In this document: piece after piece, positions 1-64,000 of the stretch
Numbering within the stretch: position 1 is the first letter of the stretch
Layout of the letters: every line of letters starts with the position of its first letter
Assembly: GCA_041908065.1 (NCBI GenBank)
Contig: JAYRGC010000050.1
Location: 21,718-85,717, forward strand
Length of the DNA stretch: 64,000 nucleotides
Direction of reading: 5' to 3'
Source of the DNA: Alphaproteobacteria bacterium
GTDB taxonomy: Bacteria; Pseudomonadota; Alphaproteobacteria; UBA9219
Program-made: the position numbers and the translations under genes
The notes under the pieces: generated by a model
Told to the model about the DNA's origin: nothing
What the model saw: the letters and a program-made list of their open reading frames with translations, nothing else
Database searches by the model: none

Positions 1-29
1 GGGTGGGTAATTTGGCCGAGAATAGCAGC

Positions 30-118
30 AGCAAACAACGTCATTGCGAGCCGCCAAGGGGCGGCTCGCAATGACGGCCTTTGGCCGTATCCACCCGTTT
101 TGCGTAAGAGCCAGATTT
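30..118. repeat. Copy (partial, at window edge) of a nested-palindrome interspersed repeat element (cattgcgagccgcc...ggcggctcgcaatgac; ttttgcgtaagagcc tail)
   Basis: Same palindromic modules recur at 940-1300 and 61975-62262; seen directly in sequence. Confidence 0.6.
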
Positions 119-251
119 TTTAAGTGACAATCGGCGCGTTTGGGTATAGGTTCGGCACTGTTCGGTAGCCGCCTTGGTTTCCGACACTTTTTTCCGCAAG
201 CGTTCCCTCGCCAAATTCGCCATCCGCAACCATCCCACCAAAGAGGATAAA

Positions 252-827
252 ATGGCCAAGCCAATGTCCAATCCGTTCCTAGAAATGGATATGTCGAAGA
301 TCATGAGCATGTCGCCGATGATGGACATGTCCAAGATGATGGATTTTGCGAAATCCATGCCGATGATGGACATGTCAAAAATGATGGAAATGGCCAAGTC
401 CATGCCGATGCCGATGCAAATGCCAGAGATGATGCAATCGATGGCGATGCCGAACATGGACATGGAATCCATGATGTCGGTGTGGCGCAAGAACGTCGAA
501 GCCGTGGCCGCCGCCAACCAGATGATGTGCGAAAGCGGACAGGCCATCGTCCAAGGGCAGGTCGACATGGCCAGACAGGGGTTCGAAACCATGTCGGGCA
601 TGATGCAGTCGATGATGGCCACACAAAACCCGTCCGAGCGCATGGCAAAGCAAGCCGAAGCCACCAAAACGGTGATGGATCGCTGCATCACCGGCATGAA
701 GGACATGACCGACACAGTGGCTCGCAACCAATACCAAGCCATGGAAGTCATGGGAACCCGCGTTTGCGAAGGGCTGGACGAGATGCAACGCTGCATGACG
801 CCGACAGGCAAGGCCAACGCGGCCTGA
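252..827 (+). CDS. Phasin-family (PHA granule-associated) protein with extremely Met-rich N-terminal repeat region
   Basis: RBS AAGAGGA before ATG 252; C-terminal half matches phasin_2 pattern (NVEAVAAANQ...QGFE...NPSERMAKQAEATK); N-terminal ~70 aa are MDMSKMM/MPMPMQMPEMM repeats. Confidence 0.65.
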   Translation: MAKPMSNPFLEMDMSKIMSMSPMMDMSKMMDFAKSMPMMDMSKMMEMAKSMPMPMQMPEMMQSMAMPNMDMESMMSVWRKNVEAVAAANQMMCESGQAIVQGQVDMARQGFETMSGMMQSMMATQNPSERMAKQAEATKTVMDRCITGMKDMTDTVARNQYQAMEVMGTRVCEGLDEMQRCMTPTGKANAA

Positions 828-939
828 ACTGACTTCTCTGCCGTTAGTTCGAGAGTCCGGCTATTGAACGAAATAGCTCTTACGTAAAGCGATTGATTAA
901 TTTGGTCGCTAGAATCGGCGGCAGGTGCCGTTGTTGCAA

Positions 940-1300
940 GGCATACGGCCAAAGGCCGTCATGCGAGCCGACACAACTTAGTTTGGACAGCGTTAAACGC
1001 TGTCGTGCGGCGAAGCAATCCAGAGACATCGAATAACGACTCTGGATTGCTTCGGGGCGTTAAGAACGCCCCTCGCAATGACAACGTCGCTGTCATTTGC
1101 GAACCTCCACTCGGGTTTTAGGCGTCATTGCGAGCCGCCTTCTTCAGGCGGCGAAGCAATCCAGCGCAACAGGCGCAGCTGCTCTGGATTGCTTCGCCGC
1201 ACGACAGCGTTTAACGCTGTCCAAACCAAAGGTTGCGGCTCGCAGACAGCCTTTGGCTGTACCCTCGCAATGACGCTCATTTTAGGTAAGAGCCTGTTTT
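940..1300. repeat. Compound interspersed repeat: several nested palindromes (ggccaaaggccgtcat.gcgagccg; ggcgaagcaatccag...ctggattgcttcgcc; gacagcgtttaacgctgtc) between phasin and mutL
   Basis: Multiple perfect inverted repeats; modules shared with 30-118 and 61975-62262. Confidence 0.65.
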
Positions 1301-1309
1301 TGTCGGTTC

Positions 1310-3109
1310 CTATCTCCGGTCGAACAGCTTTTCCAGATCCGACAGCTTCAGCTCGACGTAGGTCGGTCGGCCATGGTTGCATTGGCCGCTGTTGGGGGTG
1401 GATTCCATTTGCCTAAGCAGCGCGTTCATTTCCTCGACGTTCAAGGCGCGGCCTGAACGCACCGATCCGTGGCATGCCATCGAAGCGCAGACCTTTTCCA
1501 TTTTTTCCCGCAACGCTCCCGATTGCCCGTTTTCGGCCAGTTCCTCGGCCAGATCGCGCAGCAATACTTTGACGTCGGCTTGCCCGATTATGGACGGGGT
1601 TTCCCGCACCAGAATCGAGCCGGAGCCGAACGGCTCGACCGCCAGCCCGAACCGCGCCAGCTCGGCGGAGTTTTCCAGAATCCTCGCGCTGTCGGATTCT
1701 GTCATGTCCACGACCGCCGGAACCAGCAAGGCTTGCCGCGCCACCTTTCCTTCTAGCAAATCGCGCTTCATCCTTTCATAGACTATGCGCTCGTGGGCGG
1801 CGTGCTGATCGACTATCACCACCCCGTCTTGCGTCTGCGCCACGATAAAAGTTCCGTGCACCTGCGCTACCGCCGCGCCTAAACGACCTATCGCCGCTCC
1901 GCGCTCTCCGCCGGAGACGCCAGCCGTCGCGTCGTTATCATCAGCGCTTGCGGCTTGGGCGCGAGCCAAAGGCGGAAAATCCGCCGCCGCGCCGAAGCCG
2001 AAGGCAGAATGTTCGGAAAATCCGGCAGACGACGGCGGCGAATAAGACGGAGTGGAAAACGGCGAGGTTCGGGGTTGCAGCATCCCCAACGCTTGCGGGG
2101 CCAAGGCGTTAGCGGTGAACCCCGCCGCCCCTTCCAACGCGCGGCGCACGCCGCTGACGATTATGCCGCGCGCCGCCGCCGCGTCGCGAAACCGCACCTC
2201 GGTCTTAGCGGGATGGACGTTGACATCGACATCGCGAGCCGGAATCTCCAGAAAAAGCACTGCCGCCGGATGCCGACCGGCCGGCAGAACGTCGCCGTAA
2301 GCCCCGCGCACGGCGGACATCAGGACGCGATCCCGCACCGGCCTGCCGTTGACGAAAAGATATTGCTCCCGCGTCGTGGGACGGTTCCACGTCGGCAAAC
2401 CCGCCCTTCCCCGCAGCTTCATGCCCTCGCGCTCCAGACCGACCTCGACCGAATTGGCGGCGAATTCCTCCCCTAAAACGGCGGCGATCCGCGACGAAGC
2501 GTCGGATGCGGGGGAAAAACGCGCCGGACGGCGGTCGTCCTCGCGCAGGATGAACTCGACCTGCGGATGGGACAAGGCCAGCCGTTCCACGGCTTCGCGG
2601 GCGGCATCAGCCTCGGTGCGAGGCGATTTCAGGAACTTCAGGCGGGCGGGCGTGGCAAAAAACAGATCGCGCGCTTCGATGGTCGTGCCGCGCCCGTCTC
2701 GCGCCGTGGGAACCGGATCGCCGACTTTGCCGCCTTCGACCGTCAACTCCCATGCCTCAAGGCCGCCTCCGGCGCGACTGGCTATGGAAAGTCGCGCCAC
2801 CGCGCCGATGGACGGCAGAGCCTCGCCGCGAAAACCGAAGCTGTGAATGTTCCAAAGATCCTCGTCGGGGAGTTTGGACGTGGCGTGCCTTTCGACAGAT
2901 AAAAGCAGCTCGTCCCTGTCCATGCCGCACCCGTCGTCGGCCACCGCCGTAAGCGACAGTCCGCCGCCGCGCAAGGTGATCTCGATGCGCGAGGCTTGGG
3001 CGTCCAGAGCGTTTTCGACCAGCTCCTTAACCACGGCTGAGGGGCGTTCTATCACCTCTCCCGCCGCAATGCGGTTGACCATCTGTTCGGAAAGGCGACG
3101 GAGTTTCAT
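1310..3109 (-). CDS. mutL: DNA mismatch repair protein MutL
   Basis: N-terminal GHKL ATPase motifs (RIAAGEVIERPSAVVKELVENALDA, DDGCGM) and conserved C-terminal dimerization/endonuclease end (CNHGRPTYVELKLSDLEKLF). Confidence 0.9.
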   Translation of the reverse strand: MKLRRLSEQMVNRIAAGEVIERPSAVVKELVENALDAQASRIEITLRGGGLSLTAVADDGCGMDRDELLLSVERHATSKLPDEDLWNIHSFGFRGEALPSIGAVARLSIASRAGGGLEAWELTVEGGKVGDPVPTARDGRGTTIEARDLFFATPARLKFLKSPRTEADAAREAVERLALSHPQVEFILREDDRRPARFSPASDASSRIAAVLGEEFAANSVEVGLEREGMKLRGRAGLPTWNRPTTREQYLFVNGRPVRDRVLMSAVRGAYGDVLPAGRHPAAVLFLEIPARDVDVNVHPAKTEVRFRDAAAARGIIVSGVRRALEGAAGFTANALAPQALGMLQPRTSPFSTPSYSPPSSAGFSEHSAFGFGAAADFPPLARAQAASADDNDATAGVSGGERGAAIGRLGAAVAQVHGTFIVAQTQDGVVIVDQHAAHERIVYERMKRDLLEGKVARQALLVPAVVDMTESDSARILENSAELARFGLAVEPFGSGSILVRETPSIIGQADVKVLLRDLAEELAENGQSGALREKMEKVCASMACHGSVRSGRALNVEEMNALLRQMESTPNSGQCNHGRPTYVELKLSDLEKLFDRR

Positions 3110-3270
3110 GATAAAATTTAGTTACGATGAATTGCGCCGCTTGTCCATATTCGCGGATGCCGCAGCCACAGGCGCATAGTTCTTGTTGCGGCGGATTTTC
3201 CTATGGGGCATAAACATCCCCTGAAAGGCGCGGAGCGAGCTATAACCTTCCGCCTGTCGCCAGAAACAAT

Positions 3271-3350
<80 letters not shown>

Positions 3351-3361
3351 GTTTTTTGCCT

Positions 3362-4507
3362 TTAATTTCCCCTTGGGTCCGAGGGTTCGCCGTCGCAACG
3401 CCATTCGAAGTACATTTCGGGGCGGCGGGCGGACGCGCCTTTGGCGGGCAGGTTGCCCAACGGCTCTCCCACCGCGACCTTTTGTCCGACGTCGGCGTCG
3501 ATGCGGCCAAATCCGGCCAAGAGGCTGTGGCAACCTCCGTCGTGCTGGATAATGACCATCTGTCCGTAACCGCGAAACGGTCCGGTGAACATCACCCGTC
3601 CGTCGCGCGGTGACACCACGGTGGCCGACGGGGCGGCGGCTATCGACAGGCCTTGGCTGGCCACGCCGTCGCCGTCCTTTTCCCCGTATCCCCGCGACAC
3701 GTTTCCGGAAACCGGCATCCGCAGCCCCGCCTTGAGCGAGCCGCCCTCCCGTCCGGCGCGGGCGGATTTTCCGGCTCCGGCGGCGGCGCGGTTCACCCGT
3801 TCCAAAAGTTGCCGCAAGTCTCCGGCCTCCTTGGACAGCTCGGCCAACTGGCGTTCCGCCTCCTCGCGTTGGGCTGCGGTTTTCCTGACGGTTCCCTGCC
3901 GGATGCGGATCATGCGATCGAGGCTGTCGCGCTGTTTTTCCAGATTGGCTCCGGCCAGCTTCACGGCCTCGCGCTGCGCCGCCAAGGAGGCGCGCATCTC
4001 CTCCAACCTTTCCAATTCTCCCGCCAGCCTTGCGGTTTCCTCGCGCAGCCACGGAACCAGACGGCGCAGGACTATGGAACGATGCACGTTGTCGGTTATC
4101 GAATCCGTGTGCGGCAGCAGCGTTTCCGGCGGCTGCCGCGCCATCCGCAGCATGGCGGAGGTCAAAATCGCCAGCCGCTCCTCGGCTCCTATCAGCGCGG
4201 TTTCACCGGCTTTCGTTTCCTTCTCCAGCGTCGCCAGTTTTTCCTCCAGCAGTTCTTGCTCTTCCTGCTTGTCCTGAATTTCCTTCGTCGCCCTTACCAG
4301 ACGCGCCTTCAGGGCTTCGAGGTCAACCGAGGCCGATCTTTCCATTTGCTCCAACGCTTGGGATTCCGATCGCTGCCGCGCCAGTTCCTCCTCCACGGCG
4401 CGCAAGCCGTCGACGGACGGGGACTGGGTCGCGGCCGACGCAGGCCACGCGCCGCACAGCGCGGCCATAAGGACGCCCAACGCTCCGATCGCTTTCGCCG
4501 TTTTCAT
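3362..4507 (-). CDS. M23-family peptidase with long coiled-coil N-terminal region (EnvC-like murein hydrolase activator), signal peptide
   Basis: N-terminal signal peptide ([26 protein letters not shown]), long coiled-coil, C-terminal LytM/M23 domain ([37 protein letters not shown]). Confidence 0.75.
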
Positions 4508-4529
4508 GCGTTCCTCATGGGTCTTCGAG

Positions 4530-6086
4530 TTAGGCGTTCGCCGGTACTATAAGGCTATTCCCGTCCATCTCCTCGGGTTTGTCCAGCCCCATAATCTCCA
4601 GCATTGTCGGGGCTACGTCGGCCAGTTTGCCGTCGCGCAGCGATTTGATTCCGGCAGGAGGATTTATCAACGCCACCGGAACGCGCTCCAGCGTATGCGC
4701 GGTATGGGGCGCGCCGCTCAAGGGATCCTTCATGGTTTCGCAATTCCCGTGATCCGCAGTCAGGACGATGAAACCGCCGCGTTCTTTCACCGCCTCGGCC
4801 AAGCGACCCAAGCATTCGTCTACCGTCTCGACCGCCTTTATCGCGGCCTCCAAAGATCCGGTATGCCCCACCATGTCGGGGTTGGCGTAGTTCATCACTA
4901 TCAGATCGAACATCCCGCTTTCCACGGCCTTGACCGCGTAGTTCGTCACTTCCCGCGCCGACATTTCCGGTTGCAGATCGTAGGTCGCCACCTTGGGCGA
5001 CTGCACCATTATGCGCTCCTCGCCCGCGTAAGGCTCCTCCCGTCCGCCGTTGAAGAAAAAAGTGACGTGCGGATATTTTTCGGTCTCGGCCAAGCGCAGC
5101 TGCCGCATTCCGGCGGCGGAAACCAATTCCCCCAAACCGTTGGCGATGGTTTTAGGAGGAAACATGGTGGCCATCAGCCCGTTCAGGCGGTCGGAGTATT
5201 CGACCATGCCCAAGGCCGCCGCGAAGCCGACGCGCCTCCCGCGCAGAAAGCCCGGGAAATCGTCGTCGAGCAACGCCAGCAAAATCTCCCGCGCGCGATC
5301 GGCGCGGAAGTTGGCGAACAATACGCCGTCGCCGTCTTTCATGCCGCCGTATCCGCCGATGGCTATGGGCGACAGGAATTCGTCGGTCTCGCCCGCAGCG
5401 CGCCGCACATCAACCGCCGACAGCGCGTCGTCGAAAGCCAATCCAACTCCATCCGTCAGCAAGACGTAGGCCTTTTCCACCCGATCCCATCTTTTGTCGC
5501 GATCCATGGCGAAATACCTGCCGCAGACCGTGGCCAGCTTGGCTTGGGGGGAAGATTTCAATTCATCCGACAGAAAGGACAGGTATCGGGACGCGCTTGC
5601 GGGCGGGGTGTCGCGCCCGTCGGTGAAGGCGTGCACGGCCACCGCGACCCCGCTGCGGGATATTATCCGCGCCAGCGCCGCGATATGCCGCTGGTGCGAG
5701 TGGACTCCGCCGTCCGAGAGCAAGCCCATCAAATGGCAGGTTCCCCCGCTTTGCTTGAGCTTGGATATGAAGTCGGTCAAAGCGGGATTTTTCTCCAGCT
5801 CGCCCATGGCCAAAGCGCGGTCGATCATGGGCAGATCCTGAAACACCACCCGCCCCGCGCCGAGGTTCATGTGCCCGACCTCGGAATTGCCCATCTGGCC
5901 TGCGGGAAGCCCCACATGTTCTTCCGAAGCGTCCAGCAGAGCGTGAGGGCTTTCAGCCATTATTCGGCGGAAATTAGGGGCATTGGACGACGCCACCGCG
6001 TTGTCCGCCCCCCCTTCGCGATGCCCCCATCCGTCCATCACGCACAACACGGCAGGACGGGGAAAATTGCGCTTGTCAGTTTTCAT
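4530..6086 (-). CDS. gpmI: 2,3-bisphosphoglycerate-independent phosphoglycerate mutase
   Basis: PAVLCVMDGWGHREGGADNAV...SEVGHMNLGAGRVVFQDL; start trimmed to MKTDKRNF (ATG at 6084-6086) from a longer spurious upstream extension. Confidence 0.9.
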   Translation of the reverse strand: MKTDKRNFPRPAVLCVMDGWGHREGGADNAVASSNAPNFRRIMAESPHALLDASEEHVGLPAGQMGNSEVGHMNLGAGRVVFQDLPMIDRALAMGELEKNPALTDFISKLKQSGGTCHLMGLLSDGGVHSHQRHIAALARIISRSGVAVAVHAFTDGRDTPPASASRYLSFLSDELKSSPQAKLATVCGRYFAMDRDKRWDRVEKAYVLLTDGVGLAFDDALSAVDVRRAAGETDEFLSPIAIGGYGGMKDGDGVLFANFRADRAREILLALLDDDFPGFLRGRRVGFAAALGMVEYSDRLNGLMATMFPPKTIANGLGELVSAAGMRQLRLAETEKYPHVTFFFNGGREEPYAGEERIMVQSPKVATYDLQPEMSAREVTNYAVKAVESGMFDLIVMNYANPDMVGHTGSLEAAIKAVETVDECLGRLAEAVKERGGFIVLTADHGNCETMKDPLSGAPHTAHTLERVPVALINPPAGIKSLRDGKLADVAPTMLEIMGLDKPEEMDGNSLIVPANA

Positions 6087-6246
6087 GCTCAAAACCGTTC
6101 GAATGCGTTGACGACGACGGGATACGTTTAGCGCATTTTGCCGTCGCCGCCAAAGAACCTTGTCGCGACAAGGTGGACGCGACGGCTCGGTTGTGCTTGT
6201 CTCTGGACGTCGTCGCCTCTCCTCGCCCGCAAATAGGAAACGTTCC

Positions 6247-7059
6247 ATGTTTTTCCCGCCCAACCTAGGCCCGCAATTCGTCGCGGTCATAGATCCCATA
6301 ATGAAATCCGACGCGCCGGATCATATCCGCATGATGAACGCTTGGAGCATGTTGAACGGCTTGCAGGGCGTGGTCTTAAGCCAGATGATTCGTAATCGCA
6401 TGGGCGAAAACGTCTTGGCCGGACCGTTTAGCGGGATGCGGCTGACCAAGGAAGCTCTGTCCGGCCATTTCGCGCCCGCCCTTTTGGGCAGCTACGAATG
6501 GGAGCTGCACGACACCATCGAAAAGGTCATAGCCCATCAGTACAAGCAGGTGCTGAACATCGGCTGTTCCTACGGCTATTACAGCGTCGGTTTGGCCAAG
6601 CGGATGCCAGAAGCGAAAGTTATGGCCTTCGACATAGATCCCATTGCCCGCGTCAAATGCGGCTCGATGATAGCCGCCAACGGGGTCGAGGGCCGCGTGA
6701 CGGTGGGCGAACGATTCAACGGCGAGGATTTCGCCCGCCTGTCGGGGCCGGAAACGCTGGTGATAATGGACATCGAAGGCGGGGAGATGGATTTGTTGAA
6801 CGTGGAATCCTATCCCGCGCTTAAGGGCATGGACGTGATAGTGGAGCTGCACGACTGCTATAATCCGGCCATATCCAAGACGATCGCCGACCGTTTCTCG
6901 GCAACTCATAAGGTGGAGATAATCCCCAACCGCCCGTTCCATTTTCCTTTGGAGAAGATTTTGGGACCGGATTACGTCCCCAATCACTTCGACGGGCTGA
7001 TCGCGACGTGGGAAGGCCGATCCGGCCCCACCCCATGGGCGGTGATGCGGCGTAGGTGA
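6247..7059 (+). CDS. Class I SAM-dependent methyltransferase (FkbM-like?)
   Basis: Gly-rich SAM motif NIGCSYGYYSVGLA followed by acidic FDIDP; start chosen at ATG 6247 after AGGAAA. Confidence 0.45.
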   Translation: MFFPPNLGPQFVAVIDPIMKSDAPDHIRMMNAWSMLNGLQGVVLSQMIRNRMGENVLAGPFSGMRLTKEALSGHFAPALLGSYEWELHDTIEKVIAHQYKQVLNIGCSYGYYSVGLAKRMPEAKVMAFDIDPIARVKCGSMIAANGVEGRVTVGERFNGEDFARLSGPETLVIMDIEGGEMDLLNVESYPALKGMDVIVELHDCYNPAISKTIADRFSATHKVEIIPNRPFHFPLEKILGPDYVPNHFDGLIATWEGRSGPTPWAVMRRR

Positions 7060-7110
7060 AAGGTTGACGCAATCCGGCGAAACGGTTAAAGCATCGCATC
7101 TGATGTTGCC

Positions 7111-7185
7111 GCCGTTGTAGCTCAGCGGTAGAGCAGGGCTTTCGTAAAGCCAAGGTCGGGGGTTCAAATCCCTCCAACGGCACCA
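7111..7185 (+). tRNA. tRNA-Thr (anticodon CGT); integration target of the downstream element
   Basis: Acceptor gccgttg/caacggc, anticodon loop ttCGTaa, T-loop ttcaaat, CCA encoded; its 3' 45 nt are repeated at 61151-61195. Confidence 0.8.
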
Positions 7186-7186
7186 T
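7141..7186 (+). repeat. attL: 46-bp core identical to 61151-61196 (3' half of tRNA-Thr)
   Basis: ttcgtaaagccaaggtcgggggttcaaatccctccaacggcaccat present at both positions. Confidence 0.8.
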
Positions 7187-7212
7187 TTTTATGTTGGAAT
7201 ATCAAAGCAATA

Positions 7213-7247
7213 GGCGGCGGCTTCGGCCCCGCCTTTTCGCTTTTTAG
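7213..7247 (+). terminator. Rho-independent terminator candidate downstream of tRNA-Thr
   Basis: GC hairpin ggcggcggcttcggccccgcc followed by ttttcgcttttt. Confidence 0.5.
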
Positions 7248-7376
7248 CCCTGATTTTAACTTTTGGAAGCAGGTTGGAAGCAATAGGGAGCAAGTCGGAG
7301 CGAAAAATAATGCAGTTCCGGCTACGCGGGAGCACGAAGAATCTGACCGAAAAAATGGAAGCCGCGCCTTTGGGCA

Positions 7377-7916
7377 TCAGCAGTTTCTGACCACACCTAC
7401 AACGCATCCCAAGACCGCGAAGTCGTCTGAGAGGGCGATGGAGATTGGCTTATAGGCTGAATTCTCCGGCATCAACGTAATCTTGCCGCTCTTGTCGCGA
7501 CGGAAGGTTTTGACGGTGGGCTGACCGCACACGTTGGCGACGACGATCTTGCCGTTCTTCGCTTCTGCCTTGCGGTCGACAATCAGGATATCGCCGTCGA
7601 ATATTCTGGCCCCCACCATGGAGTCGCCGGTGACCTTGAGCAGGAATGTGTCCGCCGGATGCTGCACCAGCAGGCTATTGAGATTGACGCGTCCGTCGAT
7701 ATGGTCGTCGGCGAAGCCTGGCTGACCTGCTGGGACGTGCGAGGTGTAGAGGGGCAGCCTGAACCCACGCGCCTCGATGAACGAGACAACGTCTTCATAA
7801 ATGCTCATCGGCACGCGCAGAGGCTTCGTAGCCTCTCCCCATGGGCCGGTGCCTTTCGGTCGGCCTGCGCCGGGGCGCACACCGCCGTGTGAGCTTTTTG
7901 CCTTGCCTTTCTTTGC
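7377..7916 (-). CDS. S24-family peptidase (UmuD / phage CI-LexA-like autocleaving repressor C-terminal domain)
   Basis: LPLYTSHVPAG...NLNSLLVQHPADTFLLKVTGDSMVGARIFDGDILIVDR...MPENSAYKPI closely parallels UmuD; start set at GTG 7916 preceded by GGAGG (alternatives ATG 8027 or 7808). Confidence 0.6.
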   Translation of the reverse strand, partial: AKKGKAKSSHGGVRPGAGRPKGTGPWGEATKPLRVPMSIYEDVVSFIEARGFRLPLYTSHVPAGQPGFADDHIDGRVNLNSLLVQHPADTFLLKVTGDSMVGARIFDGDILIVDRKAEAKNGKIVVANVCGQPTVKTFRRDKSGKITLMPENSAYKPISIALSDDFAVLGCVVGVVRNC

Positions 7917-8088
7917 GGGTTTCTTGACCACTGCATCGCCTCCTGAAAATTGCGAAACGAAAAGAGCGCGACAAGAAAAAACAGAAAATGACAACTTATG
8001 ACATTTACAAACGATTGATTTTTTCATTGTGCCAGATTACTGTGCGCTAATCAAGCCTGATTTTCAAGCCACCTTTCTGGAGGTCAAG

Positions 8089-8757
8089 ATGAGCCTTCCC
8101 CGCCGCAATTATTTCTCTGTTTTCGAGGTCATGGCGCGTTGGGGAATCACGAACACCGACATGCGGTATTATCTTGAATCCGGCCTGTTGCAGGCACAGG
8201 TCTTGTTGGCCGAAAAACTGGTGCAGGTTTATCACCGCCTTGAGACGCCCGAGAAAGAGGAGGCCTGGATCAAGAAATTGATCATCAAGATCGATGGCTA
8301 CGTTGTGATCCAGCCCGAGCAGTTGCGGACGGTCTTTCGTTTGAAGTCGGCCCCCATCCACAAATTCAAATCCGTCGACGGCCCCGAGCATTACAAGCTG
8401 TTGCGCGAGAAAGAGATCACGCCCGTCGGTATCGAGGATCTTTGGATTTCAAGTTTGGAATGCGCCCGCGTCGAGCGCGAGCATGGAATTGCGAATGATC
8501 GTGACGCTCTCGCCAATGGATCGAAAACGGGCATTATTGCCCTGTCTGCAGGGCGACCCAGCATCATGCAGCGGATCACAGAAAGGCATCAGGAACGCAT
8601 CGGTTCAGGTGAAGCATTGCCGTCCGTGGCGGCAGAAGCCAAACTTCTGCGCAGTTGGGCGAAGGAATCCATTCCCGGCGTGCAAATCCCGTCGGTGAAA
8701 ACGATCCGGAACCAGCTCTATTCCGCAGGCGCTGAACAATCCCGAAATTGTGCCTGA
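8089..8757 (+). CDS. Hypothetical phage protein (divergent from S24 gene)
   Basis: ORF with GGAGG RBS 6 nt before ATG 8089; no recognisable domain. Confidence 0.4.
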   Translation: MSLPRRNYFSVFEVMARWGITNTDMRYYLESGLLQAQVLLAEKLVQVYHRLETPEKEEAWIKKLIIKIDGYVVIQPEQLRTVFRLKSAPIHKFKSVDGPEHYKLLREKEITPVGIEDLWISSLECARVEREHGIANDRDALANGSKTGIIALSAGRPSIMQRITERHQERIGSGEALPSVAAEAKLLRSWAKESIPGVQIPSVKTIRNQLYSAGAEQSRNCA

Positions 8758-9125
8758 AATTATGCCTGAAATTCCGCGCGCCTTTTTTATCCTGAAAAAT
8801 CAGATGCCTAAAAATAATGATTTCGGGCATAATTTCAGGCATTGACGTTTTTCTTTGGCTCATTTCCCGTTGCGCGCGGCTCACGGCTGCGCCGTTATTA
8901 TCGCGTCTTATCGCAATCGTTCGTGCTGGCGCGAGTTTTCCGAGAAGATTCCGATGATCCGACTCGAGATCACAGCCTTTTGTGGCTGCCGCGCAGTCCC
9001 GAAAAAGTGCCCGAAATTATCCCGAAATGTGCCCGAAATTACGGGCGGTCATTTTTCGCCTGTAAAATCAAGCTCCTGAAAAAATAATTTCGGGCACATT
9101 TCAGGCACTATTTCGGGCATTAAAT
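8740..9125. promoter_or_regulatory. Array of ~12 copies of an 11-12-bp motif TGCC(C/T)GAAAT(T) in two inverted clusters (operator-like multi-site region)
   Basis: cccgaaattgtgcctgaaattatgcctgaaatt / atttcgggcataatttcaggcat / gtgcccgaaattatcccgaaatgtgcccgaaatt / atttcgggcacatttcaggcactatttcgggcat, spaced about one helical turn apart. Confidence 0.55.
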
Positions 9126-9170
9126 CTGCGCTTCTTAAAGGGCCTCACGCAACGACGCGAAGAGGCTCTT

Positions 9171-9452
9171 ATGAACATCACACATCTCTCTCAATCCGAA
9201 CTGGCCACGCGGTGGCGCATCTCGATGCGAACGCTCGAACGTTGGCGCTGGCTGGGCGAAGGTCCGCGCTTCATCAAGCTCGGCGGGCGCGTCGTCTACC
9301 GCTTGTCCGACATCGAGGCGTTTGAGGCCGACAAGCTGCGCAGCAGCACGAGCCAAACCCAGCCCATCCCCGATTTCCGAAACGAATGCGCGGCTCCACC
9401 CCCCGCATCGGAACAATTTTCCCAACCGCTTCGCAGAAGGAGAGCATCATGA
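9171..9452 (+). CDS. AlpA/Xis-like helix-turn-helix DNA-binding protein
   Basis: LSQSELATRWRISMRTLERWRWLGEGPRFIKLGGRVVYRLSDIEAF is a typical AlpA/MerR-type excisionase-like HTH; the same domain occurs at the integrase C-terminus. Confidence 0.65.
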   Translation: MNITHLSQSELATRWRISMRTLERWRWLGEGPRFIKLGGRVVYRLSDIEAFEADKLRSSTSQTQPIPDFRNECAAPPPASEQFSQPLRRRRAS

Positions 9453-9943
9453 ACTTGCCCAACCGCATTACGTTTGACCAGATCAAGGACTGGCCACCAA
9501 GCAAAATCGCCACACTCTCCGTCGAGGAACTGGCATGTCTTGCTGGCGATATTGCCGATGCTAAAGCCCACGTCGCGGCTGTCGAAAACAAGCTGCGCGG
9601 TGGTCTTGATCTCAAATATGGTCACCGCGCTTCGACGCAGCGTTCGAGCCTCGGCAAAGACACAGGCATCGTGCGTTTTGAAGACGGTACCTTCACTGTT
9701 GTGGCAGAATTGCCGAAGCGGGTGAAGTGGGATCAAGCGCTTCTGGCCGTGGCCGTCAAAACCATCGCCGAGCAATGGCGTGACGATCCGGCGCAGTATG
9801 TCGGTACGGAATACAAGGTCTCGGAAGCTGCGTACACGGCATGGCCGGATGTTTTGCGCAAACTGTTCGAGCCCGCCCGCACGGTCGAGCATGGCAAACC
9901 CGTCTATCGGCTTGAAAAGCAGAACGATGGAGGCCAATCATGA
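9449..9943 (+). CDS. Hypothetical phage protein
   Basis: ATGA-overlapped start at 9449 after GAAGGAGAG; no recognisable domain. Confidence 0.4.
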   Translation: MNLPNRITFDQIKDWPPSKIATLSVEELACLAGDIADAKAHVAAVENKLRGGLDLKYGHRASTQRSSLGKDTGIVRFEDGTFTVVAELPKRVKWDQALLAVAVKTIAEQWRDDPAQYVGTEYKVSEAAYTAWPDVLRKLFEPARTVEHGKPVYRLEKQNDGGQS

Positions 9944-10815
9944 GCCTTCCCATCATCACCGCCGACGAGCGCATGGCCGAGAAGCGCGGCATCAAAGGCG
10001 TGATCTTCGGAAAATCCGGCATCGGCAAAACGTCGCTTCTGTGGACTCTCGATCCGGAAGAAACGCTGTTTTTCGATCTCGAGGCGGGCGATCTGGCCGT
10101 CGAGGGCTGGCAAGGCGACACGCTGCGCCCGCGCACATGGCCTGAATGCCGCGACTTCGCCGTGTTCATTGGCGGCCCCAATCCGGCCCTGCGCGACGAT
10201 CAGCCCTATAGCCAAGCGCATTACGCAGCGGTGTGCGAACGCTTCGGCGATCCCGCACAACTAGCGCGCTACACCACAGTCTTTATCGACAGCATCACGG
10301 TCGCGGGACGCCTTTGCCTTCAATGGTGCAAGGGTCAACCGCAGGCCTTCAGCGAAAAAACCGGCAAACCGGATTCTCGCGGCGCTTACGGTTTGCATGG
10401 GCAGGAGATGATCGCCTGGCTCACGCACCTGCAGCACACGCGCGGCAAGGACGTGTGGTTCGTCGGCATCCTCGACGAGAAGCTCGACGATTTCAACCGG
10501 CGCGTCTTTTTGCCGCAGATCGACGGCAGCAAAACAGGGCTCGAACTCCCCGGCATCGTCGATCAGGTCGTGACAATGGCCGAACTGCGCGACAGCGAAA
10601 ACAAACCCTACCGCGCCTTCGTCTGCCAGACGCTCAATCCCTTCGGCTTTCCGGCGAAGGATCGCAGCGGGCGGCTCGACGTGATCGAAAAGCCCCATCT
10701 CGGCGAACTCATGGCGAAAATCTCCGGCCCGATCAGCGCGACCGAAAAACGCCTGACCTATGAGCAGCCGCAACCTGCCGCCAAAGATTCCACCCCTACA
10801 ACCCAAGGAGCTTGA
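9940..10815 (+). CDS. Phage AAA/RecA-like P-loop ATPase (Sak4-like?)
   Basis: Walker A GKSGIGKTS near N-terminus; Walker B-like VFIDSI; position in replication/recombination module. Confidence 0.55.
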   Translation: MSLPIITADERMAEKRGIKGVIFGKSGIGKTSLLWTLDPEETLFFDLEAGDLAVEGWQGDTLRPRTWPECRDFAVFIGGPNPALRDDQPYSQAHYAAVCERFGDPAQLARYTTVFIDSITVAGRLCLQWCKGQPQAFSEKTGKPDSRGAYGLHGQEMIAWLTHLQHTRGKDVWFVGILDEKLDDFNRRVFLPQIDGSKTGLELPGIVDQVVTMAELRDSENKPYRAFVCQTLNPFGFPAKDRSGRLDVIEKPHLGELMAKISGPISATEKRLTYEQPQPAAKDSTPTTQGA

Positions 10816-10818
10816 ACC

Positions 10819-11421
10819 ATGTCTATCTGGAAAGATTACAATTCCGCCGCCGAGCAATCGAACTTCGATCCCATCCCCGCAGGCACGCTTGCCAAGGTGC
10901 GCATGACCATCAAGCCCGGCGGTTATGACGATCACAATCAAGGCTGGACGGGCGGCTACGCCACGCAGGGTCAAACAGGCGCGGTCTATCTCAACTGCGA
11001 GTTCGTTGTGATGGAGGGGCAATATGCCAAACGCAAGGTCTGGAGCCTGATTGGCCTCCACAGCCCCAAAGGCCCCGATTACGGCAACATCGGGCGTTCC
11101 TTCGTTAAAGGCATCCTGAACTCCGCGCGTGGGGTGAACCCGAAAGACGACAGCCCGAATGCGCAGGCGGCGCGACGCATCAATGGCCTCGGTGATCTCG
11201 ATGGCATCGTGTTCGTCGCCCGCATCGGCGTGCGCAAGGATCAAAACGGCTTGAATCGAAACGAGGTCAATCTCGCGATCACGCCCGAGCACAAGGACTA
11301 CGCGGCGTTGATGGGAGCCAATCCCAATATGCCGGTCGGGTCGGCTGCCGCGCCTATGCAAATTGGATCGCAACAGGCTGCCGCCCCGCATTCCAACAAC
11401 CGTCCCTCCTGGGCGCAGTAA
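10819..11421 (+). CDS. Hypothetical phage protein (possibly DUF669-like ssDNA-binding partner of the ATPase)
   Basis: Position between Sak4-like ATPase and helicase; no motif I can verify. Confidence 0.3.
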   Translation: MSIWKDYNSAAEQSNFDPIPAGTLAKVRMTIKPGGYDDHNQGWTGGYATQGQTGAVYLNCEFVVMEGQYAKRKVWSLIGLHSPKGPDYGNIGRSFVKGILNSARGVNPKDDSPNAQAARRINGLGDLDGIVFVARIGVRKDQNGLNRNEVNLAITPEHKDYAALMGANPNMPVGSAAAPMQIGSQQAAAPHSNNRPSWAQ

Positions 11422-11433
11422 GGAGGACGGGGA

Positions 11434-13098
11434 ATGTTGCTCAGGCCACGACAGCAGGAGTTTGTCACGCGTTCTCTCGGCGCGCTTGTCGCTCACGACA
11501 ACACGCTGGGGGTCGCACCGACGGGCGCGGGCAAGACCATCATGCTGTCAGCCGTCGCGGGCTGGATGCTCATGGAGGGCGCGGAGAAAATCTGCGTTCT
11601 CGCCCACCGCGACGAGCTGACGGCGCAGAACAGGGACAAGTTCGGGCGCGTCAATCCCGGCATCTCGACGTCCGTTGTCGATGCCAGCGAGAAGGACTGG
11701 TCAGGCAACGTCACCTTTGCCATGGTGCCGACGCTCTCGCGGCAAGCCAATCTCGATGGCATGCCCGCGCTCGACTTGCTGATCGTGGACGAGGCGCATC
11801 ACTGCGCAGCGGACAGCTACCGGCGCGTGATTGACAAGGCAAAGTCCCTCAATCCTTCCGTCAAACTCTTCGGCGTCACGGCCACGCCCAATCGCGGCGA
11901 CCGCAAGGGGTTGCGTGAGATATTCGACAACGTCGCCGACCAGATCGAGATCGGCGAATTGATTGCCTCCGGTCATCTCGTGCCGCCGCGCACATTCATT
12001 GTCGATGTCGGCGCGCAGGACAAACTGAGCCAAGTCAAAAAATCGGTCAGCGACTACGACATGGAGGCGGTCAACGCCATCATGAACACCGCGCCGATCA
12101 ATCAGGCCGTTGTCCGGCATTGGAAGGAGAAAGCGGGCGATCGCAAGACGGTCGTCTTCTGCTCGACCATTCATCACGCGCGATCCGTGCAGCAAGCGTT
12201 TCTGGAAGACGGCGTTGAAGCGGTTCTGGTCACAGGCGAGTTGAGCGATACCGACCGTGCCGAGGCACTGGCCGCGTTTGAAAAAGGCTCTGCTCGCGTC
12301 ATCGTGAACGTGGCGGTGCTGACAGAAGGCTGGGATTATCAGCCGACCTCCTGCGTCGTGCTTCTGCGACCCAGTTCCTACAAATGCACGATGATTCAGA
12401 TGGTCGGACGAGGCCTGCGCACAGTCGATCCCGCGCTTTATCCCGGCGTCATTAAAACCGACTGCATCGTGCTCGATTTTGGCACATCGTCCCTAATGCA
12501 CGGCACGCTGGAGACCGATGTTCAGCTGGAGTGCAAAAAAACGTCCGGCGCAGCGCCGACGAAAGATTGCCCGAAGTGCGAGGGCGTCGTTCCCCTCGGC
12601 GTTCACGAATGCCCGTTCTGCAATTACGAATGGGGCCATACCGACAAAGGAGCTTTGGCTGATTTCGTGATGACGGAAGTCGATCTTCTGAACGGCTCGC
12701 CGTTTCTCTGGTGCAATCTTTTCGGTGATGACCACTCGTTGATCGCCCAAGGTTTTGAGGCTTGGGCTGGCGTTTTCTTCTTCGGCGGGCGCTGGCACGC
12801 CCTGGGCGGCGGCAAGAACATGCCACCCGCGCTTTTGCGGGTCGGCGAGCGCCTTGTGTGCCTCGCGGCGGCCAACGACTGGCTTAACACCTATGAGACC
12901 GACGACACGGCCCATAAATCGAAGGGCTGGACACGGCAACCGGCCACGGACAAGCAGCTGCAATATCTGCCGCCGCAATACAGGACGGATTACAGCCTGA
13001 CGCGCTACCACGCCTCGGCGCTTATGACCTTCCAGTTTAATCGCGCCGCGATCCGCCGCCTCGTGTTCGACGCTGCCAAAGAGATGGAGGCGGCATGA
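11434..13098 (+). CDS. Superfamily-2 DEAD/DEAH-box helicase
   Basis: Motif I GVAPTGAGKT, motif II LLIVDEAHH, motif III-like VTATP; C-terminal extension. Confidence 0.75.
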   Translation: MLLRPRQQEFVTRSLGALVAHDNTLGVAPTGAGKTIMLSAVAGWMLMEGAEKICVLAHRDELTAQNRDKFGRVNPGISTSVVDASEKDWSGNVTFAMVPTLSRQANLDGMPALDLLIVDEAHHCAADSYRRVIDKAKSLNPSVKLFGVTATPNRGDRKGLREIFDNVADQIEIGELIASGHLVPPRTFIVDVGAQDKLSQVKKSVSDYDMEAVNAIMNTAPINQAVVRHWKEKAGDRKTVVFCSTIHHARSVQQAFLEDGVEAVLVTGELSDTDRAEALAAFEKGSARVIVNVAVLTEGWDYQPTSCVVLLRPSSYKCTMIQMVGRGLRTVDPALYPGVIKTDCIVLDFGTSSLMHGTLETDVQLECKKTSGAAPTKDCPKCEGVVPLGVHECPFCNYEWGHTDKGALADFVMTEVDLLNGSPFLWCNLFGDDHSLIAQGFEAWAGVFFFGGRWHALGGGKNMPPALLRVGERLVCLAAANDWLNTYETDDTAHKSKGWTRQPATDKQLQYLPPQYRTDYSLTRYHASALMTFQFNRAAIRRLVFDAAKEMEAA

Positions 13099-13295
13099 TC
13101 GACAAGCAACCCCATGAAGAAGCCGCTATGGCCGCCGTGCTGCCTTTGCTCGGCGAGATCGTCGCCGAGATCGGCATGGACAAACCCTTGTCCGCCTACA
13201 CCCGCGCGGAAGTCCTGACGCTGATCGAGGTCGTGGTCACGGCCTACCAGAACGCGCTCTTGCGTTTCACCCCGCAGGAAGGATGTCCGTTCTGA
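13095..13295 (+). CDS. Small hypothetical protein
   Basis: ORF translationally coupled between helicase and nuclease genes. Confidence 0.3.
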   Translation: MIDKQPHEEAAMAAVLPLLGEIVAEIGMDKPLSAYTRAEVLTLIEVVVTAYQNALLRFTPQEGCPF

Positions 13296-14071
13296 TGCTG
13301 GATTACAATCACAGGCCTTCGTTCGGCGACAATCTGAACGCGCTCATCGATGCCGGACTTGTCGCGCAAAATCGCACACAGCCGAAACGAACCTATCTCG
13401 GCGCATCGCGTCTTGGCGTCGCTTGCGAACGCGCGCTGCAATATGAATATGCCGACGCGCCGAAGGACGAGGACAAAGTGTTCGACGGCAGAATCCTGCG
13501 CATCTTCGCTATGGGACACATGCTGGAAGACATGGCTGCGGCGTGGCTCCGGCTGGCGGGCTTCGATCTTTACACAACGCGGCGCAACGATCCCCAAGCG
13601 GGTCAGTTTGGTTTTTCGGTCGCCAAGGAACGGCTGCAAGGCCATACGGACGGCATTATCAACGGCGCGCCTGCGGAGCTGGGTCTGTCCTTTCCCATGC
13701 TGTGGGAATGCAAGTCGCTCAACGACAAATCATGGAAGGATACGGTCAAGCGCGGCGTGAGCGTTTCCAAGCCGATCTATGCGGCGCAGATCGCGACCTA
13801 CCAAGCCTATATGGAAGGCCAGATCGCGGGCATCTCGCAAAATCCGGCGTTGTTTACCGCCATCAATAAGGACAACGCCGAACTGTATCACGAGCTGGTG
13901 CCGTTCGACGCGGGGCTTGCGCAGCGCATGAGCGATCGCGCCGTCAGGGTCATTGCCGCCACCGAAGCTGGCGATCTTCTCCCACGCATCACATCCGATC
14001 CTGCGTGGTTCGAGTGCAAAACATGCGCATGGCAGATGCGTTGCTGGAAAGAGGCCGCACGTGGGGCTTGA
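13295..14071 (+). CDS. PD-(D/E)XK-family nuclease (Cas4/RecB-like, C-terminal Cys pair)
   Basis: GHTDGI...LWECKS gives D...E.K catalytic motif; C-terminal WFECKTCAWQMRCW cysteines; ATG 13295 overlaps the upstream stop (ATGA) with an AGGAAGGA RBS. Confidence 0.55.
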   Translation: MLDYNHRPSFGDNLNALIDAGLVAQNRTQPKRTYLGASRLGVACERALQYEYADAPKDEDKVFDGRILRIFAMGHMLEDMAAAWLRLAGFDLYTTRRNDPQAGQFGFSVAKERLQGHTDGIINGAPAELGLSFPMLWECKSLNDKSWKDTVKRGVSVSKPIYAAQIATYQAYMEGQIAGISQNPALFTAINKDNAELYHELVPFDAGLAQRMSDRAVRVIAATEAGDLLPRITSDPAWFECKTCAWQMRCWKEAARGA

Positions 14072-16202
14072 TTACAACAACGCATCCGACCAACCGGAAC
14101 CTCGTTCGCCGCAGGAACTTGCCGCCGAAAGGGATCGTTTGCGCGAAGCGCTGCTGGCGAGGATTGAAGACGTTCTGTTCCATTTGTTCCCTGCAGGGCG
14201 CGTTCAGGGCAACAAGTTTTTTATCGGCAACGTGCGCGGCGATCCAGGCGACAGCATGGATGTCGATCTCGATGGCCCCAAAGCCGGCCTTTGGAGCGAT
14301 TTTGCTGCAAAAGGTGGCGGCGACATCTTTAGCCTCTGGGCAGCGGCCAAAGGGCTGGACGTTAAACGCGACTTTCCCAAAATCATCGCTGACATCTCCG
14401 CATGGCTTGGCGATGCGCCCGCGCAACAAATCGCGCCGCGATCCAAACCGGCAAAGGCAGCGCCCGTCATTGATACGCTCGGCCCCTATACGGCAAAATG
14501 GGACTATCACGATGCCGACGGCAAGCTGATCGCCTGCGTTTATCGCTACGACACGGCAGGAGGGAAAGAGTTTCGCCCGTGGGATGTCAAGACGCGCTCG
14601 CACAAAGCGCCGGAGCCGCGCCCGCTTTACAACATCCCCTGCATCCTCTCATCCGACATCGTCATTCTGGTCGAAGGCGAAAAGTGCGCGGACGCTTTGC
14701 TCGGAATGAACCAATGCGCCACCACGGCTATGAACGGCGCAAAGGCGCCTGTTGAGAAAACGGATTGGTCGCCGCTTAAGGGCAAACAGGTCTTCATCTG
14801 GCCGGACAATGACGAGCCGGGCAGCCAATATGCGGAAAACGCGGCGCAGGCGATCTTCGACGCAGGCGCGCGCTCGGTGCACATCATCCCGCCGCCGCAG
14901 GGCAAACCCAAGGGTTGGGACGCTGCCGATGCGTTCGACGAAGGTTTCGATTGCGAGGGGTTTATCCGCAGCGCCACGAATGCCTGTTTAAACGTTGCCG
15001 ACAATTACAGCGTGCGCGAGCTTTTGGCCGACACCAGCCCTATGCCGCCGGACATTATCGCGCCGCGCATCCTGACGCAGGGCGGTCTTCTGGTCTTCGG
15101 CGGCGCGCCCAAGGTCGGCAAAAGCGACTTCATCCTCTGCTGGCTCATTCACATGGCAGCGGGAGTTGAGTTTCTGGGCATGCGCCCGCCGCGCCGTTTG
15201 CGCATATTCATTCTGCAGGCCGAGATCCAATACCATTATTTGCGCGAGCGCATCCGCGAACTGCGCATCGATGCCACCATCGTCGAAGCCGCGCTCGACA
15301 ATCTCGTTATCACGCCCCAGTTGAAACTGGTGTTGAACGAGGCTGGTCTCGCCACGGTCGTCAACACCATCCGGCAGAGGTTCAGTGAAACGCCGCCCGA
15401 CATCATCGTCATCGACCCCTTGCGCAACGTGTTCGACGGCGGCGAAGGCGAAGCGAGCGAGAACGACAACAACGCCATGCTGTTTTTTCTGCAAAAACGG
15501 ATCGAAGCCCTGCGAGACGCCGTCAATCCCGACGCGGGCATCGTCATCGCGCATCACACCAGCAAGATGCCAAAAAAGCTGATCGAAGAAGATCCCTTCC
15601 GCGCGCTCAGTGGTGCAAACGCCCTGCGCGGTTATTACACGTCGGGGATGCTTCTATTCCGTCCCGATGAAACGCGCGGCGAACGCCATCTCTACTTCGA
15701 GCTGCGCAACGGCGAGGCCATTCCTTACAAGATCATCGACAAGGCGGGCGGGCAATGGATCGAGATCGACCGCCTTTATCAGCGCACGACGCAACAAGAG
15801 GCAGGAGCCAGGCAAGACGCTGAACGTGAGCGCAAGCACGACGTCATTCTCGAGATCATCGACGAACAAGCGCGGCTCGGCGAGGCGTTCACCATCAAGC
15901 AATTTGCCGAGACCTTTGAGGCCAAGGCGGGGCTCGGCAGCGGTCGCACCATCATGGAGCGCATCTCCGTGCTCGCCACCAAGGGCTTCATCAAATTCTT
16001 CCGCAACGTCGACGACTACGGGCTCAAACCGGCGGAGCGTTCCAAGTACGGCTACATGTGCATCAAGGGCATGGAGTTGCAGACCATGAAAGGCCTCGTG
16101 CGTGTTCTGCCCACCCATTACAAGGACGAGCACACCGGCTCGTTTCTTCCCGTCGAAAACCCCGACATCTGGATCAATCACGAAGGAGGAGAAAGGCCAT
16201 GA
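14061..16202 (+). CDS. Bifunctional phage DNA primase/helicase (Toprim domain plus RepA/DnaB-like P-loop ATPase)
   Basis: Toprim signature ILVEGEKCADAL...IWPDNDEPG; Walker A GGAPKVGKSDF; start set at GTG 14061 after AAGAGG. Confidence 0.65.
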   Translation: MGLDYNNASDQPEPRSPQELAAERDRLREALLARIEDVLFHLFPAGRVQGNKFFIGNVRGDPGDSMDVDLDGPKAGLWSDFAAKGGGDIFSLWAAAKGLDVKRDFPKIIADISAWLGDAPAQQIAPRSKPAKAAPVIDTLGPYTAKWDYHDADGKLIACVYRYDTAGGKEFRPWDVKTRSHKAPEPRPLYNIPCILSSDIVILVEGEKCADALLGMNQCATTAMNGAKAPVEKTDWSPLKGKQVFIWPDNDEPGSQYAENAAQAIFDAGARSVHIIPPPQGKPKGWDAADAFDEGFDCEGFIRSATNACLNVADNYSVRELLADTSPMPPDIIAPRILTQGGLLVFGGAPKVGKSDFILCWLIHMAAGVEFLGMRPPRRLRIFILQAEIQYHYLRERIRELRIDATIVEAALDNLVITPQLKLVLNEAGLATVVNTIRQRFSETPPDIIVIDPLRNVFDGGEGEASENDNNAMLFFLQKRIEALRDAVNPDAGIVIAHHTSKMPKKLIEEDPFRALSGANALRGYYTSGMLLFRPDETRGERHLYFELRNGEAIPYKIIDKAGGQWIEIDRLYQRTTQQEAGARQDAERERKHDVILEIIDEQARLGEAFTIKQFAETFEAKAGLGSGRTIMERISVLATKGFIKFFRNVDDYGLKPAERSKYGYMCIKGMELQTMKGLVRVLPTHYKDEHTGSFLPVENPDIWINHEGGERP

Positions 16203-16204
16203 CA

Positions 16205-16500
16205 AACCCCGTTTTCCAGAATGCAAAACGTCGTTCGCAGATTGCAGAATCCCGCATTCTGCAATCTGTCCGCATTCTGGTTCTCAATAAGATCAAGACG
16301 TTAAGCCAGATTACAGAATGCAGAATGCAGCTTTCGCATTCTGGCCGCATTCTGGAAAAAGCACCTGTTTCCCCAATATGTTATGGCCAGATTACAGAAT
16401 GCGAACCGGCCCTCTACTACGTAGAGGGGGAAGACACCCTTCGGTGTCTTCCCCTTTCGCTACGTAGGCCACCGCTGCCGACCGACGCGTGGTTCATCGC
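16205..16500. repeat. Iteron cluster (CCAGAATGC/GCATTCTGG units, direct and inverted) plus hairpins directly downstream of the primase-helicase gene; putative replication origin
   Basis: At least 9 copies of the 8-9-bp unit in 200 bp, followed by palindrome ccctctactacgtagaggg / gaagacacccttcggtgtcttc. Confidence 0.5.
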
Positions 16501-16535
16501 AGGACAGTCCTCTCTGAGAACGGAAGGGGCGTGCC

Positions 16536-17012
16536 ATGGCTGATCAAAGGCAAACGATCCTCGCGCTCGATCTCGGCACGCATACGGGATGGGCCTTGCG
16601 ACAACGCGACGGCGGGATCGCGAGCGGCACGCAGCATTTTGTGCCAAGCCGGTTCGAGGGCGGAGGGATGAGGTTTCTCAGGTTCAAGCATTGGCTCACC
16701 GAGATGAAACAAACGGTTGGCGGGATCGATGCCGTGTATTTCGAGGAAGTCAGGCGGCATGTCGGCGTTGACGCGGCCCATGCTTACGGAGGCTTTCTCG
16801 CGCACCTGACCGCGTGGTGCGAGCATCACTCCATTCCGTATCAAGGCGTTCCTGTCGGCACGATCAAGAAACACGCGACCGGCAAAGGCAACGGCGACAA
16901 GAAGGCCGTCATCGCCGCGATCAAAGCGAGAGGTTTCGATCCCGCCGACGACAACGAAGCAGACGCGCTCGCGTTGCTCGATTGGGCTTTGAAAAATGGA
17001 GGCGCGTCATGA
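16536..17012 (+). CDS. RuvC-like Holliday junction resolvase (phage)
   Basis: N-terminal ILALDLGTHTGWAL matches the RuvC/YqgF catalytic Asp region; acidic residues later (FEEV, DKKAV). Confidence 0.6.
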   Translation: MADQRQTILALDLGTHTGWALRQRDGGIASGTQHFVPSRFEGGGMRFLRFKHWLTEMKQTVGGIDAVYFEEVRRHVGVDAAHAYGGFLAHLTAWCEHHSIPYQGVPVGTIKKHATGKGNGDKKAVIAAIKARGFDPADDNEADALALLDWALKNGGAS

Positions 17013-17239
17013 GCGGCATGCGTTGGACTCCACGCGGTTTCGGCGGCGAGCGCCCAGACCCTGAACGCGTCAAACGCGAAGGCTGGAACAGCAAAGGCAT
17101 TCTCGTCGTCAAGGCCGACGACGACCGCCTTTCCTGGCCAGAGCGAGAGTTGATTCAGCAACTCGGCGAGAAACTTTACGGCAAACCCCGTGTCGTAGCA
17201 CGGGGCAAACGCAAAACGGAAGGAGCGCGGCATGACTGA
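17009..17239 (+). CDS. Small hypothetical protein
   Basis: ATGA-coupled ORF, Arg/Lys-rich. Confidence 0.35.
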   Translation: MSGMRWTPRGFGGERPDPERVKREGWNSKGILVVKADDDRLSWPERELIQQLGEKLYGKPRVVARGKRKTEGARHD

Positions 17240-17666
17240 GAAATGGACCGCATCGCTGGTCGAAGAACGTCTTGTCGAGGCGGCGGACATTTTGAAACGC
17301 ATGCCGCCCGTCAAGGTGCGCGGGTATTTCAATGTCTGGCCGACCATCGTCCACGACTTCGGCGATCTAGTTGGGCAAGAACCGCCACGCCTCAAGCGTC
17401 CGTATCCCTCCGCCGCTGCGATCAGCCGCATGGAAGAAACGCTTGGCTGGACGATTGGGCTTGATCCTGTCGACGCTAAGATCGTGTGGCTTCGGGCTTA
17501 CGGCATGCGCTGGAAAGACGTGTGCTGGCGGGTCGGTTTGAACCGTTCGACCGTCGGTCAGCACTGGTTTTACGGTCTCTGCATCATCGCATGGCGGCTT
17601 AACGGTCGCAGGTTTAAGCAAAAGCCTTCGTACCGCAGCGTGCTTGCGCTAATCAGCAAGTCGTAA
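17232..17666 (+). CDS. Hypothetical protein with C-terminal HTH-like segment (possible late regulator)
   Basis: MRWKDVCWRVGLNRSTVGQHW resembles a sigma region-4/LuxR-like helix-turn-helix. Confidence 0.4.
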   Translation: MTEKWTASLVEERLVEAADILKRMPPVKVRGYFNVWPTIVHDFGDLVGQEPPRLKRPYPSAAAISRMEETLGWTIGLDPVDAKIVWLRAYGMRWKDVCWRVGLNRSTVGQHWFYGLCIIAWRLNGRRFKQKPSYRSVLALISKS

Positions 17667-17759
17667 TCGTGATGGCTGGATAAAAAAGTGTCTGCCGGAC
17701 ACTTTTCTATGATACAAAAACGCAAGAATTCTGGTAGTTCTTAATCATGATCGGGAGAG

Positions 17760-18125
17760 GCACGAGCGGGCAATGCGGCTCTGATGGATCATGTTACACC
17801 GTCCGACATCATCGCACAGTATCCAACATTTTTGCACAGTATCCGAGGTTTTTCGAACAGCACCCGACATCATCTCACATCATCGCACAGTATCCGACAT
17901 CATGCGGAGAGGATCGCCTCTTTCAGCAATTATAGGACGCTTTCGGCAAGGAAAATGCATCGAAAATTGCTACATCATCGCAACATCATCTGACACCATT
18001 CAACACTATCGAACATCATCCGACATCGTTCGACATGACCTCACATGAACGCACATCATCGCACATGATCTCGCATGAACGTGCATCACCTCACATGATC
18101 GAACATCATCTCAGATGATCGCGGT
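17760..18125. repeat. Repeat-dense, AT-richer non-coding spacer (CGCACAGTATCC x3; ACATCATC / CACATGA(T/A)C x~15)
   Basis: Degenerate short tandem and interspersed repeats; several GATC-containing units; no RBS-supported ORF. Confidence 0.5.
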
Positions 18126-18322
18126 AGGCTTGGCCGCCCAACCACAACGAACGCAGGCAGGCCGTCCATCCCTTTGAAATATAAAAGGTACTTCCCGCCG
18201 CACAACGTATGCGGGCGGGCGAGGCGCGGGCCTTCGCTAGCGACTGAAATCTAAAACGGGTTACAGGGGCGGTTACAGTTACAGCCCTCATCCCTGCCAA
18301 AAAAACGACATCGAGGTTCTGA

Positions 18323-19696
18323 TTGAATGGTCTGGCTCTATCTGCCGCCGGAGGCGATCACGCATGCCCAAACGAAGTGCGCGCGCTGTTCGGCCTCTCG
18401 CTCTGCGCGGGCGCAGGCGGGCTCGACCTCGGCCTTCATCTTGCCGTGTCCGGATATCGTACTGTTTGTTACGTCGAGCGGGAAAGCTATGCCGCATCCA
18501 CTCTCGTGGCGCGGATGGAAGACGAGGCCTTGGATTGCGCGCCTGTCTGGGACGACGTTACCAACTTCAACGGCAAAGCGTGGCGCGGTGTGGTGGATAT
18601 CGTCCATGGCGGCTATCCATGCCAGCCGTTTTCCGTGGCGGGGCGCAAGCTCGGCGACAAAGACCCGCGCCACCTCTGGCCGCACATCGCGCGGATCGTC
18701 CGTGAAGTCAAACCGCCTGTCTGTTTCTTCGAAAACGTCGGCGGACATTTACGATTGGGGTTTGAACAGGTCGCAGATGACCTTCGAGCAATGGGTTACC
18801 GCGTTAAGGCAGGCTTGTTTACGGCGGCAGAAGTCGGCGCGCCTCACAAACGCGAACGGCTGTTCATCCTGGCCTACTGCGAGGGTTTCTTCGGCGAACG
18901 AGGCTTCGCGCAAAGAGATCTTGGCTGGGAACCCAAAATATCGCTTGGAGGTGAGCGCGCAGCTTTGGCTCACGCCGCGCGCGCAGGAGACGACGGAAAA
19001 GCAGGAAAGCTTCATAAAGCGCAACGGCGACAGGACAGGACGATGCTTCGGCTCCCTGACGGCGCAATCGACGTTATGGCCGACCGCGACGGCAACGGAC
19101 TCGCTCGTTCAGCGTGCCAGACCGCCAGAGAAAATGATCCGCAAGGACGGAAGAAACGTCCTTCGCACGCCGAGCCTTGCGGAGACGGTGCTGCAGCCGA
19201 AGGGCTTTCCGTACACGAAGCAGGATTTGCAAAAGGCAAAAAGCGGCGGCAGATACCGAACGGCAAAAACGCAATGGCCAACGCCGCGCGCGCAGGAACC
19301 GGGGAGTACCAGTTCGGATCACGGGATCAGTTTGACGGAGGCCAGCAAAACGTGGCCGACGCCTCGTGCATGCTCGGGCAAAAGATCAAGCGGCATGAAC
19401 AGGACGGAGCTTGTGGGAGCGTGGGCGACGCCAACGACACGCGACTGGAAGGACGGCGCGGCGACGGCGGATGTGAAGACCAACTGTCTGCTTGGCCGCC
19501 AAGCCCCACGCAGCATGGCGAATGGGAGCGCGTTCCCGCTGACCTTAAACCCGCGATTTGTCGAATGGCTGATGGGCTGGCCAGTCAACTGGACTGCCGC
19601 GTCGACCGACTCCGCCTTTGCGGCAACGGCGTGGTGCCGTTGGTCGCGGCTTATGCGTTTTGCACTCTGGCAACTGAAGCTATCAAAGAAAACTGA
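18323..19696 (+). pseudogene. DNA (cytosine-5)-methyltransferase with two apparent frameshifts
   Basis: The three conserved blocks lie in different frames (frame of 18323 / frame of 18327 / frame of 18323); switches fall around 18885-18962 and 19595-19617; motif detail given under findings. Confidence 0.55.
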
Positions 19697-19702
19697 AACC
19701 CT

Positions 19703-20926
19703 ATGACAGAAACGAACACGAAAATGGCCGAACGGATTGAGCTTTGGCCGCTGGATCGGCTTGTGCCCTATGACCGAAATCCGCGCACGCATTCGGAGGA
19801 ACAAATCAGTCAGATCGCGGCCAGCATTGTCGAGTTCGGGTTTCTCAATCCCATTCTGGTCGATACGGCAGCGGGGATCATTGCAGGGCATGGCCGCCTT
19901 CAGGCGGCAAAACAACTAGGCCTGACGCAAGTCCCCGTCGTCGTTCTCGATCATCTGAGCGAAGCGCAAAAACGCGCTTACGTCATCGCGGATAACAAGC
20001 TGGCGCTTAATGCCGGTTGGGACGACGATCTTTTGCGTGATGAATTGGCGGCCTTGGGGGAAGACGGGTTCGACGTTTCGCTCACTGGCTTTTCGGATGA
20101 GGAGCTTGCCGATCTGTTGGAGGATGACGGCGCGGCTGGGAATACAGACGAAGACGCTGTTCCGGAAGCCCCCGTCGATCCCGTCACCAAGGTGGGCGAT
20201 GTTTATGTTCTTGGCGATCATCGTTTGCTCTGCGGCGATAGCACTGTGCTCGCAAATGTCGAGAAAGTTCTCGATGGCGCGCTGGCCGATATGGTATTTA
20301 CGGATCCGCCCTACAATGTGAATTATTCAAATAGCCCCAAGGACAAAATGCGCGGCAACAACCGCGCCATCATGAACGACAATCTCGGCGATGGATTTGA
20401 GAAGTTTCTGTACGACGCTTGCGTCAATATGATCGCAGTCTGCAAGGGCGCGATTTACGTCTGCATGTCCTCAAGCGAACTGCACACGCTTCAAAAAGCG
20501 TTTGTAGCTGCGGGCGGTAAATGGTCGACTTTCGTCATTTGGGCCAAGAACACGTTTACGCTGGGGCGCTCGGACTATCAACGCCAGTACGAGCCTATCC
20601 TCTACGGTTGGAAGCAAGGCGCGGATCATTTCTGGTGCGGCGCGCGCGATCAGGGCGACGTTTGGTTTGTGAACAAGCCAACGAAGAACGATCTGCACCC
20701 GACCATGAAGCCTGTCGAGCTTGTCGAACGCGCCGTCCGCAACAGCAGCAAGAGCCGCGATATCGTCTTGGATTGCTTCGGCGGCTCCGGCAGCACGCTC
20801 ATCGCTTGCGAAAAAACAGGCCGTCAGGCGCGCTTAATCGAATTGGATCCCAAATACTGCGACGTGATCGTCCAGCGTTGGGAGGAGTTTACGGGCAAAA
20901 AAGCTGAATTAATCTCGCAACCTTAA
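19703..20926 (+). CDS. ParB-like nuclease N-terminal domain fused to N6-adenine/N4-cytosine DNA methyltransferase
   Basis: ParB-N box ILVDTAAGIIAGHGRLQAAKQLG; methyltransferase motif IV DPPY (FTDPPYNVNY); C-terminal SAM motif LDCFGGSGST. Confidence 0.75.
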   Translation: MTETNTKMAERIELWPLDRLVPYDRNPRTHSEEQISQIAASIVEFGFLNPILVDTAAGIIAGHGRLQAAKQLGLTQVPVVVLDHLSEAQKRAYVIADNKLALNAGWDDDLLRDELAALGEDGFDVSLTGFSDEELADLLEDDGAAGNTDEDAVPEAPVDPVTKVGDVYVLGDHRLLCGDSTVLANVEKVLDGALADMVFTDPPYNVNYSNSPKDKMRGNNRAIMNDNLGDGFEKFLYDACVNMIAVCKGAIYVCMSSSELHTLQKAFVAAGGKWSTFVIWAKNTFTLGRSDYQRQYEPILYGWKQGADHFWCGARDQGDVWFVNKPTKNDLHPTMKPVELVERAVRNSSKSRDIVLDCFGGSGSTLIACEKTGRQARLIELDPKYCDVIVQRWEEFTGKKAELISQP

Positions 20927-21150
20927 TCTCGGTAGAGGTGCAACGACAGCGCGGCCTTAAAAAGGGCTTCGGCATCGGGAAGAATTTTTTCGAGACCCAA
21001 GGCCGTGCCGATGGCCTCGTTTTGTTTGCCGTTGGTCATGGCTGTGCTGGCCTCTTGCGCCAGCCGCGCGGCTTCGTTCAAACGCTCCGTGAGCGCGGCA
21101 AGATTGGCGGCGACGGCGTTGGTGATTACGTTATTGGACTTGCCGGACAT
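20923..21150 (-). CDS. Small hypothetical protein
   Basis: GGAGG RBS before ATG (reverse strand); shares an upstream ~45-bp motif with the next minus-strand gene. Confidence 0.4.
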   Translation of the reverse strand: MSGKSNNVITNAVAANLAALTERLNEAARLAQEASTAMTNGKQNEAIGTALGLEKILPDAEALFKAALSLHLYRD

Positions 21151-21291
21151 GCGAACCTCCGTTGTTTGGCGCTGATCATAGGGGTATGAACGCTCTTCTT
21201 CGCAAGATTATCAACTCAATTCGGGATCATCGTAGTGCGAAGAAAAGCGTCGAACGATCATTTGATAATCGTTCGACGCGGGTTGATCATT

Positions 21292-21696
21292 TCATTGCTC
21301 CGGTTTGGTAATCTTGTAGATGCGTTTGCCGTCTTTCGGCTTGTCGGAAACGATATGGTAACCGCGTTTCTTTTTGAGCGCATGCGAGATCGCGGCGCGT
21401 GCCGTGTGCTTTTGCCAGCCCGTGACGGCGATAATCTCATCGAGCGTCGCGCCCTCGGGTCGCTTCAAAAGCTCGCTGATGCGCACGAGTTTTGTTAAAC
21501 GTCCTTCGGGCTCTGGCGTTTTTGCATCCGGCTTCATCGCCGCGACGGCGGCAAGGCCGGCCTGCATGGGCTTGGAGAGTTTGCTTTCGTCAAGCGGTTT
21601 ACTCGCCTTGGCCGAACCGTTGGCTTTGGCCTTGACGGGAGCTTTGACGATGGTCTTTGGCTGGGATTTGGCGGTTTTGCTTGGTTTTTTGGACAT
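21292..21696 (-). CDS. DUF3489-like phage protein (Lys/Ala/Pro-rich linker, conserved C-terminal wHTH-like domain)
   Basis: AAAGGAGG RBS; C-terminus LTKLVRISELLKRPEGATLDEIIAVTGWQKHTARAAIS typical of DUF3489. Confidence 0.45.
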   Translation of the reverse strand: MSKKPSKTAKSQPKTIVKAPVKAKANGSAKASKPLDESKLSKPMQAGLAAVAAMKPDAKTPEPEGRLTKLVRISELLKRPEGATLDEIIAVTGWQKHTARAAISHALKKKRGYHIVSDKPKDGKRIYKITKPEQ

Positions 21697-21813
21697 GGTT
21701 TGTGTCCTCCTTTCGTAAGCCATGAACGCTTCATTCGCGGCACTTATCCACTCAATTATGAGCAATCCGATGGCTTTCTTCGGCCCGATTGGATCATCAA
21801 ATGACACGAAACC

Positions 21814-22332
21814 ATGGGACTATCAGCTTCCGCTTACGCCAAGCGACGCGGCGTCAGCCATGTCGCCGTGCTCAAGGCCATCAAGACAGGCCGTATCGTC
21901 AAAGAGAAGGACGGCACCATCGATCCCGACAAAGCCGATGCCGCGTGGACGAAGAACACGGATCCCGCGCAGCAGCGCAAGGCACCGAAGAAGAGCGAAC
22001 AAGCGCCTGAACGCCCAATCGATCCGCCGCTTGCGAACAGCGGCCCGAACTACGCGCAAAGCCGCGCGATCAAGGAGGCCTATCTCGCGCGGCTCGCCAA
22101 GCTGGAATACGAGGAAAAGTCTGCCATTCTCGTCCGCGCCGATGCCGTTAAGGTCGCGTGGTTCAACACGCTGCGCGTCTTGCGCGACCGCGCGTTGAAT
22201 CTGCCGGATCGACTTGCACCCGTTCTCGCCACAGAAAATGATCCGCGCAAGATCGGCGAGATTCTGGGCGCCGAGTTACGGCAGATACTGGATGATGCGG
22301 CAGATGCCGTTATAAGCGCGGGCGAACGATGA
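21814..22332 (+). CDS. Terminase small subunit (HTH N-terminus)
   Basis: N-terminal wHTH (ASAYAKRRGVSHVAVLKAIKTGRI); sits immediately upstream of and overlaps terminase large subunit. Confidence 0.55.
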   Translation: MGLSASAYAKRRGVSHVAVLKAIKTGRIVKEKDGTIDPDKADAAWTKNTDPAQQRKAPKKSEQAPERPIDPPLANSGPNYAQSRAIKEAYLARLAKLEYEEKSAILVRADAVKVAWFNTLRVLRDRALNLPDRLAPVLATENDPRKIGEILGAELRQILDDAADAVISAGER

Positions 22333-24218
22333 ACGTTTTACAAGACTGCCTCGCGCATGCCGCGCTTGCGCTGCGGCCAGACCCCTTGCTGACGGTTTCG
22401 GAATGGTCGGACGCGCACAGGTTCCTCTCGCAAACGGCCTCCGGCGAGCCCGGGCCGTGGCGGACGGAGCGGACGCCGTATCTGAAAGAGATCATGGATT
22501 GCCTTTCGCCGTCCTCGCCTGTCGAGCGCGTCGTGTTCATGAAAGGCGCGCAGATCGGCGGGACGGAAGCAGGCAATAACTGGATCGGCTATGTCATCCA
22601 TCATGCGCCGGGGCCGATGCTCGCTGTGCAGCCGACGGTTGAGATGGCCAAACGCTGGTCGAAACAGCGCGTCGCGGCCTTGATCGACAGCACGCCGGTT
22701 TTGCGGACACGCATCAAGGAGGCTCGGTCGCGGGACAGTGGCAACACGGTTCAGAGCAAGGAGTTTCCGGGTGGCATCCTTGTGATGACCGGCGCAAACA
22801 GCGCGGTGGGGCTGCGATCAATGCCCGTGCGGTATCTGTTTCTGGACGAGGTTGACGCTTATGATTTTGACGTGGACGGCGAAGGCGATCCGGTGGGTCT
22901 CGCCACGCAGCGCACGATCACGTTCGCCAACCGGAAAATCTTTCTGGTCTCGACTCCGACGATCCAAGGGTTCAGCCGTATTGAGATAGAATACGAGAAG
23001 TCCGACAAGCGGCGCTTCTGGGTGCCTTGCCCCGAATGCGGCGAGTATCAGGTATTGGAAGAGAAACGCCTGCAATGGGAAAAAGGCAAGCCCGAAACGG
23101 CTTCGTACTTTTGCTCCGCTTGTGGCTGCGGGATACCGAGCCACAAGAAACGCTGGATGAACGGTCAAGGTGAATGGCGGGCCGAGGAACCTGGCGCGGG
23201 GAAAGCGGCAGGATTCCATTTATCCGGCCTTTATAGCCCTTGGCTCAGCTGGCAGCAGATCGCGGAACGCAAGATCGCAGCCCGCGACGACGCGGCGATG
23301 AAGGTTTACGTCAACACCATCGAGGCGCGGACATGGACGGAATCTGGCGAAGCGCCGGAATGGCAAAGGCTTTATGATCGCCGTGATAGCTACCGGCTCT
23401 GCACGGTTCCCGCTGGAGGATTGTTTCTCACGGCTGGTGTGGACGTGCAGGATAACCGGCTCGAACTTGAGATCGTGGCGTGGGGCCGTGAACGTGAAAG
23501 CTGGTCGGTAGATTATCGCGTCCTGCAAGGCAGGCCGTCCGACAAAGATGTGTGGAACGCCTTGGACGCCGTTTTGGAAGAGAGCTTTACGCACGACAGC
23601 GGCGCGCGGATTGGCATCGTCAAGGTCGCCATCGATACAGGTGGCCATTACACGTCGCAGGTTTATGACTGGGTGCGCGGTAAACAAGGCGATCGCGTTC
23701 TGGCCATCAAAGGCGTTCACGGGCTTGGCGCGGCCATTGGGTTGCCGAGCCATGCGGACGTGACGACGCAGGGCAAACGTAAGCGGCGCGGTTTGTTGAT
23801 CTGGCCGGTCGGTTCGTCCTTTTGCAAGTCCGAGCTTTACGGCTGGCTTCGCAAAGACAAGCCGACCGACGAACAAATGGCTGATGGCGAAGACTTCCCC
23901 ATCGGCTTCTGCCACTTTCCGAAGTATCCGGAAGAGTATTTCAAGCAGCTGACGGCGGAGCGGCTGGTCACGAAAAAAGACCCGCGCGGCTTCCCGCGCC
24001 GCGAATGGCACAAGATGTACGAACGCAACGAGGCTCTTGACTGCCGCGTCTATGCACGCGCCGCCGCTGCGGCCTATGGGATCGACAGATTTACGGACAC
24101 GATATGGGATCGGCTTGAGGAAGCGTTAGGGCAGAAAAAGCAAGCACCCGAGCAAGAAGCGATCAAAACGTCCACGCCGCCGCCTGCGCGGCGCATCATC
24201 AGGAGCAGTTATCTATGA
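22329..24218 (+). CDS. Terminase large subunit, lambda GpA family
   Basis: Length and N-terminal GpA-type organisation, Walker A-like GAQIGGTEAGNNW; followed by gpW-like and lambda-family portal genes. Confidence 0.75.
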   Translation: MNVLQDCLAHAALALRPDPLLTVSEWSDAHRFLSQTASGEPGPWRTERTPYLKEIMDCLSPSSPVERVVFMKGAQIGGTEAGNNWIGYVIHHAPGPMLAVQPTVEMAKRWSKQRVAALIDSTPVLRTRIKEARSRDSGNTVQSKEFPGGILVMTGANSAVGLRSMPVRYLFLDEVDAYDFDVDGEGDPVGLATQRTITFANRKIFLVSTPTIQGFSRIEIEYEKSDKRRFWVPCPECGEYQVLEEKRLQWEKGKPETASYFCSACGCGIPSHKKRWMNGQGEWRAEEPGAGKAAGFHLSGLYSPWLSWQQIAERKIAARDDAAMKVYVNTIEARTWTESGEAPEWQRLYDRRDSYRLCTVPAGGLFLTAGVDVQDNRLELEIVAWGRERESWSVDYRVLQGRPSDKDVWNALDAVLEESFTHDSGARIGIVKVAIDTGGHYTSQVYDWVRGKQGDRVLAIKGVHGLGAAIGLPSHADVTTQGKRKRRGLLIWPVGSSFCKSELYGWLRKDKPTDEQMADGEDFPIGFCHFPKYPEEYFKQLTAERLVTKKDPRGFPRREWHKMYERNEALDCRVYARAAAAAYGIDRFTDTIWDRLEEALGQKKQAPEQEAIKTSTPPPARRIIRSSYL

Positions 24219-24421
24219 CCTACACCACAGCCCAACGCGATGCGCTGAAACAGGCCATCGCGAGCGGCGTCCTGCGTCTCTCTTACGACGGCAAGACGGT
24301 CGAGTATCGCAGCATGTCCGAACTAAAGGCGGCGTTGGCTGAAGTCGAACAAGGCTTGGCGCGAGACAACGGCCAGCCGCAAACGCGGCAGATCAAGATT
24401 TACGCCGACAAGGATCTCTGA
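24215..24421 (+). CDS. Head-tail joining protein, gpW-like
   Basis: 68-aa protein between terminase and portal, the same position as lambda W. Confidence 0.5.
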   Translation: MTYTTAQRDALKQAIASGVLRLSYDGKTVEYRSMSELKAALAEVEQGLARDNGQPQTRQIKIYADKDL

Positions 24422-25959
24422 TGAACCTGTTTTCAAAAATTGGCGCGGCGATTTCCAACGCACGCGGACGGCTTGCCATGTCCTCTTCGATGGGTGGCTT
24501 TGAAGGCGCAATGTCAAAACGGCGACTTATTGCGTGGAAAGCGACCGAGGAGAATATCAATTCTCTTGTGGCCTCGGGTGGCGATCTTTTGCGCGCGCGG
24601 GCGCGGCAGATCGTGCGGTCGAACCCTTACGCGGCCAACGCCGCGAACAGCTTTGCCGCTAATGCGGTGGGCGACGGCATTCGGCCATCAAGCCTGATCG
24701 AAGATCAGGGGATTAAGGACAAGATCGCAGGCCTATGGAAAGACTGGGTTCTTGAAGCTGACGCCGATGGGCTGACGGATTTTTACGGCATGCAGGCTTT
24801 GGTGGCGCATGCGCTGTTCGAAGCGGGCGAGTGTTTCGTGCGCTTTCGTCCTCGCAGGCTTGCCGATGGTTTGACCGTTCCGCTCCAGCTTCAACTACTC
24901 GAAAGCGAAATGCTCCCGCTTTCCAAAACGGAAATCGCCGCGACAGGCAATGCCGTGCGATGCGGGATCGAGTTTGACGGGATCGGGCGGCGCGTAGCCT
25001 ATCACTTCTATCGCAAGCATCCTGGCGACAGCACGGATCAGGGCAACAAGGGCGAGATTGTCCGCGTTCCGGCCTCGGAAGTATTGCACATTTATCGCCC
25101 GCAGCGCCCCGGCCAAATCAGGGGCGTGCCGTGGATTTCGCCCGCGCTGGTGAAGCTGTTTTTGCTCGATCAATATGACGATGCGGAACTGGATCGCAAA
25201 AAGGTCGCGGCTTTGTTCGCGGGGTTCATCACCAAGGACTCGCCGGAAGATAAACTGATGGGCGAAGGCGCGCCGAACGATGCCGGAGCCGCCATCGCAG
25301 GCCTTTCTCCAGGCACGATGCAGATTCTGCTTCCCGGCGAGGACATCAAGTTCTCTTCTCCCGCCGATGTGGGTGGGTCGTATGAGATGTTTCAGTACCG
25401 CACGCTGCTCGCGATCTCCGCTGCGCTCGGCGTGCCTTACACGAACGTCACGGGCGATTTGAAAGCCGCCAATTATTCCAGCATTCGCGCCGGCACGGTG
25501 GAGTTTCGTCGCCGCCTGAACCAGTTTCAGGAAATGACGATGATCTTCCAGCTTTGCCGTCCCATCTGGGCGCGGTGGTTGGAAACGGCTGTTTTGTCCG
25601 GCGCCTTGCGCTTGCCGGGCTTTGCCCGCGATCCGCGCCCGTACAACCGCGTCAAATGGATCAAGCCGAAATGGGAATGGGTCGATCCGCTCAAAGACCG
25701 TCAGGCCGAGCAGATCGCGCAGCAGATGGGCTGGAAAGCGCCCAGCGACATCATCGAGGCCGAAGGCAACAACGTGGACGAGACGATGCAGCGGATCGCC
25801 GCCGATCAGGCGCGGATGAAAGAGCTTGGCATTCAAACGCTGGCGTTAAACGCCCCGCCGCCCGCGCAGACGCAAGTAACGCCTGCCGATGAAAATACGA
25901 CAACCGATCCTTCCGGCGACCCATCACGGGATTCCACGCAGAAAGACCAGAACGCATGA
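24421..25959 (+). CDS. Portal protein, lambda family
   Basis: ~510 aa, gene order terL-W-portal-protease; N-terminus conserved in lambda-family portals. Confidence 0.7.
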   Translation: MNLFSKIGAAISNARGRLAMSSSMGGFEGAMSKRRLIAWKATEENINSLVASGGDLLRARARQIVRSNPYAANAANSFAANAVGDGIRPSSLIEDQGIKDKIAGLWKDWVLEADADGLTDFYGMQALVAHALFEAGECFVRFRPRRLADGLTVPLQLQLLESEMLPLSKTEIAATGNAVRCGIEFDGIGRRVAYHFYRKHPGDSTDQGNKGEIVRVPASEVLHIYRPQRPGQIRGVPWISPALVKLFLLDQYDDAELDRKKVAALFAGFITKDSPEDKLMGEGAPNDAGAAIAGLSPGTMQILLPGEDIKFSSPADVGGSYEMFQYRTLLAISAALGVPYTNVTGDLKAANYSSIRAGTVEFRRRLNQFQEMTMIFQLCRPIWARWLETAVLSGALRLPGFARDPRPYNRVKWIKPKWEWVDPLKDRQAEQIAQQMGWKAPSDIIEAEGNNVDETMQRIAADQARMKELGIQTLALNAPPPAQTQVTPADENTTTDPSGDPSRDSTQKDQNA

Positions 25960-27164
25960 ACCTTCTTCCTCATATAGCAGGGCGCGTCTTTTCGACGCCG
26001 CTTATGATCACGCGCTCGAAACTGGATGTGATCCTTGGCGTGCTTGCGCCGCGCTTGCGAGGCGAGGCCTTGAACGTGTGGCAGCAGCCAGAGATCGACG
26101 ATGAACTGGATATCGTGGCAGGAGGCATTGCCGTCATTTCCATTCTCGGCACGCTGGTGCGCCGGACAGGCGGACTTCAAGCAGCCAGCGGGCTTATGAG
26201 CTATGCCGACATCGCCGTCCAGCTTCAGGCCGCTCTCGATAACAGCGCAGTCAAGGCTATCCTGCTTGATATCGACAGCCCCGGCGGCGAAGCGGGCGGC
26301 GTGTTCGATCTGGCCGATCAGATTTACGCCGCGCGAAAGATCAAGCCCGTTTGGGCCGTGGCGAACGAAGAGGCTTTCTCGGCGGCTTATGCGCTGGCGG
26401 CTTCAGCCGAGCGGCTTTACGTCCCGCGCACGGGCGGTGTCGGCTCCGTCGGCGTGATCGCCATGCATCTCGATCAAAGCCAGTCCGACGCCGAGGAAGG
26501 ACTCAAATACACGCCCATCTTTGCGGGCTTACGCAAGAACGACTATTCGCCGCATGCACCGCTTTCGGATCCAGCGCGCGCCGCGCTGCAAGCGGAAGTC
26601 GATCGCGTTTACGAGATGTTCGTTCAAACGGTCGCGCGTGGGCGCGGCCTTACCGCAGACGCCATTCGCAAGACCGAGGCGGGCCTGTTCTTTGGTGAGG
26701 ACGGCGCGGCAACAGGTCTTGCCGATAAAATCGGCACTTTCGATGACGCGCTGGCCGATCTTGCAGTCTCTCTATCCCTCAACCCCAACCGAAAGGAAAC
26801 TCTGATGAGCAATCCAATTCCCCAACCATCAATTGAAGCGGAAAAAATGCCGCCTGATCTTGAAGCCCTGAAGGCCGAGTTTATGGAAAAGGCTCGAGCC
26901 GAAGCCAAGGCCGAAGCGATGGCCTATGTCGCCGAGGTGCATGATCTCTGCGCTTTGGCGGGCGCGCCGAACAAGGCAACGGCTTTCATCGTCAAAGGCG
27001 CATCCGCCGAAGACGTGCGCCGCGAACTGATCGAGGCCAAGGCTGCAGAAGCCGAGACCACCGCCATCGTCGGTCATCCTTCCGACAACGCCATCGCCAC
27101 CGCCGAAGCCAAGATCGACACGGCGGCGATTTATCAAAACCGCAACAATCAGAAAGGAAACTAA
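25956..27164 (+). CDS. S49-family (ClpP-like) head maturation protease with C-terminal scaffold-like region (lambda gpC-like)
   Basis: ILLDIDSPGGEAGGVFDLADQI...EEAFSAAYALAASAERLYV matches S49/SppA serine peptidase core. Confidence 0.75.
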   Translation: MNLLPHIAGRVFSTPLMITRSKLDVILGVLAPRLRGEALNVWQQPEIDDELDIVAGGIAVISILGTLVRRTGGLQAASGLMSYADIAVQLQAALDNSAVKAILLDIDSPGGEAGGVFDLADQIYAARKIKPVWAVANEEAFSAAYALAASAERLYVPRTGGVGSVGVIAMHLDQSQSDAEEGLKYTPIFAGLRKNDYSPHAPLSDPARAALQAEVDRVYEMFVQTVARGRGLTADAIRKTEAGLFFGEDGAATGLADKIGTFDDALADLAVSLSLNPNRKETLMSNPIPQPSIEAEKMPPDLEALKAEFMEKARAEAKAEAMAYVAEVHDLCALAGAPNKATAFIVKGASAEDVRRELIEAKAAEAETTAIVGHPSDNAIATAEAKIDTAAIYQNRNNQKGN

Positions 27165-27167
27165 AGC

Positions 27168-27818
27168 ATGCCTGAACTCACCGAAGGCCAACACAAGGCC
27201 GAATTTATCGTCTCCGAAGCGAACGGAACGCTTTCACGCGATACCGTCACCATCCTTGCCGGACAGAACCTCAAAGCTGGGCACGTTCTCGGCAAGGTCT
27301 CGGTCGGCACCGCGACGGGCGCGGCGTCGACGGGCAATGTCGGCAACGGCGCTTTGACAAACGTGTCGGTCGGCACAGGCGGCAAGGCCGGAACCTACGT
27401 GATCGACTGTATCGAGCCTGCGGCGAACGGCGGCACCTTTGCCGTCGAAGAACCGGGCGGCTCGATCATCGGCACAGCGCAAGTCGGAACGCCTTTTGTC
27501 GGCGCGATTAACTTCACGCTGACGGACGGCACGACCGACTTTGCCGCAGGCGACCGCTTTACGGTGGTCGTCAGCGGCGGCTCGGGCAAGTACAAAGAGT
27601 ACAGTCCGGCCAACACCGATGGATCGCAAACCGCCGTTGCCGTGTTGTTGGACGCCATCGATGCGACCGCAGCCGACAAGGACGGCATCGTTATCGCTCG
27701 TCAGGCCGAAGTGAACGCCGCCGAACTCGTCTGGTTCGCTGGCGCGACCGACGCCCAGAAAAAGACGGGCACAAACCAGCTTAAAAACCAGACCATCTTC
27801 GCGCGCGTGGCCATCTAA
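27168..27818 (+). CDS. Head decoration protein (lambda gpD-like)
   Basis: Position after the protease; Gly/Thr-rich beta protein of gpD size. Confidence 0.55.
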   Translation: MPELTEGQHKAEFIVSEANGTLSRDTVTILAGQNLKAGHVLGKVSVGTATGAASTGNVGNGALTNVSVGTGGKAGTYVIDCIEPAANGGTFAVEEPGGSIIGTAQVGTPFVGAINFTLTDGTTDFAAGDRFTVVVSGGSGKYKEYSPANTDGSQTAVAVLLDAIDATAADKDGIVIARQAEVNAAELVWFAGATDAQKKTGTNQLKNQTIFARVAI

Positions 27819-27904
27819 GCCTCTCGCGTTTTTTTCACCCGACAAAAGCCCTGTCCCCTTGAAAAAGGCGGCGGGGCTTTTGTCATTCAAAAAGGATCAT
27901 CTCA

Positions 27905-28921
27905 ATGCCTATGCTCGACATCTTCTCCAACAACGCGTTTTCGGTCACGTCGTTGACCGACGCGATCAACAAAATGCCCTTTATTCCCGGCAAGGTCGGG
28001 CAGCTTGGCATTTTTCAGGAAAGCGGGGTTTCGACGACCTCGATCATGATCGAGGAACGCGAAGGCTCGCTGACTCTCATCCCCACCAGCCATCGTGGCG
28101 GCCCTGCGGCGCAAAACAAGCACGAGAAACGAAAAGCGCGGTCTTTGATCGTGCCGCACATCGCGCTTGAGGACACGATCATGGCCGACGAGGTGCAGGA
28201 CGTTCGCGCGTTCGGCAGCGAGTCCGACGTGCAGAGCGTTCAGTCCGTGGTCAACAACCGCCTGTCGGAAATGACGGCCAAGCACGACGCGACGCTGGAG
28301 CATCTACGGATCGGAGCCATCAAAGGCCAGATCCTCGATGCCGATGGGACGAGCGTGCTCTACGACCTCTTCACCGAGTTTGGCGTCACCTCTTATGCCG
28401 AGATCGATTTCGACCTCGACAACGCCAGTCCGGCCAAAGGCGCGATCAAGCTCCTCTGCCACGGCATCAAGCGCAAGATCGAGGATGCATTGGGCGCGGC
28501 TCCGTACACGGCGATCCACGCCTTTTGCTCGGCCAACTTCTTCGACGCCCTGACGACGCATCCCGAAGTGACGGACGCCTACAACCGCTTTCAGGAAAGC
28601 ATCTTCCTGCGCACGGGACAGGCGCGCGGCCAGTTCGACTATGCGGGCATCGTGTTCGAAGAATATCGCGGCAGCATCGGCGGGGTAGACTTTATCCCCG
28701 ACGGCAAAGCGCACTTCTTCCCCGTGGGAACGCCGGGTCTGTTCCGGCAATACAACGCGCCTGCCGACTTCGTCGAAACGGTCAACACCATCGGCCTGCC
28801 GCGCTATGCCAAGCAGGCCATTGACGATGAGTTCGGACGCTGGGTCAAGCTGCACACGCAGTCGAACCCGCTGCCGATCTGCACGCGTCCGAAGGTGCTC
28901 CTCAAGGGCAAGGCCGCGTAA
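27905..28921 (+). CDS. Major capsid protein (lambda gpE-like)
   Basis: 338 aa, follows decoration protein; N-terminus MPMLDIFSNNAFSVTSLTDAINKMP typical of the E family. Confidence 0.7.
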   Translation: MPMLDIFSNNAFSVTSLTDAINKMPFIPGKVGQLGIFQESGVSTTSIMIEEREGSLTLIPTSHRGGPAAQNKHEKRKARSLIVPHIALEDTIMADEVQDVRAFGSESDVQSVQSVVNNRLSEMTAKHDATLEHLRIGAIKGQILDADGTSVLYDLFTEFGVTSYAEIDFDLDNASPAKGAIKLLCHGIKRKIEDALGAAPYTAIHAFCSANFFDALTTHPEVTDAYNRFQESIFLRTGQARGQFDYAGIVFEEYRGSIGGVDFIPDGKAHFFPVGTPGLFRQYNAPADFVETVNTIGLPRYAKQAIDDEFGRWVKLHTQSNPLPICTRPKVLLKGKAA

Positions 28922-29232
28922 TGACTTTCGGCGCTATGATTGCGGCCTTGTTTTCGGATCCGATCCTGAGCAAGGCCGCCGTCTATCTGCAGAAGGGCAG
29001 CGCCGAAGCCATCGATGTCCGCGTGATGACCAAGCAACCGGATATCATCACGGACTTCGGCGAAGGGCAAATCCATGCGGCGACCACTTTGTTCGAAGTG
29101 CAACGACAGGATATTGCCCAGCCAAAAACGGGCGACCGGCTCACGGTGGACGGGATTACTTATATCGTTCAGTCCGAGCCGGTAGGTGACCGCGAACGGC
29201 TGATCTGGCGGTTGGATGTGATTCCGGCATGA
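28921..29232 (+). CDS. Head-tail connector/completion protein (hypothetical)
   Basis: Gene-order inference. Confidence 0.35.
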   Translation: MTFGAMIAALFSDPILSKAAVYLQKGSAEAIDVRVMTKQPDIITDFGEGQIHAATTLFEVQRQDIAQPKTGDRLTVDGITYIVQSEPVGDRERLIWRLDVIPA

Positions 29233-29879
29233 GGCTTTTGGCGGCTCTTCAGGGCGATCTCAAAAAGATCATGGCGCAGGAAATCAAGGCGGCTGAACAG
29301 GCTGCGATGAACGGTATGCGTCAGGCGACCGATGGCCTCAAGCAGGAGTTGCGCGGACAGGTTACCGGAGCGGGTCTTGGTCAGAGGCTTGCGAATACGT
29401 GGCGGGGTATGGTTTTTCCACAAGGACAAGCCAGTCTTAATGCCGCAGGGTTCGTTTGGAACAACGCGCCGAAAATCGTCGGCGCTTATGCGCATGGCGT
29501 CGTGATCCACGCGCATAATAGCCGGTTTCTGGCCGTTCCCACCCCTGCAGCTGGCAAGCTCGCAATGCGGCAGAAAATGACGCCAGAGCGCTGGCAGAAG
29601 ATACACGGCAAGAAGCTGCGGTTTATCTATCGCCGAAACGCGCCGTCTTTGCTTGTGGCCGAGAACATGCGCGCGCGCAAAGGAAAACGCGGGGGGTTCG
29701 CCGACGCCAGCGCGACGGCTCAACGCACGGGGCGCGGTCTTACGACCGTTCCCGTCTTTATTCTTATCCCGCAGGTGTCCGTCAAGAAGCGCTTCGACGT
29801 CGACAGCGTCGCGCAAAAATGGATAAGCCTCGCGCCGCAACTCGTTATCCGGAACTGGCAAGAAAATGAACAGAAATGA
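29229..29879 (+). CDS. Hypothetical head-tail/tail completion protein
   Basis: Gene-order inference. Confidence 0.3.
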   Translation: MRLLAALQGDLKKIMAQEIKAAEQAAMNGMRQATDGLKQELRGQVTGAGLGQRLANTWRGMVFPQGQASLNAAGFVWNNAPKIVGAYAHGVVIHAHNSRFLAVPTPAAGKLAMRQKMTPERWQKIHGKKLRFIYRRNAPSLLVAENMRARKGKRGGFADASATAQRTGRGLTTVPVFILIPQVSVKKRFDVDSVAQKWISLAPQLVIRNWQENEQK

Positions 29880-30304
29880 CACACCGCGAAACCATTCTGC
29901 AAGCGCTGTTCGCGCAGCTGCAAACGATTCCCGATGCGCGGGTTTTGCGTAACGAGGTGTTGCCGGAGGTCATTCCGGCAGGCGGTTTGATCATCCTGCG
30001 CGATGGCGAGACGGGCGAACCGGAAACGATGCTCTCGCCCATTTCTTACTACTGGCAACACCGCGCCATGCTCGACATCGCGGTACAGAAAGGCGAAGCG
30101 GCGGAGCGCGATGCGGCGCTGGACACGCTGTTCGAAGATATAGCGACGGCTCTTTCTACCGACCGCACGCTGGGCGGGCTTTGCGATCTCGTCACGCCGC
30201 TTGCGCCAGAAATCGGCTCGCTCGGCATCAATCAAGCACCGAGCGTCAAGACCGCCATCGTGTTGATTGAGCTTATCTACGTCACCGATGGCCAGCTGGG
30301 TTAG
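29876..30304 (+). CDS. Hypothetical tail terminator-like protein
   Basis: Gene-order inference. Confidence 0.3.
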   Translation: MTHRETILQALFAQLQTIPDARVLRNEVLPEVIPAGGLIILRDGETGEPETMLSPISYYWQHRAMLDIAVQKGEAAERDAALDTLFEDIATALSTDRTLGGLCDLVTPLAPEIGSLGINQAPSVKTAIVLIELIYVTDGQLG

Positions 30305-30433
30305 CTGGCCGTTTTTTTTCACCACCACAACCGAAGGAGTAAACTATGTCACGTGCTGGAGCCTGCCCCCGCGAAAGCGGGGGGCGCGAATACAACGATC
30401 AACTTTCCCTAACATCAAACATCGGAGGATAAC

Positions 30434-31372
30434 ATGTCTCGTGCATACGGAGCTAACGCGCAGCTATTGGGTAAATTTGAAACCATCTACGGGTCTTCGC
30501 CCATCGGAAACTATATGAAGTTCCCGTTCGTGTCCTCGAACCTCGGCTCGGAGCAAGGTCTGATCGCCTCCGATCTTTTGGGGCAAGGCCGCGATCCGGC
30601 TCAGCCTATCCGCGATGTGATCAAGGTCGAGGGCGATATCGTCGTTCCGGTTGACGTTCGCAACTTCGGTTATTGGCTGAAAGCGCTGCTCGGCGCACCG
30701 GATACCACCGGCACGGGGCCGTATGTCCATACGTTCGACTCCGGTCTTTCGTCATTGCCCAGCCTGTCGCTCGAAGTCGGCATGCCGGAAGCGTCGGCGT
30801 TTTTCATGAACATGGGTGTGCGTATCGACTCTATGCAGCTGTCGTTTGCGCGCTCCGGCGCGGCCAACGCCACGTTGAACTGCGTCGCGCAGGGTGAAAG
30901 CCGTGCGGCTGCCAGCTCGGGAGGCACGCCGACAACGTCTTTGCTGACTCGCTTTAACCAGTTCCAAGGCTCAATCAAACGGAACGGAACAGCGCTCGGC
31001 AACGTCACGGGAGCGCAGCTGACCTATAGCAACAATCTTGAACGCATTGAGACGATCCGTTCGGACGGCAAAATCGACGGGGCCGACCCGACGATTGCCG
31101 CTCTGACGGGAACCATCGAGGTGCGTTTCGCGGACACGACGCTGATCGACACGGCGACCAACAACACGCCCATCGAGTTGGAGTTCGGTTACGTTATCGA
31201 CGCCGACCATTCGCTTATCTTCACGGCGCATGAAGTCTATCTGCCCAAGCCCAAACTGGCCGTCACAGGCCCTGGCGGCGTTCAGGCCAGCTTCAACTGG
31301 CAGGCCGCGAAGCCGAGCGTCGGCCAGATGCTGACGGTCGCGCTCACCAACGATGTCGAGGACTACGCATGA
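30434..31372 (+). CDS. Major tail (tube) protein, siphovirus type
   Basis: 312 aa, immediately upstream of the frameshifting chaperone pair and tape measure. Confidence 0.55.
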   Translation: MSRAYGANAQLLGKFETIYGSSPIGNYMKFPFVSSNLGSEQGLIASDLLGQGRDPAQPIRDVIKVEGDIVVPVDVRNFGYWLKALLGAPDTTGTGPYVHTFDSGLSSLPSLSLEVGMPEASAFFMNMGVRIDSMQLSFARSGAANATLNCVAQGESRAAASSGGTPTTSLLTRFNQFQGSIKRNGTALGNVTGAQLTYSNNLERIETIRSDGKIDGADPTIAALTGTIEVRFADTTLIDTATNNTPIELEFGYVIDADHSLIFTAHEVYLPKPKLAVTGPGGVQASFNWQAAKPSVGQMLTVALTNDVEDYA

Positions 31373-31716
31373 TCCGGCTTGATCTTAAGCGCGAGCCTTT
31401 TTGGCTCGATCTCGGTTATGGCGTGCGCCTGCATGTTCGCCCTGCGACATCGGCGCTTGTTATGGCCGCGCGGGTCTCGGCTCTGAAAGAAACGCAAGGG
31501 GACGCCGACGCCGGAACGCGTAGCGCGGCGCTCCTCAAGCGTCTTGCGGAGCTGGCCGTGGTCGCATGGGAAGGCGTGGGCGACAGCGAGGACAACCTCG
31601 CCGAAGTCACGCCGGAAGCCGTTTCGGCGTTGATGGACTTGTGGCCCATTGCAGACGCGTTCGAGCGTCTCTATCTCGGCCCCTCGCTCCTGTTGGAGCA
31701 GGAAAAAAACGCCTAG
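31369..31716 (+). CDS. Tail assembly chaperone (G-like, short form)
   Basis: Lies between major tail and tape measure; ends with slippery heptamer A_AAA_AAC at 31704-31710. Confidence 0.6.
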   Translation: MIRLDLKREPFWLDLGYGVRLHVRPATSALVMAARVSALKETQGDADAGTRSAALLKRLAELAVVAWEGVGDSEDNLAEVTPEAVSALMDLWPIADAFERLYLGPSLLLEQEKNA

Positions 31717-32066
31717 AGGCTCGCTGCAAATGGCACTTCGGCGGCGGGCCGGATTATTGCTGCTCGTGCGCCGAAAACGGTTTGCCGTGCTCGAAAGGAG
31801 AAACCAACGAGCACGGCAACCGCTGCCCCTACGCCGAGACCGAGCCGCAAACGATGGAAGGCTGGCAAGCGTGGGACGTTGCCCTGCGCTGTGCGGGTCA
31901 GCTTCGCACGGCGCAGCTTGCCGTCATCGGCATCGACATGAACGCCGCCATCCGTATCGGAGAATCCCTCGGCTACGACCCGACCGGACTGGTCGAACTT
32001 CTCCCCGCCTGCGAGTCAGGGATGGTTTCCGCAATCAACGCAAAAGTTAATGAGGGCTTAAAGTAA
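31369..32066 (+). CDS. Tail assembly chaperone, -1 frameshift fusion product (GT-like)
   Basis: A -1 slip at AAAAAAC joins to ORF 31566..32066 (KKRLEARCKWHFGGG...), which has no own start and ends at the TMP start. Confidence 0.5.
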
Positions 32067-34606
32067 TGCCCGAACGCAATCTTGCAATCCGGCTGTCCGT
32101 CATGGACGGTGGCAAGGTCAAGGCCGAGTTGAAAGAGATCGGGGAGTCCGGCGAGAAGTCGCTCAAGAAGATTGAGCTTGCCGGACAACCCGCCTCCAAA
32201 AGCCTGATCGCCCTGAACGCCGCCGCGAACGATATGAAAGGCGCGGCGATTGGTCTGTCCAGCCAGATGGGGCCGGTCGGCGCGGGGCTGGCCGCGCTGG
32301 GGCCTGCGGGACTTGCGGCTGGGGCAGCCCTTGGCGCTTTGGCTCTGATCTTCAAGCAGAGCTACGAAGAAGCGGCGCTCGCCGAGCAGACCTTCAACCG
32401 TTTGCAAGGCGTGCTCAAAGCCACGGGTTATGCCTCCGGCCTGACGGGCAAAGAAATCGCCGACATGGCCGAGCAGATGGAGCATTCGACGCTGACCAGC
32501 GCCGAAGACGTCAAAAGCGCCGCCGCGATCATGGCGACGTTCCGTTCCGTCTCCGGCGACACGTTCAAACAGACGATCCATTTGGCGCAGGACATGTCGT
32601 CCGTGTTCGGGCAGGATCTGCGCTCGTCCGCCACGCAGCTTGGCAAGGCTCTGGAAGACCCCGTGGAAGGCCTGACGGCCCTAAAGCGCGTGGGCGTATC
32701 GTTTTCGGATTCTCAAAAAGACGTTATCAAGACGCTTGTCGAGACGGGACAAAAGGCCGAAGCGCAAAAGATGATCCTCGCCGCCCTGCAAGAACAGGTC
32801 GGCGGCGCGGGACAAGCGGAAACGCAAGGGCTGACTGGCGCGACGCATCGCCTGTCGGTCGCTTGGGGCGATATGCTCAAGGCCATCGGCCAGACCGAAA
32901 CCGTGGGCGGCACGGCGATGGGCGTGCTGGCCAAGCTGGCCTCTACTTTCGAAGTGACGACCGAGTGGTTCAGCAAGGCCCCGCTTGATGTCCAGTTGCG
33001 AAAGGCTAAAAACGAACTGGCCGAAGTGCAAAAGCAGCTCGAATGGCTTCAAAACCTGCCGCCGATTGTCCAGCCGCTTTATAAAGACAACACAGCGTTC
33101 CGGCAAAAGAAAGCCGCCGAGCTGACGGCGGAAATCGAACGCCTGACCAAGGCCGAACAAGCCGAAGCCGACGAACGCGCCAAAGCTGATGCCGGTCGCG
33201 CCGCCGCCGAAAAGGAAGGCCGCGCCGATCTTTTGCTCACGACGCGCAAGGGCATCGACGAGGCTTTGGCTAAACTCGTGGACAATCCTGTCGAGAAAAT
33301 CGCCAAAATCAACGAGGAACTGGCCAAGACCAAACAGCGCATCGAAACTCTTCGGGAAAAGGACAACAGCAACGGCGGCGATATCGATGTCGCCGTCAAG
33401 CAAGCCGAGGAACTTGCCCGTCGCCAGATCGCAGCCGTGCAAAAGCCTCTCGACGAGGCGGCAAAGAAAGAGGCCGAGACAAACCAGAAGGTCATCGACG
33501 ACCTGAAACGGCAACTTCTCGGAATGGTCAATGAACGGCAGGCCTTTATCGATCAGGCCGTCAGCCGCCTGTCGGAAAAAGCCGGAGACGCCGATAAAGC
33601 CAAGACGCGCGCGCTGGCGGGCGATTTGTTCGATCAGAAAACTTTTGCCGATACGAAAAAGGTTCTCGACGACCTCACGCGCCAGATCGAAAAGACGACC
33701 GATAAGAAGCAATCTTTTGTTGATGAATATCTTTCGCGGCTTCCTAAGGGCGCGACGCAGGCCGAGATCGACCAGACCAAAAAGCTTGCCGCCGTCACCT
33801 ATGACCAAATCCAAGCGCGCGAGAAGCTCGACAAACTAAAGGAAGAAGGCAAGCAGCTTACCGACAGCGACAAAAGCTCAACAGAGGCCTACGCCAACCA
33901 GATCGCGCATCTGACTGAAATGCTGAATGCGGGCGCAATCAGTCAGGAAGTCTTCAACAAGGCAAAAGACAAAGCCTATGATGAGCAACTGGGCGGGCGC
34001 ACGGATGCGCAGGCCGGAGCAATCCGCGCCTTCCGCGCCTATCAGAAAGAAGGCGAAAATGCGGCTGGCGCGGTCGAGAAAGCGTTCACGAGCGCCTTGA
34101 AAGCAACCGAGGACGCCATTGTGGACATGGTCACGAAGGGCGAGATCAGCCTGAACAGCCTCAACGATCTGGCCAACAGCATCGTCGCCGACATCACGCG
34201 CATGGTCGTGCAGCAATCCATCACGGGGCCAATTGCCAAATGGTTAAGCGGCGCGATGGAGTCGGGCGGCAATGGCGGGAGCATCCTCGACGATATCTTC
34301 GGCGCGATCTTCCACGAAGGTGGCGTTGCGGGCGAAACAGCCCCCTCGCGGCAAGTGCCGTCGTTCATCTTCGCTGGTGCGCCGCGCTATCACAGCGGCG
34401 GGATCGCGGGACTTCAGCCCGGCGAAATCCCCGCCATCTTGCAGCGCGGCGAAGTCGTGCTGCCTAAAAACAGCGGTCGGGGAAGCTCCCCCATAAATGT
34501 CGTCATGCACATCTCGACACCCGACGCCAACTCCTTCCGCGCAAGCCAGGCGCAGGTGGCGGCGGAAGCGGCGCGCGGCATCGGGCGCGCGCGCAGGAAT
34601 CTTTAA
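32066..34606 (+). CDS. Tail tape measure protein
   Basis: 846 aa, long coiled-coil (EIERLTKAEQAEADERAKADAGRAAAEKE...), position after chaperones. Confidence 0.75.
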   Translation: MPERNLAIRLSVMDGGKVKAELKEIGESGEKSLKKIELAGQPASKSLIALNAAANDMKGAAIGLSSQMGPVGAGLAALGPAGLAAGAALGALALIFKQSYEEAALAEQTFNRLQGVLKATGYASGLTGKEIADMAEQMEHSTLTSAEDVKSAAAIMATFRSVSGDTFKQTIHLAQDMSSVFGQDLRSSATQLGKALEDPVEGLTALKRVGVSFSDSQKDVIKTLVETGQKAEAQKMILAALQEQVGGAGQAETQGLTGATHRLSVAWGDMLKAIGQTETVGGTAMGVLAKLASTFEVTTEWFSKAPLDVQLRKAKNELAEVQKQLEWLQNLPPIVQPLYKDNTAFRQKKAAELTAEIERLTKAEQAEADERAKADAGRAAAEKEGRADLLLTTRKGIDEALAKLVDNPVEKIAKINEELAKTKQRIETLREKDNSNGGDIDVAVKQAEELARRQIAAVQKPLDEAAKKEAETNQKVIDDLKRQLLGMVNERQAFIDQAVSRLSEKAGDADKAKTRALAGDLFDQKTFADTKKVLDDLTRQIEKTTDKKQSFVDEYLSRLPKGATQAEIDQTKKLAAVTYDQIQAREKLDKLKEEGKQLTDSDKSSTEAYANQIAHLTEMLNAGAISQEVFNKAKDKAYDEQLGGRTDAQAGAIRAFRAYQKEGENAAGAVEKAFTSALKATEDAIVDMVTKGEISLNSLNDLANSIVADITRMVVQQSITGPIAKWLSGAMESGGNGGSILDDIFGAIFHEGGVAGETAPSRQVPSFIFAGAPRYHSGGIAGLQPGEIPAILQRGEVVLPKNSGRGSSPINVVMHISTPDANSFRASQAQVAAEAARGIGRARRNL

Positions 34607-35206
34607 ATGACCTTCCACGAAGTCCAGTTTCCACCCGATATCGCCTATGGGGCGCAAGGCGGGCCGGAGTATCTGACAACCGTGGTCGCGATGGCATCCG
34701 GTTACGAGCAGCGGAACGTGAACTGGGCGGCGGCGCGAGGCAAATGGAACGTCGCCTCAGGACTGAAGCACCAATCGCAACTCGATACGCTGATCGCGTT
34801 CTTCCGTGCGCGCAAGGGCCGTGCCTATGGGTTTCGGTTCAAGGATTGGACGGACTATAAAGCGACAGAACAGGCGCTTGGCGTTGGCGATGGGACAAAC
34901 AAGAGTTTTCAACTCGTAAAAGCCTATGTCTCCGGCGCTGGCAACGACACGCGCACGATCAAGAAGCCCGTGCAAGATACCGTGGTGCCGTATCTGGCAG
35001 GCGTCAAGCAAACATCTGGCTGGTCTGTGAGCACGATGACCGGCGTGCTGACGTTCCTTGTCGCGCCAGCCCAAGGCGTGGCCGTGACAGCCGATTTTGA
35101 ATTCGACGTTCCCGTTCGCTTCGACACCGACAGTATGGCCGTGACGATTGAGCAAATCGACCTGCATCAATGGTCGGACATTCCCATCGTAGAAATCCGC
35201 GTCTGA
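34607..35206 (+). CDS. Distal tail protein, DUF2460 / RcGTA g12-like
   Basis: MTFHEVQFPPDIAYGAQGGPEY...GYEQRN pattern typical of TIGR02217/DUF2460. Confidence 0.55.
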   Translation: MTFHEVQFPPDIAYGAQGGPEYLTTVVAMASGYEQRNVNWAAARGKWNVASGLKHQSQLDTLIAFFRARKGRAYGFRFKDWTDYKATEQALGVGDGTNKSFQLVKAYVSGAGNDTRTIKKPVQDTVVPYLAGVKQTSGWSVSTMTGVLTFLVAPAQGVAVTADFEFDVPVRFDTDSMAVTIEQIDLHQWSDIPIVEIRV

Positions 35207-35207
35207 C

Positions 35208-36050
35208 ATGAAATCCGCCACTTCCCAACTTTCCGCGCACCTTGCGGGCGAGACGACCACGCTTGCGACCTGCTGGAAGGTCACGCGGCGCGACGGCGAG
35301 GTGTTCGGTTTTACGGATCACGATTTCGATCTGACCGTCGAAAGCCAGATTTATGAAGCGCGGACAGGCTATACGCGCTCCGCCGTGCATGCGATTTCTG
35401 ACTTGTCGGTCGACAACCTCGATATCGAAAGCGCACTGGACAGCGAGACGCTAAACGCCGCTGACCTGCGCGCGGGCGTATGGGATGGGGCCGAGGTGGA
35501 AATCTTCCTCGTCAACTGGTTGGCTCTATCGCAAGGCAAGATTATTCTGAAGCGTGGAACCATCGGACAAGTCGATCTGAAGGACACGGTCTTTAAAGCC
35601 GAACTGCGCGGCCTGACGCAGGCCTTGTCGCAGCAGATCGTCGAACTCTACACGCCTGACTGCCGCGCCGATCTGGGCGACAGCCGATGCAAGGTCGAAC
35701 TGGCGGCGCTGACTGTCGCGGGTAGCGTTACGGCTTCCGATGACAGATACGGCTTTACGGACACATCCCGCACCGAAGCCGATGGATACTGGAACGGCGG
35801 GCTTGTGACGTGGACAGGCGGCGCGAATGCCGGACGCAAGATGGAAGTCGGCACGTTTGCCGCTGGCGCGTTCACGTTGTTTCTGCCCATGCCATCCGAG
35901 ATCGCCGTGGGCGATACCTATGCGCTTCGCCCCGGATGCGACAAATCGTTTGCAACCTGCAAATCCCGTTTCAACAACGTTTTGAACTTTCGCGGCGAGC
36001 CGCATGTGCCCGGCAGCGACAAGGTTCTGACCTATCCGGATCAAAAATGA
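35208..36050 (+). CDS. Tail hub protein, DUF2163 / RcGTA g13-like
   Basis: TLATCWKVTRRDGEVFGFTDHDFDL typical of the DUF2163 N-terminus. Confidence 0.55.
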   Translation: MKSATSQLSAHLAGETTTLATCWKVTRRDGEVFGFTDHDFDLTVESQIYEARTGYTRSAVHAISDLSVDNLDIESALDSETLNAADLRAGVWDGAEVEIFLVNWLALSQGKIILKRGTIGQVDLKDTVFKAELRGLTQALSQQIVELYTPDCRADLGDSRCKVELAALTVAGSVTASDDRYGFTDTSRTEADGYWNGGLVTWTGGANAGRKMEVGTFAAGAFTLFLPMPSEIAVGDTYALRPGCDKSFATCKSRFNNVLNFRGEPHVPGSDKVLTYPDQK

Positions 36051-36493
36051 CGATCACACGCGAAGATGTTGTATCCGAAGCCCGCACATGGCTCGGCACG
36101 CCGTTCAAGCATCAAGGTTGCCTGAAAGGCGTGGCCTGCGATTGCATCGGCCTCGCCAAAGGCGTCGGGCTTGCGCTGGGACTAATCGATTACGATCCAA
36201 CCTCGCCGGAGGCTCTGGCCTATGCCAATTACTCTATGCTTCCGGACAGCAAACGCATGCGGGAGGGCCTGGGCAAGTGGCTCGTTCCGATCCCTGTGCC
36301 GGAAGCGACCTTGGCCGACATTCTCTTTATGGCGTGGGGCCGCGAGCCGCAGCATGTGGCGTTGATTACCGATAAAGGCATCATTCACAGCTATTCCGGC
36401 GTCGGCAAAGTCGTGGAGCACAGCCTTGATGAGCGCTGGCAGCGTCGCGTGACGGCTGCTTATCGTTATCCGTACTTTTCCGAGAAGTCGTAA
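36047..36493 (+). CDS. NlpC/P60-family cell-wall peptidase (RcGTA g14-like)
   Basis: Catalytic Cys context GVACDCIGLAKGV. Confidence 0.6.
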   Translation: MTITREDVVSEARTWLGTPFKHQGCLKGVACDCIGLAKGVGLALGLIDYDPTSPEALAYANYSMLPDSKRMREGLGKWLVPIPVPEATLADILFMAWGREPQHVALITDKGIIHSYSGVGKVVEHSLDERWQRRVTAAYRYPYFSEKS

Positions 36494-39400
36494 TGGCCAT
36501 TCTCGCTCTCGGTCTCGCTGGTGCCGGACTGACTTCCGCTATCGGCATCGGCGCGTCCATCGGATGGATGGGCGGCGTGATGCTCGGCAATCTTCTGTTC
36601 GGAAGCGGGAACAAAGGACAGACGGTTGAAGGGCCGAAACTCAATGACCTTTCCGTTCAGACTTCTACCTACGGCTCGCCCATACCGTTGCTGTACGGCA
36701 CGATGCGAACGGCAGGCAATGTCATCTGGTCGACCGATCTCAAAGAAACGCGTCACGAACAACACCAGCGCGGCGGCAAAGGCGGCGGTGGTGGAGGCTC
36801 GACACAGATCAGCTATACCTATTCGGTGTCGTTCGCGGTGGGGCTGTGCGCGGGGTCTGTCTCCACGGTTCGCCGCATCTGGGCGGACACGAAGCTCATC
36901 TACGATGCCACGGCTTCGAACACGCAAGCGATGGAGAAATATCCGGGCGTCGTGCGCATTCATACGGGCGGCGAGGATCAGCAGCCGGACAGCACCATCG
37001 AGATGCACGAGGGCGTCGGCAACGTGCCCGCCTATCGGGGGCTGTGCTATCTGACCTTTACCGACCTGCAACTGGCCGACTTCGCCAATCGCATCCCGAA
37101 CGTCAGCGCCGAAGTCGTCGGCACGGGGGCGATGGACTGCAACGCGGTCATCCTGCCCAAGGTATCGCAGATGTACCGCGACGGCGGCGTGATCGACGCG
37201 GCGCGCGGCACGTTGATCGGCCTCGGGATCAACAAGATTTTCAAATACGACCTCGTTGGCAACCGGCTGTTGCTGCAGGCTCCGTTGTCCTCGGGCGATA
37301 TCTACGGCGATCTGGCGGGCATCGACAGCGAGGGTTATTATTACCACGCCACGGATGCCTACGGCGTGGGCATGCATCTGGCTAAGCGGCATCCGGACTC
37401 GCTGGCGATGGTCGCCAAGACGACCAAGCGCGTCGATTTCAGCGTCAGCGGCACGGTCATGGGCGGGCTGATCTTCGTGCATCGCTCGCGCAAGGTCTAC
37501 GATCTGGACTTTTCTCTTATCGCCGATCTTTCTGACATCTTTCCGTTTCCGGGAACCTATTACGGCGAAACGCCCATCTGCCGCGATGGCGGCGGAACCT
37601 ATTGGCAGGCGTCCTATGGCGTGCTGCGCAATTCTGACGGAGCAACAAGCGATATATCGTCCTTGACCGGCAACGTCGTGCCCGACGCCATCTTCTGGGA
37701 CGACTTTACGGGGCACCTGTTTATCCGGCTCGATCTGGCGGGACGGCTGATCAAGTGGGATCCGTCGAGCGGCTATGCCGGTCATCTCGACGGCGTGGCG
37801 CTGGGCGCGGGCTGGACGCTGCAATCGCATTACAACTTTCCGCTGAACGGCAGACTATGGGCAGCGGCGGGCACAGAAGCCCAGTTGATCGATCTCGTCA
37901 GCATGCGGATCGAGAAGACCATCGACCTGTCGCCCTATCTGCCGAGCACGTCCACGCACTTCAGCGGCTGTTACGAGAAGTTCACGCACAGCGTCGTGAT
38001 TATGACCGACGCGGGCGAGATCAAATATCCGTTGGAGCGGTATGGATCGGATAGCACATCACTGGCCGATACCATCGAGGACATTTGTCTTAAAGCGGGT
38101 CTGCAAACGACCGACCTTTTGGTCAATGAAGTCAGCCAACCCTTGCGGGGCTACATCGTCAACAACCGCATGGCCGCGCGGGACGCGCTGGAGCCGTTGC
38201 TCGGCGCTTTCTTCGTGGACGCGGTCGAGACGGACGGCGTTTTGAAGTTCAAGCCGCGCGGTGGAACGTCGGCTGCGTCTGTTCCTTATAATGATCTCGG
38301 CGCGGTGGAAGGATCGAACAACGATGCACCCTTGCGCGTCACCGAAACCCGCAAGCAGGACGTCGAACTTCCCCAGCGCATCGACCTGACGCATATCGAT
38401 CCCGACAGGGACTTTCAGACCAACACCCAGCACGCCGCGCGGATCGCGGGCATCGCGCCGACGTTGAACAAAGAAACGGTTCAACTGACCATGAACCTGA
38501 CGGCAGATGATGCCGCGCAGATCGCGGACATGACGCTGCGCAATGCGTGGATCGAGCGCAACAGCTATACCTTCGACCTGCCGCCCAAATGGTTGCGGCT
38601 TGATCCGGCGGATGTGATCGAAGTCGAGTTGCAGGACGCCGTTTTGACCCTGCGCCTCAACCAGGTGGATTTCGGCGGCAACAACATCGTGGCCTGCAAG
38701 GCCGTGGCCGAGGACGAGATATCTTATGTCTCGAACGCGAAAGGCGCCAACGTCGCCTTGCCCTCGATCCCCATCGGCATTGCCGCACCGGTCTCATTGT
38801 TCCTTATGGACGCGCCCATGCTGCGGGTCGAGGACGACGGAATCGGACTTTATTATGCTTTCGGCCTACGCAACAGCAGCAGCGCTTCGCTGTACCGCTC
38901 ACCGGACGAGCTGGCTTGGAGTATTGTCGGCACAGGCATCAACGCTCCCGCCTTCGGATGGGCGGCGAGCATTCTGGCCGACACGCCGCGCCCATGGACG
39001 TGGGATGAGGACAACAAGGTTCAGATTGCCCTCGCGCACGGCTCGCTGGACAGCAAGACGGCGCTGGAGGTTTTGAACTGGGGCAACGCCGCGCTGCTGG
39101 GCGGCGAGATCATCCAATGGCGCAATGCGACCTTGCTGTCCGAAGGACTTTACGAGCTATCGGGTCTTTTGCGCGGACGCAGGGGCACCGAAGAAGCCAC
39201 CGCCTCGCACAAGGCGGGGGAGAAGTTCGTCGTGCTGGCGAGCGAAGGCCTTTACCGCATACCGTTGCCGTCCACCGAGATCGGCAAGACTTCCTATTAC
39301 AAGGCCATGGTGTCGGGTGGGAACTGGGACGACGCGCCGGAGATCAGCCAGACCTTCAACGCCGCCAGCCTACGCTGCTTCTCGCCAGTGTATATCACAG

Positions 39401-39696
39401 GGAGCCGCAACGGCGCGGGCGATCTTACGATCACCTGGATGCGCCGGACGCGATGGTATGGCGAGTGGCTGGACAACGTGGACGTTCCGTTGTTTGAGGA
39501 CGAGGAATTGTATCAGATCGACATCCTCAACGGAGAGAATGTTGTGCGAACGTTATCGGTTGATACCACGACCGCGACTTATACCGCCGCCGAGCAGACC
39601 GCCGACTTCGGCGCGGCGCAGTCCGTTCTTGCCGTCGCCATTTATCAACTCAACGCCATCATCGGACGCGGCACTGCCGGAAAGGTAATCGTATGA
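36493..39696 (+). CDS. Large host-specificity / tail tip protein (RcGTA g15-like)
   Basis: 1067 aa; N-terminal Gly-rich hydrophobic segment MAILALGLAGAGLTSAIGIG; sits after the NlpC/P60 gene as in GTA-type tails. Confidence 0.6.
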   Translation: MAILALGLAGAGLTSAIGIGASIGWMGGVMLGNLLFGSGNKGQTVEGPKLNDLSVQTSTYGSPIPLLYGTMRTAGNVIWSTDLKETRHEQHQRGGKGGGGGGSTQISYTYSVSFAVGLCAGSVSTVRRIWADTKLIYDATASNTQAMEKYPGVVRIHTGGEDQQPDSTIEMHEGVGNVPAYRGLCYLTFTDLQLADFANRIPNVSAEVVGTGAMDCNAVILPKVSQMYRDGGVIDAARGTLIGLGINKIFKYDLVGNRLLLQAPLSSGDIYGDLAGIDSEGYYYHATDAYGVGMHLAKRHPDSLAMVAKTTKRVDFSVSGTVMGGLIFVHRSRKVYDLDFSLIADLSDIFPFPGTYYGETPICRDGGGTYWQASYGVLRNSDGATSDISSLTGNVVPDAIFWDDFTGHLFIRLDLAGRLIKWDPSSGYAGHLDGVALGAGWTLQSHYNFPLNGRLWAAAGTEAQLIDLVSMRIEKTIDLSPYLPSTSTHFSGCYEKFTHSVVIMTDAGEIKYPLERYGSDSTSLADTIEDICLKAGLQTTDLLVNEVSQPLRGYIVNNRMAARDALEPLLGAFFVDAVETDGVLKFKPRGGTSAASVPYNDLGAVEGSNNDAPLRVTETRKQDVELPQRIDLTHIDPDRDFQTNTQHAARIAGIAPTLNKETVQLTMNLTADDAAQIADMTLRNAWIERNSYTFDLPPKWLRLDPADVIEVELQDAVLTLRLNQVDFGGNNIVACKAVAEDEISYVSNAKGANVALPSIPIGIAAPVSLFLMDAPMLRVEDDGIGLYYAFGLRNSSSASLYRSPDELAWSIVGTGINAPAFGWAASILADTPRPWTWDEDNKVQIALAHGSLDSKTALEVLNWGNAALLGGEIIQWRNATLLSEGLYELSGLLRGRRGTEEATASHKAGEKFVVLASEGLYRIPLPSTEIGKTSYYKAMVSGGNWDDAPEISQTFNAASLRCFSPVYITGSRNGAGDLTITWMRRTRWYGEWLDNVDVPLFEDEELYQIDILNGENVVRTLSVDTTTATYTAAEQTADFGAAQSVLAVAIYQLNAIIGRGTAGKVIV

Positions 39697-40418
39697 CACA
39701 ATCGCCCAATCTTCTGATCGACCATATCGCCGCAAGCCAGGCGCAGAAAGAAGTGACGGCCAACGCCGCCTTCGACGCGCTGGACAAGGCGCTCTGCCAA
39801 TTTACAAGCATCGCGTTGGCGGACGCCGATCTCACGCTGACCGACGCGCAGATGCTCGGCAACATGGCGTTGAAGTTTACGGGCACATTGACGGCTTCCA
39901 GAACAATCACCGTTCCAGCGCACGCGAAAATGCTGTTTGTCGATAACGCCACAACAGGCGGATTCTCGCTGTCCGTCAAAGTCCCCTCCGGCACGACATT
40001 CTCAATCGGCGGCGGTGAGCGCAAACTTCTCTACTGCGACGGCACGGATTTCAAGATCGTGGCCGAAGCCGGTGTTTCTGCGCCCTATGACGTTGGTGGA
40101 TCGTTCGTCGGCAAGCCGACCGCCGGAGCCATCATTCTGCGCTTTCCTATGCCGCGCACTGTGCGTTTTCTATCCGGCATGACTTTGAGTAAGTGTGTAG
40201 CCGCAACGGCGGCAACAGCGGCGGTATCGTTTTCGATCCGCAAGAACGGCGGACAATTTGCCACCATGAACTTTGCCGCAGGAGCGACAAGCGCGACCTT
40301 CACCTGCGCGACCACGACAGACTTTGCTGCGGGCGACGTATTGACGCTCGTCGCCCCATTAACGCCCGACGATACGCTGGCCGACATCGGCTTCGCGCTG
40401 GCGGGACTTCGCATTTAA
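39693..40418 (+). CDS. DUF2793-family phage protein (tail fibre/head spike associated)
   Basis: N-terminus MTQSPNLLIDHIAASQAQKEVTANAAFDALD matches the DUF2793 consensus start. Confidence 0.5.
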   Translation: MTQSPNLLIDHIAASQAQKEVTANAAFDALDKALCQFTSIALADADLTLTDAQMLGNMALKFTGTLTASRTITVPAHAKMLFVDNATTGGFSLSVKVPSGTTFSIGGGERKLLYCDGTDFKIVAEAGVSAPYDVGGSFVGKPTAGAIILRFPMPRTVRFLSGMTLSKCVAATAATAAVSFSIRKNGGQFATMNFAAGATSATFTCATTTDFAAGDVLTLVAPLTPDDTLADIGFALAGLRI

Positions 40419-40430
40419 GGAGAAAAGCTC

Positions 40431-41444
40431 ATGGCTTTACGCTTTATCGACGGGTTCGAGCACTATGCCATCCCCGCTCAACTCAATCTGAAATATACCT
40501 CGGTCAGCAACACGTCGATCGGCTCCATGACGGGGCGACGCGCAGGATCGACCGCGCTCAAGCTCTACAACGGCGGCGACAAGGTCGCGATCACGCTCGA
40601 CGATCAGCCTGCATGGATCATGGGCTTTGCTTTCTACACGGATGTCAATTCGTCGAACAGTTCGAAAACTATCCAGCTTCTCGACTCCGCGTCCGCCGTT
40701 CAGTTGACGGTAAGCATCACCAACGGGATCGTGCAGCTGTATCGCGGCGACAGCAGCACGCTGCTTGCCACGGCGGCGCAAGCGCTGCAGGCGGGCGTTT
40801 GGAACTACATGGAGGTCAAGGCAACGATTGCGGATTCCGGCGGCACGTTCGAAGTGCGCGTCAACGAGCAGGTCTGGGTGACCTATGCGGGCGACACGAA
40901 ATACTCATCCACGCTCAGCACCGCTCGCACCATACGTCTCGGCTGCGCCTCGTGGGTCAACACGGGATTTCACGATCTCTATGTCTGCGACGGCACGGGC
41001 AGCGCGAACAACACTTATCTCGGCGATGTGCGCGTCGATACCGTCCGGCCCGTCGGTGCGGGCGCTTTGACGCAGTTTTCGCCGCAGGGAGGTTCTGTCA
41101 ACTGGGAGAACGTGGACGATCCCACGAGCGATGGCGATACGACCTACAACACGAGCGATACGGTGGGGCAGATCGACACTTTCGACTGCGCGAACCTCGC
41201 CGCCACGAATAGCGTGATTTCCGGCGCGCAGGCGAACGTCATGGCAAGGAAAGACGACGCGGGATCGCGAACCTTGCGCGCGCTCACGCGCATCGCTTCG
41301 GCCAACTATGAAGGCGCGGACATTGCGATGGCCAGCGATTACTGCGTATGTCGCCAGCTATGGGAGGAAAATCCGGCTACGGCGGCTGTGTGGACTGAAT
41401 CCGACATCAACGCCGCCGAGTTCGGCTACAAGGTGCAAGCCTGA
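40431..41444 (+). CDS. Hypothetical tail fibre-like protein
   Basis: Beta-rich, position after DUF2793. Confidence 0.35.
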   Translation: MALRFIDGFEHYAIPAQLNLKYTSVSNTSIGSMTGRRAGSTALKLYNGGDKVAITLDDQPAWIMGFAFYTDVNSSNSSKTIQLLDSASAVQLTVSITNGIVQLYRGDSSTLLATAAQALQAGVWNYMEVKATIADSGGTFEVRVNEQVWVTYAGDTKYSSTLSTARTIRLGCASWVNTGFHDLYVCDGTGSANNTYLGDVRVDTVRPVGAGALTQFSPQGGSVNWENVDDPTSDGDTTYNTSDTVGQIDTFDCANLAATNSVISGAQANVMARKDDAGSRTLRALTRIASANYEGADIAMASDYCVCRQLWEENPATAAVWTESDINAAEFGYKVQA

Positions 41445-41650
41445 TGCTGCGCGTCACGCAACTTGCGAACGAAATCGTTCGCCGCCCGAACAACCGCTCG
41501 CTGCGGGCGACGCAGGTGGCCACAGAGATTGTACGCCGCCCGTTATTGCCGCATCTGCGCGTCGGCCAACTCGTCGTGGAAGTCGTGCGCAAGAACAGCG
41601 CGCCATCCTCAAGCGCGCAGCAGCCGCTTGTCATTGTCATCGCGGGATAA
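41444..41650 (+). CDS. Small hypothetical protein with internal direct repeat (NEIVRRP / TEIVRRP)
   Basis: ATGA-coupled; repeated QLANEIVRRP...QVATEIVRRP. Confidence 0.3.
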   Translation: MLRVTQLANEIVRRPNNRSLRATQVATEIVRRPLLPHLRVGQLVVEVVRKNSAPSSSAQQPLVIVIAG

Positions 41651-41660
41651 GTAAGCGTCC

Positions 41661-41963
41661 ATGCCTCAACCACAAACACAACCCGCTCCTCAAGAGCAGG
41701 AACAGGAGAACACGTCCATGAGTCCAAATGAACAAGTCGAATTTTTCCGCAGCATCGGACGCCTTGAGGCGCAAGTCGCCGCGCTGGCCTCCGCCATGAC
41801 CGAAATGAAAACGAAACTCGATGGCATCGACGCGCGGCTCGACCAGCTCGACCGTTTGGCGAACAGGTGGAAAGGCGGCTTTGCCGTCATCCTGACCCTC
41901 GGCGCCATCGGCGGTTTCGTGCTCGATAACGTCCTGCGCTGGTGGACAAGCAAGGGGTCTTGA
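41661..41963 (+). CDS. Hypothetical coiled-coil protein with C-terminal transmembrane helix (holin candidate?)
   Basis: C-terminal GGFAVILTLGAIGGFVL hydrophobic stretch. Confidence 0.35.
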   Translation: MPQPQTQPAPQEQEQENTSMSPNEQVEFFRSIGRLEAQVAALASAMTEMKTKLDGIDARLDQLDRLANRWKGGFAVILTLGAIGGFVLDNVLRWWTSKGS

Positions 41964-42087
41964 AAGTGTTTCCAAATCGTGTAAACAGCGCCTCTTTATT
42001 CGCACAAAATGCCGATTATCTAGTTGATAATAAAGGCAGAAAGAGCGTTAATAGGAGTGTAAAAAGAACCCCGTTTAGGAGGACGCC

Positions 42088-42399
42088 ATGAGCAAGAAAC
42101 TGGTCTACAAAGCCCTCGCCGACGATGCCAGCCGCACGGAAAAATGCTCCGATGAACATCTCGCGATTTTTATAGCGATCTTTGAACACGCCGTGAAATC
42201 GACCGACGGCATCATGGCGGACAGAGCCTGTTTCGACTTGTCGAACTTCGCCATCGCCAAGGAAGGCGGTCTTGAGCGCTTCCGGCTCACGCTGGAGAAA
42301 GACTGCATGAACCGCAGGGACGAGTGGTGCGGCACTTTCGCGCACGGCATGAAAACCCTGAAAGTGTTCGCTGCCTTGGAAGAGGAGAAAGAATTGTGA
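42088..42399 (+). CDS. Paralog 1 of a tandem triplicated ~100-aa protein family (unknown function)
   Basis: AGGAGG RBS; aligns with the next two ORFs (Cys near aa 19-20, F.LT.E, EW.G.F motifs). Confidence 0.6.
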   Translation: MSKKLVYKALADDASRTEKCSDEHLAIFIAIFEHAVKSTDGIMADRACFDLSNFAIAKEGGLERFRLTLEKDCMNRRDEWCGTFAHGMKTLKVFAALEEEKEL

Positions 42400-42431
42400 G
42401 GCGATAAAACCGTCTGAAAAAGGAGAGCAAA

Positions 42432-42740
42432 ATGAACAGGAAAGAGTTTTGGATCCCCACGGTCGACGATGTGCAGAACGAGGGGTGCAGCGAGTTGGAG
42501 AGAGAGGTTCTTCTCGACATCTTCGAAAGCAAGATGAAAGAGATGGCATGCACGGCGCTTGACAAAGGGGTCTACCAATCCATCGACACTTTCTTCCTCG
42601 CCCAAAAGAACGAGGTCAAGGGCTTCGCTCTCACGATGGAACGTTACCCGCATGCGGGATTCGAACAATGGATCGGCGTGTTCGAGGCCGATGCGAAACG
42701 GATGAGAGCCTTCGGAACTTTGGTGGAGCCGACCGATTGA
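42432..42740 (+). CDS. Paralog 2 of the tandem triplicated family
   Basis: GGAGAG RBS; FALTMERYPHAGFEQWIGVFEADAKRMRAFGTLVEP. Confidence 0.6.
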   Translation: MNRKEFWIPTVDDVQNEGCSELEREVLLDIFESKMKEMACTALDKGVYQSIDTFFLAQKNEVKGFALTMERYPHAGFEQWIGVFEADAKRMRAFGTLVEPTD

Positions 42741-42775
42741 GAAAGTTTGAACCGACGCATATGAGGGAGGCAACT

Positions 42776-43078
42776 ATGGAAAAGCAAATTTACAACATCG
42801 CAGACCATTACGACCTGAAAAATAGGGGGTGTACTGACAAAGAAATCGACGGCCTTTGCGAAATCTTCGAACGCCTGATGTTGGAACAAGCCAACGGATC
42901 GCTCCGCAAGGGCGTTTATGATCTGAAGGACTTTGAAAGCGCCGCACCTCTTAAGATCGCGGACTTTACCCTGACGATGGAGCGCCGCGACCATCCAGAC
43001 GGCCCAGAATGGAAGGGCGTGTTTGAAGCCGAAGGCCGCTCAATGGAGGTTTGGGGAACGGTCGAGCCAGCCGCTTAA
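42776..43078 (+). CDS. Paralog 3 of the tandem triplicated family
   Basis: GAGGGAGG RBS; FTLTMERRDHPDGPEWKGVFEAEGRSMEVWGTVEP. Confidence 0.6.
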   Translation: MEKQIYNIADHYDLKNRGCTDKEIDGLCEIFERLMLEQANGSLRKGVYDLKDFESAAPLKIADFTLTMERRDHPDGPEWKGVFEAEGRSMEVWGTVEPAA

Positions 43079-43156
43079 TCGCAACCGACAATTTAACCGA
43101 AGCCGCCGCCCGCGAGGGTTGGCGGCTTTTTCTTTGCTCAAACGAAAGGACGTGTC

Positions 43157-43819
43157 ATGACGAACAAAACGCCCCCGCGCGGCATCCGCAACAACAACCC
43201 CGGCAACCTGCGCCGTACCAAAGACCCGTGGCAGGGATTGGCAAAAGAGCAGACGGATCCCGAGTTCTTCACATTCGAGAATCCGGTTTATGGCATCCGC
43301 GCGCTGGCGCGCGTGCTGATCGCTTATCAGGATGACCGTGGCCTTCGCACCATCCGCCAGATCATCGGTCGTTGGGCTCCCGCCACCGAAAACGACACGG
43401 CTGGCTATATCGAGTCTGTCGCCAAATCCACCGGCTTCGCGCCCGATCAAACGCTCGACTTGCACGCCTACGCCGACCTGAAACCCCTTGTCGAAGCCAT
43501 CATCCAGCACGAAAACGGCCAACAGCCCTACACGGGCGCACAGATCGACAAAGCTTTGGTTCTGGCAGGTGTGGAGCCTCCGGCCAAGAACCTGCAACAC
43601 ACGCGCACTGTAAAGGGCGGAAAGGCCGCCACGGCGGCAACCGTGGGCCTTGGGGCGCTACAGGCCGTGCAGGACGGCCTCGCGCCCGCCCGCGACACGC
43701 TCCAAACGCTCGTGCCGTATCTGGACGTTGCCAAATGGCTGCTTCTGGCCATCACGCTGATCGGTATCGGCGTGATGATCTGGGCGCGAATCGACGACCA
43801 CCGGAAAGGGCTGCGCTGA
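43157..43819 (+). CDS. Putative endolysin / cell-wall hydrolase with C-terminal membrane anchor
   Basis: Sits immediately upstream of the Rz/Rz1 pair; GIRNNNPGNLR motif; C-terminal TM helix WLLLAITLIGIGVMIW. Confidence 0.4.
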   Translation: MTNKTPPRGIRNNNPGNLRRTKDPWQGLAKEQTDPEFFTFENPVYGIRALARVLIAYQDDRGLRTIRQIIGRWAPATENDTAGYIESVAKSTGFAPDQTLDLHAYADLKPLVEAIIQHENGQQPYTGAQIDKALVLAGVEPPAKNLQHTRTVKGGKAATAATVGLGALQAVQDGLAPARDTLQTLVPYLDVAKWLLLAITLIGIGVMIWARIDDHRKGLR

Positions 43820-44058
43820 TGTTTGCCATCCTCACAAGCTGGCTGTCCAGCAACATGCTCAAAATCATCGGTTGGGGAGCGATTGCCGCGTCAGTAGCCG
43901 CCGTCCTCTTCGGTGCGCGCCAGTCAGGTCGTACCGCCGAACGCTACGACCAACTTAAGAAAATCGTGGAGGTGAAAAATGCTCAGTTACGCGCAGCAAT
44001 GGACGCTCCTCGCACTCGCGCTGACCTTGTTAAGCGCCTGCGGGACGGCAAGTTCTAA
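43819..44058 (+). CDS. i-spanin (Rz-like)
   Basis: N-terminal TM (MFAILTSWLSSNMLKIIGWGAIAASVAAVLF) then coiled coil; ATGA-coupled to the endolysin; o-spanin gene embedded in its 3' end. Confidence 0.6.
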   Translation: MFAILTSWLSSNMLKIIGWGAIAASVAAVLFGARQSGRTAERYDQLKKIVEVKNAQLRAAMDAPRTRADLVKRLRDGKF

Positions 44059-44212
44059 CCCCGCCTGCGTCTGCCCGCCGATCAAGGCGTACAGCAAGGA
44101 ACAACAGATCAAGCTGGCCGTCGAGATCGAAGCCGCGCCGCCCGATGCGACGTTTCCGAATGTTGTGCAAGACTACGCCGTGCTGCGCGCGCAACTGCGC
44201 GAGTGCAAATGA
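43979..44212 (+). CDS. o-spanin (Rz1-like outer-membrane lipoprotein), embedded/overlapping
   Basis: Lipobox LLSAC at residues 17-21, Cys- and Pro-rich mature part; overlaps the Rz 3' end in another frame. Confidence 0.6.
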   Translation: MLSYAQQWTLLALALTLLSACGTASSNPACVCPPIKAYSKEQQIKLAVEIEAAPPDATFPNVVQDYAVLRAQLRECK

Positions 44213-44421
44213 TCGAGACGAAGGGGAAGGCGTTGAGATTGCTTGGGACACTTGAGCCGGAGGGGTGAGCAGTCGCCCCCACATCATTTTTCCTGTCAGG
44301 CCGCCCGCGATGAAACGCCGGAGGCTTTTTCTTTGACCAAAACCACAGGATATGGCATTGCGATCACAGAAAACCTTTAAAGTAGTGCAAGCTTTTATCC
44401 AGTGAAGGGGCACGGTAGCAA

Positions 44422-44727
44422 ATGAGCAACGTCATTGAAGGCTGTTTCGGCCCCAAGAAAACTCTGCGAATGAAGGCAGTGGCCTATCAACGCGACCTTA
44501 AGACAACGGCAAATCTCGGCTATGAAGAAAAGTTTGCTTCGCTTCTCGATCTGTGCGACGAGGCAGCATCCGGCGCATTTGATGTGGTGATTATCGCTTA
44601 TCCCGAAATCCTTGGTGACTCCGAGGAGGAGATCATCCGCAACCTGTCGCTGTTGTCGGATGCGGGACTGCTTCTGGTCGTCGCGCAGAAAAGCCCGCGC
44701 CTCATTGAGGCAGCGAATGTGCCGTAA
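44422..44727 (+). pseudogene. Degenerate serine recombinase (resolvase) N-terminal domain remnant
   Basis: MKAVAYQRDLKTT... resembles the resolvase start MKAVAYLRVSTxxQ but lacks the catalytic Ser and the HTH domain. Confidence 0.4.
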
Positions 44728-44735
44728 ATGACGAC

Positions 44736-45033
44736 TTCAGGCTAACGATCGAAAAACACCTCAACGCCGGAGCCGAACAATGGATCGGCATTTTCGTGGC
44801 CGAAGGTAAGAATCTGCGCTCCTCGCACTCGCACTCGCGCTGATCTCGTTAAGCGCCTGCGTAACGGCAAATTCTAATCCCGCCTATGTCTGCCCGCCAA
44901 TCAAGGAATATAGCAGGGAGTTTTAGGAGAGGCTTGCGGCAGAGGTTGAATCCGCACCTGAAGGTTCAGCGTATCCTGAAGCGCTTATGGATTACGGCGT
45001 CCTTCGAAATCAGGTGTCATTATGTCAGTAAGT
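44736..45033 (+). pseudogene. Decayed remnants: C-terminal fragment of a fourth paralog (44736-44841) fused to a degenerate copy of the Rz-3'/Rz1 region (44815-45033)
   Basis: FRLTIEKHLNAGAEQWIGIFVAEGKNL matches the paralog C-terminus; the next ~210 bp are ~75% identical (by eye) to 43995-44212 with an in-frame TAG. Confidence 0.55.
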
Positions 45034-45046
45034 GCAGCTATCTACG

Positions 45047-45658
45047 CTATGGTTCGCAAAGAGTACCGTTTTTGAAAGTCCGCACATTTTTTCTTTCAAA
45101 GAGACTCTCTACTCGTTGGATGGCTGCTAGGATGCTCGTCGTTTTGCTCTGAATCGTTTGCGTGACTAGGTGGTTGTCACCGTATCGTGAAATGATCTCG
45201 TCAAGACGCTCCTGAGCGCTGAGGTTTTGGCCCTCTGGCCCTGTGGTCATATCAGAAAACAGAAGTGCATCAGATGCATTAGAGCCTTCATTCGGAAAGG
45301 CGCTGAGACACTGTTCGAATCCGCGCAATTCGGCCTCGGAAGCTGCACAGGAATGATGTGCGACAAGTGCCGTAACACGATCCTCAAACCCTTCCTCCAA
45401 AAGCCATCGCGCCCCATCCAAGGGATGAAATTGGGTTTTGGCTATGTCTGGAGCGTATCCTATGTCATGAAGCCACGCGGCTACAGTCAAAACTCGAGCC
45501 TCGTCGGCATCGAATAAAATGGCCCCGATCTTTTCGGCTTTTGCCGCTACCGCTTGGACATGAAGCCAGCGTTTTGGCAACGGGGTCTCCAAATGATCTC
45601 GTGCAATCCGCCGAGCCTCCTCTACAGAACACACCTTTCGACTGCCTTTTTGCATCAT
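45047..45658 (-). CDS. HD-domain metal-dependent phosphohydrolase/oxygenase-family protein
   Basis: H...HD...H...H...D pattern (WLHVQAV, WLHDIGY, ALVAHHS); start uncertain (45658/45655/45721). Confidence 0.55.
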   Translation of the reverse strand: MMQKGSRKVCSVEEARRIARDHLETPLPKRWLHVQAVAAKAEKIGAILFDADEARVLTVAAWLHDIGYAPDIAKTQFHPLDGARWLLEEGFEDRVTALVAHHSCAASEAELRGFEQCLSAFPNEGSNASDALLFSDMTTGPEGQNLSAQERLDEIISRYGDNHLVTQTIQSKTTSILAAIQRVESLFERKNVRTFKNGTLCEP

Positions 45659-45683
45659 TTTCTCATTTACTCGCGCCCATGAA

Positions 45684-46340
45684 CTAATGGGATGCATCAG
45701 ACGCATACTTGTAATCGACAATCCAGTAGTAGGAAAGACGTTTAATGTTTATATCCGTTGCGATTCCTTTGAGTATATCCTTGAACTCCTGATCGCTCGG
45801 GAAATTTTTAAGAACCTCATGCTCGCTTCCGTCTGGCAGCTTGCGGGTTTGGTATGTATTGCCGCCGTCATCTGTTCTGGTGATGGGGTGGTTGCTGCCC
45901 TCAACATAGTGGTTGTCTATGAAAACGACTGTGGCTCCATGTTCCAGCTTCGAATGAAAAACATCTAAGAAACTTTTTATCTTTGCCCTTGGAATATGTG
46001 ACCACCAAAACCCAGCAAATCCCGCCGTGAATTTTCCGGAAACCTTTGAAAGCGAGTACGCGTCTTCTTGCATGAATCGTGCATTGGGCAGGTTCTTCTC
46101 TTGGGCGATTTCTAGAACTTCTGCGCTTTGATCTGTGCCCAAGATGGATGCAGCCGTTTTTGCACGCTCTGTCCAGTAACCGGTTCCGCAAGCGATTTCT
46201 AATACGTCATGCCCATTCAAGATTTTTTGTAACTCAAGGGAAAGATTTGCAAGATCCTCTTGTCTTTCCGGCTTTTCGTAGATTTTTTCATAAACTCGTG
46301 CGCGGCGGTTGTAATATTCCTTCAGGGCTTCATCGTTCAT
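45684..46340 (-). CDS. Class I SAM-dependent methyltransferase
   Basis: Motif I VLEIACGTGYWT, motif post-I ILGTDQS, motif II ARFMQEDA. Confidence 0.7.
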   Translation of the reverse strand: MNDEALKEYYNRRARVYEKIYEKPERQEDLANLSLELQKILNGHDVLEIACGTGYWTERAKTAASILGTDQSAEVLEIAQEKNLPNARFMQEDAYSLSKVSGKFTAGFAGFWWSHIPRAKIKSFLDVFHSKLEHGATVVFIDNHYVEGSNHPITRTDDGGNTYQTRKLPDGSEHEVLKNFPSDQEFKDILKGIATDINIKRLSYYWIVDYKYASDASH

Positions 46341-46379
46341 TTTTCATCTCCTTTTGCGGGGCAGGGTTTGAGCACTTTA

Positions 46380-47813
46380 TCACCCAAACCATAAAACAGA
46401 TACCGTTTTAACATTCGTATAAAAGCGCATAGCTTCTACCAATCCTTCTTTGTGACCCAATCCTGATCCCTTAACCCCGCCGAATGGCGACATTTCCGTA
46501 CGAAAACTAGGCACTTCTCCAATGTTGACGGATCCAACACGCAGTCTTTTGATGAATTGTAAGGCAGATGGCCAATGGCTCGTGCACACACCGGCGCTCA
46601 ACCCGAACTCCGTTCCATTGACGATACGTATCGCATCTTCGTTGGTCTTGAAACGAATTATGGGAGCAACCGGACCAAACGTTTCTTCTGCGACGAGGGT
46701 GCTTGCAGGAGAGACATGGTCAAGCACCGTCGGGTGATATAAGGCTCCTTGTCTTTTGTGTCCCAAAAGAAGTTTGGCACCATCCTTAATGGCTCCATCG
46801 ACCCTTTTTTCAATTTGGCGAGCGGAATTCTCGTCTATTACCGTTCCGACATCTGTTTCTTTATTGGAGGGATCTCCGCAAACTAGCTTTGCCGCACGTC
46901 CTACAACCTTGTTAACGAAATCATCTGCTTTTTCTTCTGCCACTAAAATCCGTTTTATGGCTGTACAACGTTGTCCAGAGTTTCCAAACGCGCCGCGCAC
47001 AGCAAGGTCGGCAGATTCATCTAAATTGGCGTCGGGAAGAACAATAAGCGCATCATTGCCTCCCAATTCAAAAAGGAGCTTTTTATACGAGGCTTTCTGG
47101 GCCAGAATCTTGCCTACAGCGGTGCTTCCTGTAAAAGCCAAGACTTCTACGTCTTTGCTCTGCACAAGTTCATCGGCCATTTCAACGGCTGGACCTGTCA
47201 CTACTGACAACATTTCCGGAGGTAGGCCGGATTCATGAAGTATCTTTGCAAAGCGATATGCGGAAAGCGGGGTTTTTTCCGACGGTTTCAAAATTACACA
47301 ATTATTCGTCGCAACGCCGGGAGCAACTTTATGTGCAACCTGACAAAGGGGATGATTGAAAGGAGTTATTACCCCAATAGATGTGACGGGTTCACGGAAG
47401 GTTAGAATTTTTCTTGTCTTCCCGTCACGATTGACATCTCCTGCATAAATATCTGCATCTTCCTGCAGACATAAAGCACTCGCAAAAGTCAAAACGTCCT
47501 GTGCGCGACAAACTTCGTTCTTTGCATCCTTCCAGCAAAGTCCCGTTTCAGCGATAACCAATTGGGCCAGATCTTCTGCGCAATCTTCCATTAATTGAGC
47601 CGCTTTTGAAAGAATTCGGCTGCGTTCGTGACGTGTTAATCCGGCCTCATAGTTTGCGGCAACATCGATAGCCTTCTGTATTTGCTCACGAGAAGCGGAA
47701 GAAACTTCCCCAGTTAACCCCTTTGTAAAGGGGTTATAGACGGATATGCGGTCAGTCGTTTCAATCTGATTGCCGCCAATAAGCAACGGTTCATAGTATG
47801 ATTGGTTCACCAT
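46380..47813 (-). CDS. NAD(P)-dependent aldehyde dehydrogenase (candidate phosphonoacetaldehyde dehydrogenase, PhnY-like)
   Basis: Catalytic Cys context GQRCTAIKRILV and Glu FELGGNDA; ATG MVNQ preceded by AAGGAG (the ORF-track M upstream is TTG). Confidence 0.7.
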   Translation of the reverse strand: MVNQSYYEPLLIGGNQIETTDRISVYNPFTKGLTGEVSSASREQIQKAIDVAANYEAGLTRHERSRILSKAAQLMEDCAEDLAQLVIAETGLCWKDAKNEVCRAQDVLTFASALCLQEDADIYAGDVNRDGKTRKILTFREPVTSIGVITPFNHPLCQVAHKVAPGVATNNCVILKPSEKTPLSAYRFAKILHESGLPPEMLSVVTGPAVEMADELVQSKDVEVLAFTGSTAVGKILAQKASYKKLLFELGGNDALIVLPDANLDESADLAVRGAFGNSGQRCTAIKRILVAEEKADDFVNKVVGRAAKLVCGDPSNKETDVGTVIDENSARQIEKRVDGAIKDGAKLLLGHKRQGALYHPTVLDHVSPASTLVAEETFGPVAPIIRFKTNEDAIRIVNGTEFGLSAGVCTSHWPSALQFIKRLRVGSVNIGEVPSFRTEMSPFGGVKGSGLGHKEGLVEAMRFYTNVKTVSVLWFG

Positions 47814-47838
47814 TTCGATCTCCTTAAAAATCAATTAC

Positions 47839-48999
47839 TCATTCGCCACCAGTACCTGAAGGACATTCGAGTTTGTTTGTTCTTATTGCTGCCTTCAAAG
47901 GTCGTTTTGCCGCATAGGCTGTAAGTGCTTCATCTACAAAACCATGAAGTTGAGCAAGCCCATGATTAGAGTGGACATCAATGCCATGTAATCCGACTTT
48001 TTTATGCAGTCTCTCGATGCCTGACTCGAGATTGCAAACCGGTCCACAAACTATTGGCGTGGTGTATCCCCACTCTTTAAGAAAATGCATTGCACCAAAC
48101 GCCCCCAAAGCATCATTTGCCGAAAGAACAACGAGGGCAACATTTTGCCGAAACTCAGGTTTTATTAAAGCTTCTGGTATGCCCGCCCAAATGATATCTC
48201 CTCCGGCCTCTGCCACAACGACATCTGTGTCTAGAGATGCGGCCCGTATTACGTCGACGGCTACATTTCCGGCTCTATTTGAATCGCCATAAGTTGAAGG
48301 CAGGCCCATATCAACAAAATCAACTGCGCGGATGGCTCCGCCATCTTTTAAGTGTGCAATGTCACGCAGCCGACCGGTTCCGCTGATTTTTGCAGCGCCA
48401 ACCCGATGGAATTTCGATAGGTGTTCTATTATTCGGCGAGTAACCGTGGTCTTGCCGCATTCTGAAGACGTTCCAACAACCATGACAACGGGGGAGATCA
48501 AGTCAGCCTTGGCCTTTGAATTCAACTGGAGCAAATTCATATTCTTGCCGTTCTCATTTAGGATGCCCAACAGTCTTACACGAGCAGCCGGAATGGGCTG
48601 AACCTTGGCTGCAGCATTGCGGCTGTAAGAAGGATATGAGGTGCAGATCCCGACTCCTCCAGCATTTGCCAAAATATCGGCTTCACCCGGAATAGCGAGG
48701 CCTCCCTCTGGGACATGCCCGACGAGAGACACACCAGAATCTCTGTGGCAAACCGTTCCGATGAATCTTTCGCCCTTTTTCAAATCGTGCAGACTGACAT
48801 CCGAGCGTTCAATGGCTGTAATAGCCCCCTTTTCAGACAGCATTTCTGCAACTACTAAATCGCCTTCGTTGGCCTTACCCTCAACTAAAGAAGCTGCCTT
48901 AACGCGGGCAACTGCTTCTTGGCTCCGAAGGTTTGAAGGAAAAACATCAATTTTAATATCCGCCACGCGAACGTCTTTTTTAGAAATGTCATTTTGCAT
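47839..48999 (-). CDS. Uncharacterized P-loop NTPase (DUF1611/CobQ-BioD-like fold)
   Basis: Walker A VVGTSSECGKTTV at mid-protein; start ATG MQND after AGGAAA. Confidence 0.4.
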   Translation of the reverse strand: MQNDISKKDVRVADIKIDVFPSNLRSQEAVARVKAASLVEGKANEGDLVVAEMLSEKGAITAIERSDVSLHDLKKGERFIGTVCHRDSGVSLVGHVPEGGLAIPGEADILANAGGVGICTSYPSYSRNAAAKVQPIPAARVRLLGILNENGKNMNLLQLNSKAKADLISPVVMVVGTSSECGKTTVTRRIIEHLSKFHRVGAAKISGTGRLRDIAHLKDGGAIRAVDFVDMGLPSTYGDSNRAGNVAVDVIRAASLDTDVVVAEAGGDIIWAGIPEALIKPEFRQNVALVVLSANDALGAFGAMHFLKEWGYTTPIVCGPVCNLESGIERLHKKVGLHGIDVHSNHGLAQLHGFVDEALTAYAAKRPLKAAIRTNKLECPSGTGGE

Positions 49000-49025
49000 A
49001 AGTTCTTTTCCTTTCAACAGTTGTA

Positions 49026-50057
49026 CTATCCCACATCAAATGTGCCGATTTTCTTGGGTCTAAACCATCTTACGGGTCTGAAGCTTTTCTCCAGTTCATG
49101 GTCCACACCAAGAATCAAGGAGAACAGAGCCATCCTGATAAGCAAGCCATTGTCGGTTTGCTTGAAAATTACCAGTCTGGGATCCCCATTAAGGTCCGTG
49201 CTTAAATCATATGCATCGGACCTGCTGTCGCGTGGCAAAGGATGCATGATGACCACGTCATCTTTTGCGTACGCCTGCACGATGTTTTGCTTAATTTGGT
49301 GATTTGGCCTCAGGCTTGTGATTAGATTTTGCTCTTCAAGCCGTTCTTTTTGAAGCCTAGTTGCGTAAATAACATCTGCAACCTTAAGCCCCTCCTCAAG
49401 AGTCCCCGCCTCGGTAAAGGAGTGTCCAAATTTAGATGCATATTTGATGACTTCTTGTGGAAGGCCAAAATGTTCGGGATGAACAAGAACGTATTTTATG
49501 TCCTTGTATAGGCACATAAGATAAACAAGCGAGTGAACAGTGCGGCCATACTTCAGATCGCCGGTAAGAGCGATTGTCGAGCCATCAACAGGTTTTCCTC
49601 TTTTTTCGAGTTCCTCTTGAAGCGTGTAAACATCCAGCAGTGCCTGCGTCGGATGCTCTTCAGGCCCACTCCCTCCATTGATAACGGGAATGTTTGTGGC
49701 ACTGCAAAATTCCTTTATTGCAGCCGGATCTGGGTGACGGATCAGGATGATATCGTAAAATCCACTCGTTACCCGACTCGTGTCAAAATAAGATTCTCCC
49801 TTAACAATTGAGGTAATGCCTTCTCCTTGAGTGTGGGACACGGCTCCACCGAGACGCATGAAGGCCGCATCGAAACTCAACCGCGTTCTTGTGCTGGGTT
49901 CAAAGAACATGCTGCCCAGCACGGCTCCGCGCAAAATGTCTGTGCAGACATCTCCCGTCGCTATAGGCTTAACGAGTTTGGCAAGTCTGAACAATTCGTC
50001 CAAATCTTCTCTGTCGACGCTTTTTACCGAAAGAAAATGTTTGCCTAAGAATCCCAT
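49026..50057 (-). CDS. Aspartate/ornithine carbamoyltransferase-family protein (ATCase/OTCase fold) with C-terminal extension
   Basis: Carbamoyl-phosphate-binding STRTR (FFEPSTRTRLSF), HPTQ (HPTQALLD), HPLP (IMHPLPR) motifs. Confidence 0.65.
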   Translation of the reverse strand: MGFLGKHFLSVKSVDREDLDELFRLAKLVKPIATGDVCTDILRGAVLGSMFFEPSTRTRLSFDAAFMRLGGAVSHTQGEGITSIVKGESYFDTSRVTSGFYDIILIRHPDPAAIKEFCSATNIPVINGGSGPEEHPTQALLDVYTLQEELEKRGKPVDGSTIALTGDLKYGRTVHSLVYLMCLYKDIKYVLVHPEHFGLPQEVIKYASKFGHSFTEAGTLEEGLKVADVIYATRLQKERLEEQNLITSLRPNHQIKQNIVQAYAKDDVVIMHPLPRDSRSDAYDLSTDLNGDPRLVIFKQTDNGLLIRMALFSLILGVDHELEKSFRPVRWFRPKKIGTFDVG

Positions 50058-50070
50058 GGTCAGCTCCGTT

Positions 50071-51225
50071 TCAAGGCGTGAATTTCGAGCTAAAGGATAC
50101 CATGTGTTCCCTAAACATTAAAGCGCGCTCAGGGAGATCAAGTTTTGGCCTTTCCACAACCTTTATGGTTAACGGTGCGATCCTAATATGTAAAAAATTA
50201 GGGCCGTCAAAAGGATCAATTGAATGCAGCGCTTCTTTTACAGCTTCTTTGCCAGAGCAAGACCAAACAGAACGATAGCCGCAAGAGAGGGCAACGCCGG
50301 AGAAATCCACCGCATTCGCATTGCTGGGTTGTCCACCAGTTGACTCGAAGATGCCGTTATCGAGCACGACATGGGTAAGATTGCGGGGGGACATTTTCCC
50401 GATGGTTGCGCAGTTTCCCATTTTCATGAGCAATGCGCCGTCACCGTCTAACACGGTGACGGGGTGTGCGCAGTTCATCGCGACGCCCAATCCAATTGCC
50501 GAAGCGTGCCCCATTGAACCAGCCATATAAAAATTGTTGGCCTTATCATGGCATTTGTATGCTTCACGATACGCATAACCGGTCGTCGCAATGACTGCGT
50601 GATTGCTAAACTCCTCCATGATTTGGGCTATGGTAGAGGCTCTATCTCCAATAGGCCCAGCAGTTACGCGTTTCACCGTTGGTCTTTCTCCCGAGGAAAT
50701 TAGAGAGGGCATTGTGCTCTGCGTTTTCGCATTCTCGATAGTCTTGGGATTTATCAAAAACGCTCGGCTATTCCTGTCGGCGAGTTCCTGTTTTGCGCAT
50801 CTCATCTCAGCAAGAGCATCTAGCCATTCACATGGCAGAACGGTTGTTTTAACTCCAAGTAGCTCCAAGAGCGGGCCGGAAGTTCTTCCCATAATCTCGT
50901 GCTGGGCCTCATCCTTAAATCCAACTGCGCCGCGCATAGAGATAAATAATGACACGGGTATCTGGTAGGGTTGGCAAAGAGACGCTATAGGATTCACCAT
51001 GTTTCCAAGACCTGAATTTTGACAAATCACTCCTGCTTGTTTTCCGGCCAGCCAGTATCCGGCAGCAATTGCACAAGCTTCTCCTTCCGTGGTTGCCGGT
51101 ATGTACCGAAGTAAATCTGTCGTTTCCAGATCTTTAAAAACAGACGACAAATTGGAACATGGCACTCCAATCAGAGCAGCATGATTCTGAGCTACCACTT
51201 CGATGAAATCCTCCGATTTGATCAT
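50071..51225 (-). CDS. ppd: Phosphonopyruvate decarboxylase (TPP-dependent)
   Basis: ~384 aa, TPP-enzyme pyrimidine- and PP-binding halves, ATGA-overlapped with the PEP mutase gene as in ppm-ppd cassettes. Confidence 0.6.
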   Translation of the reverse strand: MIKSEDFIEVVAQNHAALIGVPCSNLSSVFKDLETTDLLRYIPATTEGEACAIAAGYWLAGKQAGVICQNSGLGNMVNPIASLCQPYQIPVSLFISMRGAVGFKDEAQHEIMGRTSGPLLELLGVKTTVLPCEWLDALAEMRCAKQELADRNSRAFLINPKTIENAKTQSTMPSLISSGERPTVKRVTAGPIGDRASTIAQIMEEFSNHAVIATTGYAYREAYKCHDKANNFYMAGSMGHASAIGLGVAMNCAHPVTVLDGDGALLMKMGNCATIGKMSPRNLTHVVLDNGIFESTGGQPSNANAVDFSGVALSCGYRSVWSCSGKEAVKEALHSIDPFDGPNFLHIRIAPLTIKVVERPKLDLPERALMFREHMVSFSSKFTP

Positions 51226-52106
51226 GGCATTAGTTCCTTTGGTTTTTGTTGTCTGTTGTATTTTCTTTCCTCTGATGGCAGTAAATCCATGCCAGTGAGG
51301 GACAGCACTTCCTTGACGGTTACCATGTTTGAAACACCGCGTGGATCTTGTTGTTCAAGTAACTCTCTTGACGCATTTTTTAAGGCCAAGATTTGCGCAC
51401 GCAGAAGCTGATTGGCCCATATGATACCTTTGACGCTTTTCAATCGCGGAATAACAGGAGCGATAGAGCTATAGTAAGTCGTGGGGACAATCACGATAGG
51501 ATTTGGTTTATCCCAGTCTTCTATAAAACGAACGATATCAGACGCTTCTTTAGATTTCGAGTGAATCAGAATTGCGTCGGCACCTGCTTCTGCATAAAGA
51601 TTGGCGCGTTCTTTAGCTACATCAAGGCCTTGTCCTACGATTAAAGCCTCAACCCTGGCGACAAGAAACATGTCGTTTCCGAGCGCATCTTTTATGGCCC
51701 GTATCTTTCCGCAGAAAGTTTCCTTGTCTTCGAGCTCTTGACCTGCGGACATGAGAGAGTTTCTCTTCGGAAAAACCTGATCCTCAATGGATATGCCTGA
51801 GGCCCCAGCTTTGAAAAGTTTCTTGGCAAAGAACCGAGCAATATTGAAATCGCCATGCCCATTATCTCCATCGACAAGGATAGCGGCTTGTGTTGCGGAG
51901 GCGATGTTCTCTGTCGCAGCGACGACCTCGGCCCAAGACAATTCTCCAAAATCACGACGTCCTTGAACGGTGCTTAATCCCAGGCTTGAGACCCAAATGG
52001 AATCAAAGCCAGCCTGTTCTGCGACTATAGCCGACAGCGCATCATGGCATCCAATAATGTATGTCGGGGCCGTATTCGACAACTGCGTTCTCAATAAATT
52101 TGTCAT
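51222..52106 (-). CDS. ppm: Phosphoenolpyruvate phosphomutase (ICL/PEPM superfamily)
   Basis: WVSSLGLS, ILVDGDNGHG (DxD), and IEDQVFPKRNS spacing E-x5-K-x-N-S as in PEPM active site rather than ICL KRCGH; AAGGAGG RBS. Confidence 0.7.
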   Translation of the reverse strand: MTNLLRTQLSNTAPTYIIGCHDALSAIVAEQAGFDSIWVSSLGLSTVQGRRDFGELSWAEVVAATENIASATQAAILVDGDNGHGDFNIARFFAKKLFKAGASGISIEDQVFPKRNSLMSAGQELEDKETFCGKIRAIKDALGNDMFLVARVEALIVGQGLDVAKERANLYAEAGADAILIHSKSKEASDIVRFIEDWDKPNPIVIVPTTYYSSIAPVIPRLKSVKGIIWANQLLRAQILALKNASRELLEQQDPRGVSNMVTVKEVLSLTGMDLLPSEERKYNRQQKPKELMP

Positions 52107-52146
52107 TTTATCCTCCTTAAAATTAACGATTCAGATTTTGTTACAC

Positions 52147-52920
52147 TTAACCGAACATGGGGTTTGAAAACGTGAGGCATCGTCCTGCGGACAACCTCCC
52201 ACAAAGCTCCCCCAATGATCCCCCTTTATTGGCAGCAGACAAAAACGATGGAAGGCCTGCTACGACAACATCCACAAATGGATATCCGGTTCTCTCTCTT
52301 TTGTTGTCTACGATAAGCGCTGTCCACATCCCACATTTTTTGGAATAAAAAAGGTTTTCAGGCGTATCATCGACCATGATTGTTCTGGCAGCAGAGGCCT
52401 TCATCTGAGACAGCACATATGTAAAGGGGGCGATGGAATCTGATTTCCTTTGGAACCCAATTTCTTCCAATGTGAAAATAGATTCGTCTGGAAAATAGTT
52501 TTTGATACCAAGCGTGTTGAGAACCCGTGTTGCCCAAGACCTGTTTCCGTGAGTAAGCATCGCGCACGGAATGTTGAGGGTAGAGAATAGAGCAGGAAGA
52601 TCGCCCCTGCTTAAAACATTCTCTTCCTGCAAGCGATTGTGATAAGAGCGATGTAGCTCAGTCAGCGAAATGCCGCATGCTGTGAATGCCTCGTAATACG
52701 TTTTATGCTTTTTACGCGAGGCAAGAGCCATTTGTCTTGCTTGTTTTTCAGTCAGCAACGGGACAAGATCCATAGCTACTTGTGTCGCCACGCTAAAACA
52801 ATGATTTTGAAAGACAGGCGTGTCTTCAAACATGACTCCATCGTTGTCGAAAACGATTAGGTCTATCTTCTTGCTTGTACAAGAAGAACTGTTCTTAGAA
52901 ATTTCGTTCGACTGCATCAT
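52147..52920 (-). CDS. HAD-superfamily hydrolase/phosphatase
   Basis: Motif I LIVFDNDGVM (DxDG), first gene of the operon after an AT-rich promoter region. Confidence 0.6.
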   Translation of the reverse strand: MMQSNEISKNSSSCTSKKIDLIVFDNDGVMFEDTPVFQNHCFSVATQVAMDLVPLLTEKQARQMALASRKKHKTYYEAFTACGISLTELHRSYHNRLQEENVLSRGDLPALFSTLNIPCAMLTHGNRSWATRVLNTLGIKNYFPDESIFTLEEIGFQRKSDSIAPFTYVLSQMKASAARTIMVDDTPENLFYSKKCGMWTALIVDNKRERTGYPFVDVVVAGLPSFLSAANKGGSLGELCGRLSAGRCLTFSNPMFG

Positions 52921-53154
52921 TTACCCTCCAGTAGCACCAAGGTTATCTCAAACAGACAGCTTATCCAACAAACAATCATAGTTAACAGTTTGATTTATAA
53001 TCAATTATCGCCCTTTTGGGTTTTGGATTTTTGCCGAAAACCACCATATTGAGTATCTAAACTCGTTTTTTTCCATCAAGTTGTTCCTTTTCGCCATTCT
53101 CCGTCTATTTTTTCGTACCTTCCCAATTTAGGAAGGTGACTCCGTTTTCTTCCA

Positions 53155-53667
53155 CTACAGCAATGACCGGCTGTTATATTTTTCCCGCCCCACCTTCGCC
53201 GTTTCATCGTGTTCGTTTCTGATCTCTTCTGAAACCAGAACGCGATGGGCTGCCTCAACCAGCGAACGGACAAGGTTGCTCTGTCCGCCGGACGTTCTGA
53301 AAAATGTTTCCTTGCTCATGAAGCGGCGGTTTTGACATTGCTCCGGCCATGTGGCTGCTTCGCCTGCCATGCGTCCAACAAAAACGATTGTTTGCGCGAT
53401 TTCGTTCTGCCGACCCTTGGTCTTGATGGCCGTGACGGGCTTCACGAGGCCGAGGGCGATGTTTGCGCTCTCGAAAACCTCGCGCCGCGCTGCGGCCTCG
53501 GCATCGTCGTCGTCCCATTCCACACATCCGCCAGGAAGGACAAAGCGGTTTTTGTTCTTGATCGCCAGCACGCAATTTTGATCGTCGAAAACAACGATTT
53601 TGACGTATTCGATTTCCTCTGCGTTCAGCGATTGCTCGGGAACAAAACAAGGATTTGTGTTAAGCAT
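53155..53667 (-). CDS. NUDIX hydrolase
   Basis: Nudix box GGCVEWDDDDAEAAARREVFESANI; GGGAGG RBS before ATG MLNTN. Confidence 0.7.
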   Translation of the reverse strand: MLNTNPCFVPEQSLNAEEIEYVKIVVFDDQNCVLAIKNKNRFVLPGGCVEWDDDDAEAAARREVFESANIALGLVKPVTAIKTKGRQNEIAQTIVFVGRMAGEAATWPEQCQNRRFMSKETFFRTSGGQSNLVRSLVEAAHRVLVSEEIRNEHDETAKVGREKYNSRSLL

Positions 53668-53932
53668 AACGCGCCTCCCGTTCATAATAGGAGCCGATGC
53701 CGTTCTCTCTGCACCGAAGCTCAATGACGGCCAGCGCATTGGCGAAGTGCCAAAGGGCAGCTACATCCTGATGGGCAAAGCCCAAGGCAAGAAGGTCTTG
53801 CTGCTCGCAGTTGCCGATCTCCAGTGTCATCTCAACGATTGTGTCAGCCATGCGAGCCACCGGTTCAAATCTCTTATCCGTTTCAGAGGTGATCTGATCG
53901 ACGATGCGGCGGTATTTGATTGCTTTAGCCAC
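53660..53932 (-). CDS. Hypothetical protein
   Basis: Overlap-coupled ORF within a minus-strand operon. Confidence 0.35.
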   Translation of the reverse strand: MAKAIKYRRIVDQITSETDKRFEPVARMADTIVEMTLEIGNCEQQDLLALGFAHQDVAALWHFANALAVIELRCRENGIGSYYEREARYA

Positions 53933-54332
53933 GGGGCGCCTCCCTGATTTCAGGGATGGAAGCCATTACGCGAACAACGCCTGTGTACGAAAGAGCCAAC
54001 GTATGACCGGTCGGGTCGCAACCGGCAGGGATCGTAATGGCCGTCTCATAACGGACAAACTGGATGCCTCGACGGGCAAAGGTCGTAACAAGCGTCTCCA
54101 TTGTCGATTTTTGCGGGATGTATACTCCGTGCTCGATGTTTTTGATCGTTTCCGCAGATATCTTTGCTTCTTTGGCAAGATCGCTACGTGACCAATCGAG
54201 CATGCTGCGCGCGGCACGCAGTTGCGAGGCCGTGAAAACGCAGGACATGATCGCGTACATGGGGCCGGACGGCGTACCGACGTCAGAATTGTTTTTGGCG
54301 TTCGTCGGATCAAAAGGCGGCTTGGAAATCAT
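53925..54332 (-). CDS. XRE-family HTH transcriptional regulator
   Basis: TASQLRAARSMLDWSRSDLAKEAKISAETIKNIEHG; GGGAGGA RBS, ATGA coupling to the upstream gene. Confidence 0.6.
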   Translation of the reverse strand: MISKPPFDPTNAKNNSDVGTPSGPMYAIMSCVFTASQLRAARSMLDWSRSDLAKEAKISAETIKNIEHGVYIPQKSTMETLVTTFARRGIQFVRYETAITIPAGCDPTGHTLALSYTGVVRVMASIPEIREAPRG

Positions 54333-54763
54333 TGGTATCCTCCCGCTTTTCTGTCCTCAATTTCCTCATCGAGATAACGCAGCACCAGATCGGCCAGTTT
54401 CTCTACTGAAGCTTCCGCATAGAACAGCCATTGTTTCCGACGCACCTTGCGCTGCTGGAGGCGGTCATAAAACTGGATGAGTGTTTCCCGATCTTCGGGC
54501 AAATGCGTCTGTTCACGCTTTTGCAAATCTTCGATGTGCATGTTGATCGCGGCGTCGATCTTCGTTGCCCACTTGTCTTCAGCAAGATCGATGGTCTGCT
54601 CAGGAAATGTTCGCTGAAGGTGAAAATCGCAAAACTCGTCCATGAGTCTGGCGAGGGCGATTATTTTATTAACGGACTCCTTCGATCTTCCGTTCTCGCC
54701 GTGCGTAATCATGCTCTGAAACGCCAGCATGAGGGCCATGCGCATTTGTTCGTCTTTAGTCAT
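54329..54763 (-). CDS. Hypothetical protein
   Basis: GGAGG RBS before ATG MTKDEQ. Confidence 0.4.
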   Translation of the reverse strand: MTKDEQMRMALMLAFQSMITHGENGRSKESVNKIIALARLMDEFCDFHLQRTFPEQTIDLAEDKWATKIDAAINMHIEDLQKREQTHLPEDRETLIQFYDRLQQRKVRRKQWLFYAEASVEKLADLVLRYLDEEIEDRKAGGYQ

Positions 54764-55052
54764 GACAGCCTCCGATAACCAAGGCCTGTGGCCAGAAGCG
54801 CGACAACAAACGCGCAAATCGCTCAATCGTATTCAATTCGCGTGTGGAAGGCTGAGGGAGCGGGGAATTGGCGAGATAAAGGAAAGTGATCCCATGCATC
54901 TTGACGGCCTGCGTAAACGCATCGCGCTCGGTATCAGATGCGAAATTGTCTTGAATGATCTCAAGGACAGTGGCCTCTGAACATTCTGGACGGGCCATCA
55001 GTGCCTGCGCCTTGGCGAGAGGCAATGCGATTGCTGTGTTGTCGTTCGTCAT
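54756..55052 (-). CDS. Hypothetical protein (start uncertain)
   Basis: ORF continuing the operon; weak RBS. Confidence 0.25.
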   Translation of the reverse strand: MTNDNTAIALPLAKAQALMARPECSEATVLEIIQDNFASDTERDAFTQAVKMHGITFLYLANSPLPQPSTRELNTIERFARLLSRFWPQALVIGGCHD

Positions 55053-55099
55053 AAAATGCTCACTGATGTCGTTGATCAATGAGGCGAGTATCAATATCT

Positions 55100-55215
55100 C
55101 CAACGCGTGATTCCACAGGAGAATTTGGACTTTTTGCCCATATTCAGGGGGGCAATTTGGACGAATTTCTAATTTGGACTTTTTGATCAAAATTTTGGAC
55201 TTTTTTCCTGATAAA
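55100..55215. promoter_or_regulatory. Four direct repeats of (A)ATTTGGAC(T)TTTT in an AT-rich intergenic region
   Basis: aatttggactttttg / caatttggacgaattt / taatttggactttttg / aaattttggactttttt. Confidence 0.5.
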
Positions 55216-55465
55216 AAATAGGCTGGCGGCGTGACCGCATGAAAGAATAGGCGATGATCGTTTGAAACGGCAATTTCAGAGAGAACACTCAACACGACAA
55301 AAAGCAATCGCCGTTTTTATCAGGCGATCCCTTTTTTCTTGGCACTTTTAATCAGATGAAAAGATGTGTGGGAGGATAGCGCGATATCCGATTGGTTCTT
55401 GGCAGCTCCATGCCTTGACAGGTACAGGCAAAACCGAGGTGCTTTAACTGCACAGAAAAGGCGGT

Positions 55466-56236
55466 TCAGTAGCAAGCCTGCCGTTCTGGTTCGTTGCAGC
55501 CATCCAGCTGTGGCATCCGATGGCTGAAATTCGGCGAAGCCCTTTTTGCGGTAGATGTCGTATATGGTTTGGCTTCAAGCCACCGTTTCTCGAAGTGTTC
55601 GAACGTCTTTTTCACCAGTTTAGGCGACTCGAATACCACGTAGACCGGTTGGCGAAAATTGAAGCGCATGTCTTGCTCTATGGCGAAAGTGACTTCATCG
55701 CCATAGGCAAAGTCGCAGGAGACACAGTTGACGGGCGGTTCGTGATACACCCTGACTTCGAAAGAAGGGCCTCTCGGAAGATATATGTTCTGATCCGCCA
55801 GCAGGCACTTTACAGAGACGACTTTGCTAAGGTTTTGCAGGCGGTCGAAATTCGTCAATCCATTCCGCCCCGTGACCTTCGTTAACATGCCTTGGCTTCC
55901 GATCCTGCACACAACACCTGAAGCTTTGTCCTTGAGCATCTTTTCGATGTTGTCGAAAAAGCGGTCGCAGCTGCCAAGCCCACGGAAATCCTTAACGCCA
56001 TCTGAGCGCGGTCTGACGCTGCCGTCCGGCAGGCATTCGACGCCATGAGCGTCAAAGACGCTTTGTATGTCCAGGATGATGGACTCGCGAACGGGCGCAT
56101 CGTCTTCGAATGTGCAAATGGTACCGCGCGCGACATTCGCTTCGTGTGCCAGCTTTTCACGAGACCACTTCAACAATGATCTCGCCATTCTGCTTTGTGC
56201 GCCTGTTATGAGATAAACTTCGGTCATGGTTGTCAT
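55466..56236 (-). CDS. XRE-like HTH domain protein with ~180-aa C-terminal domain (paralog of 57355-58035)
   Basis: N-terminal ITGAQSRMARSLLKWSREKLAHEANVARGTI; C-terminal region alignable to the 57355 protein. Confidence 0.55.
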   Translation of the reverse strand: MTTMTEVYLITGAQSRMARSLLKWSREKLAHEANVARGTICTFEDDAPVRESIILDIQSVFDAHGVECLPDGSVRPRSDGVKDFRGLGSCDRFFDNIEKMLKDKASGVVCRIGSQGMLTKVTGRNGLTNFDRLQNLSKVVSVKCLLADQNIYLPRGPSFEVRVYHEPPVNCVSCDFAYGDEVTFAIEQDMRFNFRQPVYVVFESPKLVKKTFEHFEKRWLEAKPYTTSTAKRASPNFSHRMPQLDGCNEPERQACY

Positions 56237-56241
56237 TCGCC

Positions 56242-56535
56242 TTAGTTAATTTGTTCTTGCGGGTTTAGGTCGACCAAATAGCGTATGGCGGCATCGTAAT
56301 GTCGACGTTGGATGTTGCAGACATCATTCACGCCGAAATGACTGGCAAGCATAGACAGAACCACTTCGTCGCTAACTTTGTGCGTGTGCGCGACATAGGC
56401 GACCACGGCGGCAATCGATATTAATTCCCGCTTCGCAAGCGAGGCTTCGATCTTAGCCTGTTCCGCGAAGTATTCTTCCGCTGGCTTGGCTTCTTCGATG
56501 GCCTTGCGAATAAGTTGCATGCGATCTGTCGACAT
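56242..56535 (-). CDS. Small conserved protein, member A of a second triplicated family
   Basis: ELISIAAVVAYVAHTHKVSDEVVLSMLASHFGVNDV...AIRYLVDL aligns with 56557-56889 and 59055-59345. Confidence 0.55.
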   Translation of the reverse strand: MSTDRMQLIRKAIEEAKPAEEYFAEQAKIEASLAKRELISIAAVVAYVAHTHKVSDEVVLSMLASHFGVNDVCNIQRRHYDAAIRYLVDLNPQEQIN

Positions 56536-56556
56536 GGAGAAATGGCTCCTTAAAAA

Positions 56557-56889
56557 TCAGTTCATAATGTTGCTTATCTTCAAATCGACCAGATACTCGA
56601 TGGCGTTCTGGTAAAGCCGCGCAGGCAGAGCCTTCACTTTGTCAATGCCGTAATGGGCGGTCAGAATCTCGCAGACGGTCGTTTCATCCACTTGCTGGTT
56701 ATAGGCTACATAGGCGATCATCCCCGCTAGAGCCTTAAGCTCGATATCGTTGACGAGGGCTTCGTGAGCCTTGCGCAGTGCGACAAGACCGGATGTCAAA
56801 AGGCGCAGGTCGCCGGAAGAAAGGTCTTTGCCTTCCGTGGCCTCGTTGAAGGCCTCTTCGGCGGGGTTCATGGGCTGGGGCTTGTTCAT
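56557..56889 (-). CDS. Small conserved protein, member B of the second triplicated family
   Basis: ELKALAGMIAYVAYNQQVDETTVCEILTAHYGIDKV...AIEYLVDL. Confidence 0.55.
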   Translation of the reverse strand: MNKPQPMNPAEEAFNEATEGKDLSSGDLRLLTSGLVALRKAHEALVNDIELKALAGMIAYVAYNQQVDETTVCEILTAHYGIDKVKALPARLYQNAIEYLVDLKISNIMN

Positions 56890-56901
56890 GTCGCTTGCTC
56901 C

Positions 56902-57144
56902 TTAAACCGTGGCCGTCGGGGCGGGCGAAGGGCAAACAACGGCTTGATAGTCGTTGGTGGCCTTAATAAAGTGCTCCCAGCGTTCTTCGAGCATCATGGG
57001 GCGGGGGTGCTTGACACTGTTATAGCGTTCCCAAGTGTCCACAATCTGCTGGATCAGGCTTTCGCTGTGTTTTTTGGTAATCGTGTCAAAATCGAGCATT
57101 AATCCCTCCCTTTGAAAAACCTTACAAAAAGCCTGTTTGGCCAC
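56902..57144 (-). CDS. Hypothetical protein
   Basis: 80-aa ORF upstream in the same operon. Confidence 0.35.
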   Translation of the reverse strand: MAKQAFCKVFQREGLMLDFDTITKKHSESLIQQIVDTWERYNSVKHPRPMMLEERWEHFIKATNDYQAVVCPSPAPTATV

Positions 57145-57354
57145 CTGATTTTGAAACCGTAACGGATTTTGGGCTTGAAAGCAATTAAAATCTACTGGGT
57201 AGGCAAAGAATATCTACATGAAAGCATTATTTTGGTTGAAATTGTTATGAAACATACTTAGAGTTGGTTTGAAACGCACTTTTAGCGAAAAAACTTTAAG
57301 CTTTTTATTAACCAAAAGTCGTGTATAGTATCAGAAAACATCTACGGAGTAGCA

Positions 57355-58035
57355 TTGCAAATGATTACAGCGAGACAAATTCGAGCGGCTAGAGGCCTTT
57401 TGGGATGGGACGCCGTGGTTCTTGCCCGAAAAACAGGGCTGACCAAGGAAACAATCTCGCGGATTGAGATAGAACAAGTGCGCCCGCAAGAGCGTACATT
57501 ACTCAAGATTCTGCGTGTTTTCAACGAGGCGGGTGTAGAGTTCACCCCCAATACAGGCGTGCAACTTAAGCCGCAAAATGTCGAGGTTCTCGAGGGAACA
57601 ACGGGGTTCCTTCGTTTTTATGATTTCGTTTATAACCACTTAAACCAGTACGGGGGCCTCGTTTGCGTGAGCGGCGTCAACGAAAAGTTGTTCGTCAAAT
57701 ATCAAGGTGACTTTGCAGACGTTCATATGAACAGAATGGCAGATCTAGTTAAACGCCGCGAAGATCTTATGATGCGAATTTTGGTAGAAGAAGGCGATTA
57801 TAATTTCGTAGCGTCCTCATACGCTCAATACAGGTGGCAAGCTAAAGCGTATTTTTCTCCTGCCCCCTTCTATGTTTTTGGAGATAACCTTGCTCTCATC
57901 TCTTTCGCGCATGAGCCGTCGCCATTAGTTATTTTTATCAAGTCAGCAAGTTTAGCAGACGCTTACCGGCACGCTTTCGAACTTGCTTGGGCGCAATCTA
58001 TTGAGCCGCCGTCGAGAGAGGAGAGCGCGAAATGA
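57355..58035 (+). CDS. XRE-like HTH regulator with C-terminal domain, translationally coupled to the EgtD-like methyltransferase
   Basis: ITARQIRAARGLLGWDAVVLARKTGLTKETISRIE; 4-nt overlap with the next gene. Confidence 0.6.
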   Translation: MQMITARQIRAARGLLGWDAVVLARKTGLTKETISRIEIEQVRPQERTLLKILRVFNEAGVEFTPNTGVQLKPQNVEVLEGTTGFLRFYDFVYNHLNQYGGLVCVSGVNEKLFVKYQGDFADVHMNRMADLVKRREDLMMRILVEEGDYNFVASSYAQYRWQAKAYFSPAPFYVFGDNLALISFAHEPSPLVIFIKSASLADAYRHAFELAWAQSIEPPSREESAK

Positions 58036-59051
58036 GCTTTCTTGGCGGAAGTATAGACTTTTTTACAGGAACGCGATCTTCTCACATGGGTTCGTACCAG
58101 TATGTAGAACATGCTGGCACTCGAAACGGCAAAAGCATGTCCGGTGCGAAGTTGTGGGCTGAGATTGAAGCTGAAGAGCTAAAGGCAACTGAAACAAATT
58201 TGTTCAGTGCCGAAGAACGAATTTTGCGAAGTGTGGCAAAGGATGTTGGTGCTTACTTTCCAGATTGTTCCCCGATCCTTGAAATGGGAACAGGCACGCC
58301 AAATGCGTTTAAAAAGAAAACACTTCTTATTATGATGGCACTTCGAAGTACGGAATATATCTGCGTGGATGAATCTAGCGAATTTTTGAAGGGCCTAATC
58401 TCAAATAAGGCTCTTTCCAGATTTAAGGTTAGGCCGATTCTGGACGATTTCTTCGAAGGGGATAAACTCTATTTTGATGATCCTGAACGAGATGCTCTTA
58501 TTTGTATGTTTGGCAGCACCATCGGTAATATCGTCGCTCCTTTGGGCGATGCACCGCCAAGAGACGCCCTGATTGCACATTTGTCCATGATAGCGCAGAC
58601 AATCAACAAAGGTGGTCTTTTGGTATCATTCGACGCAGATATGAATGGGGAAAAGGTTGCAGCCTTTTATGCAAGACAGGCCCTTTTTCAGTTAAATACA
58701 TTCTTTCGTATGGCGGTGGAGTTACCGATAAAGGGAGACTTTGATCCCTATGCATTTGAGTACAAGCCGATGTGGTTTGCTCAATCTGGGACGCTAGCAC
58801 ATATGGCTATCGTCGCGCGCGATATGTCCTTCGAACTTGGCGGAAAGAGTATCTCTTTGGTTGCTGGACAAAAGTTGCACATGAAAAACTCATTCAGGTT
58901 CTCTCCTGCCTTCTTCTCCGATTGTTGTGAGAGTGCTGGGTTTGAGATTCTTAAAACGTGGAGAGATCCGTCTTTGACCAATGTTTATCTTTTGAAAAAG
59001 AAAACCGTTGCCGTTTCGCAAACTTCTGCAATCGTGAAGGCTGCATGTTAA
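58032..59051 (+). CDS. EgtD-family (Methyltransf_33, histidine N-alpha-methyltransferase-like) SAM-dependent methyltransferase
   Basis: ILEMGTGTPNAFKKKTLL (cf. EgtD LVELGSGTSEKTRMLL), YICVDESSEFL, and LICMFGSTIGNIVAP (cf. VVFLGSTIGNLTP); C-terminal KNSFRFSP...AGFEILKTWRDP. Confidence 0.65.
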   Translation: MSFLGGSIDFFTGTRSSHMGSYQYVEHAGTRNGKSMSGAKLWAEIEAEELKATETNLFSAEERILRSVAKDVGAYFPDCSPILEMGTGTPNAFKKKTLLIMMALRSTEYICVDESSEFLKGLISNKALSRFKVRPILDDFFEGDKLYFDDPERDALICMFGSTIGNIVAPLGDAPPRDALIAHLSMIAQTINKGGLLVSFDADMNGEKVAAFYARQALFQLNTFFRMAVELPIKGDFDPYAFEYKPMWFAQSGTLAHMAIVARDMSFELGGKSISLVAGQKLHMKNSFRFSPAFFSDCCESAGFEILKTWRDPSLTNVYLLKKKTVAVSQTSAIVKAAC

Positions 59052-59054
59052 AAC

Positions 59055-59345
59055 TTAGTGCTTCGCCGCCGCGCTTGATCCAGCAAGGCCGATGAGAAAA
59101 TTCATGACGGTCTCGAAGTCTTTGGCCGGCAGATAACGTAAATCGCTAACGCCGAAGACCCTTTGTGTGATCTCGAGGATTTCCGCTACGTCTGTCTTCA
59201 TTTCATGGGCGGCGTAGAATACGAGAGCGGTGAGTTTCTGTGCCTCTCTGAAGTTCAGCGCTCTGGAAAGGTCGTCGTCTCCACAGGGAGCAGCCTTCAG
59301 TTTGAAGGGGAGAACGTTTGAGGCAGTATCTTCGCTCATGGTCAA
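59055..59345 (-). CDS. Small conserved protein, member C of the second triplicated family
   Basis: EAQKLTALVFYAAHEMKTDVAEILEITQRVFGVSDL...VMNFLIGL. Confidence 0.5.
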   Translation of the reverse strand: MTMSEDTASNVLPFKLKAAPCGDDDLSRALNFREAQKLTALVFYAAHEMKTDVAEILEITQRVFGVSDLRYLPAKDFETVMNFLIGLAGSSAAAKH

Positions 59346-59457
59346 AATCCTTTTCTTAAAAGCCCCTAAAGCAATGCCCTATTATATCGTTAACGCAGCC
59401 CAAATTCAAAAGAATGCAGCGGTAAAAATCAGGCAAAACTTGATAAATGGTACGATT

Positions 59458-60957
59458 TTACGCTTGACTCACGACAAATGAAGCGGGCGACCCCGCGTTA
59501 ACCATGCCGTATGGCTGATCCTGAATGGGGGCGTCTTTCCCCACAAACTGATCCAAATCCTCCTTTGTGTATCGCACGCTGTTGCCGATTTTGACGAAGC
59601 TGGGGCCGCATTTGCGCCAGCGCCAGTTTTCGAGGAGGCGAGGATTGACGTTCAGGTATGTGGCGGCCTGTGCAGCGGTCATGAAACGTGGCAAGGCCCC
59701 ATTTGCCGTGAGCTGAAGTTTTTCCGCCAACGGTGATGCAACAGGCGGATCAACACACACTGCCGTTCCGTCGATGGTGATGCTTTCGCCTGGCTTGGGC
59801 AGGGCCAAAAGCCCGCCCAGTTCGTCCGTGATTTTGCTGGCCGCTTCGAGTACTGGATTGATGGCCAGATGGGCATAGCGGGCCGTCGTTTGCGTCTGCG
59901 TGTGGCCAAGCAACCGCCCGATCATCGGCAGGCTCATGCCCATCGCCACGGCGTTTGACGCAAAGGTATGCCGAAGGTCGTGAATGCGGACGTCCTCAAT
60001 CCCCGCCCATTTGCGGATATGCCGCCATGTCGTTTGCAGGTCGTTGATCGGTTTGTCGACGTGGTGATCCGAGCAAATCAGATAAGGATTTTCCGGTTTG
60101 CGTGGTAGGTGGCGCAAGAGGTCGATGGCCGTCCGTCCCAGATGAATGAACTTCGGCCCCGTTTTGGAATCCGGCAGACGGATTATGCCTCGGTCAAGAT
60201 GGACGTATTCCCATTTGCAATCCCTAATTTCCCCGAGACGCGCGCCGGTAAGGATTAAGAGCCGAAAGGCAGCAATGGCATAAGGCGAACTCAAACCCGC
60301 TTCCTCGGCCATGCGAAGCGTATCGCCGAGGCGGCGCATTTCGTCGGCGGAGAGGAAGCGCTCGCGCTTGTTCTCCTTGTACTTCTTGACATGACGGCAC
60401 GGGTTCGAGTTTTCCGGGCGCAGGCCCCAATCCTCCGCCGTGTTGAACATTTTGGAGAGCAGCGTCAGCGCGTGGTTCGCGCTGGAGGGAATCTTGTTCA
60501 TGCCGTGATGCAACTGCAGGATATGGGCGCGTGTGACTTCGGTAATCTTTAAGCGACCGAGGGAAGGCACAATCTGGCTTTTGATGATCCCTTCGTAACG
60601 GAGACGCGTACTGGGCTTCAGATGCACGTCCATGTGGAGTTTCTGGAAGCGTTCGCAAAACTCTTTCATATCGGGACAGGCCGCGAAGGCGTGCCGATCT
60701 TCCATCGGATCCTGTCCATCGCGGATAGAGGCGAGGGTCTTGAGCGCCTTGTCTCGCGCTTGTTCCGCCGTGATCGCTGGAAAGTAGCCCAGCGTCATGC
60801 GGCGGGTGCGGGTGCCAACGCGGTATTGCAGGATGAGGTTCTTCCTGCCCGAGGTCAGGACGCGAAGGCCGAAGCCGGACAGTTCGTCGTCGAAGACAAA
60901 ATAGTCTTTGCTCCGAACCTCCGCCGCCTCGATCACTCTTTTCGTCAACCGCGTCAT
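59458..60957 (-). CDS. int: Tyrosine-type site-specific integrase with fused C-terminal AlpA/Xis-like HTH domain
   Basis: Catalytic-domain motifs HDLRHTFAS...LLGHTQTQTTARYAHL; extra C-terminal ~110 aa containing MTAAQAATYLNVNPRLLENWRWRKCGPSFVKIGNSVRYTKEDLDQFV; start ATG 60957. Confidence 0.8.
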   Translation of the reverse strand: MTRLTKRVIEAAEVRSKDYFVFDDELSGFGLRVLTSGRKNLILQYRVGTRTRRMTLGYFPAITAEQARDKALKTLASIRDGQDPMEDRHAFAACPDMKEFCERFQKLHMDVHLKPSTRLRYEGIIKSQIVPSLGRLKITEVTRAHILQLHHGMNKIPSSANHALTLLSKMFNTAEDWGLRPENSNPCRHVKKYKENKRERFLSADEMRRLGDTLRMAEEAGLSSPYAIAAFRLLILTGARLGEIRDCKWEYVHLDRGIIRLPDSKTGPKFIHLGRTAIDLLRHLPRKPENPYLICSDHHVDKPINDLQTTWRHIRKWAGIEDVRIHDLRHTFASNAVAMGMSLPMIGRLLGHTQTQTTARYAHLAINPVLEAASKITDELGGLLALPKPGESITIDGTAVCVDPPVASPLAEKLQLTANGALPRFMTAAQAATYLNVNPRLLENWRWRKCGPSFVKIGNSVRYTKEDLDQFVGKDAPIQDQPYGMVNAGSPASFVVSQA

Positions 60958-61150
60958 GCTTTCCTGTCTCAGCTTGTGTCCTCGATCTCGCGCCGTTTTT
61001 TGGAAGCACTGTGGAAGCAAGAGGCTTCAAAACGGGGCGAAAACCTGATAGGCTCATGAAGCTGAAAAGGCCGCCGGAAGTCAACTAACGTATTGAAATA
61101 TCGTAGTAAATAGAAACGCTTCGCAATCCTTCAAAAACGGTTATATTGGG

Positions 61151-61196
61151 TTCGTAAAGCCAAGGTCGGGGGTTCAAATCCCTCCAACGGCACCAT
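61151..61196 (+). repeat. attR: 46-bp duplicate of the tRNA-Thr 3' half
   Basis: Identical to 7141-7186. Confidence 0.8.
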
Positions 61197-61252
61197 CTGG
61201 CCTTATATTGCGGCGCAAAAGCCGTTTCGCGCGTCCGCTCAGGAGTGGCGTT

Positions 61253-61942
61253 ATGGACATATTCTCCCTTTCCGAAGTGTCGGCATTTTTCCAGATCGTG
61301 CTTATCGATCTGACCATGGCCGGAGACAACGCGATCGTAGTCGGCATGGCGGCGGCGGGCTTGCCCGCCAAGGAAAGGCATAGGGCCATAGCGATAGGCA
61401 TCGCGGCGGCCACCGTATTACGCATAGTGTTCGCCATATTCACCGTGCAGCTTTTGGGCATAATCGGGCTGTTGCTGGCTGGCGGATTGCTGCTTTTGTG
61501 GGTGGCATGGAAAATGTATCAGCATTTGCGCCACGAAGCCCGCCAGCTGGCCGCCGCCGCTGCGTCTCCTGATGCGGCAACAGCGACGGCAACTGTCGAC
61601 GCCGCCGCGCAGCCGCACCATAAAAAGAGCCTGCGCGACGCCGTGACGCAAATAGTGGTGGCGGACGTTTCCATGTCGCTCGACAACGTGTTGGGCGTGG
61701 CCGGAGCGGCAAGGGATCATCTGTGGGTTCTGGTGACGGGACTTGCCTTGTCGGTTCTTTTGATGGGCGTCGCCTCGGCTTTCGTCGTGCGCCTTATGCA
61801 CCGTTTCCGCTGGATCGGCTATGTCGGTTTGCTGGTGGTGTTGTACGTAGCCCTGAAGATGATCTGGGACGGATGGCACGATATTAACGACAAGGTGGAT
61901 TTGGCCGGAATCGCCGATAACGTGATGAAGAGCGCTATGTGA
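61253..61942 (+). CDS. TerC-family integral membrane protein
   Basis: DNAIVVGMAAAGLP and repeated hydrophobic helices; AGGAG RBS. Confidence 0.65.
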   Translation: MDIFSLSEVSAFFQIVLIDLTMAGDNAIVVGMAAAGLPAKERHRAIAIGIAAATVLRIVFAIFTVQLLGIIGLLLAGGLLLLWVAWKMYQHLRHEARQLAAAAASPDAATATATVDAAAQPHHKKSLRDAVTQIVVADVSMSLDNVLGVAGAARDHLWVLVTGLALSVLLMGVASAFVVRLMHRFRWIGYVGLLVVLYVALKMIWDGWHDINDKVDLAGIADNVMKSAM

Positions 61943-61974
61943 CGCTAGTGCGCGTTCATAATCCCGTTGCGCTG

Positions 61975-62262
61975 TTTTTGGCTCTTACGCAAAACTGGTG
62001 GGTATTACCTTTCCAAAATAGCCGTCATTGCGAAGTTACGGCCAAAGGCCGTCATTGCAAAGTTACGGCCAAAGGCCGTCATTGCGAGCCGCCACCCTTT
62101 GGTTTGGACAGCGTTAACCCTGTCAGGCGGCGAAGCAATCCAGACCTTATGGAGCAACGACACTGGATTGCTTCGCCGCCAAGGGGCGGCTCGCAATGAC
62201 GGTGCTTGATGCTGCGTTTGGATGCAAAATTACCCACCTGTTTTGCGTAAGAGCCAATAATT
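61975..62262. repeat. Compound nested-palindrome interspersed repeat (tandem acggccaaaggccgtcattgc x3, ggcgaagcaatccag...ctggattgcttcgcc, ggcggctcgcaatgac, ttttgcgtaagagcc)
   Basis: Shares modules with 30-118 and 940-1300. Confidence 0.65.
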
Positions 62263-62264
62263 TC

Positions 62265-63662
62265 TTATTTGCGCTTTTTCTCGTAGGGATTGTCGCCCTT
62301 CCGCAGTTGCCAGCGGATCGGGACTCCGTCGAATCCGAAGGTTTCCCTCAGCCCGCCGATAAGAAAGCGCAGGTAGCTTTCCGGCAAATCGACCGGCTTG
62401 TTCACCCATAAGGCGAAGGTGGGCGGGCGGCTTTTCACCTGCGTCATATAGCGCAGCTTGACGCGGCGGCCTGACACTATCGGCGGCGGATGGTTGTCCT
62501 CCATCTTTTCCAGCCAGCGATTCAGGCGCGAGGTCGATACCCGCAAATTCCAAACGTCGTAGATGCGGATGACCTCCTTCATCAGCTTGTCCAGCCCCTC
62601 GCCGTTCAAGGCAGATATGGGAACGACCGGAACGCCGGACACTTGCGCCAACGATGCTTCGACCTTGGCCTTTATCATCTTCATAAGCTCGGGCTTGGCG
62701 TCGACCGTGTCCCATTTGTTGACGGCGATTATCAAAGCCCTTCCCTCCTCGGCGACGTGGCGGGCAATGGCGTAATCCTGCTTGTCGAAGGGCTGGGCGG
62801 CGTCGATCACCAATATGGCGACGTGGGCCAGCCTTATGGCGCGCTTGGATTCGTGCGCGCCCATTTTCTCCAATTCTTCTTCGATGCGGGAACGGCGGCG
62901 CAATCCGGCAGTGTCGACCAAACGTATCGGCCTGCCGCGATATTCCCATTTGATGGGTATGGCATCGCGGGTAAGCCCCGGTTCCGGCCCCGTCAGCAAA
63001 CGGTCTTCGCCGGTCAGGCGGTTCACCATCGTCGATTTTCCAGCGTTCGGGCGGCCGACTACGGCTATATGAAGATTGCTCGGAGCGGAATCCTCCTCGC
63101 CGTCATCCTCGCCTTCTCCTTCGTCAGAGGTGTCCGGCGCATCGTCATCGTCGCTGTCGGCTGCGTCGATGGCATATACGCTCAGCGCGGCAGCCAGATC
63201 GTCCAAGCCGTCGCCGTGCAAGGCGGAGATGGCGATGGTTTCAGGAAAGCCCAGTTCAGCCGTTTCGTTGTATCCGGCGGGCAAACGGGTGCTTTCGCAT
63301 TTGTTGACCAGAAGTATTACCGGTTTTCCGAGCTTGCGAACCTCGGCGGCGACGGTGCGATCCCCCTCGGTTAGCCCCGCCTTGCCGTCCACCATCATTA
63401 GTATGACATTGGCCGAGGACAAAGCCCTGAAGGTATGGTCGGCGGCGCGGGCGGCCAAGCTGCCTTTTTTGCGGGCGTTCTCAAGCCCCGCCGTATCCAT
63501 CAAGCGGAAACGCAAGCCGAAAAGCTCGCCGTCGCCGTCGCGCCAATCCCGCGTCACTCCCGGGGTATCGGCCACCAACGCCATCGATTTACCGATAAGG
63601 CGGTTGAACATCGTGGATTTTCCCACGTTGGGACGACCTACTATGGCGATAGTGAAAGCCAT
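62265..63662 (-). CDS. der: Ribosome-associated GTPase Der (EngA), two GTPase domains
   Basis: Two G-domains with GRPNVGKST and GRPNAGKST P-loops plus KH-like C-terminus. Confidence 0.9.
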   Translation of the reverse strand: MAFTIAIVGRPNVGKSTMFNRLIGKSMALVADTPGVTRDWRDGDGELFGLRFRLMDTAGLENARKKGSLAARAADHTFRALSSANVILMMVDGKAGLTEGDRTVAAEVRKLGKPVILLVNKCESTRLPAGYNETAELGFPETIAISALHGDGLDDLAAALSVYAIDAADSDDDDAPDTSDEGEGEDDGEEDSAPSNLHIAVVGRPNAGKSTMVNRLTGEDRLLTGPEPGLTRDAIPIKWEYRGRPIRLVDTAGLRRRSRIEEELEKMGAHESKRAIRLAHVAILVIDAAQPFDKQDYAIARHVAEEGRALIIAVNKWDTVDAKPELMKMIKAKVEASLAQVSGVPVVPISALNGEGLDKLMKEVIRIYDVWNLRVSTSRLNRWLEKMEDNHPPPIVSGRRVKLRYMTQVKSRPPTFALWVNKPVDLPESYLRFLIGGLRETFGFDGVPIRWQLRKGDNPYEKKRK

Positions 63663-63756
63663 GGCAACTCCTTGAAATTAGGGGAAAATCGAGCAAAAAA
63701 AACAGCTCGCGGCAGGTTATAACCAAGCCTCGCTATCAAACGTTTTTCCGAAAATA

Positions 63757-63833
63757 TGGTCGGAGCAGCGGGATTTGAACCCACGACCCCCAGTCCCCCA
63801 GACTGATGCGCTACCAGGCTGCGCTATGCTCCG
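63757..63833 (-). tRNA. tRNA-Pro (anticodon GGG)
   Basis: Reverse complement folds as cggagca...ctGGGgg...ttcaaat...tgctccg a cca. Confidence 0.75.
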
Positions 63834-64000
63834 ATACCATTTTGCGACGGTTTCCGAAGGACGCCGTTGCCGCGACGACAGCCCAAAGGCCGTCGGGGCG
63901 GCACTATATCCGTCCCCGCGCTTTGAAGCAACAACCCATGAAACAAGGTTAATTCCCCTGTTTGTAACCCGCAGGTTATGGCATTATACTCCCTCGCGGC

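Follow-up and report, generated by a model that had tools for sequence, protein, structure and literature searches.

Target copies and phosphonoacetate in described systems

Since the 1970s, PALA, N-(phosphonacetyl)-L-aspartate, has served as the textbook inhibitor of the transition-state type for aspartate carbamoyltransferase (ATCase), and it entered anticancer trials. It is a bisubstrate analogue of the ATCase reaction, with phosphonoacetate as its acyl half, and to our knowledge it has been described only as a product of chemical synthesis; the searchable literature yielded no mention of a natural origin. Phosphonoacetate itself is formed in several described routes, namely the PhnW-PhnY-PhnA pathway of 2-AEP catabolism, the biosynthesis of fosfazinomycin (FzmG and FzmB), during which FzmB O-methylates the phosphonoacetate carboxyl, and the pathway of O-phosphonoacetic acid serine. 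A transcarbamylase serving as a resistant target copy is known from Pseudomonas syringae pv. phaseolicola, where the Pht/argK-tox cluster encodes ArgK, a phaseolotoxin-resistant OTCase whose resistance has been demonstrated experimentally. In the phosphonate BGC for flavophos, from Burkholderia, a lumazine synthase gene is an extra copy of the target of the product, and its role in resistance has been tested by experiment (PMC12871164).

The locus described here lies in a 64-kb stretch of alphaproteobacterial DNA (hereafter, the window) and includes a gene for an ATCase homologue within a phosphonate operon. By its MutL homologues, the window comes from an uncultured alphaproteobacterium. With E. 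coli PyrB and other ATCase catalytic chains the encoded protein shares the two-domain fold, the STRTR, HPTQ and HPLP motifs and identical residues for binding carbamoyl phosphate and aspartate, but it differs from PyrB in an insertion after HPLPR, a C-terminal extension and its location in a phosphonate operon on a mobile island. The protein is 50-60% identical to members of the PRK08192/PRK11891 clade (for instance, proteins of 348 and 430 aa from Acidovorax, Collimonas, Bordetella and Comamonas) and has the insertion and the extension in common with them, whereas the members of that clade that were examined are encoded by stand-alone genes without phosphonate neighbours. The resemblance to ArgK lies in a target copy with the transcarbamylase fold, encoded in the gene cluster of an inhibitor that contains phosphorus and resembles the transition state; however, ArgK is an OTCase, phaseolotoxin is not a C-P compound but a sulfodiaminophosphinyl peptide, and for the window we infer both the product and the resistance. 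As in the three phosphonoacetate routes, a PhnY-type oxidation of phosphonoacetaldehyde is predicted, and a SAM-dependent methyltransferase is encoded nearby, as in fosfazinomycin biosynthesis. By contrast with the PhnW-PhnY-PhnA route, the window operon includes neither PhnW nor PhnA and would run in the biosynthetic direction (PepM and Ppd), and in none of the three pathways do the DTBS-like P-loop protein and the ATCase of the window occur. PALA would match the locus in both of its moieties, the acyl one being phosphonoacetate, as PepM, Ppd and PhnY would deliver it, and the amine one being the ATCase substrate. Finally, the flavophos BGC is likewise a phosphonate BGC with an extra housekeeping target enzyme, but with another target, a 2-phosphonomethylmalate route and a BKACE-like enzyme (PMC12871164).

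A phosphonate operon on a mobile island

The cluster forms a single minus-strand operon on a horizontally acquired, integrase-bearing island, the GC content of which is 48%, compared with 59% in the remainder of the window. The features of the locus are as follows.

44400-59400, no strand: low-GC genomic island with the cluster, 15 kb (composition)
45047-45721, minus strand: HD-domain phosphohydrolase, last gene of the operon (Pfam HD)
45684-46340, minus strand: SAM-dependent methyltransferase (Pfam Methyltransf_25/11)
46380-47834, minus strand: PhnY-like phosphonoacetaldehyde dehydrogenase, predicted to yield phosphonoacetate (TIGR03250)
47839-49017, minus strand: DTBS/DUF1611-like SIMIBI P-loop enzyme, uncharacterised, without a Pfam model
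49026-50057, minus strand: ATCase homologue of the PRK08192/PRK11891-like clade, 343 aa (Pfam, TIGR00670, residue alignment)
50071-51225, minus strand: phosphonopyruvate decarboxylase, Ppd (TIGR03297)
51222-52106, minus strand: PEP phosphomutase, PepM, which forms the C-P bond (Pfam PEP_mutase, E 3e-47)
52147-52920, minus strand: HAD-family phosphatase, first gene of the operon (Pfam Hydrolase and HAD_2)
53155-53739, minus strand: Nudix hydrolase (Pfam NUDIX)
57355-58035, plus strand: HTH_3 regulator, accessory gene of the island, with a counterpart in the Bdellovibrionales island
58032-59051, plus strand: Methyltransf_33 protein, accessory gene of the island, with a counterpart in the Bdellovibrionales island
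59458-61020, minus strand: tyrosine integrase at the island edge (Pfam Phage_integrase, Arm-DNA-bind_3 and Phage_int_SAM_3)

The operon reads, in order, HAD phosphatase, PepM, Ppd, ATCase, P-loop enzyme, PhnY-like aldehyde dehydrogenase (ALDH), methyltransferase and HD protein, and the co-oriented ATCase gene is separated from Ppd and from the P-loop gene by 13 and 8 nt, respectively. A Bdellovibrionales locus (L006) likewise combines an integrase, a Methyltransf_33 gene and an HTH_3 gene with the phosphonate operon. The only repeat that a search for att sites revealed is a local one of 131 nt at 44009/44828, and none brackets the island; no PADLOC defence family was matched apart from one generic MTase domain match.

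The best NCBIfam match of PepM is TIGR02320 (257 bits, below the cut-off of 320) and its best PDB match is the Mytilus PepM (1m1b); its motif reads EDQ-x5-NS, compared with the canonical EDK-x5-NS. Ppd, the start of which overlaps the PepM stop by 4 nt, exceeds the cut-off of TIGR03297 (337.5 versus 312.5 bits). On the PhnY model TIGR03250 the ALDH reaches 621 bits, just short of the cut-off of 636 and far above its scores on all other ALDH models, and the one PDB entry that it matches below E 1e-100, 4i3t, we take to be the Sinorhizobium meliloti PhnY. Judging from these matches, PepM, Ppd and the PhnY-like ALDH should lead from PEP through phosphonopyruvate and phosphonoacetaldehyde to phosphonoacetate. 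Neither an aminotransferase nor PhnA was found in the operon with Pfam and NCBIfam.

The P-loop enzyme has a SIMIBI P-loop fold with equivalents of the DTBS motif GTxxExGKT and of the catalytic Lys37 and Glu115 (fold matches and alignment), and is a candidate ATP-dependent phosphonoacetate-amine (C-N) ligase. The methyltransferase, homologues of which are found beside the P-loop enzyme in many loci, probably O-methylates the phosphonate or a carboxylate. The HAD phosphatase is weakly similar to pyrimidine 5'-nucleotidases (TIGR01993, 54 bits, below the cut-off), and a HAD gene likewise precedes the ATCase gene in the Saccharibacteria locus (L025). A promoter-like site lies before the HAD gene of the window (53004-52975, minus strand), such sites being no commoner here than in shuffled sequences. 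The HD gene is not kept in other versions of the cluster, and membership of the Nudix hydrolase, 234 nt upstream, in the operon is uncertain.

A complete aspartate carbamoyltransferase from a sister clade of PyrB

The ORF of 343 aa runs from ATG to stop exactly at 49026-50057 on the minus strand; a reading on the plus strand was ruled out by its many stop codons. Both domains of the fold are present (OTCace_N, PF02729, aa 6-148, E 4e-40; OTCace, PF00185, aa 158-314, E 1e-23), and with 278 bits the protein clears the cut-off (236.95) of TIGR00670, the equivalog model for ATCase (EC 2.1.3.2). The other transcarbamylase models (OTCase, PTCase, AOTCase/SOTCase and YgeW) score 38-143 bits against cut-offs of 280-560, and the SMG loop and HCLP second-substrate motifs, for which the protein was searched, are absent. 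Among PDB entries, plant PYRB (6ypo, E 4e-68) and archaeal, human and E. coli ATCases match best.

An earlier note on this DNA, made from the sequence alone, had placed the gene in a phosphonate operon, as its position between Ppd and the P-loop gene, with PepM upstream and the PhnY-like ALDH downstream, bears out. It had also read an intact carbamoyl-phosphate-binding half from the STRTR (aa 55-59), HPTQ (aa 135-138) and HPLP (aa 272-275) motifs, and the alignment with E. coli PyrB agrees: S52-T53-R54-T55, R105, H134, Q137 and P266-L267 (E. coli numbering) are all kept. Its description of the second-substrate region as divergent, however, does not hold, the aspartate site being canonical, with R167, R229 and Q231 as well as S80 and K84 of the adjacent chain all kept; R167 and T168 lie within GDLKYGRTVHS (aa 166-176), and R229 and Q231 within TRLQKER (aa 233-239). 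To judge by its residues and models, the ORF thus encodes a catalytically complete aspartate carbamoyltransferase.

The window ATCase is a member of a sister clade to canonical PyrB. Its best-scoring models are NCBIfam NF008853 (PRK11891; 437.5 bits) and NF006046 (PRK08192; 411.5 bits), in both cases under the curated cut-offs (560 and 512, respectively). A grouping with canonical PyrB, a possibility raised in the earlier note, is accordingly borne out in part: TIGR00670 is passed and every catalytic residue kept, but the protein falls in the sister clade and is 36% identical to E. coli PyrB. The genes of its closest relatives (P0002, 60%; P0003, 57%; P0033 of Acidovorax, 50%) stand alone in unrelated surroundings. 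Near the ATCase gene of the window there is no pyrI, no pyrC' and no further pyr gene. The remark in the earlier note that no such function had been characterised is in line with the searchable literature, in which we found no report of an ATCase in PepM clusters or of such a cluster, and no experimental characterisation of the PRK08192/PRK11891-like (430-aa) clade.

The C-terminal extension, also described in the earlier note, is real, the protein ending ~25 aa beyond E. coli PyrB, but it is not special to the phosphonate context. The extension (SFRPVRWFRPKK..., aa 325-343) aligns with clade members and has a conserved Trp and Pro, and so does DSRSDAYD (aa 277-284) align with them at the 5-aa insertion after HPLPR. 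Both elements were rejected as phosphonate-specific adaptations, since they are clade-wide, including stand-alone genes, and since the cluster-linked ATCases of Clostridia and CPR bacteria lack them. Replacement of Asn by Tyr or Phe in 'DSRPGAND' of the insertion was likewise rejected as a cluster signature, the Asn being kept in 94 of 120 homologues and varying in the other 26.

Recurrent linkage of ATCase and P-loop genes

Genomes were scanned with a 3-sequence alignment as the query. The P-loop gene has an ATCase gene beside it or close by in nine loci: one each in the window, in Nocardia tenerifensis and in MAGs of Bdellovibrionales, Thermoanaerobaculia, Clostridia, Saccharibacteria and Daviesbacteria, and one in each of two Pseudomonas strains. 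These loci represent eight distant lineages with differing gene orders, and in seven of the eight PepM and Ppd are also present in the locus. The two genes directly adjoin each other in five lineages (the window, Bdellovibrionales, Clostridia, Saccharibacteria and Daviesbacteria); in the Daviesbacteria locus the pair occurs with no PepM or Ppd within 7-10 kb. The catalytic residues are kept in all nine ATCases, with a conservative T53S or T55S in three. In the NJ tree the cluster-linked ATCases are polyphyletic, with at least three branching points within the PRK08192/PRK11891 clade and three beyond it, and recruitment of an ATCase into the cluster therefore looks, from these sequences, to have been repeated.

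Of the related clusters, which combine PepM, Ppd, ALDH and the P-loop enzyme, about half lack an ATCase gene within 10 kb. Six of those without it are well flanked, namely L016, L020, L021, L024 and the clusters of Nocardia colli and Nocardia sp. CA-128927; the latter two are 84% identical and collinear with the N. tenerifensis cluster up to the start of its ATCase gene, such that two of the three collinear Nocardia clusters lack the gene. Furthermore, ~45 alphaproteobacterial loci have the P-loop enzyme and the methyltransferase without an ATCase. The context of this pair in Bradyrhizobium was uninformative, viral contigs contained no relative of the P-loop enzyme, and a metagenome scan with the ATCase returned three distant matches only.

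The versions of the cluster also differ in accessory genes. A TauE exporter is encoded in the Pseudomonas version, an MFS transporter and two ATP-grasp L-amino-acid ligases in the Nocardia version, a class I/II aminotransferase in the larger Nocardia version and a TauD-type dioxygenase in some versions, whereas no aminotransferase was found in the Bdellovibrionales, Pseudomonas, Clostridia and Saccharibacteria versions. The idea that the ATCase and an M20 peptidase are strictly complementary immunity devices was rejected, since the pattern is approximate only: both are present in L022, and neither in L020, L024, L042 and L058.

A proposed self-resistance role of the ATCase and its alternatives

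In our assessment, it is about an even call that the product of the cluster is an N-phosphonoacetyl amino acid, for example PALA, and the ATCase a self-resistance copy of the target of this product. The P-loop enzyme would activate the carboxylate of phosphonoacetate with ATP and then join it to an amine. As the amine partner, which we purely infer, L-aspartate would be the most economical, giving PALA or a methylated or hydroxylated relative; the methyltransferase of the cluster and the TauD-type dioxygenase of some versions suggest that the real product may be such a modified relative. The ATCase would be an extra and possibly less sensitive copy of the enzyme that the product inhibits and, being co-expressed with the pathway, would allow pyrimidine synthesis of the producer to go on.

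Several observations argue for this self-resistance role and a PALA-type product. The ATCase chemistry appears intact by both its residues and TIGR00670, and the pathway appears to end at phosphonoacetate, given a Ppd above its cut-off, a PhnY-like ALDH and no aminotransferase or PhnA. The linkage recurs in eight lineages with repeated recruitment and an accessory distribution. Moreover, the exporter, the MFS transporter with ligases and the mobile low-GC island are hallmarks of a bioactive product, transport or amino-acid ligase genes being as expected for a secreted antimetabolite, and flavophos provides a precedent for a target copy in a phosphonate BGC. Other observations count against it. 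No active-site substitution that would lower the affinity for PALA is visible in the residue alignment of the cluster-linked ATCases, so that protection would need dosage or subtle changes. The position of the ATCase gene directly beside the P-loop gene in five lineages, together with the Daviesbacteria pair, resembles a partnership of two enzymes more than it does an immunity device. De novo pyrimidine synthesis is often missing from CPR bacteria, in which case an extra ATCase copy would protect nothing, and PepM of the window has EDQ in place of the diagnostic EDK.

An enzymatic partnership would mean that the ATCase-fold enzyme is itself a biosynthetic acyltransferase, which we consider unlikely. 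It would move a phosphonoacetyl group onto the amine of L-aspartate and so make PALA itself, the donor being phosphonoacetyl phosphate (from the P-loop enzyme) or methyl phosphonoacetate (from the methyltransferase). The suggestion of the earlier note that a phosphonate analogue could stand in for carbamoyl phosphate survives only here, with phosphonoacetyl phosphate as the donor. Somewhat less likely again is the specific form of this route in which the DTBS-like P-loop protein is a kinase supplying phosphonoacetyl phosphate instead of carbamoyl phosphate, and the ATCase-fold protein forms the amide of natural PALA or a close relative by transfer to aspartate. The chemistry is compatible, since in ATCase catalysis the amine of aspartate attacks an acyl phosphate, and phosphonoacetyl phosphate belongs to the same class of compounds as carbamoyl phosphate; DTBS-type enzymes, which the P-loop enzyme resembles in fold matches and alignment, form phosphorylated carbonyl intermediates, and FzmB provides the precedent for the methyl ester. 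The two genes are direct neighbours in the five lineages even though their ATCases come from different lineages, and the Daviesbacteria pair persists without PepM. However, the absence of the ATCase from about half of the equivalent clusters, including those two Nocardia clusters, indicates that it is dispensable for the core chemistry, and the alphaproteobacterial loci likewise keep the P-loop enzyme and the methyltransferase without it. Q137, P266 and L267, which hold the carbamoyl NH2, are unchanged, so that nothing suggests a pocket reshaped to take a dianionic CH2-PO3 group or a methoxy leaving group. In addition, DTBS, CTP synthase and FTHFS finish C-N bond formation themselves, and an enzyme making PALA would be inhibited by its own product at nanomolar concentrations.

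An ordinary pyrB paralogue without a specific link to phosphonates, hitch-hiking on the mobile island or boosting pyrimidine supply, strikes us as decidedly improbable. It would fit a complete ATCase with stand-alone closest relatives in unrelated contexts, and islands carry miscellaneous cargo; yet the gene is in the middle of the operon with short gaps on both sides, and an association in eight distant lineages, with differing gene orders and ATCase lineages, would be unexpected by chance.

Most doubtful of all is a tailoring step in which an aminophosphonate (2-AEP, aminomethylphosphonate or, more plausibly, phosphonoalanine) is carbamoylated with carbamoyl phosphate, as the earlier note had proposed: the enzyme keeps its carbamoyl-phosphate site, an unchanged aspartate pocket could accommodate phosphonoalanine as an isostere of aspartate, phosphonopyruvate is made in the pathway and the larger Nocardia cluster has an aminotransferase, but the window operon and four other versions have none, Ppd and the PhnY-like ALDH would drain phosphonopyruvate to phosphonoacetate and not to 2-AEP, R167, R229 and Q231, which bind the two aspartate carboxylates, are invariant and thus exclude monocarboxylate-free amines such as AEP, and the OTC, PTC, AOTC and YgeW scores are far under their cut-offs, with SMG and HCLP absent.

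Implications and cultured carriers

If the cluster does make PALA or a relative and carries an ATCase immunity gene, nature would have reached the same inhibitor design, in a cluster that is widespread and mobile. Pyrimidine biosynthesis would then be a new target for phosphonate antibiotics, the uncharacterised DTBS/DUF1611-like family (more than 850 sequence clusters) would gain a function, and target-directed genome mining would have in the ATCase a resistance marker at hand. Were the ATCase biosynthetic instead, it would be the first known case of a transcarbamylase fold working with an acyl donor other than a carbamoyl one in a natural pathway; in forming the amide, a transcarbamoylase turned acyltransferase would build the transition-state analogue of the reaction of its own family, on an element that moves between phyla.

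The cluster is carried by the cultured P. fluorescens EK007-RG4, a biocontrol strain with broad and unexplained antibacterial activity, and by Pseudomonas sp. RIT288 and N. tenerifensis, also in culture, which makes the idea directly testable. In EK007-RG4 the cluster comprises eight genes (L018, 7820-16259), and the searchable literature gave no report of a phosphonate from this strain. The Pseudomonas carriers presumably also have a housekeeping pyrB-pyrC'.

An intact aspartate transcarbamylase in a putative phosphonoacetate operon

Judging from its sequence, the 343-aa open reading frame at 49026-50057 (minus strand, ATG to stop) encodes an intact aspartate transcarbamylase (ATCase), a new member of a known enzyme family. 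The plus-strand frame of this interval, with stops throughout, was rejected. Pfam domains OTCace_N (aa 6-148, E = 4e-40) and OTCace (aa 158-314, E = 1e-23) were identified, and the protein passed the NCBIfam ATCase equivalog TIGR00670 (278 bits; cut-off, 237). The top NCBIfam scores were obtained with NF008853/PRK11891 (437 bits) and NF006046/PRK08192 (411 bits), both 'aspartate carbamoyltransferase' models and both with cut-offs above these scores; ornithine, putrescine, acetylornithine and YgeW models scored far lower. The nearest solved structures are all ATCases, namely plant PYRB 6ypo (E = 4e-68), followed by those of archaea, human (CAD) and E. coli.

The STRTR, HPTQ and HPLP motifs reported in an earlier note were found at aa 55-59, 135-138 and 272-275, respectively. 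Alignment with the PyrB sequence encoded in the E. coli K-12 genome showed that the carbamoyl phosphate ligands (S52, T53, R54, T55, R105, H134, Q137, P266 and L267) and the aspartate ligands (R167, R229, Q231 and, on the adjacent chain, S80 and K84) are identical in the window ATCase. Because these include all known aspartate-binding residues of PyrB, the divergence of the second-substrate region claimed in the same note was not borne out. The C-terminal extension that it described is real (~25 extra residues, SFRPVRWFRPKK...) but is not peculiar to this protein: the tail, along with a five-residue insertion after HPLPR, occurs throughout a PRK08192/PRK11891-type clade with 50-60% identity to the window ATCase. 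The clade also contains stand-alone genes in unrelated neighbourhoods, including those for P0002 (by hydrogenase maturation genes), P0003 and the 430-aa Acidovorax protein P0033. Stand-alone 430-aa members with an N-terminal extension of ~85 aa are present in many Betaproteobacteria (Acidovorax locus L011, 8001-9293; P0014-P0119), and no experimental study of them was found in the searchable literature.

The ATCase gene is the fourth of eight in a tightly packed operon, with gaps, from first to last gene, of 40, -4, 13, 8, 4, 39 and -38 nt.

Genes of the window operon
52147-52920, minus: HAD phosphatase
51222-52106, minus: PEP phosphomutase (PepM)
50071-51225, minus: phosphonopyruvate decarboxylase (Ppd), above the TIGR03297 cut-off
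49026-50057, minus: ATCase
47839-49017, minus: P-loop protein, 392 aa, outside Pfam and NCBIfam families
46380-47834, minus: aldehyde dehydrogenase (ALDH), 621 bits to the phosphonoacetaldehyde dehydrogenase model
45684-46340, minus: SAM methyltransferase (MTase)
45047-45721, minus: HD-domain protein

In phosphonate biochemistry, PepM, Ppd and PhnY convert PEP through phosphonopyruvate and phosphonoacetaldehyde to phosphonoacetate, and by homology the operon is predicted to encode this route. The sole PDB match of the ALDH below 1e-100 is 4i3t, which we take to be PhnY of S. meliloti. The operon contains neither an aminotransferase nor a phosphonoacetate hydrolase gene. A caveat on the predicted route is the PepM motif GISIEDQVFPKRNSL, which reads EDQ-x5-NS, with Gln replacing Lys of the diagnostic EDK-x5-NS; the protein scores 257 bits against TIGR02320, under the cut-off of 320. 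EDQ is also found in the PepM of a metagenome-assembled genome (MAG) labelled Bdellovibrionales, and Asn occupies the Lys position in a Thermoanaerobaculia copy; other related clusters have EDK.

Only in the window version is the core flanked by three nucleotide-hydrolase-type genes: HAD (52147-52920, with a weak likeness to pyrimidine 5'-nucleotidase), Nudix (53155-53739) and HD (45047-45721). In their place, CPR versions carry His_Phos_1 and HAD phosphatases. A phosphorylated or nucleotide-linked intermediate is possible.

The P-loop partner enzyme

The P-loop protein has a DTBS/DUF1611-like fold. Profile alignment with E. coli BioD paired GTSSECGKT with GTDTEVGKT, K210 with K37 and E270 with E115, with weak support (hhalign probability 17%). 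Since the enzymes of its structural neighbourhood all catalyse C-N bond formation at an activated carbonyl, in several cases via an acyl or carbamoyl phosphate, we infer that it is an ATP-dependent ligase joining the carboxylate of phosphonoacetate to an amine. No relatives were found on viral contigs and no report on the function of the family in the full-text literature, the coverage of which omits some subscription journals.

Distribution of the cluster and its ATCase

Scanning 185,579 species genomes with the P-loop protein as query yielded 80 loci, which were then profiled with the window's proteins and fell into two groups. About 20 of these are phosphonate-linked; in this group, an ATCase gene lies at most a few kb from the P-loop gene in the loci listed below. 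The Bdellovibrionales MAG carries six genes in window order (PepM, Ppd, ATCase, P-loop protein, ALDH, MTase), and its ATCase is 57% identical to that of the window.

Other loci with a cluster-linked ATCase
Pseudomonas fluorescens EK007-RG4 and Pseudomonas sp. RIT288: PepM, Ppd, P-loop, TauE exporter, ALDH, ATCase, TauD-type dioxygenase, MTase
Nocardia tenerifensis: ATCase at most a few kb from the P-loop gene
Thermoanaerobaculia MAG: ATCase at most a few kb from the P-loop gene
Clostridia MAG: PepM, Ppd, ATCase, P-loop, ALDH
Saccharibacteria MAG: His_Phos_1, HAD, ATCase, P-loop, PepM, Ppd, ALDH
Daviesbacteria MAG: M20, P-loop, ATCase, His_Phos_1; PepM not found within the locus

All cluster-linked ATCases retain the complete catalytic set, with a conservative T53S or T55S in three. 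In a neighbour-joining tree they are polyphyletic, falling into three separate parts of the PRK08192/PRK11891 clade (window and Bdellovibrionales; Pseudomonas; Nocardia and Thermoanaerobaculia), with the Clostridia and CPR proteins outside it and devoid of its insertion and tail. Six clusters with good flanking sequence encode PepM, Ppd, ALDH and the P-loop enzyme but no ATCase. Two of them, from Nocardia colli and Nocardia sp. CA-128927, share a collinear block with N. tenerifensis (84% identity, ~1.3-16.0 kb); the N. tenerifensis ATCase starts just beyond this block, where the other two encode a Na+/H+ exchanger. Nocardia clusters also carry two ATP-grasp L-amino-acid ligases, an S9 peptidase, an aminotransferase and an MFS transporter.

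Directly upstream of the P-loop gene, mostly in ATCase-less clusters, lies an M20/M28-family amidohydrolase gene (L016 3419-4627; L014 1808-3007; L015 29-1228; L021 6365-7504; L022 6228-7403), although its alternation with the ATCase is not strict. Because M20 enzymes hydrolyse N-acyl amino acids, it could provide alternative self-protection or a pro-drug maturation step. The ATCase-less locus L008, on a contig of only 6.2 kb, combines PepM, a split Ppd, MTase and a P-loop protein (P0122, 36% identical), with a GTP cyclohydrolase II gene adjoining PepM (5430-6173, minus strand) that may represent a further target copy of the housekeeping type, in this case for riboflavin synthesis.

In the second group from the scan, ~45 alphaproteobacterial genomes (Bradyrhizobium, Acetobacteraceae, Xanthobacteraceae, Beijerinckiaceae), only the P-loop gene and a related methyltransferase are kept, without PepM (L023, L027, L031, L034, L040, L051, L062, L067-L069, L071, L074, L078, L080-L082, L086, L087 and others). 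In roughly half, the P-loop gene is convergently paired with a homologue of methyltransferase 45684-46340, forming a conserved two-gene module.

Proposed product and role of the ATCase

N-phosphonoacetyl-L-aspartate (PALA) is the classic bisubstrate inhibitor of ATCase, and phosphonoacetate is its acyl half. A phosphonoacetate route, a ligase-like enzyme, an occasional exporter and an intact, dispensable housekeeping-type enzyme form a pattern typical of biosynthetic gene clusters that include a target copy; the ATCase is intact, was repeatedly recruited from different ATCase lineages and is dispensable in many relatives. Given this pattern, the identity of the acyl half and aspartate being the ATCase substrate, we see about an even chance that the cluster product is PALA or a relative of it with a methyl or hydroxyl group, the ATCase serving as a self-resistance copy. 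PepM, Ppd and ALDH would supply the acyl half, the P-loop enzyme would couple it to the amine, and the extra copy of the target would shield the producer; amine partner, product and protection are all deduced. No PALA-insensitivity change was seen when active-site residues of the window and cluster-linked ATCases were aligned, and so protection might instead operate by dosage, or the compound might not be PALA. As precedents, ArgK is reportedly the toxin-insensitive ornithine transcarbamylase of the phaseolotoxin cluster, a self-resistance copy of a transcarbamylase. The flavophos phosphonate cluster carries a lumazine synthase gene, a target copy inside a phosphonate cluster (PMC12871164).

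It is also conceivable, but unlikely, that the P-loop enzyme yields phosphonoacetyl phosphate, from which the ATCase-fold enzyme moves the acyl group to aspartate. The two genes are immediate neighbours in five lineages and are paired without PepM in one CPR genome; however, about half of the clusters lack the ATCase, its carbamoyl-NH2 pocket is unaltered, and DTBS-type enzymes normally finish the C-N bond themselves. That the ATCase is a pyrB passenger with no functional tie to the cluster is improbable, given its mid-operon position and an association seen eight times independently. Carbamoylation of an aminophosphonate, as first suggested, conflicts with the canonical dicarboxylate pocket and the lack of an aminotransferase in the window operon and is highly improbable, phosphonoalanine, an aspartate isostere, being the sole acceptor still conceivable.

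Searches of the full-text literature, which leave out some subscription journals, so that an existing report is possible, returned no natural PALA, no ATCase within a PepM cluster and no phosphonate from the cultured carriers. New here would be the presumed target of such target-copy immunity in a phosphonate cluster, pyrimidine biosynthesis, together with a ligase family not described before. The EK007-RG4 cluster (L018 7820-16259) includes a TauE exporter and a TauD-type dioxygenase. This biocontrol strain shows broad antibacterial antagonism (PMC5374223), including against Erwinia amylovora; its genome papers credit a lipopeptide and mention no phosphonate.

Genomic island and mobility

The operon lies within a 15-kb island of 48% GC against a 59% GC background. 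MutL places the host among uncultured Alphaproteobacteria, its best named relatives showing no more than 64% identity. One flank is a directly adjoining prophage (18300-44100), whose terminase, portal and tail genes lie between 22 and 40 kb.

Prophage genes
19703-20926: ParB/CcrM-like methylase
22329-24218: terminase large subunit gpA
24421-25959: lambda-type portal
36493-39696: Rcc01698-like tail protein

The other flank contains a tyrosine integrase gene (59458-61020), host genes and tRNA-Pro. The Bdellovibrionales operon (L006) likewise adjoins an integrase, a Methyltransf_33 (EgtD-like histidine methyltransferase family) and an HTH_3 gene, and the whole element is therefore mobile. The Methyltransf_33 and HTH_3 pair by the integrase (window 57355-59051; L006 3635-5223) is conserved island cargo. 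The island itself may be cargo of the phage (a moron), or it may be an integrative element in its own right. At the prophage/island junction, a 131-nt direct repeat (44009-44139 and 44828-44958; copies 77% identical, 819 nt apart) may have been left behind by integration or recombination.
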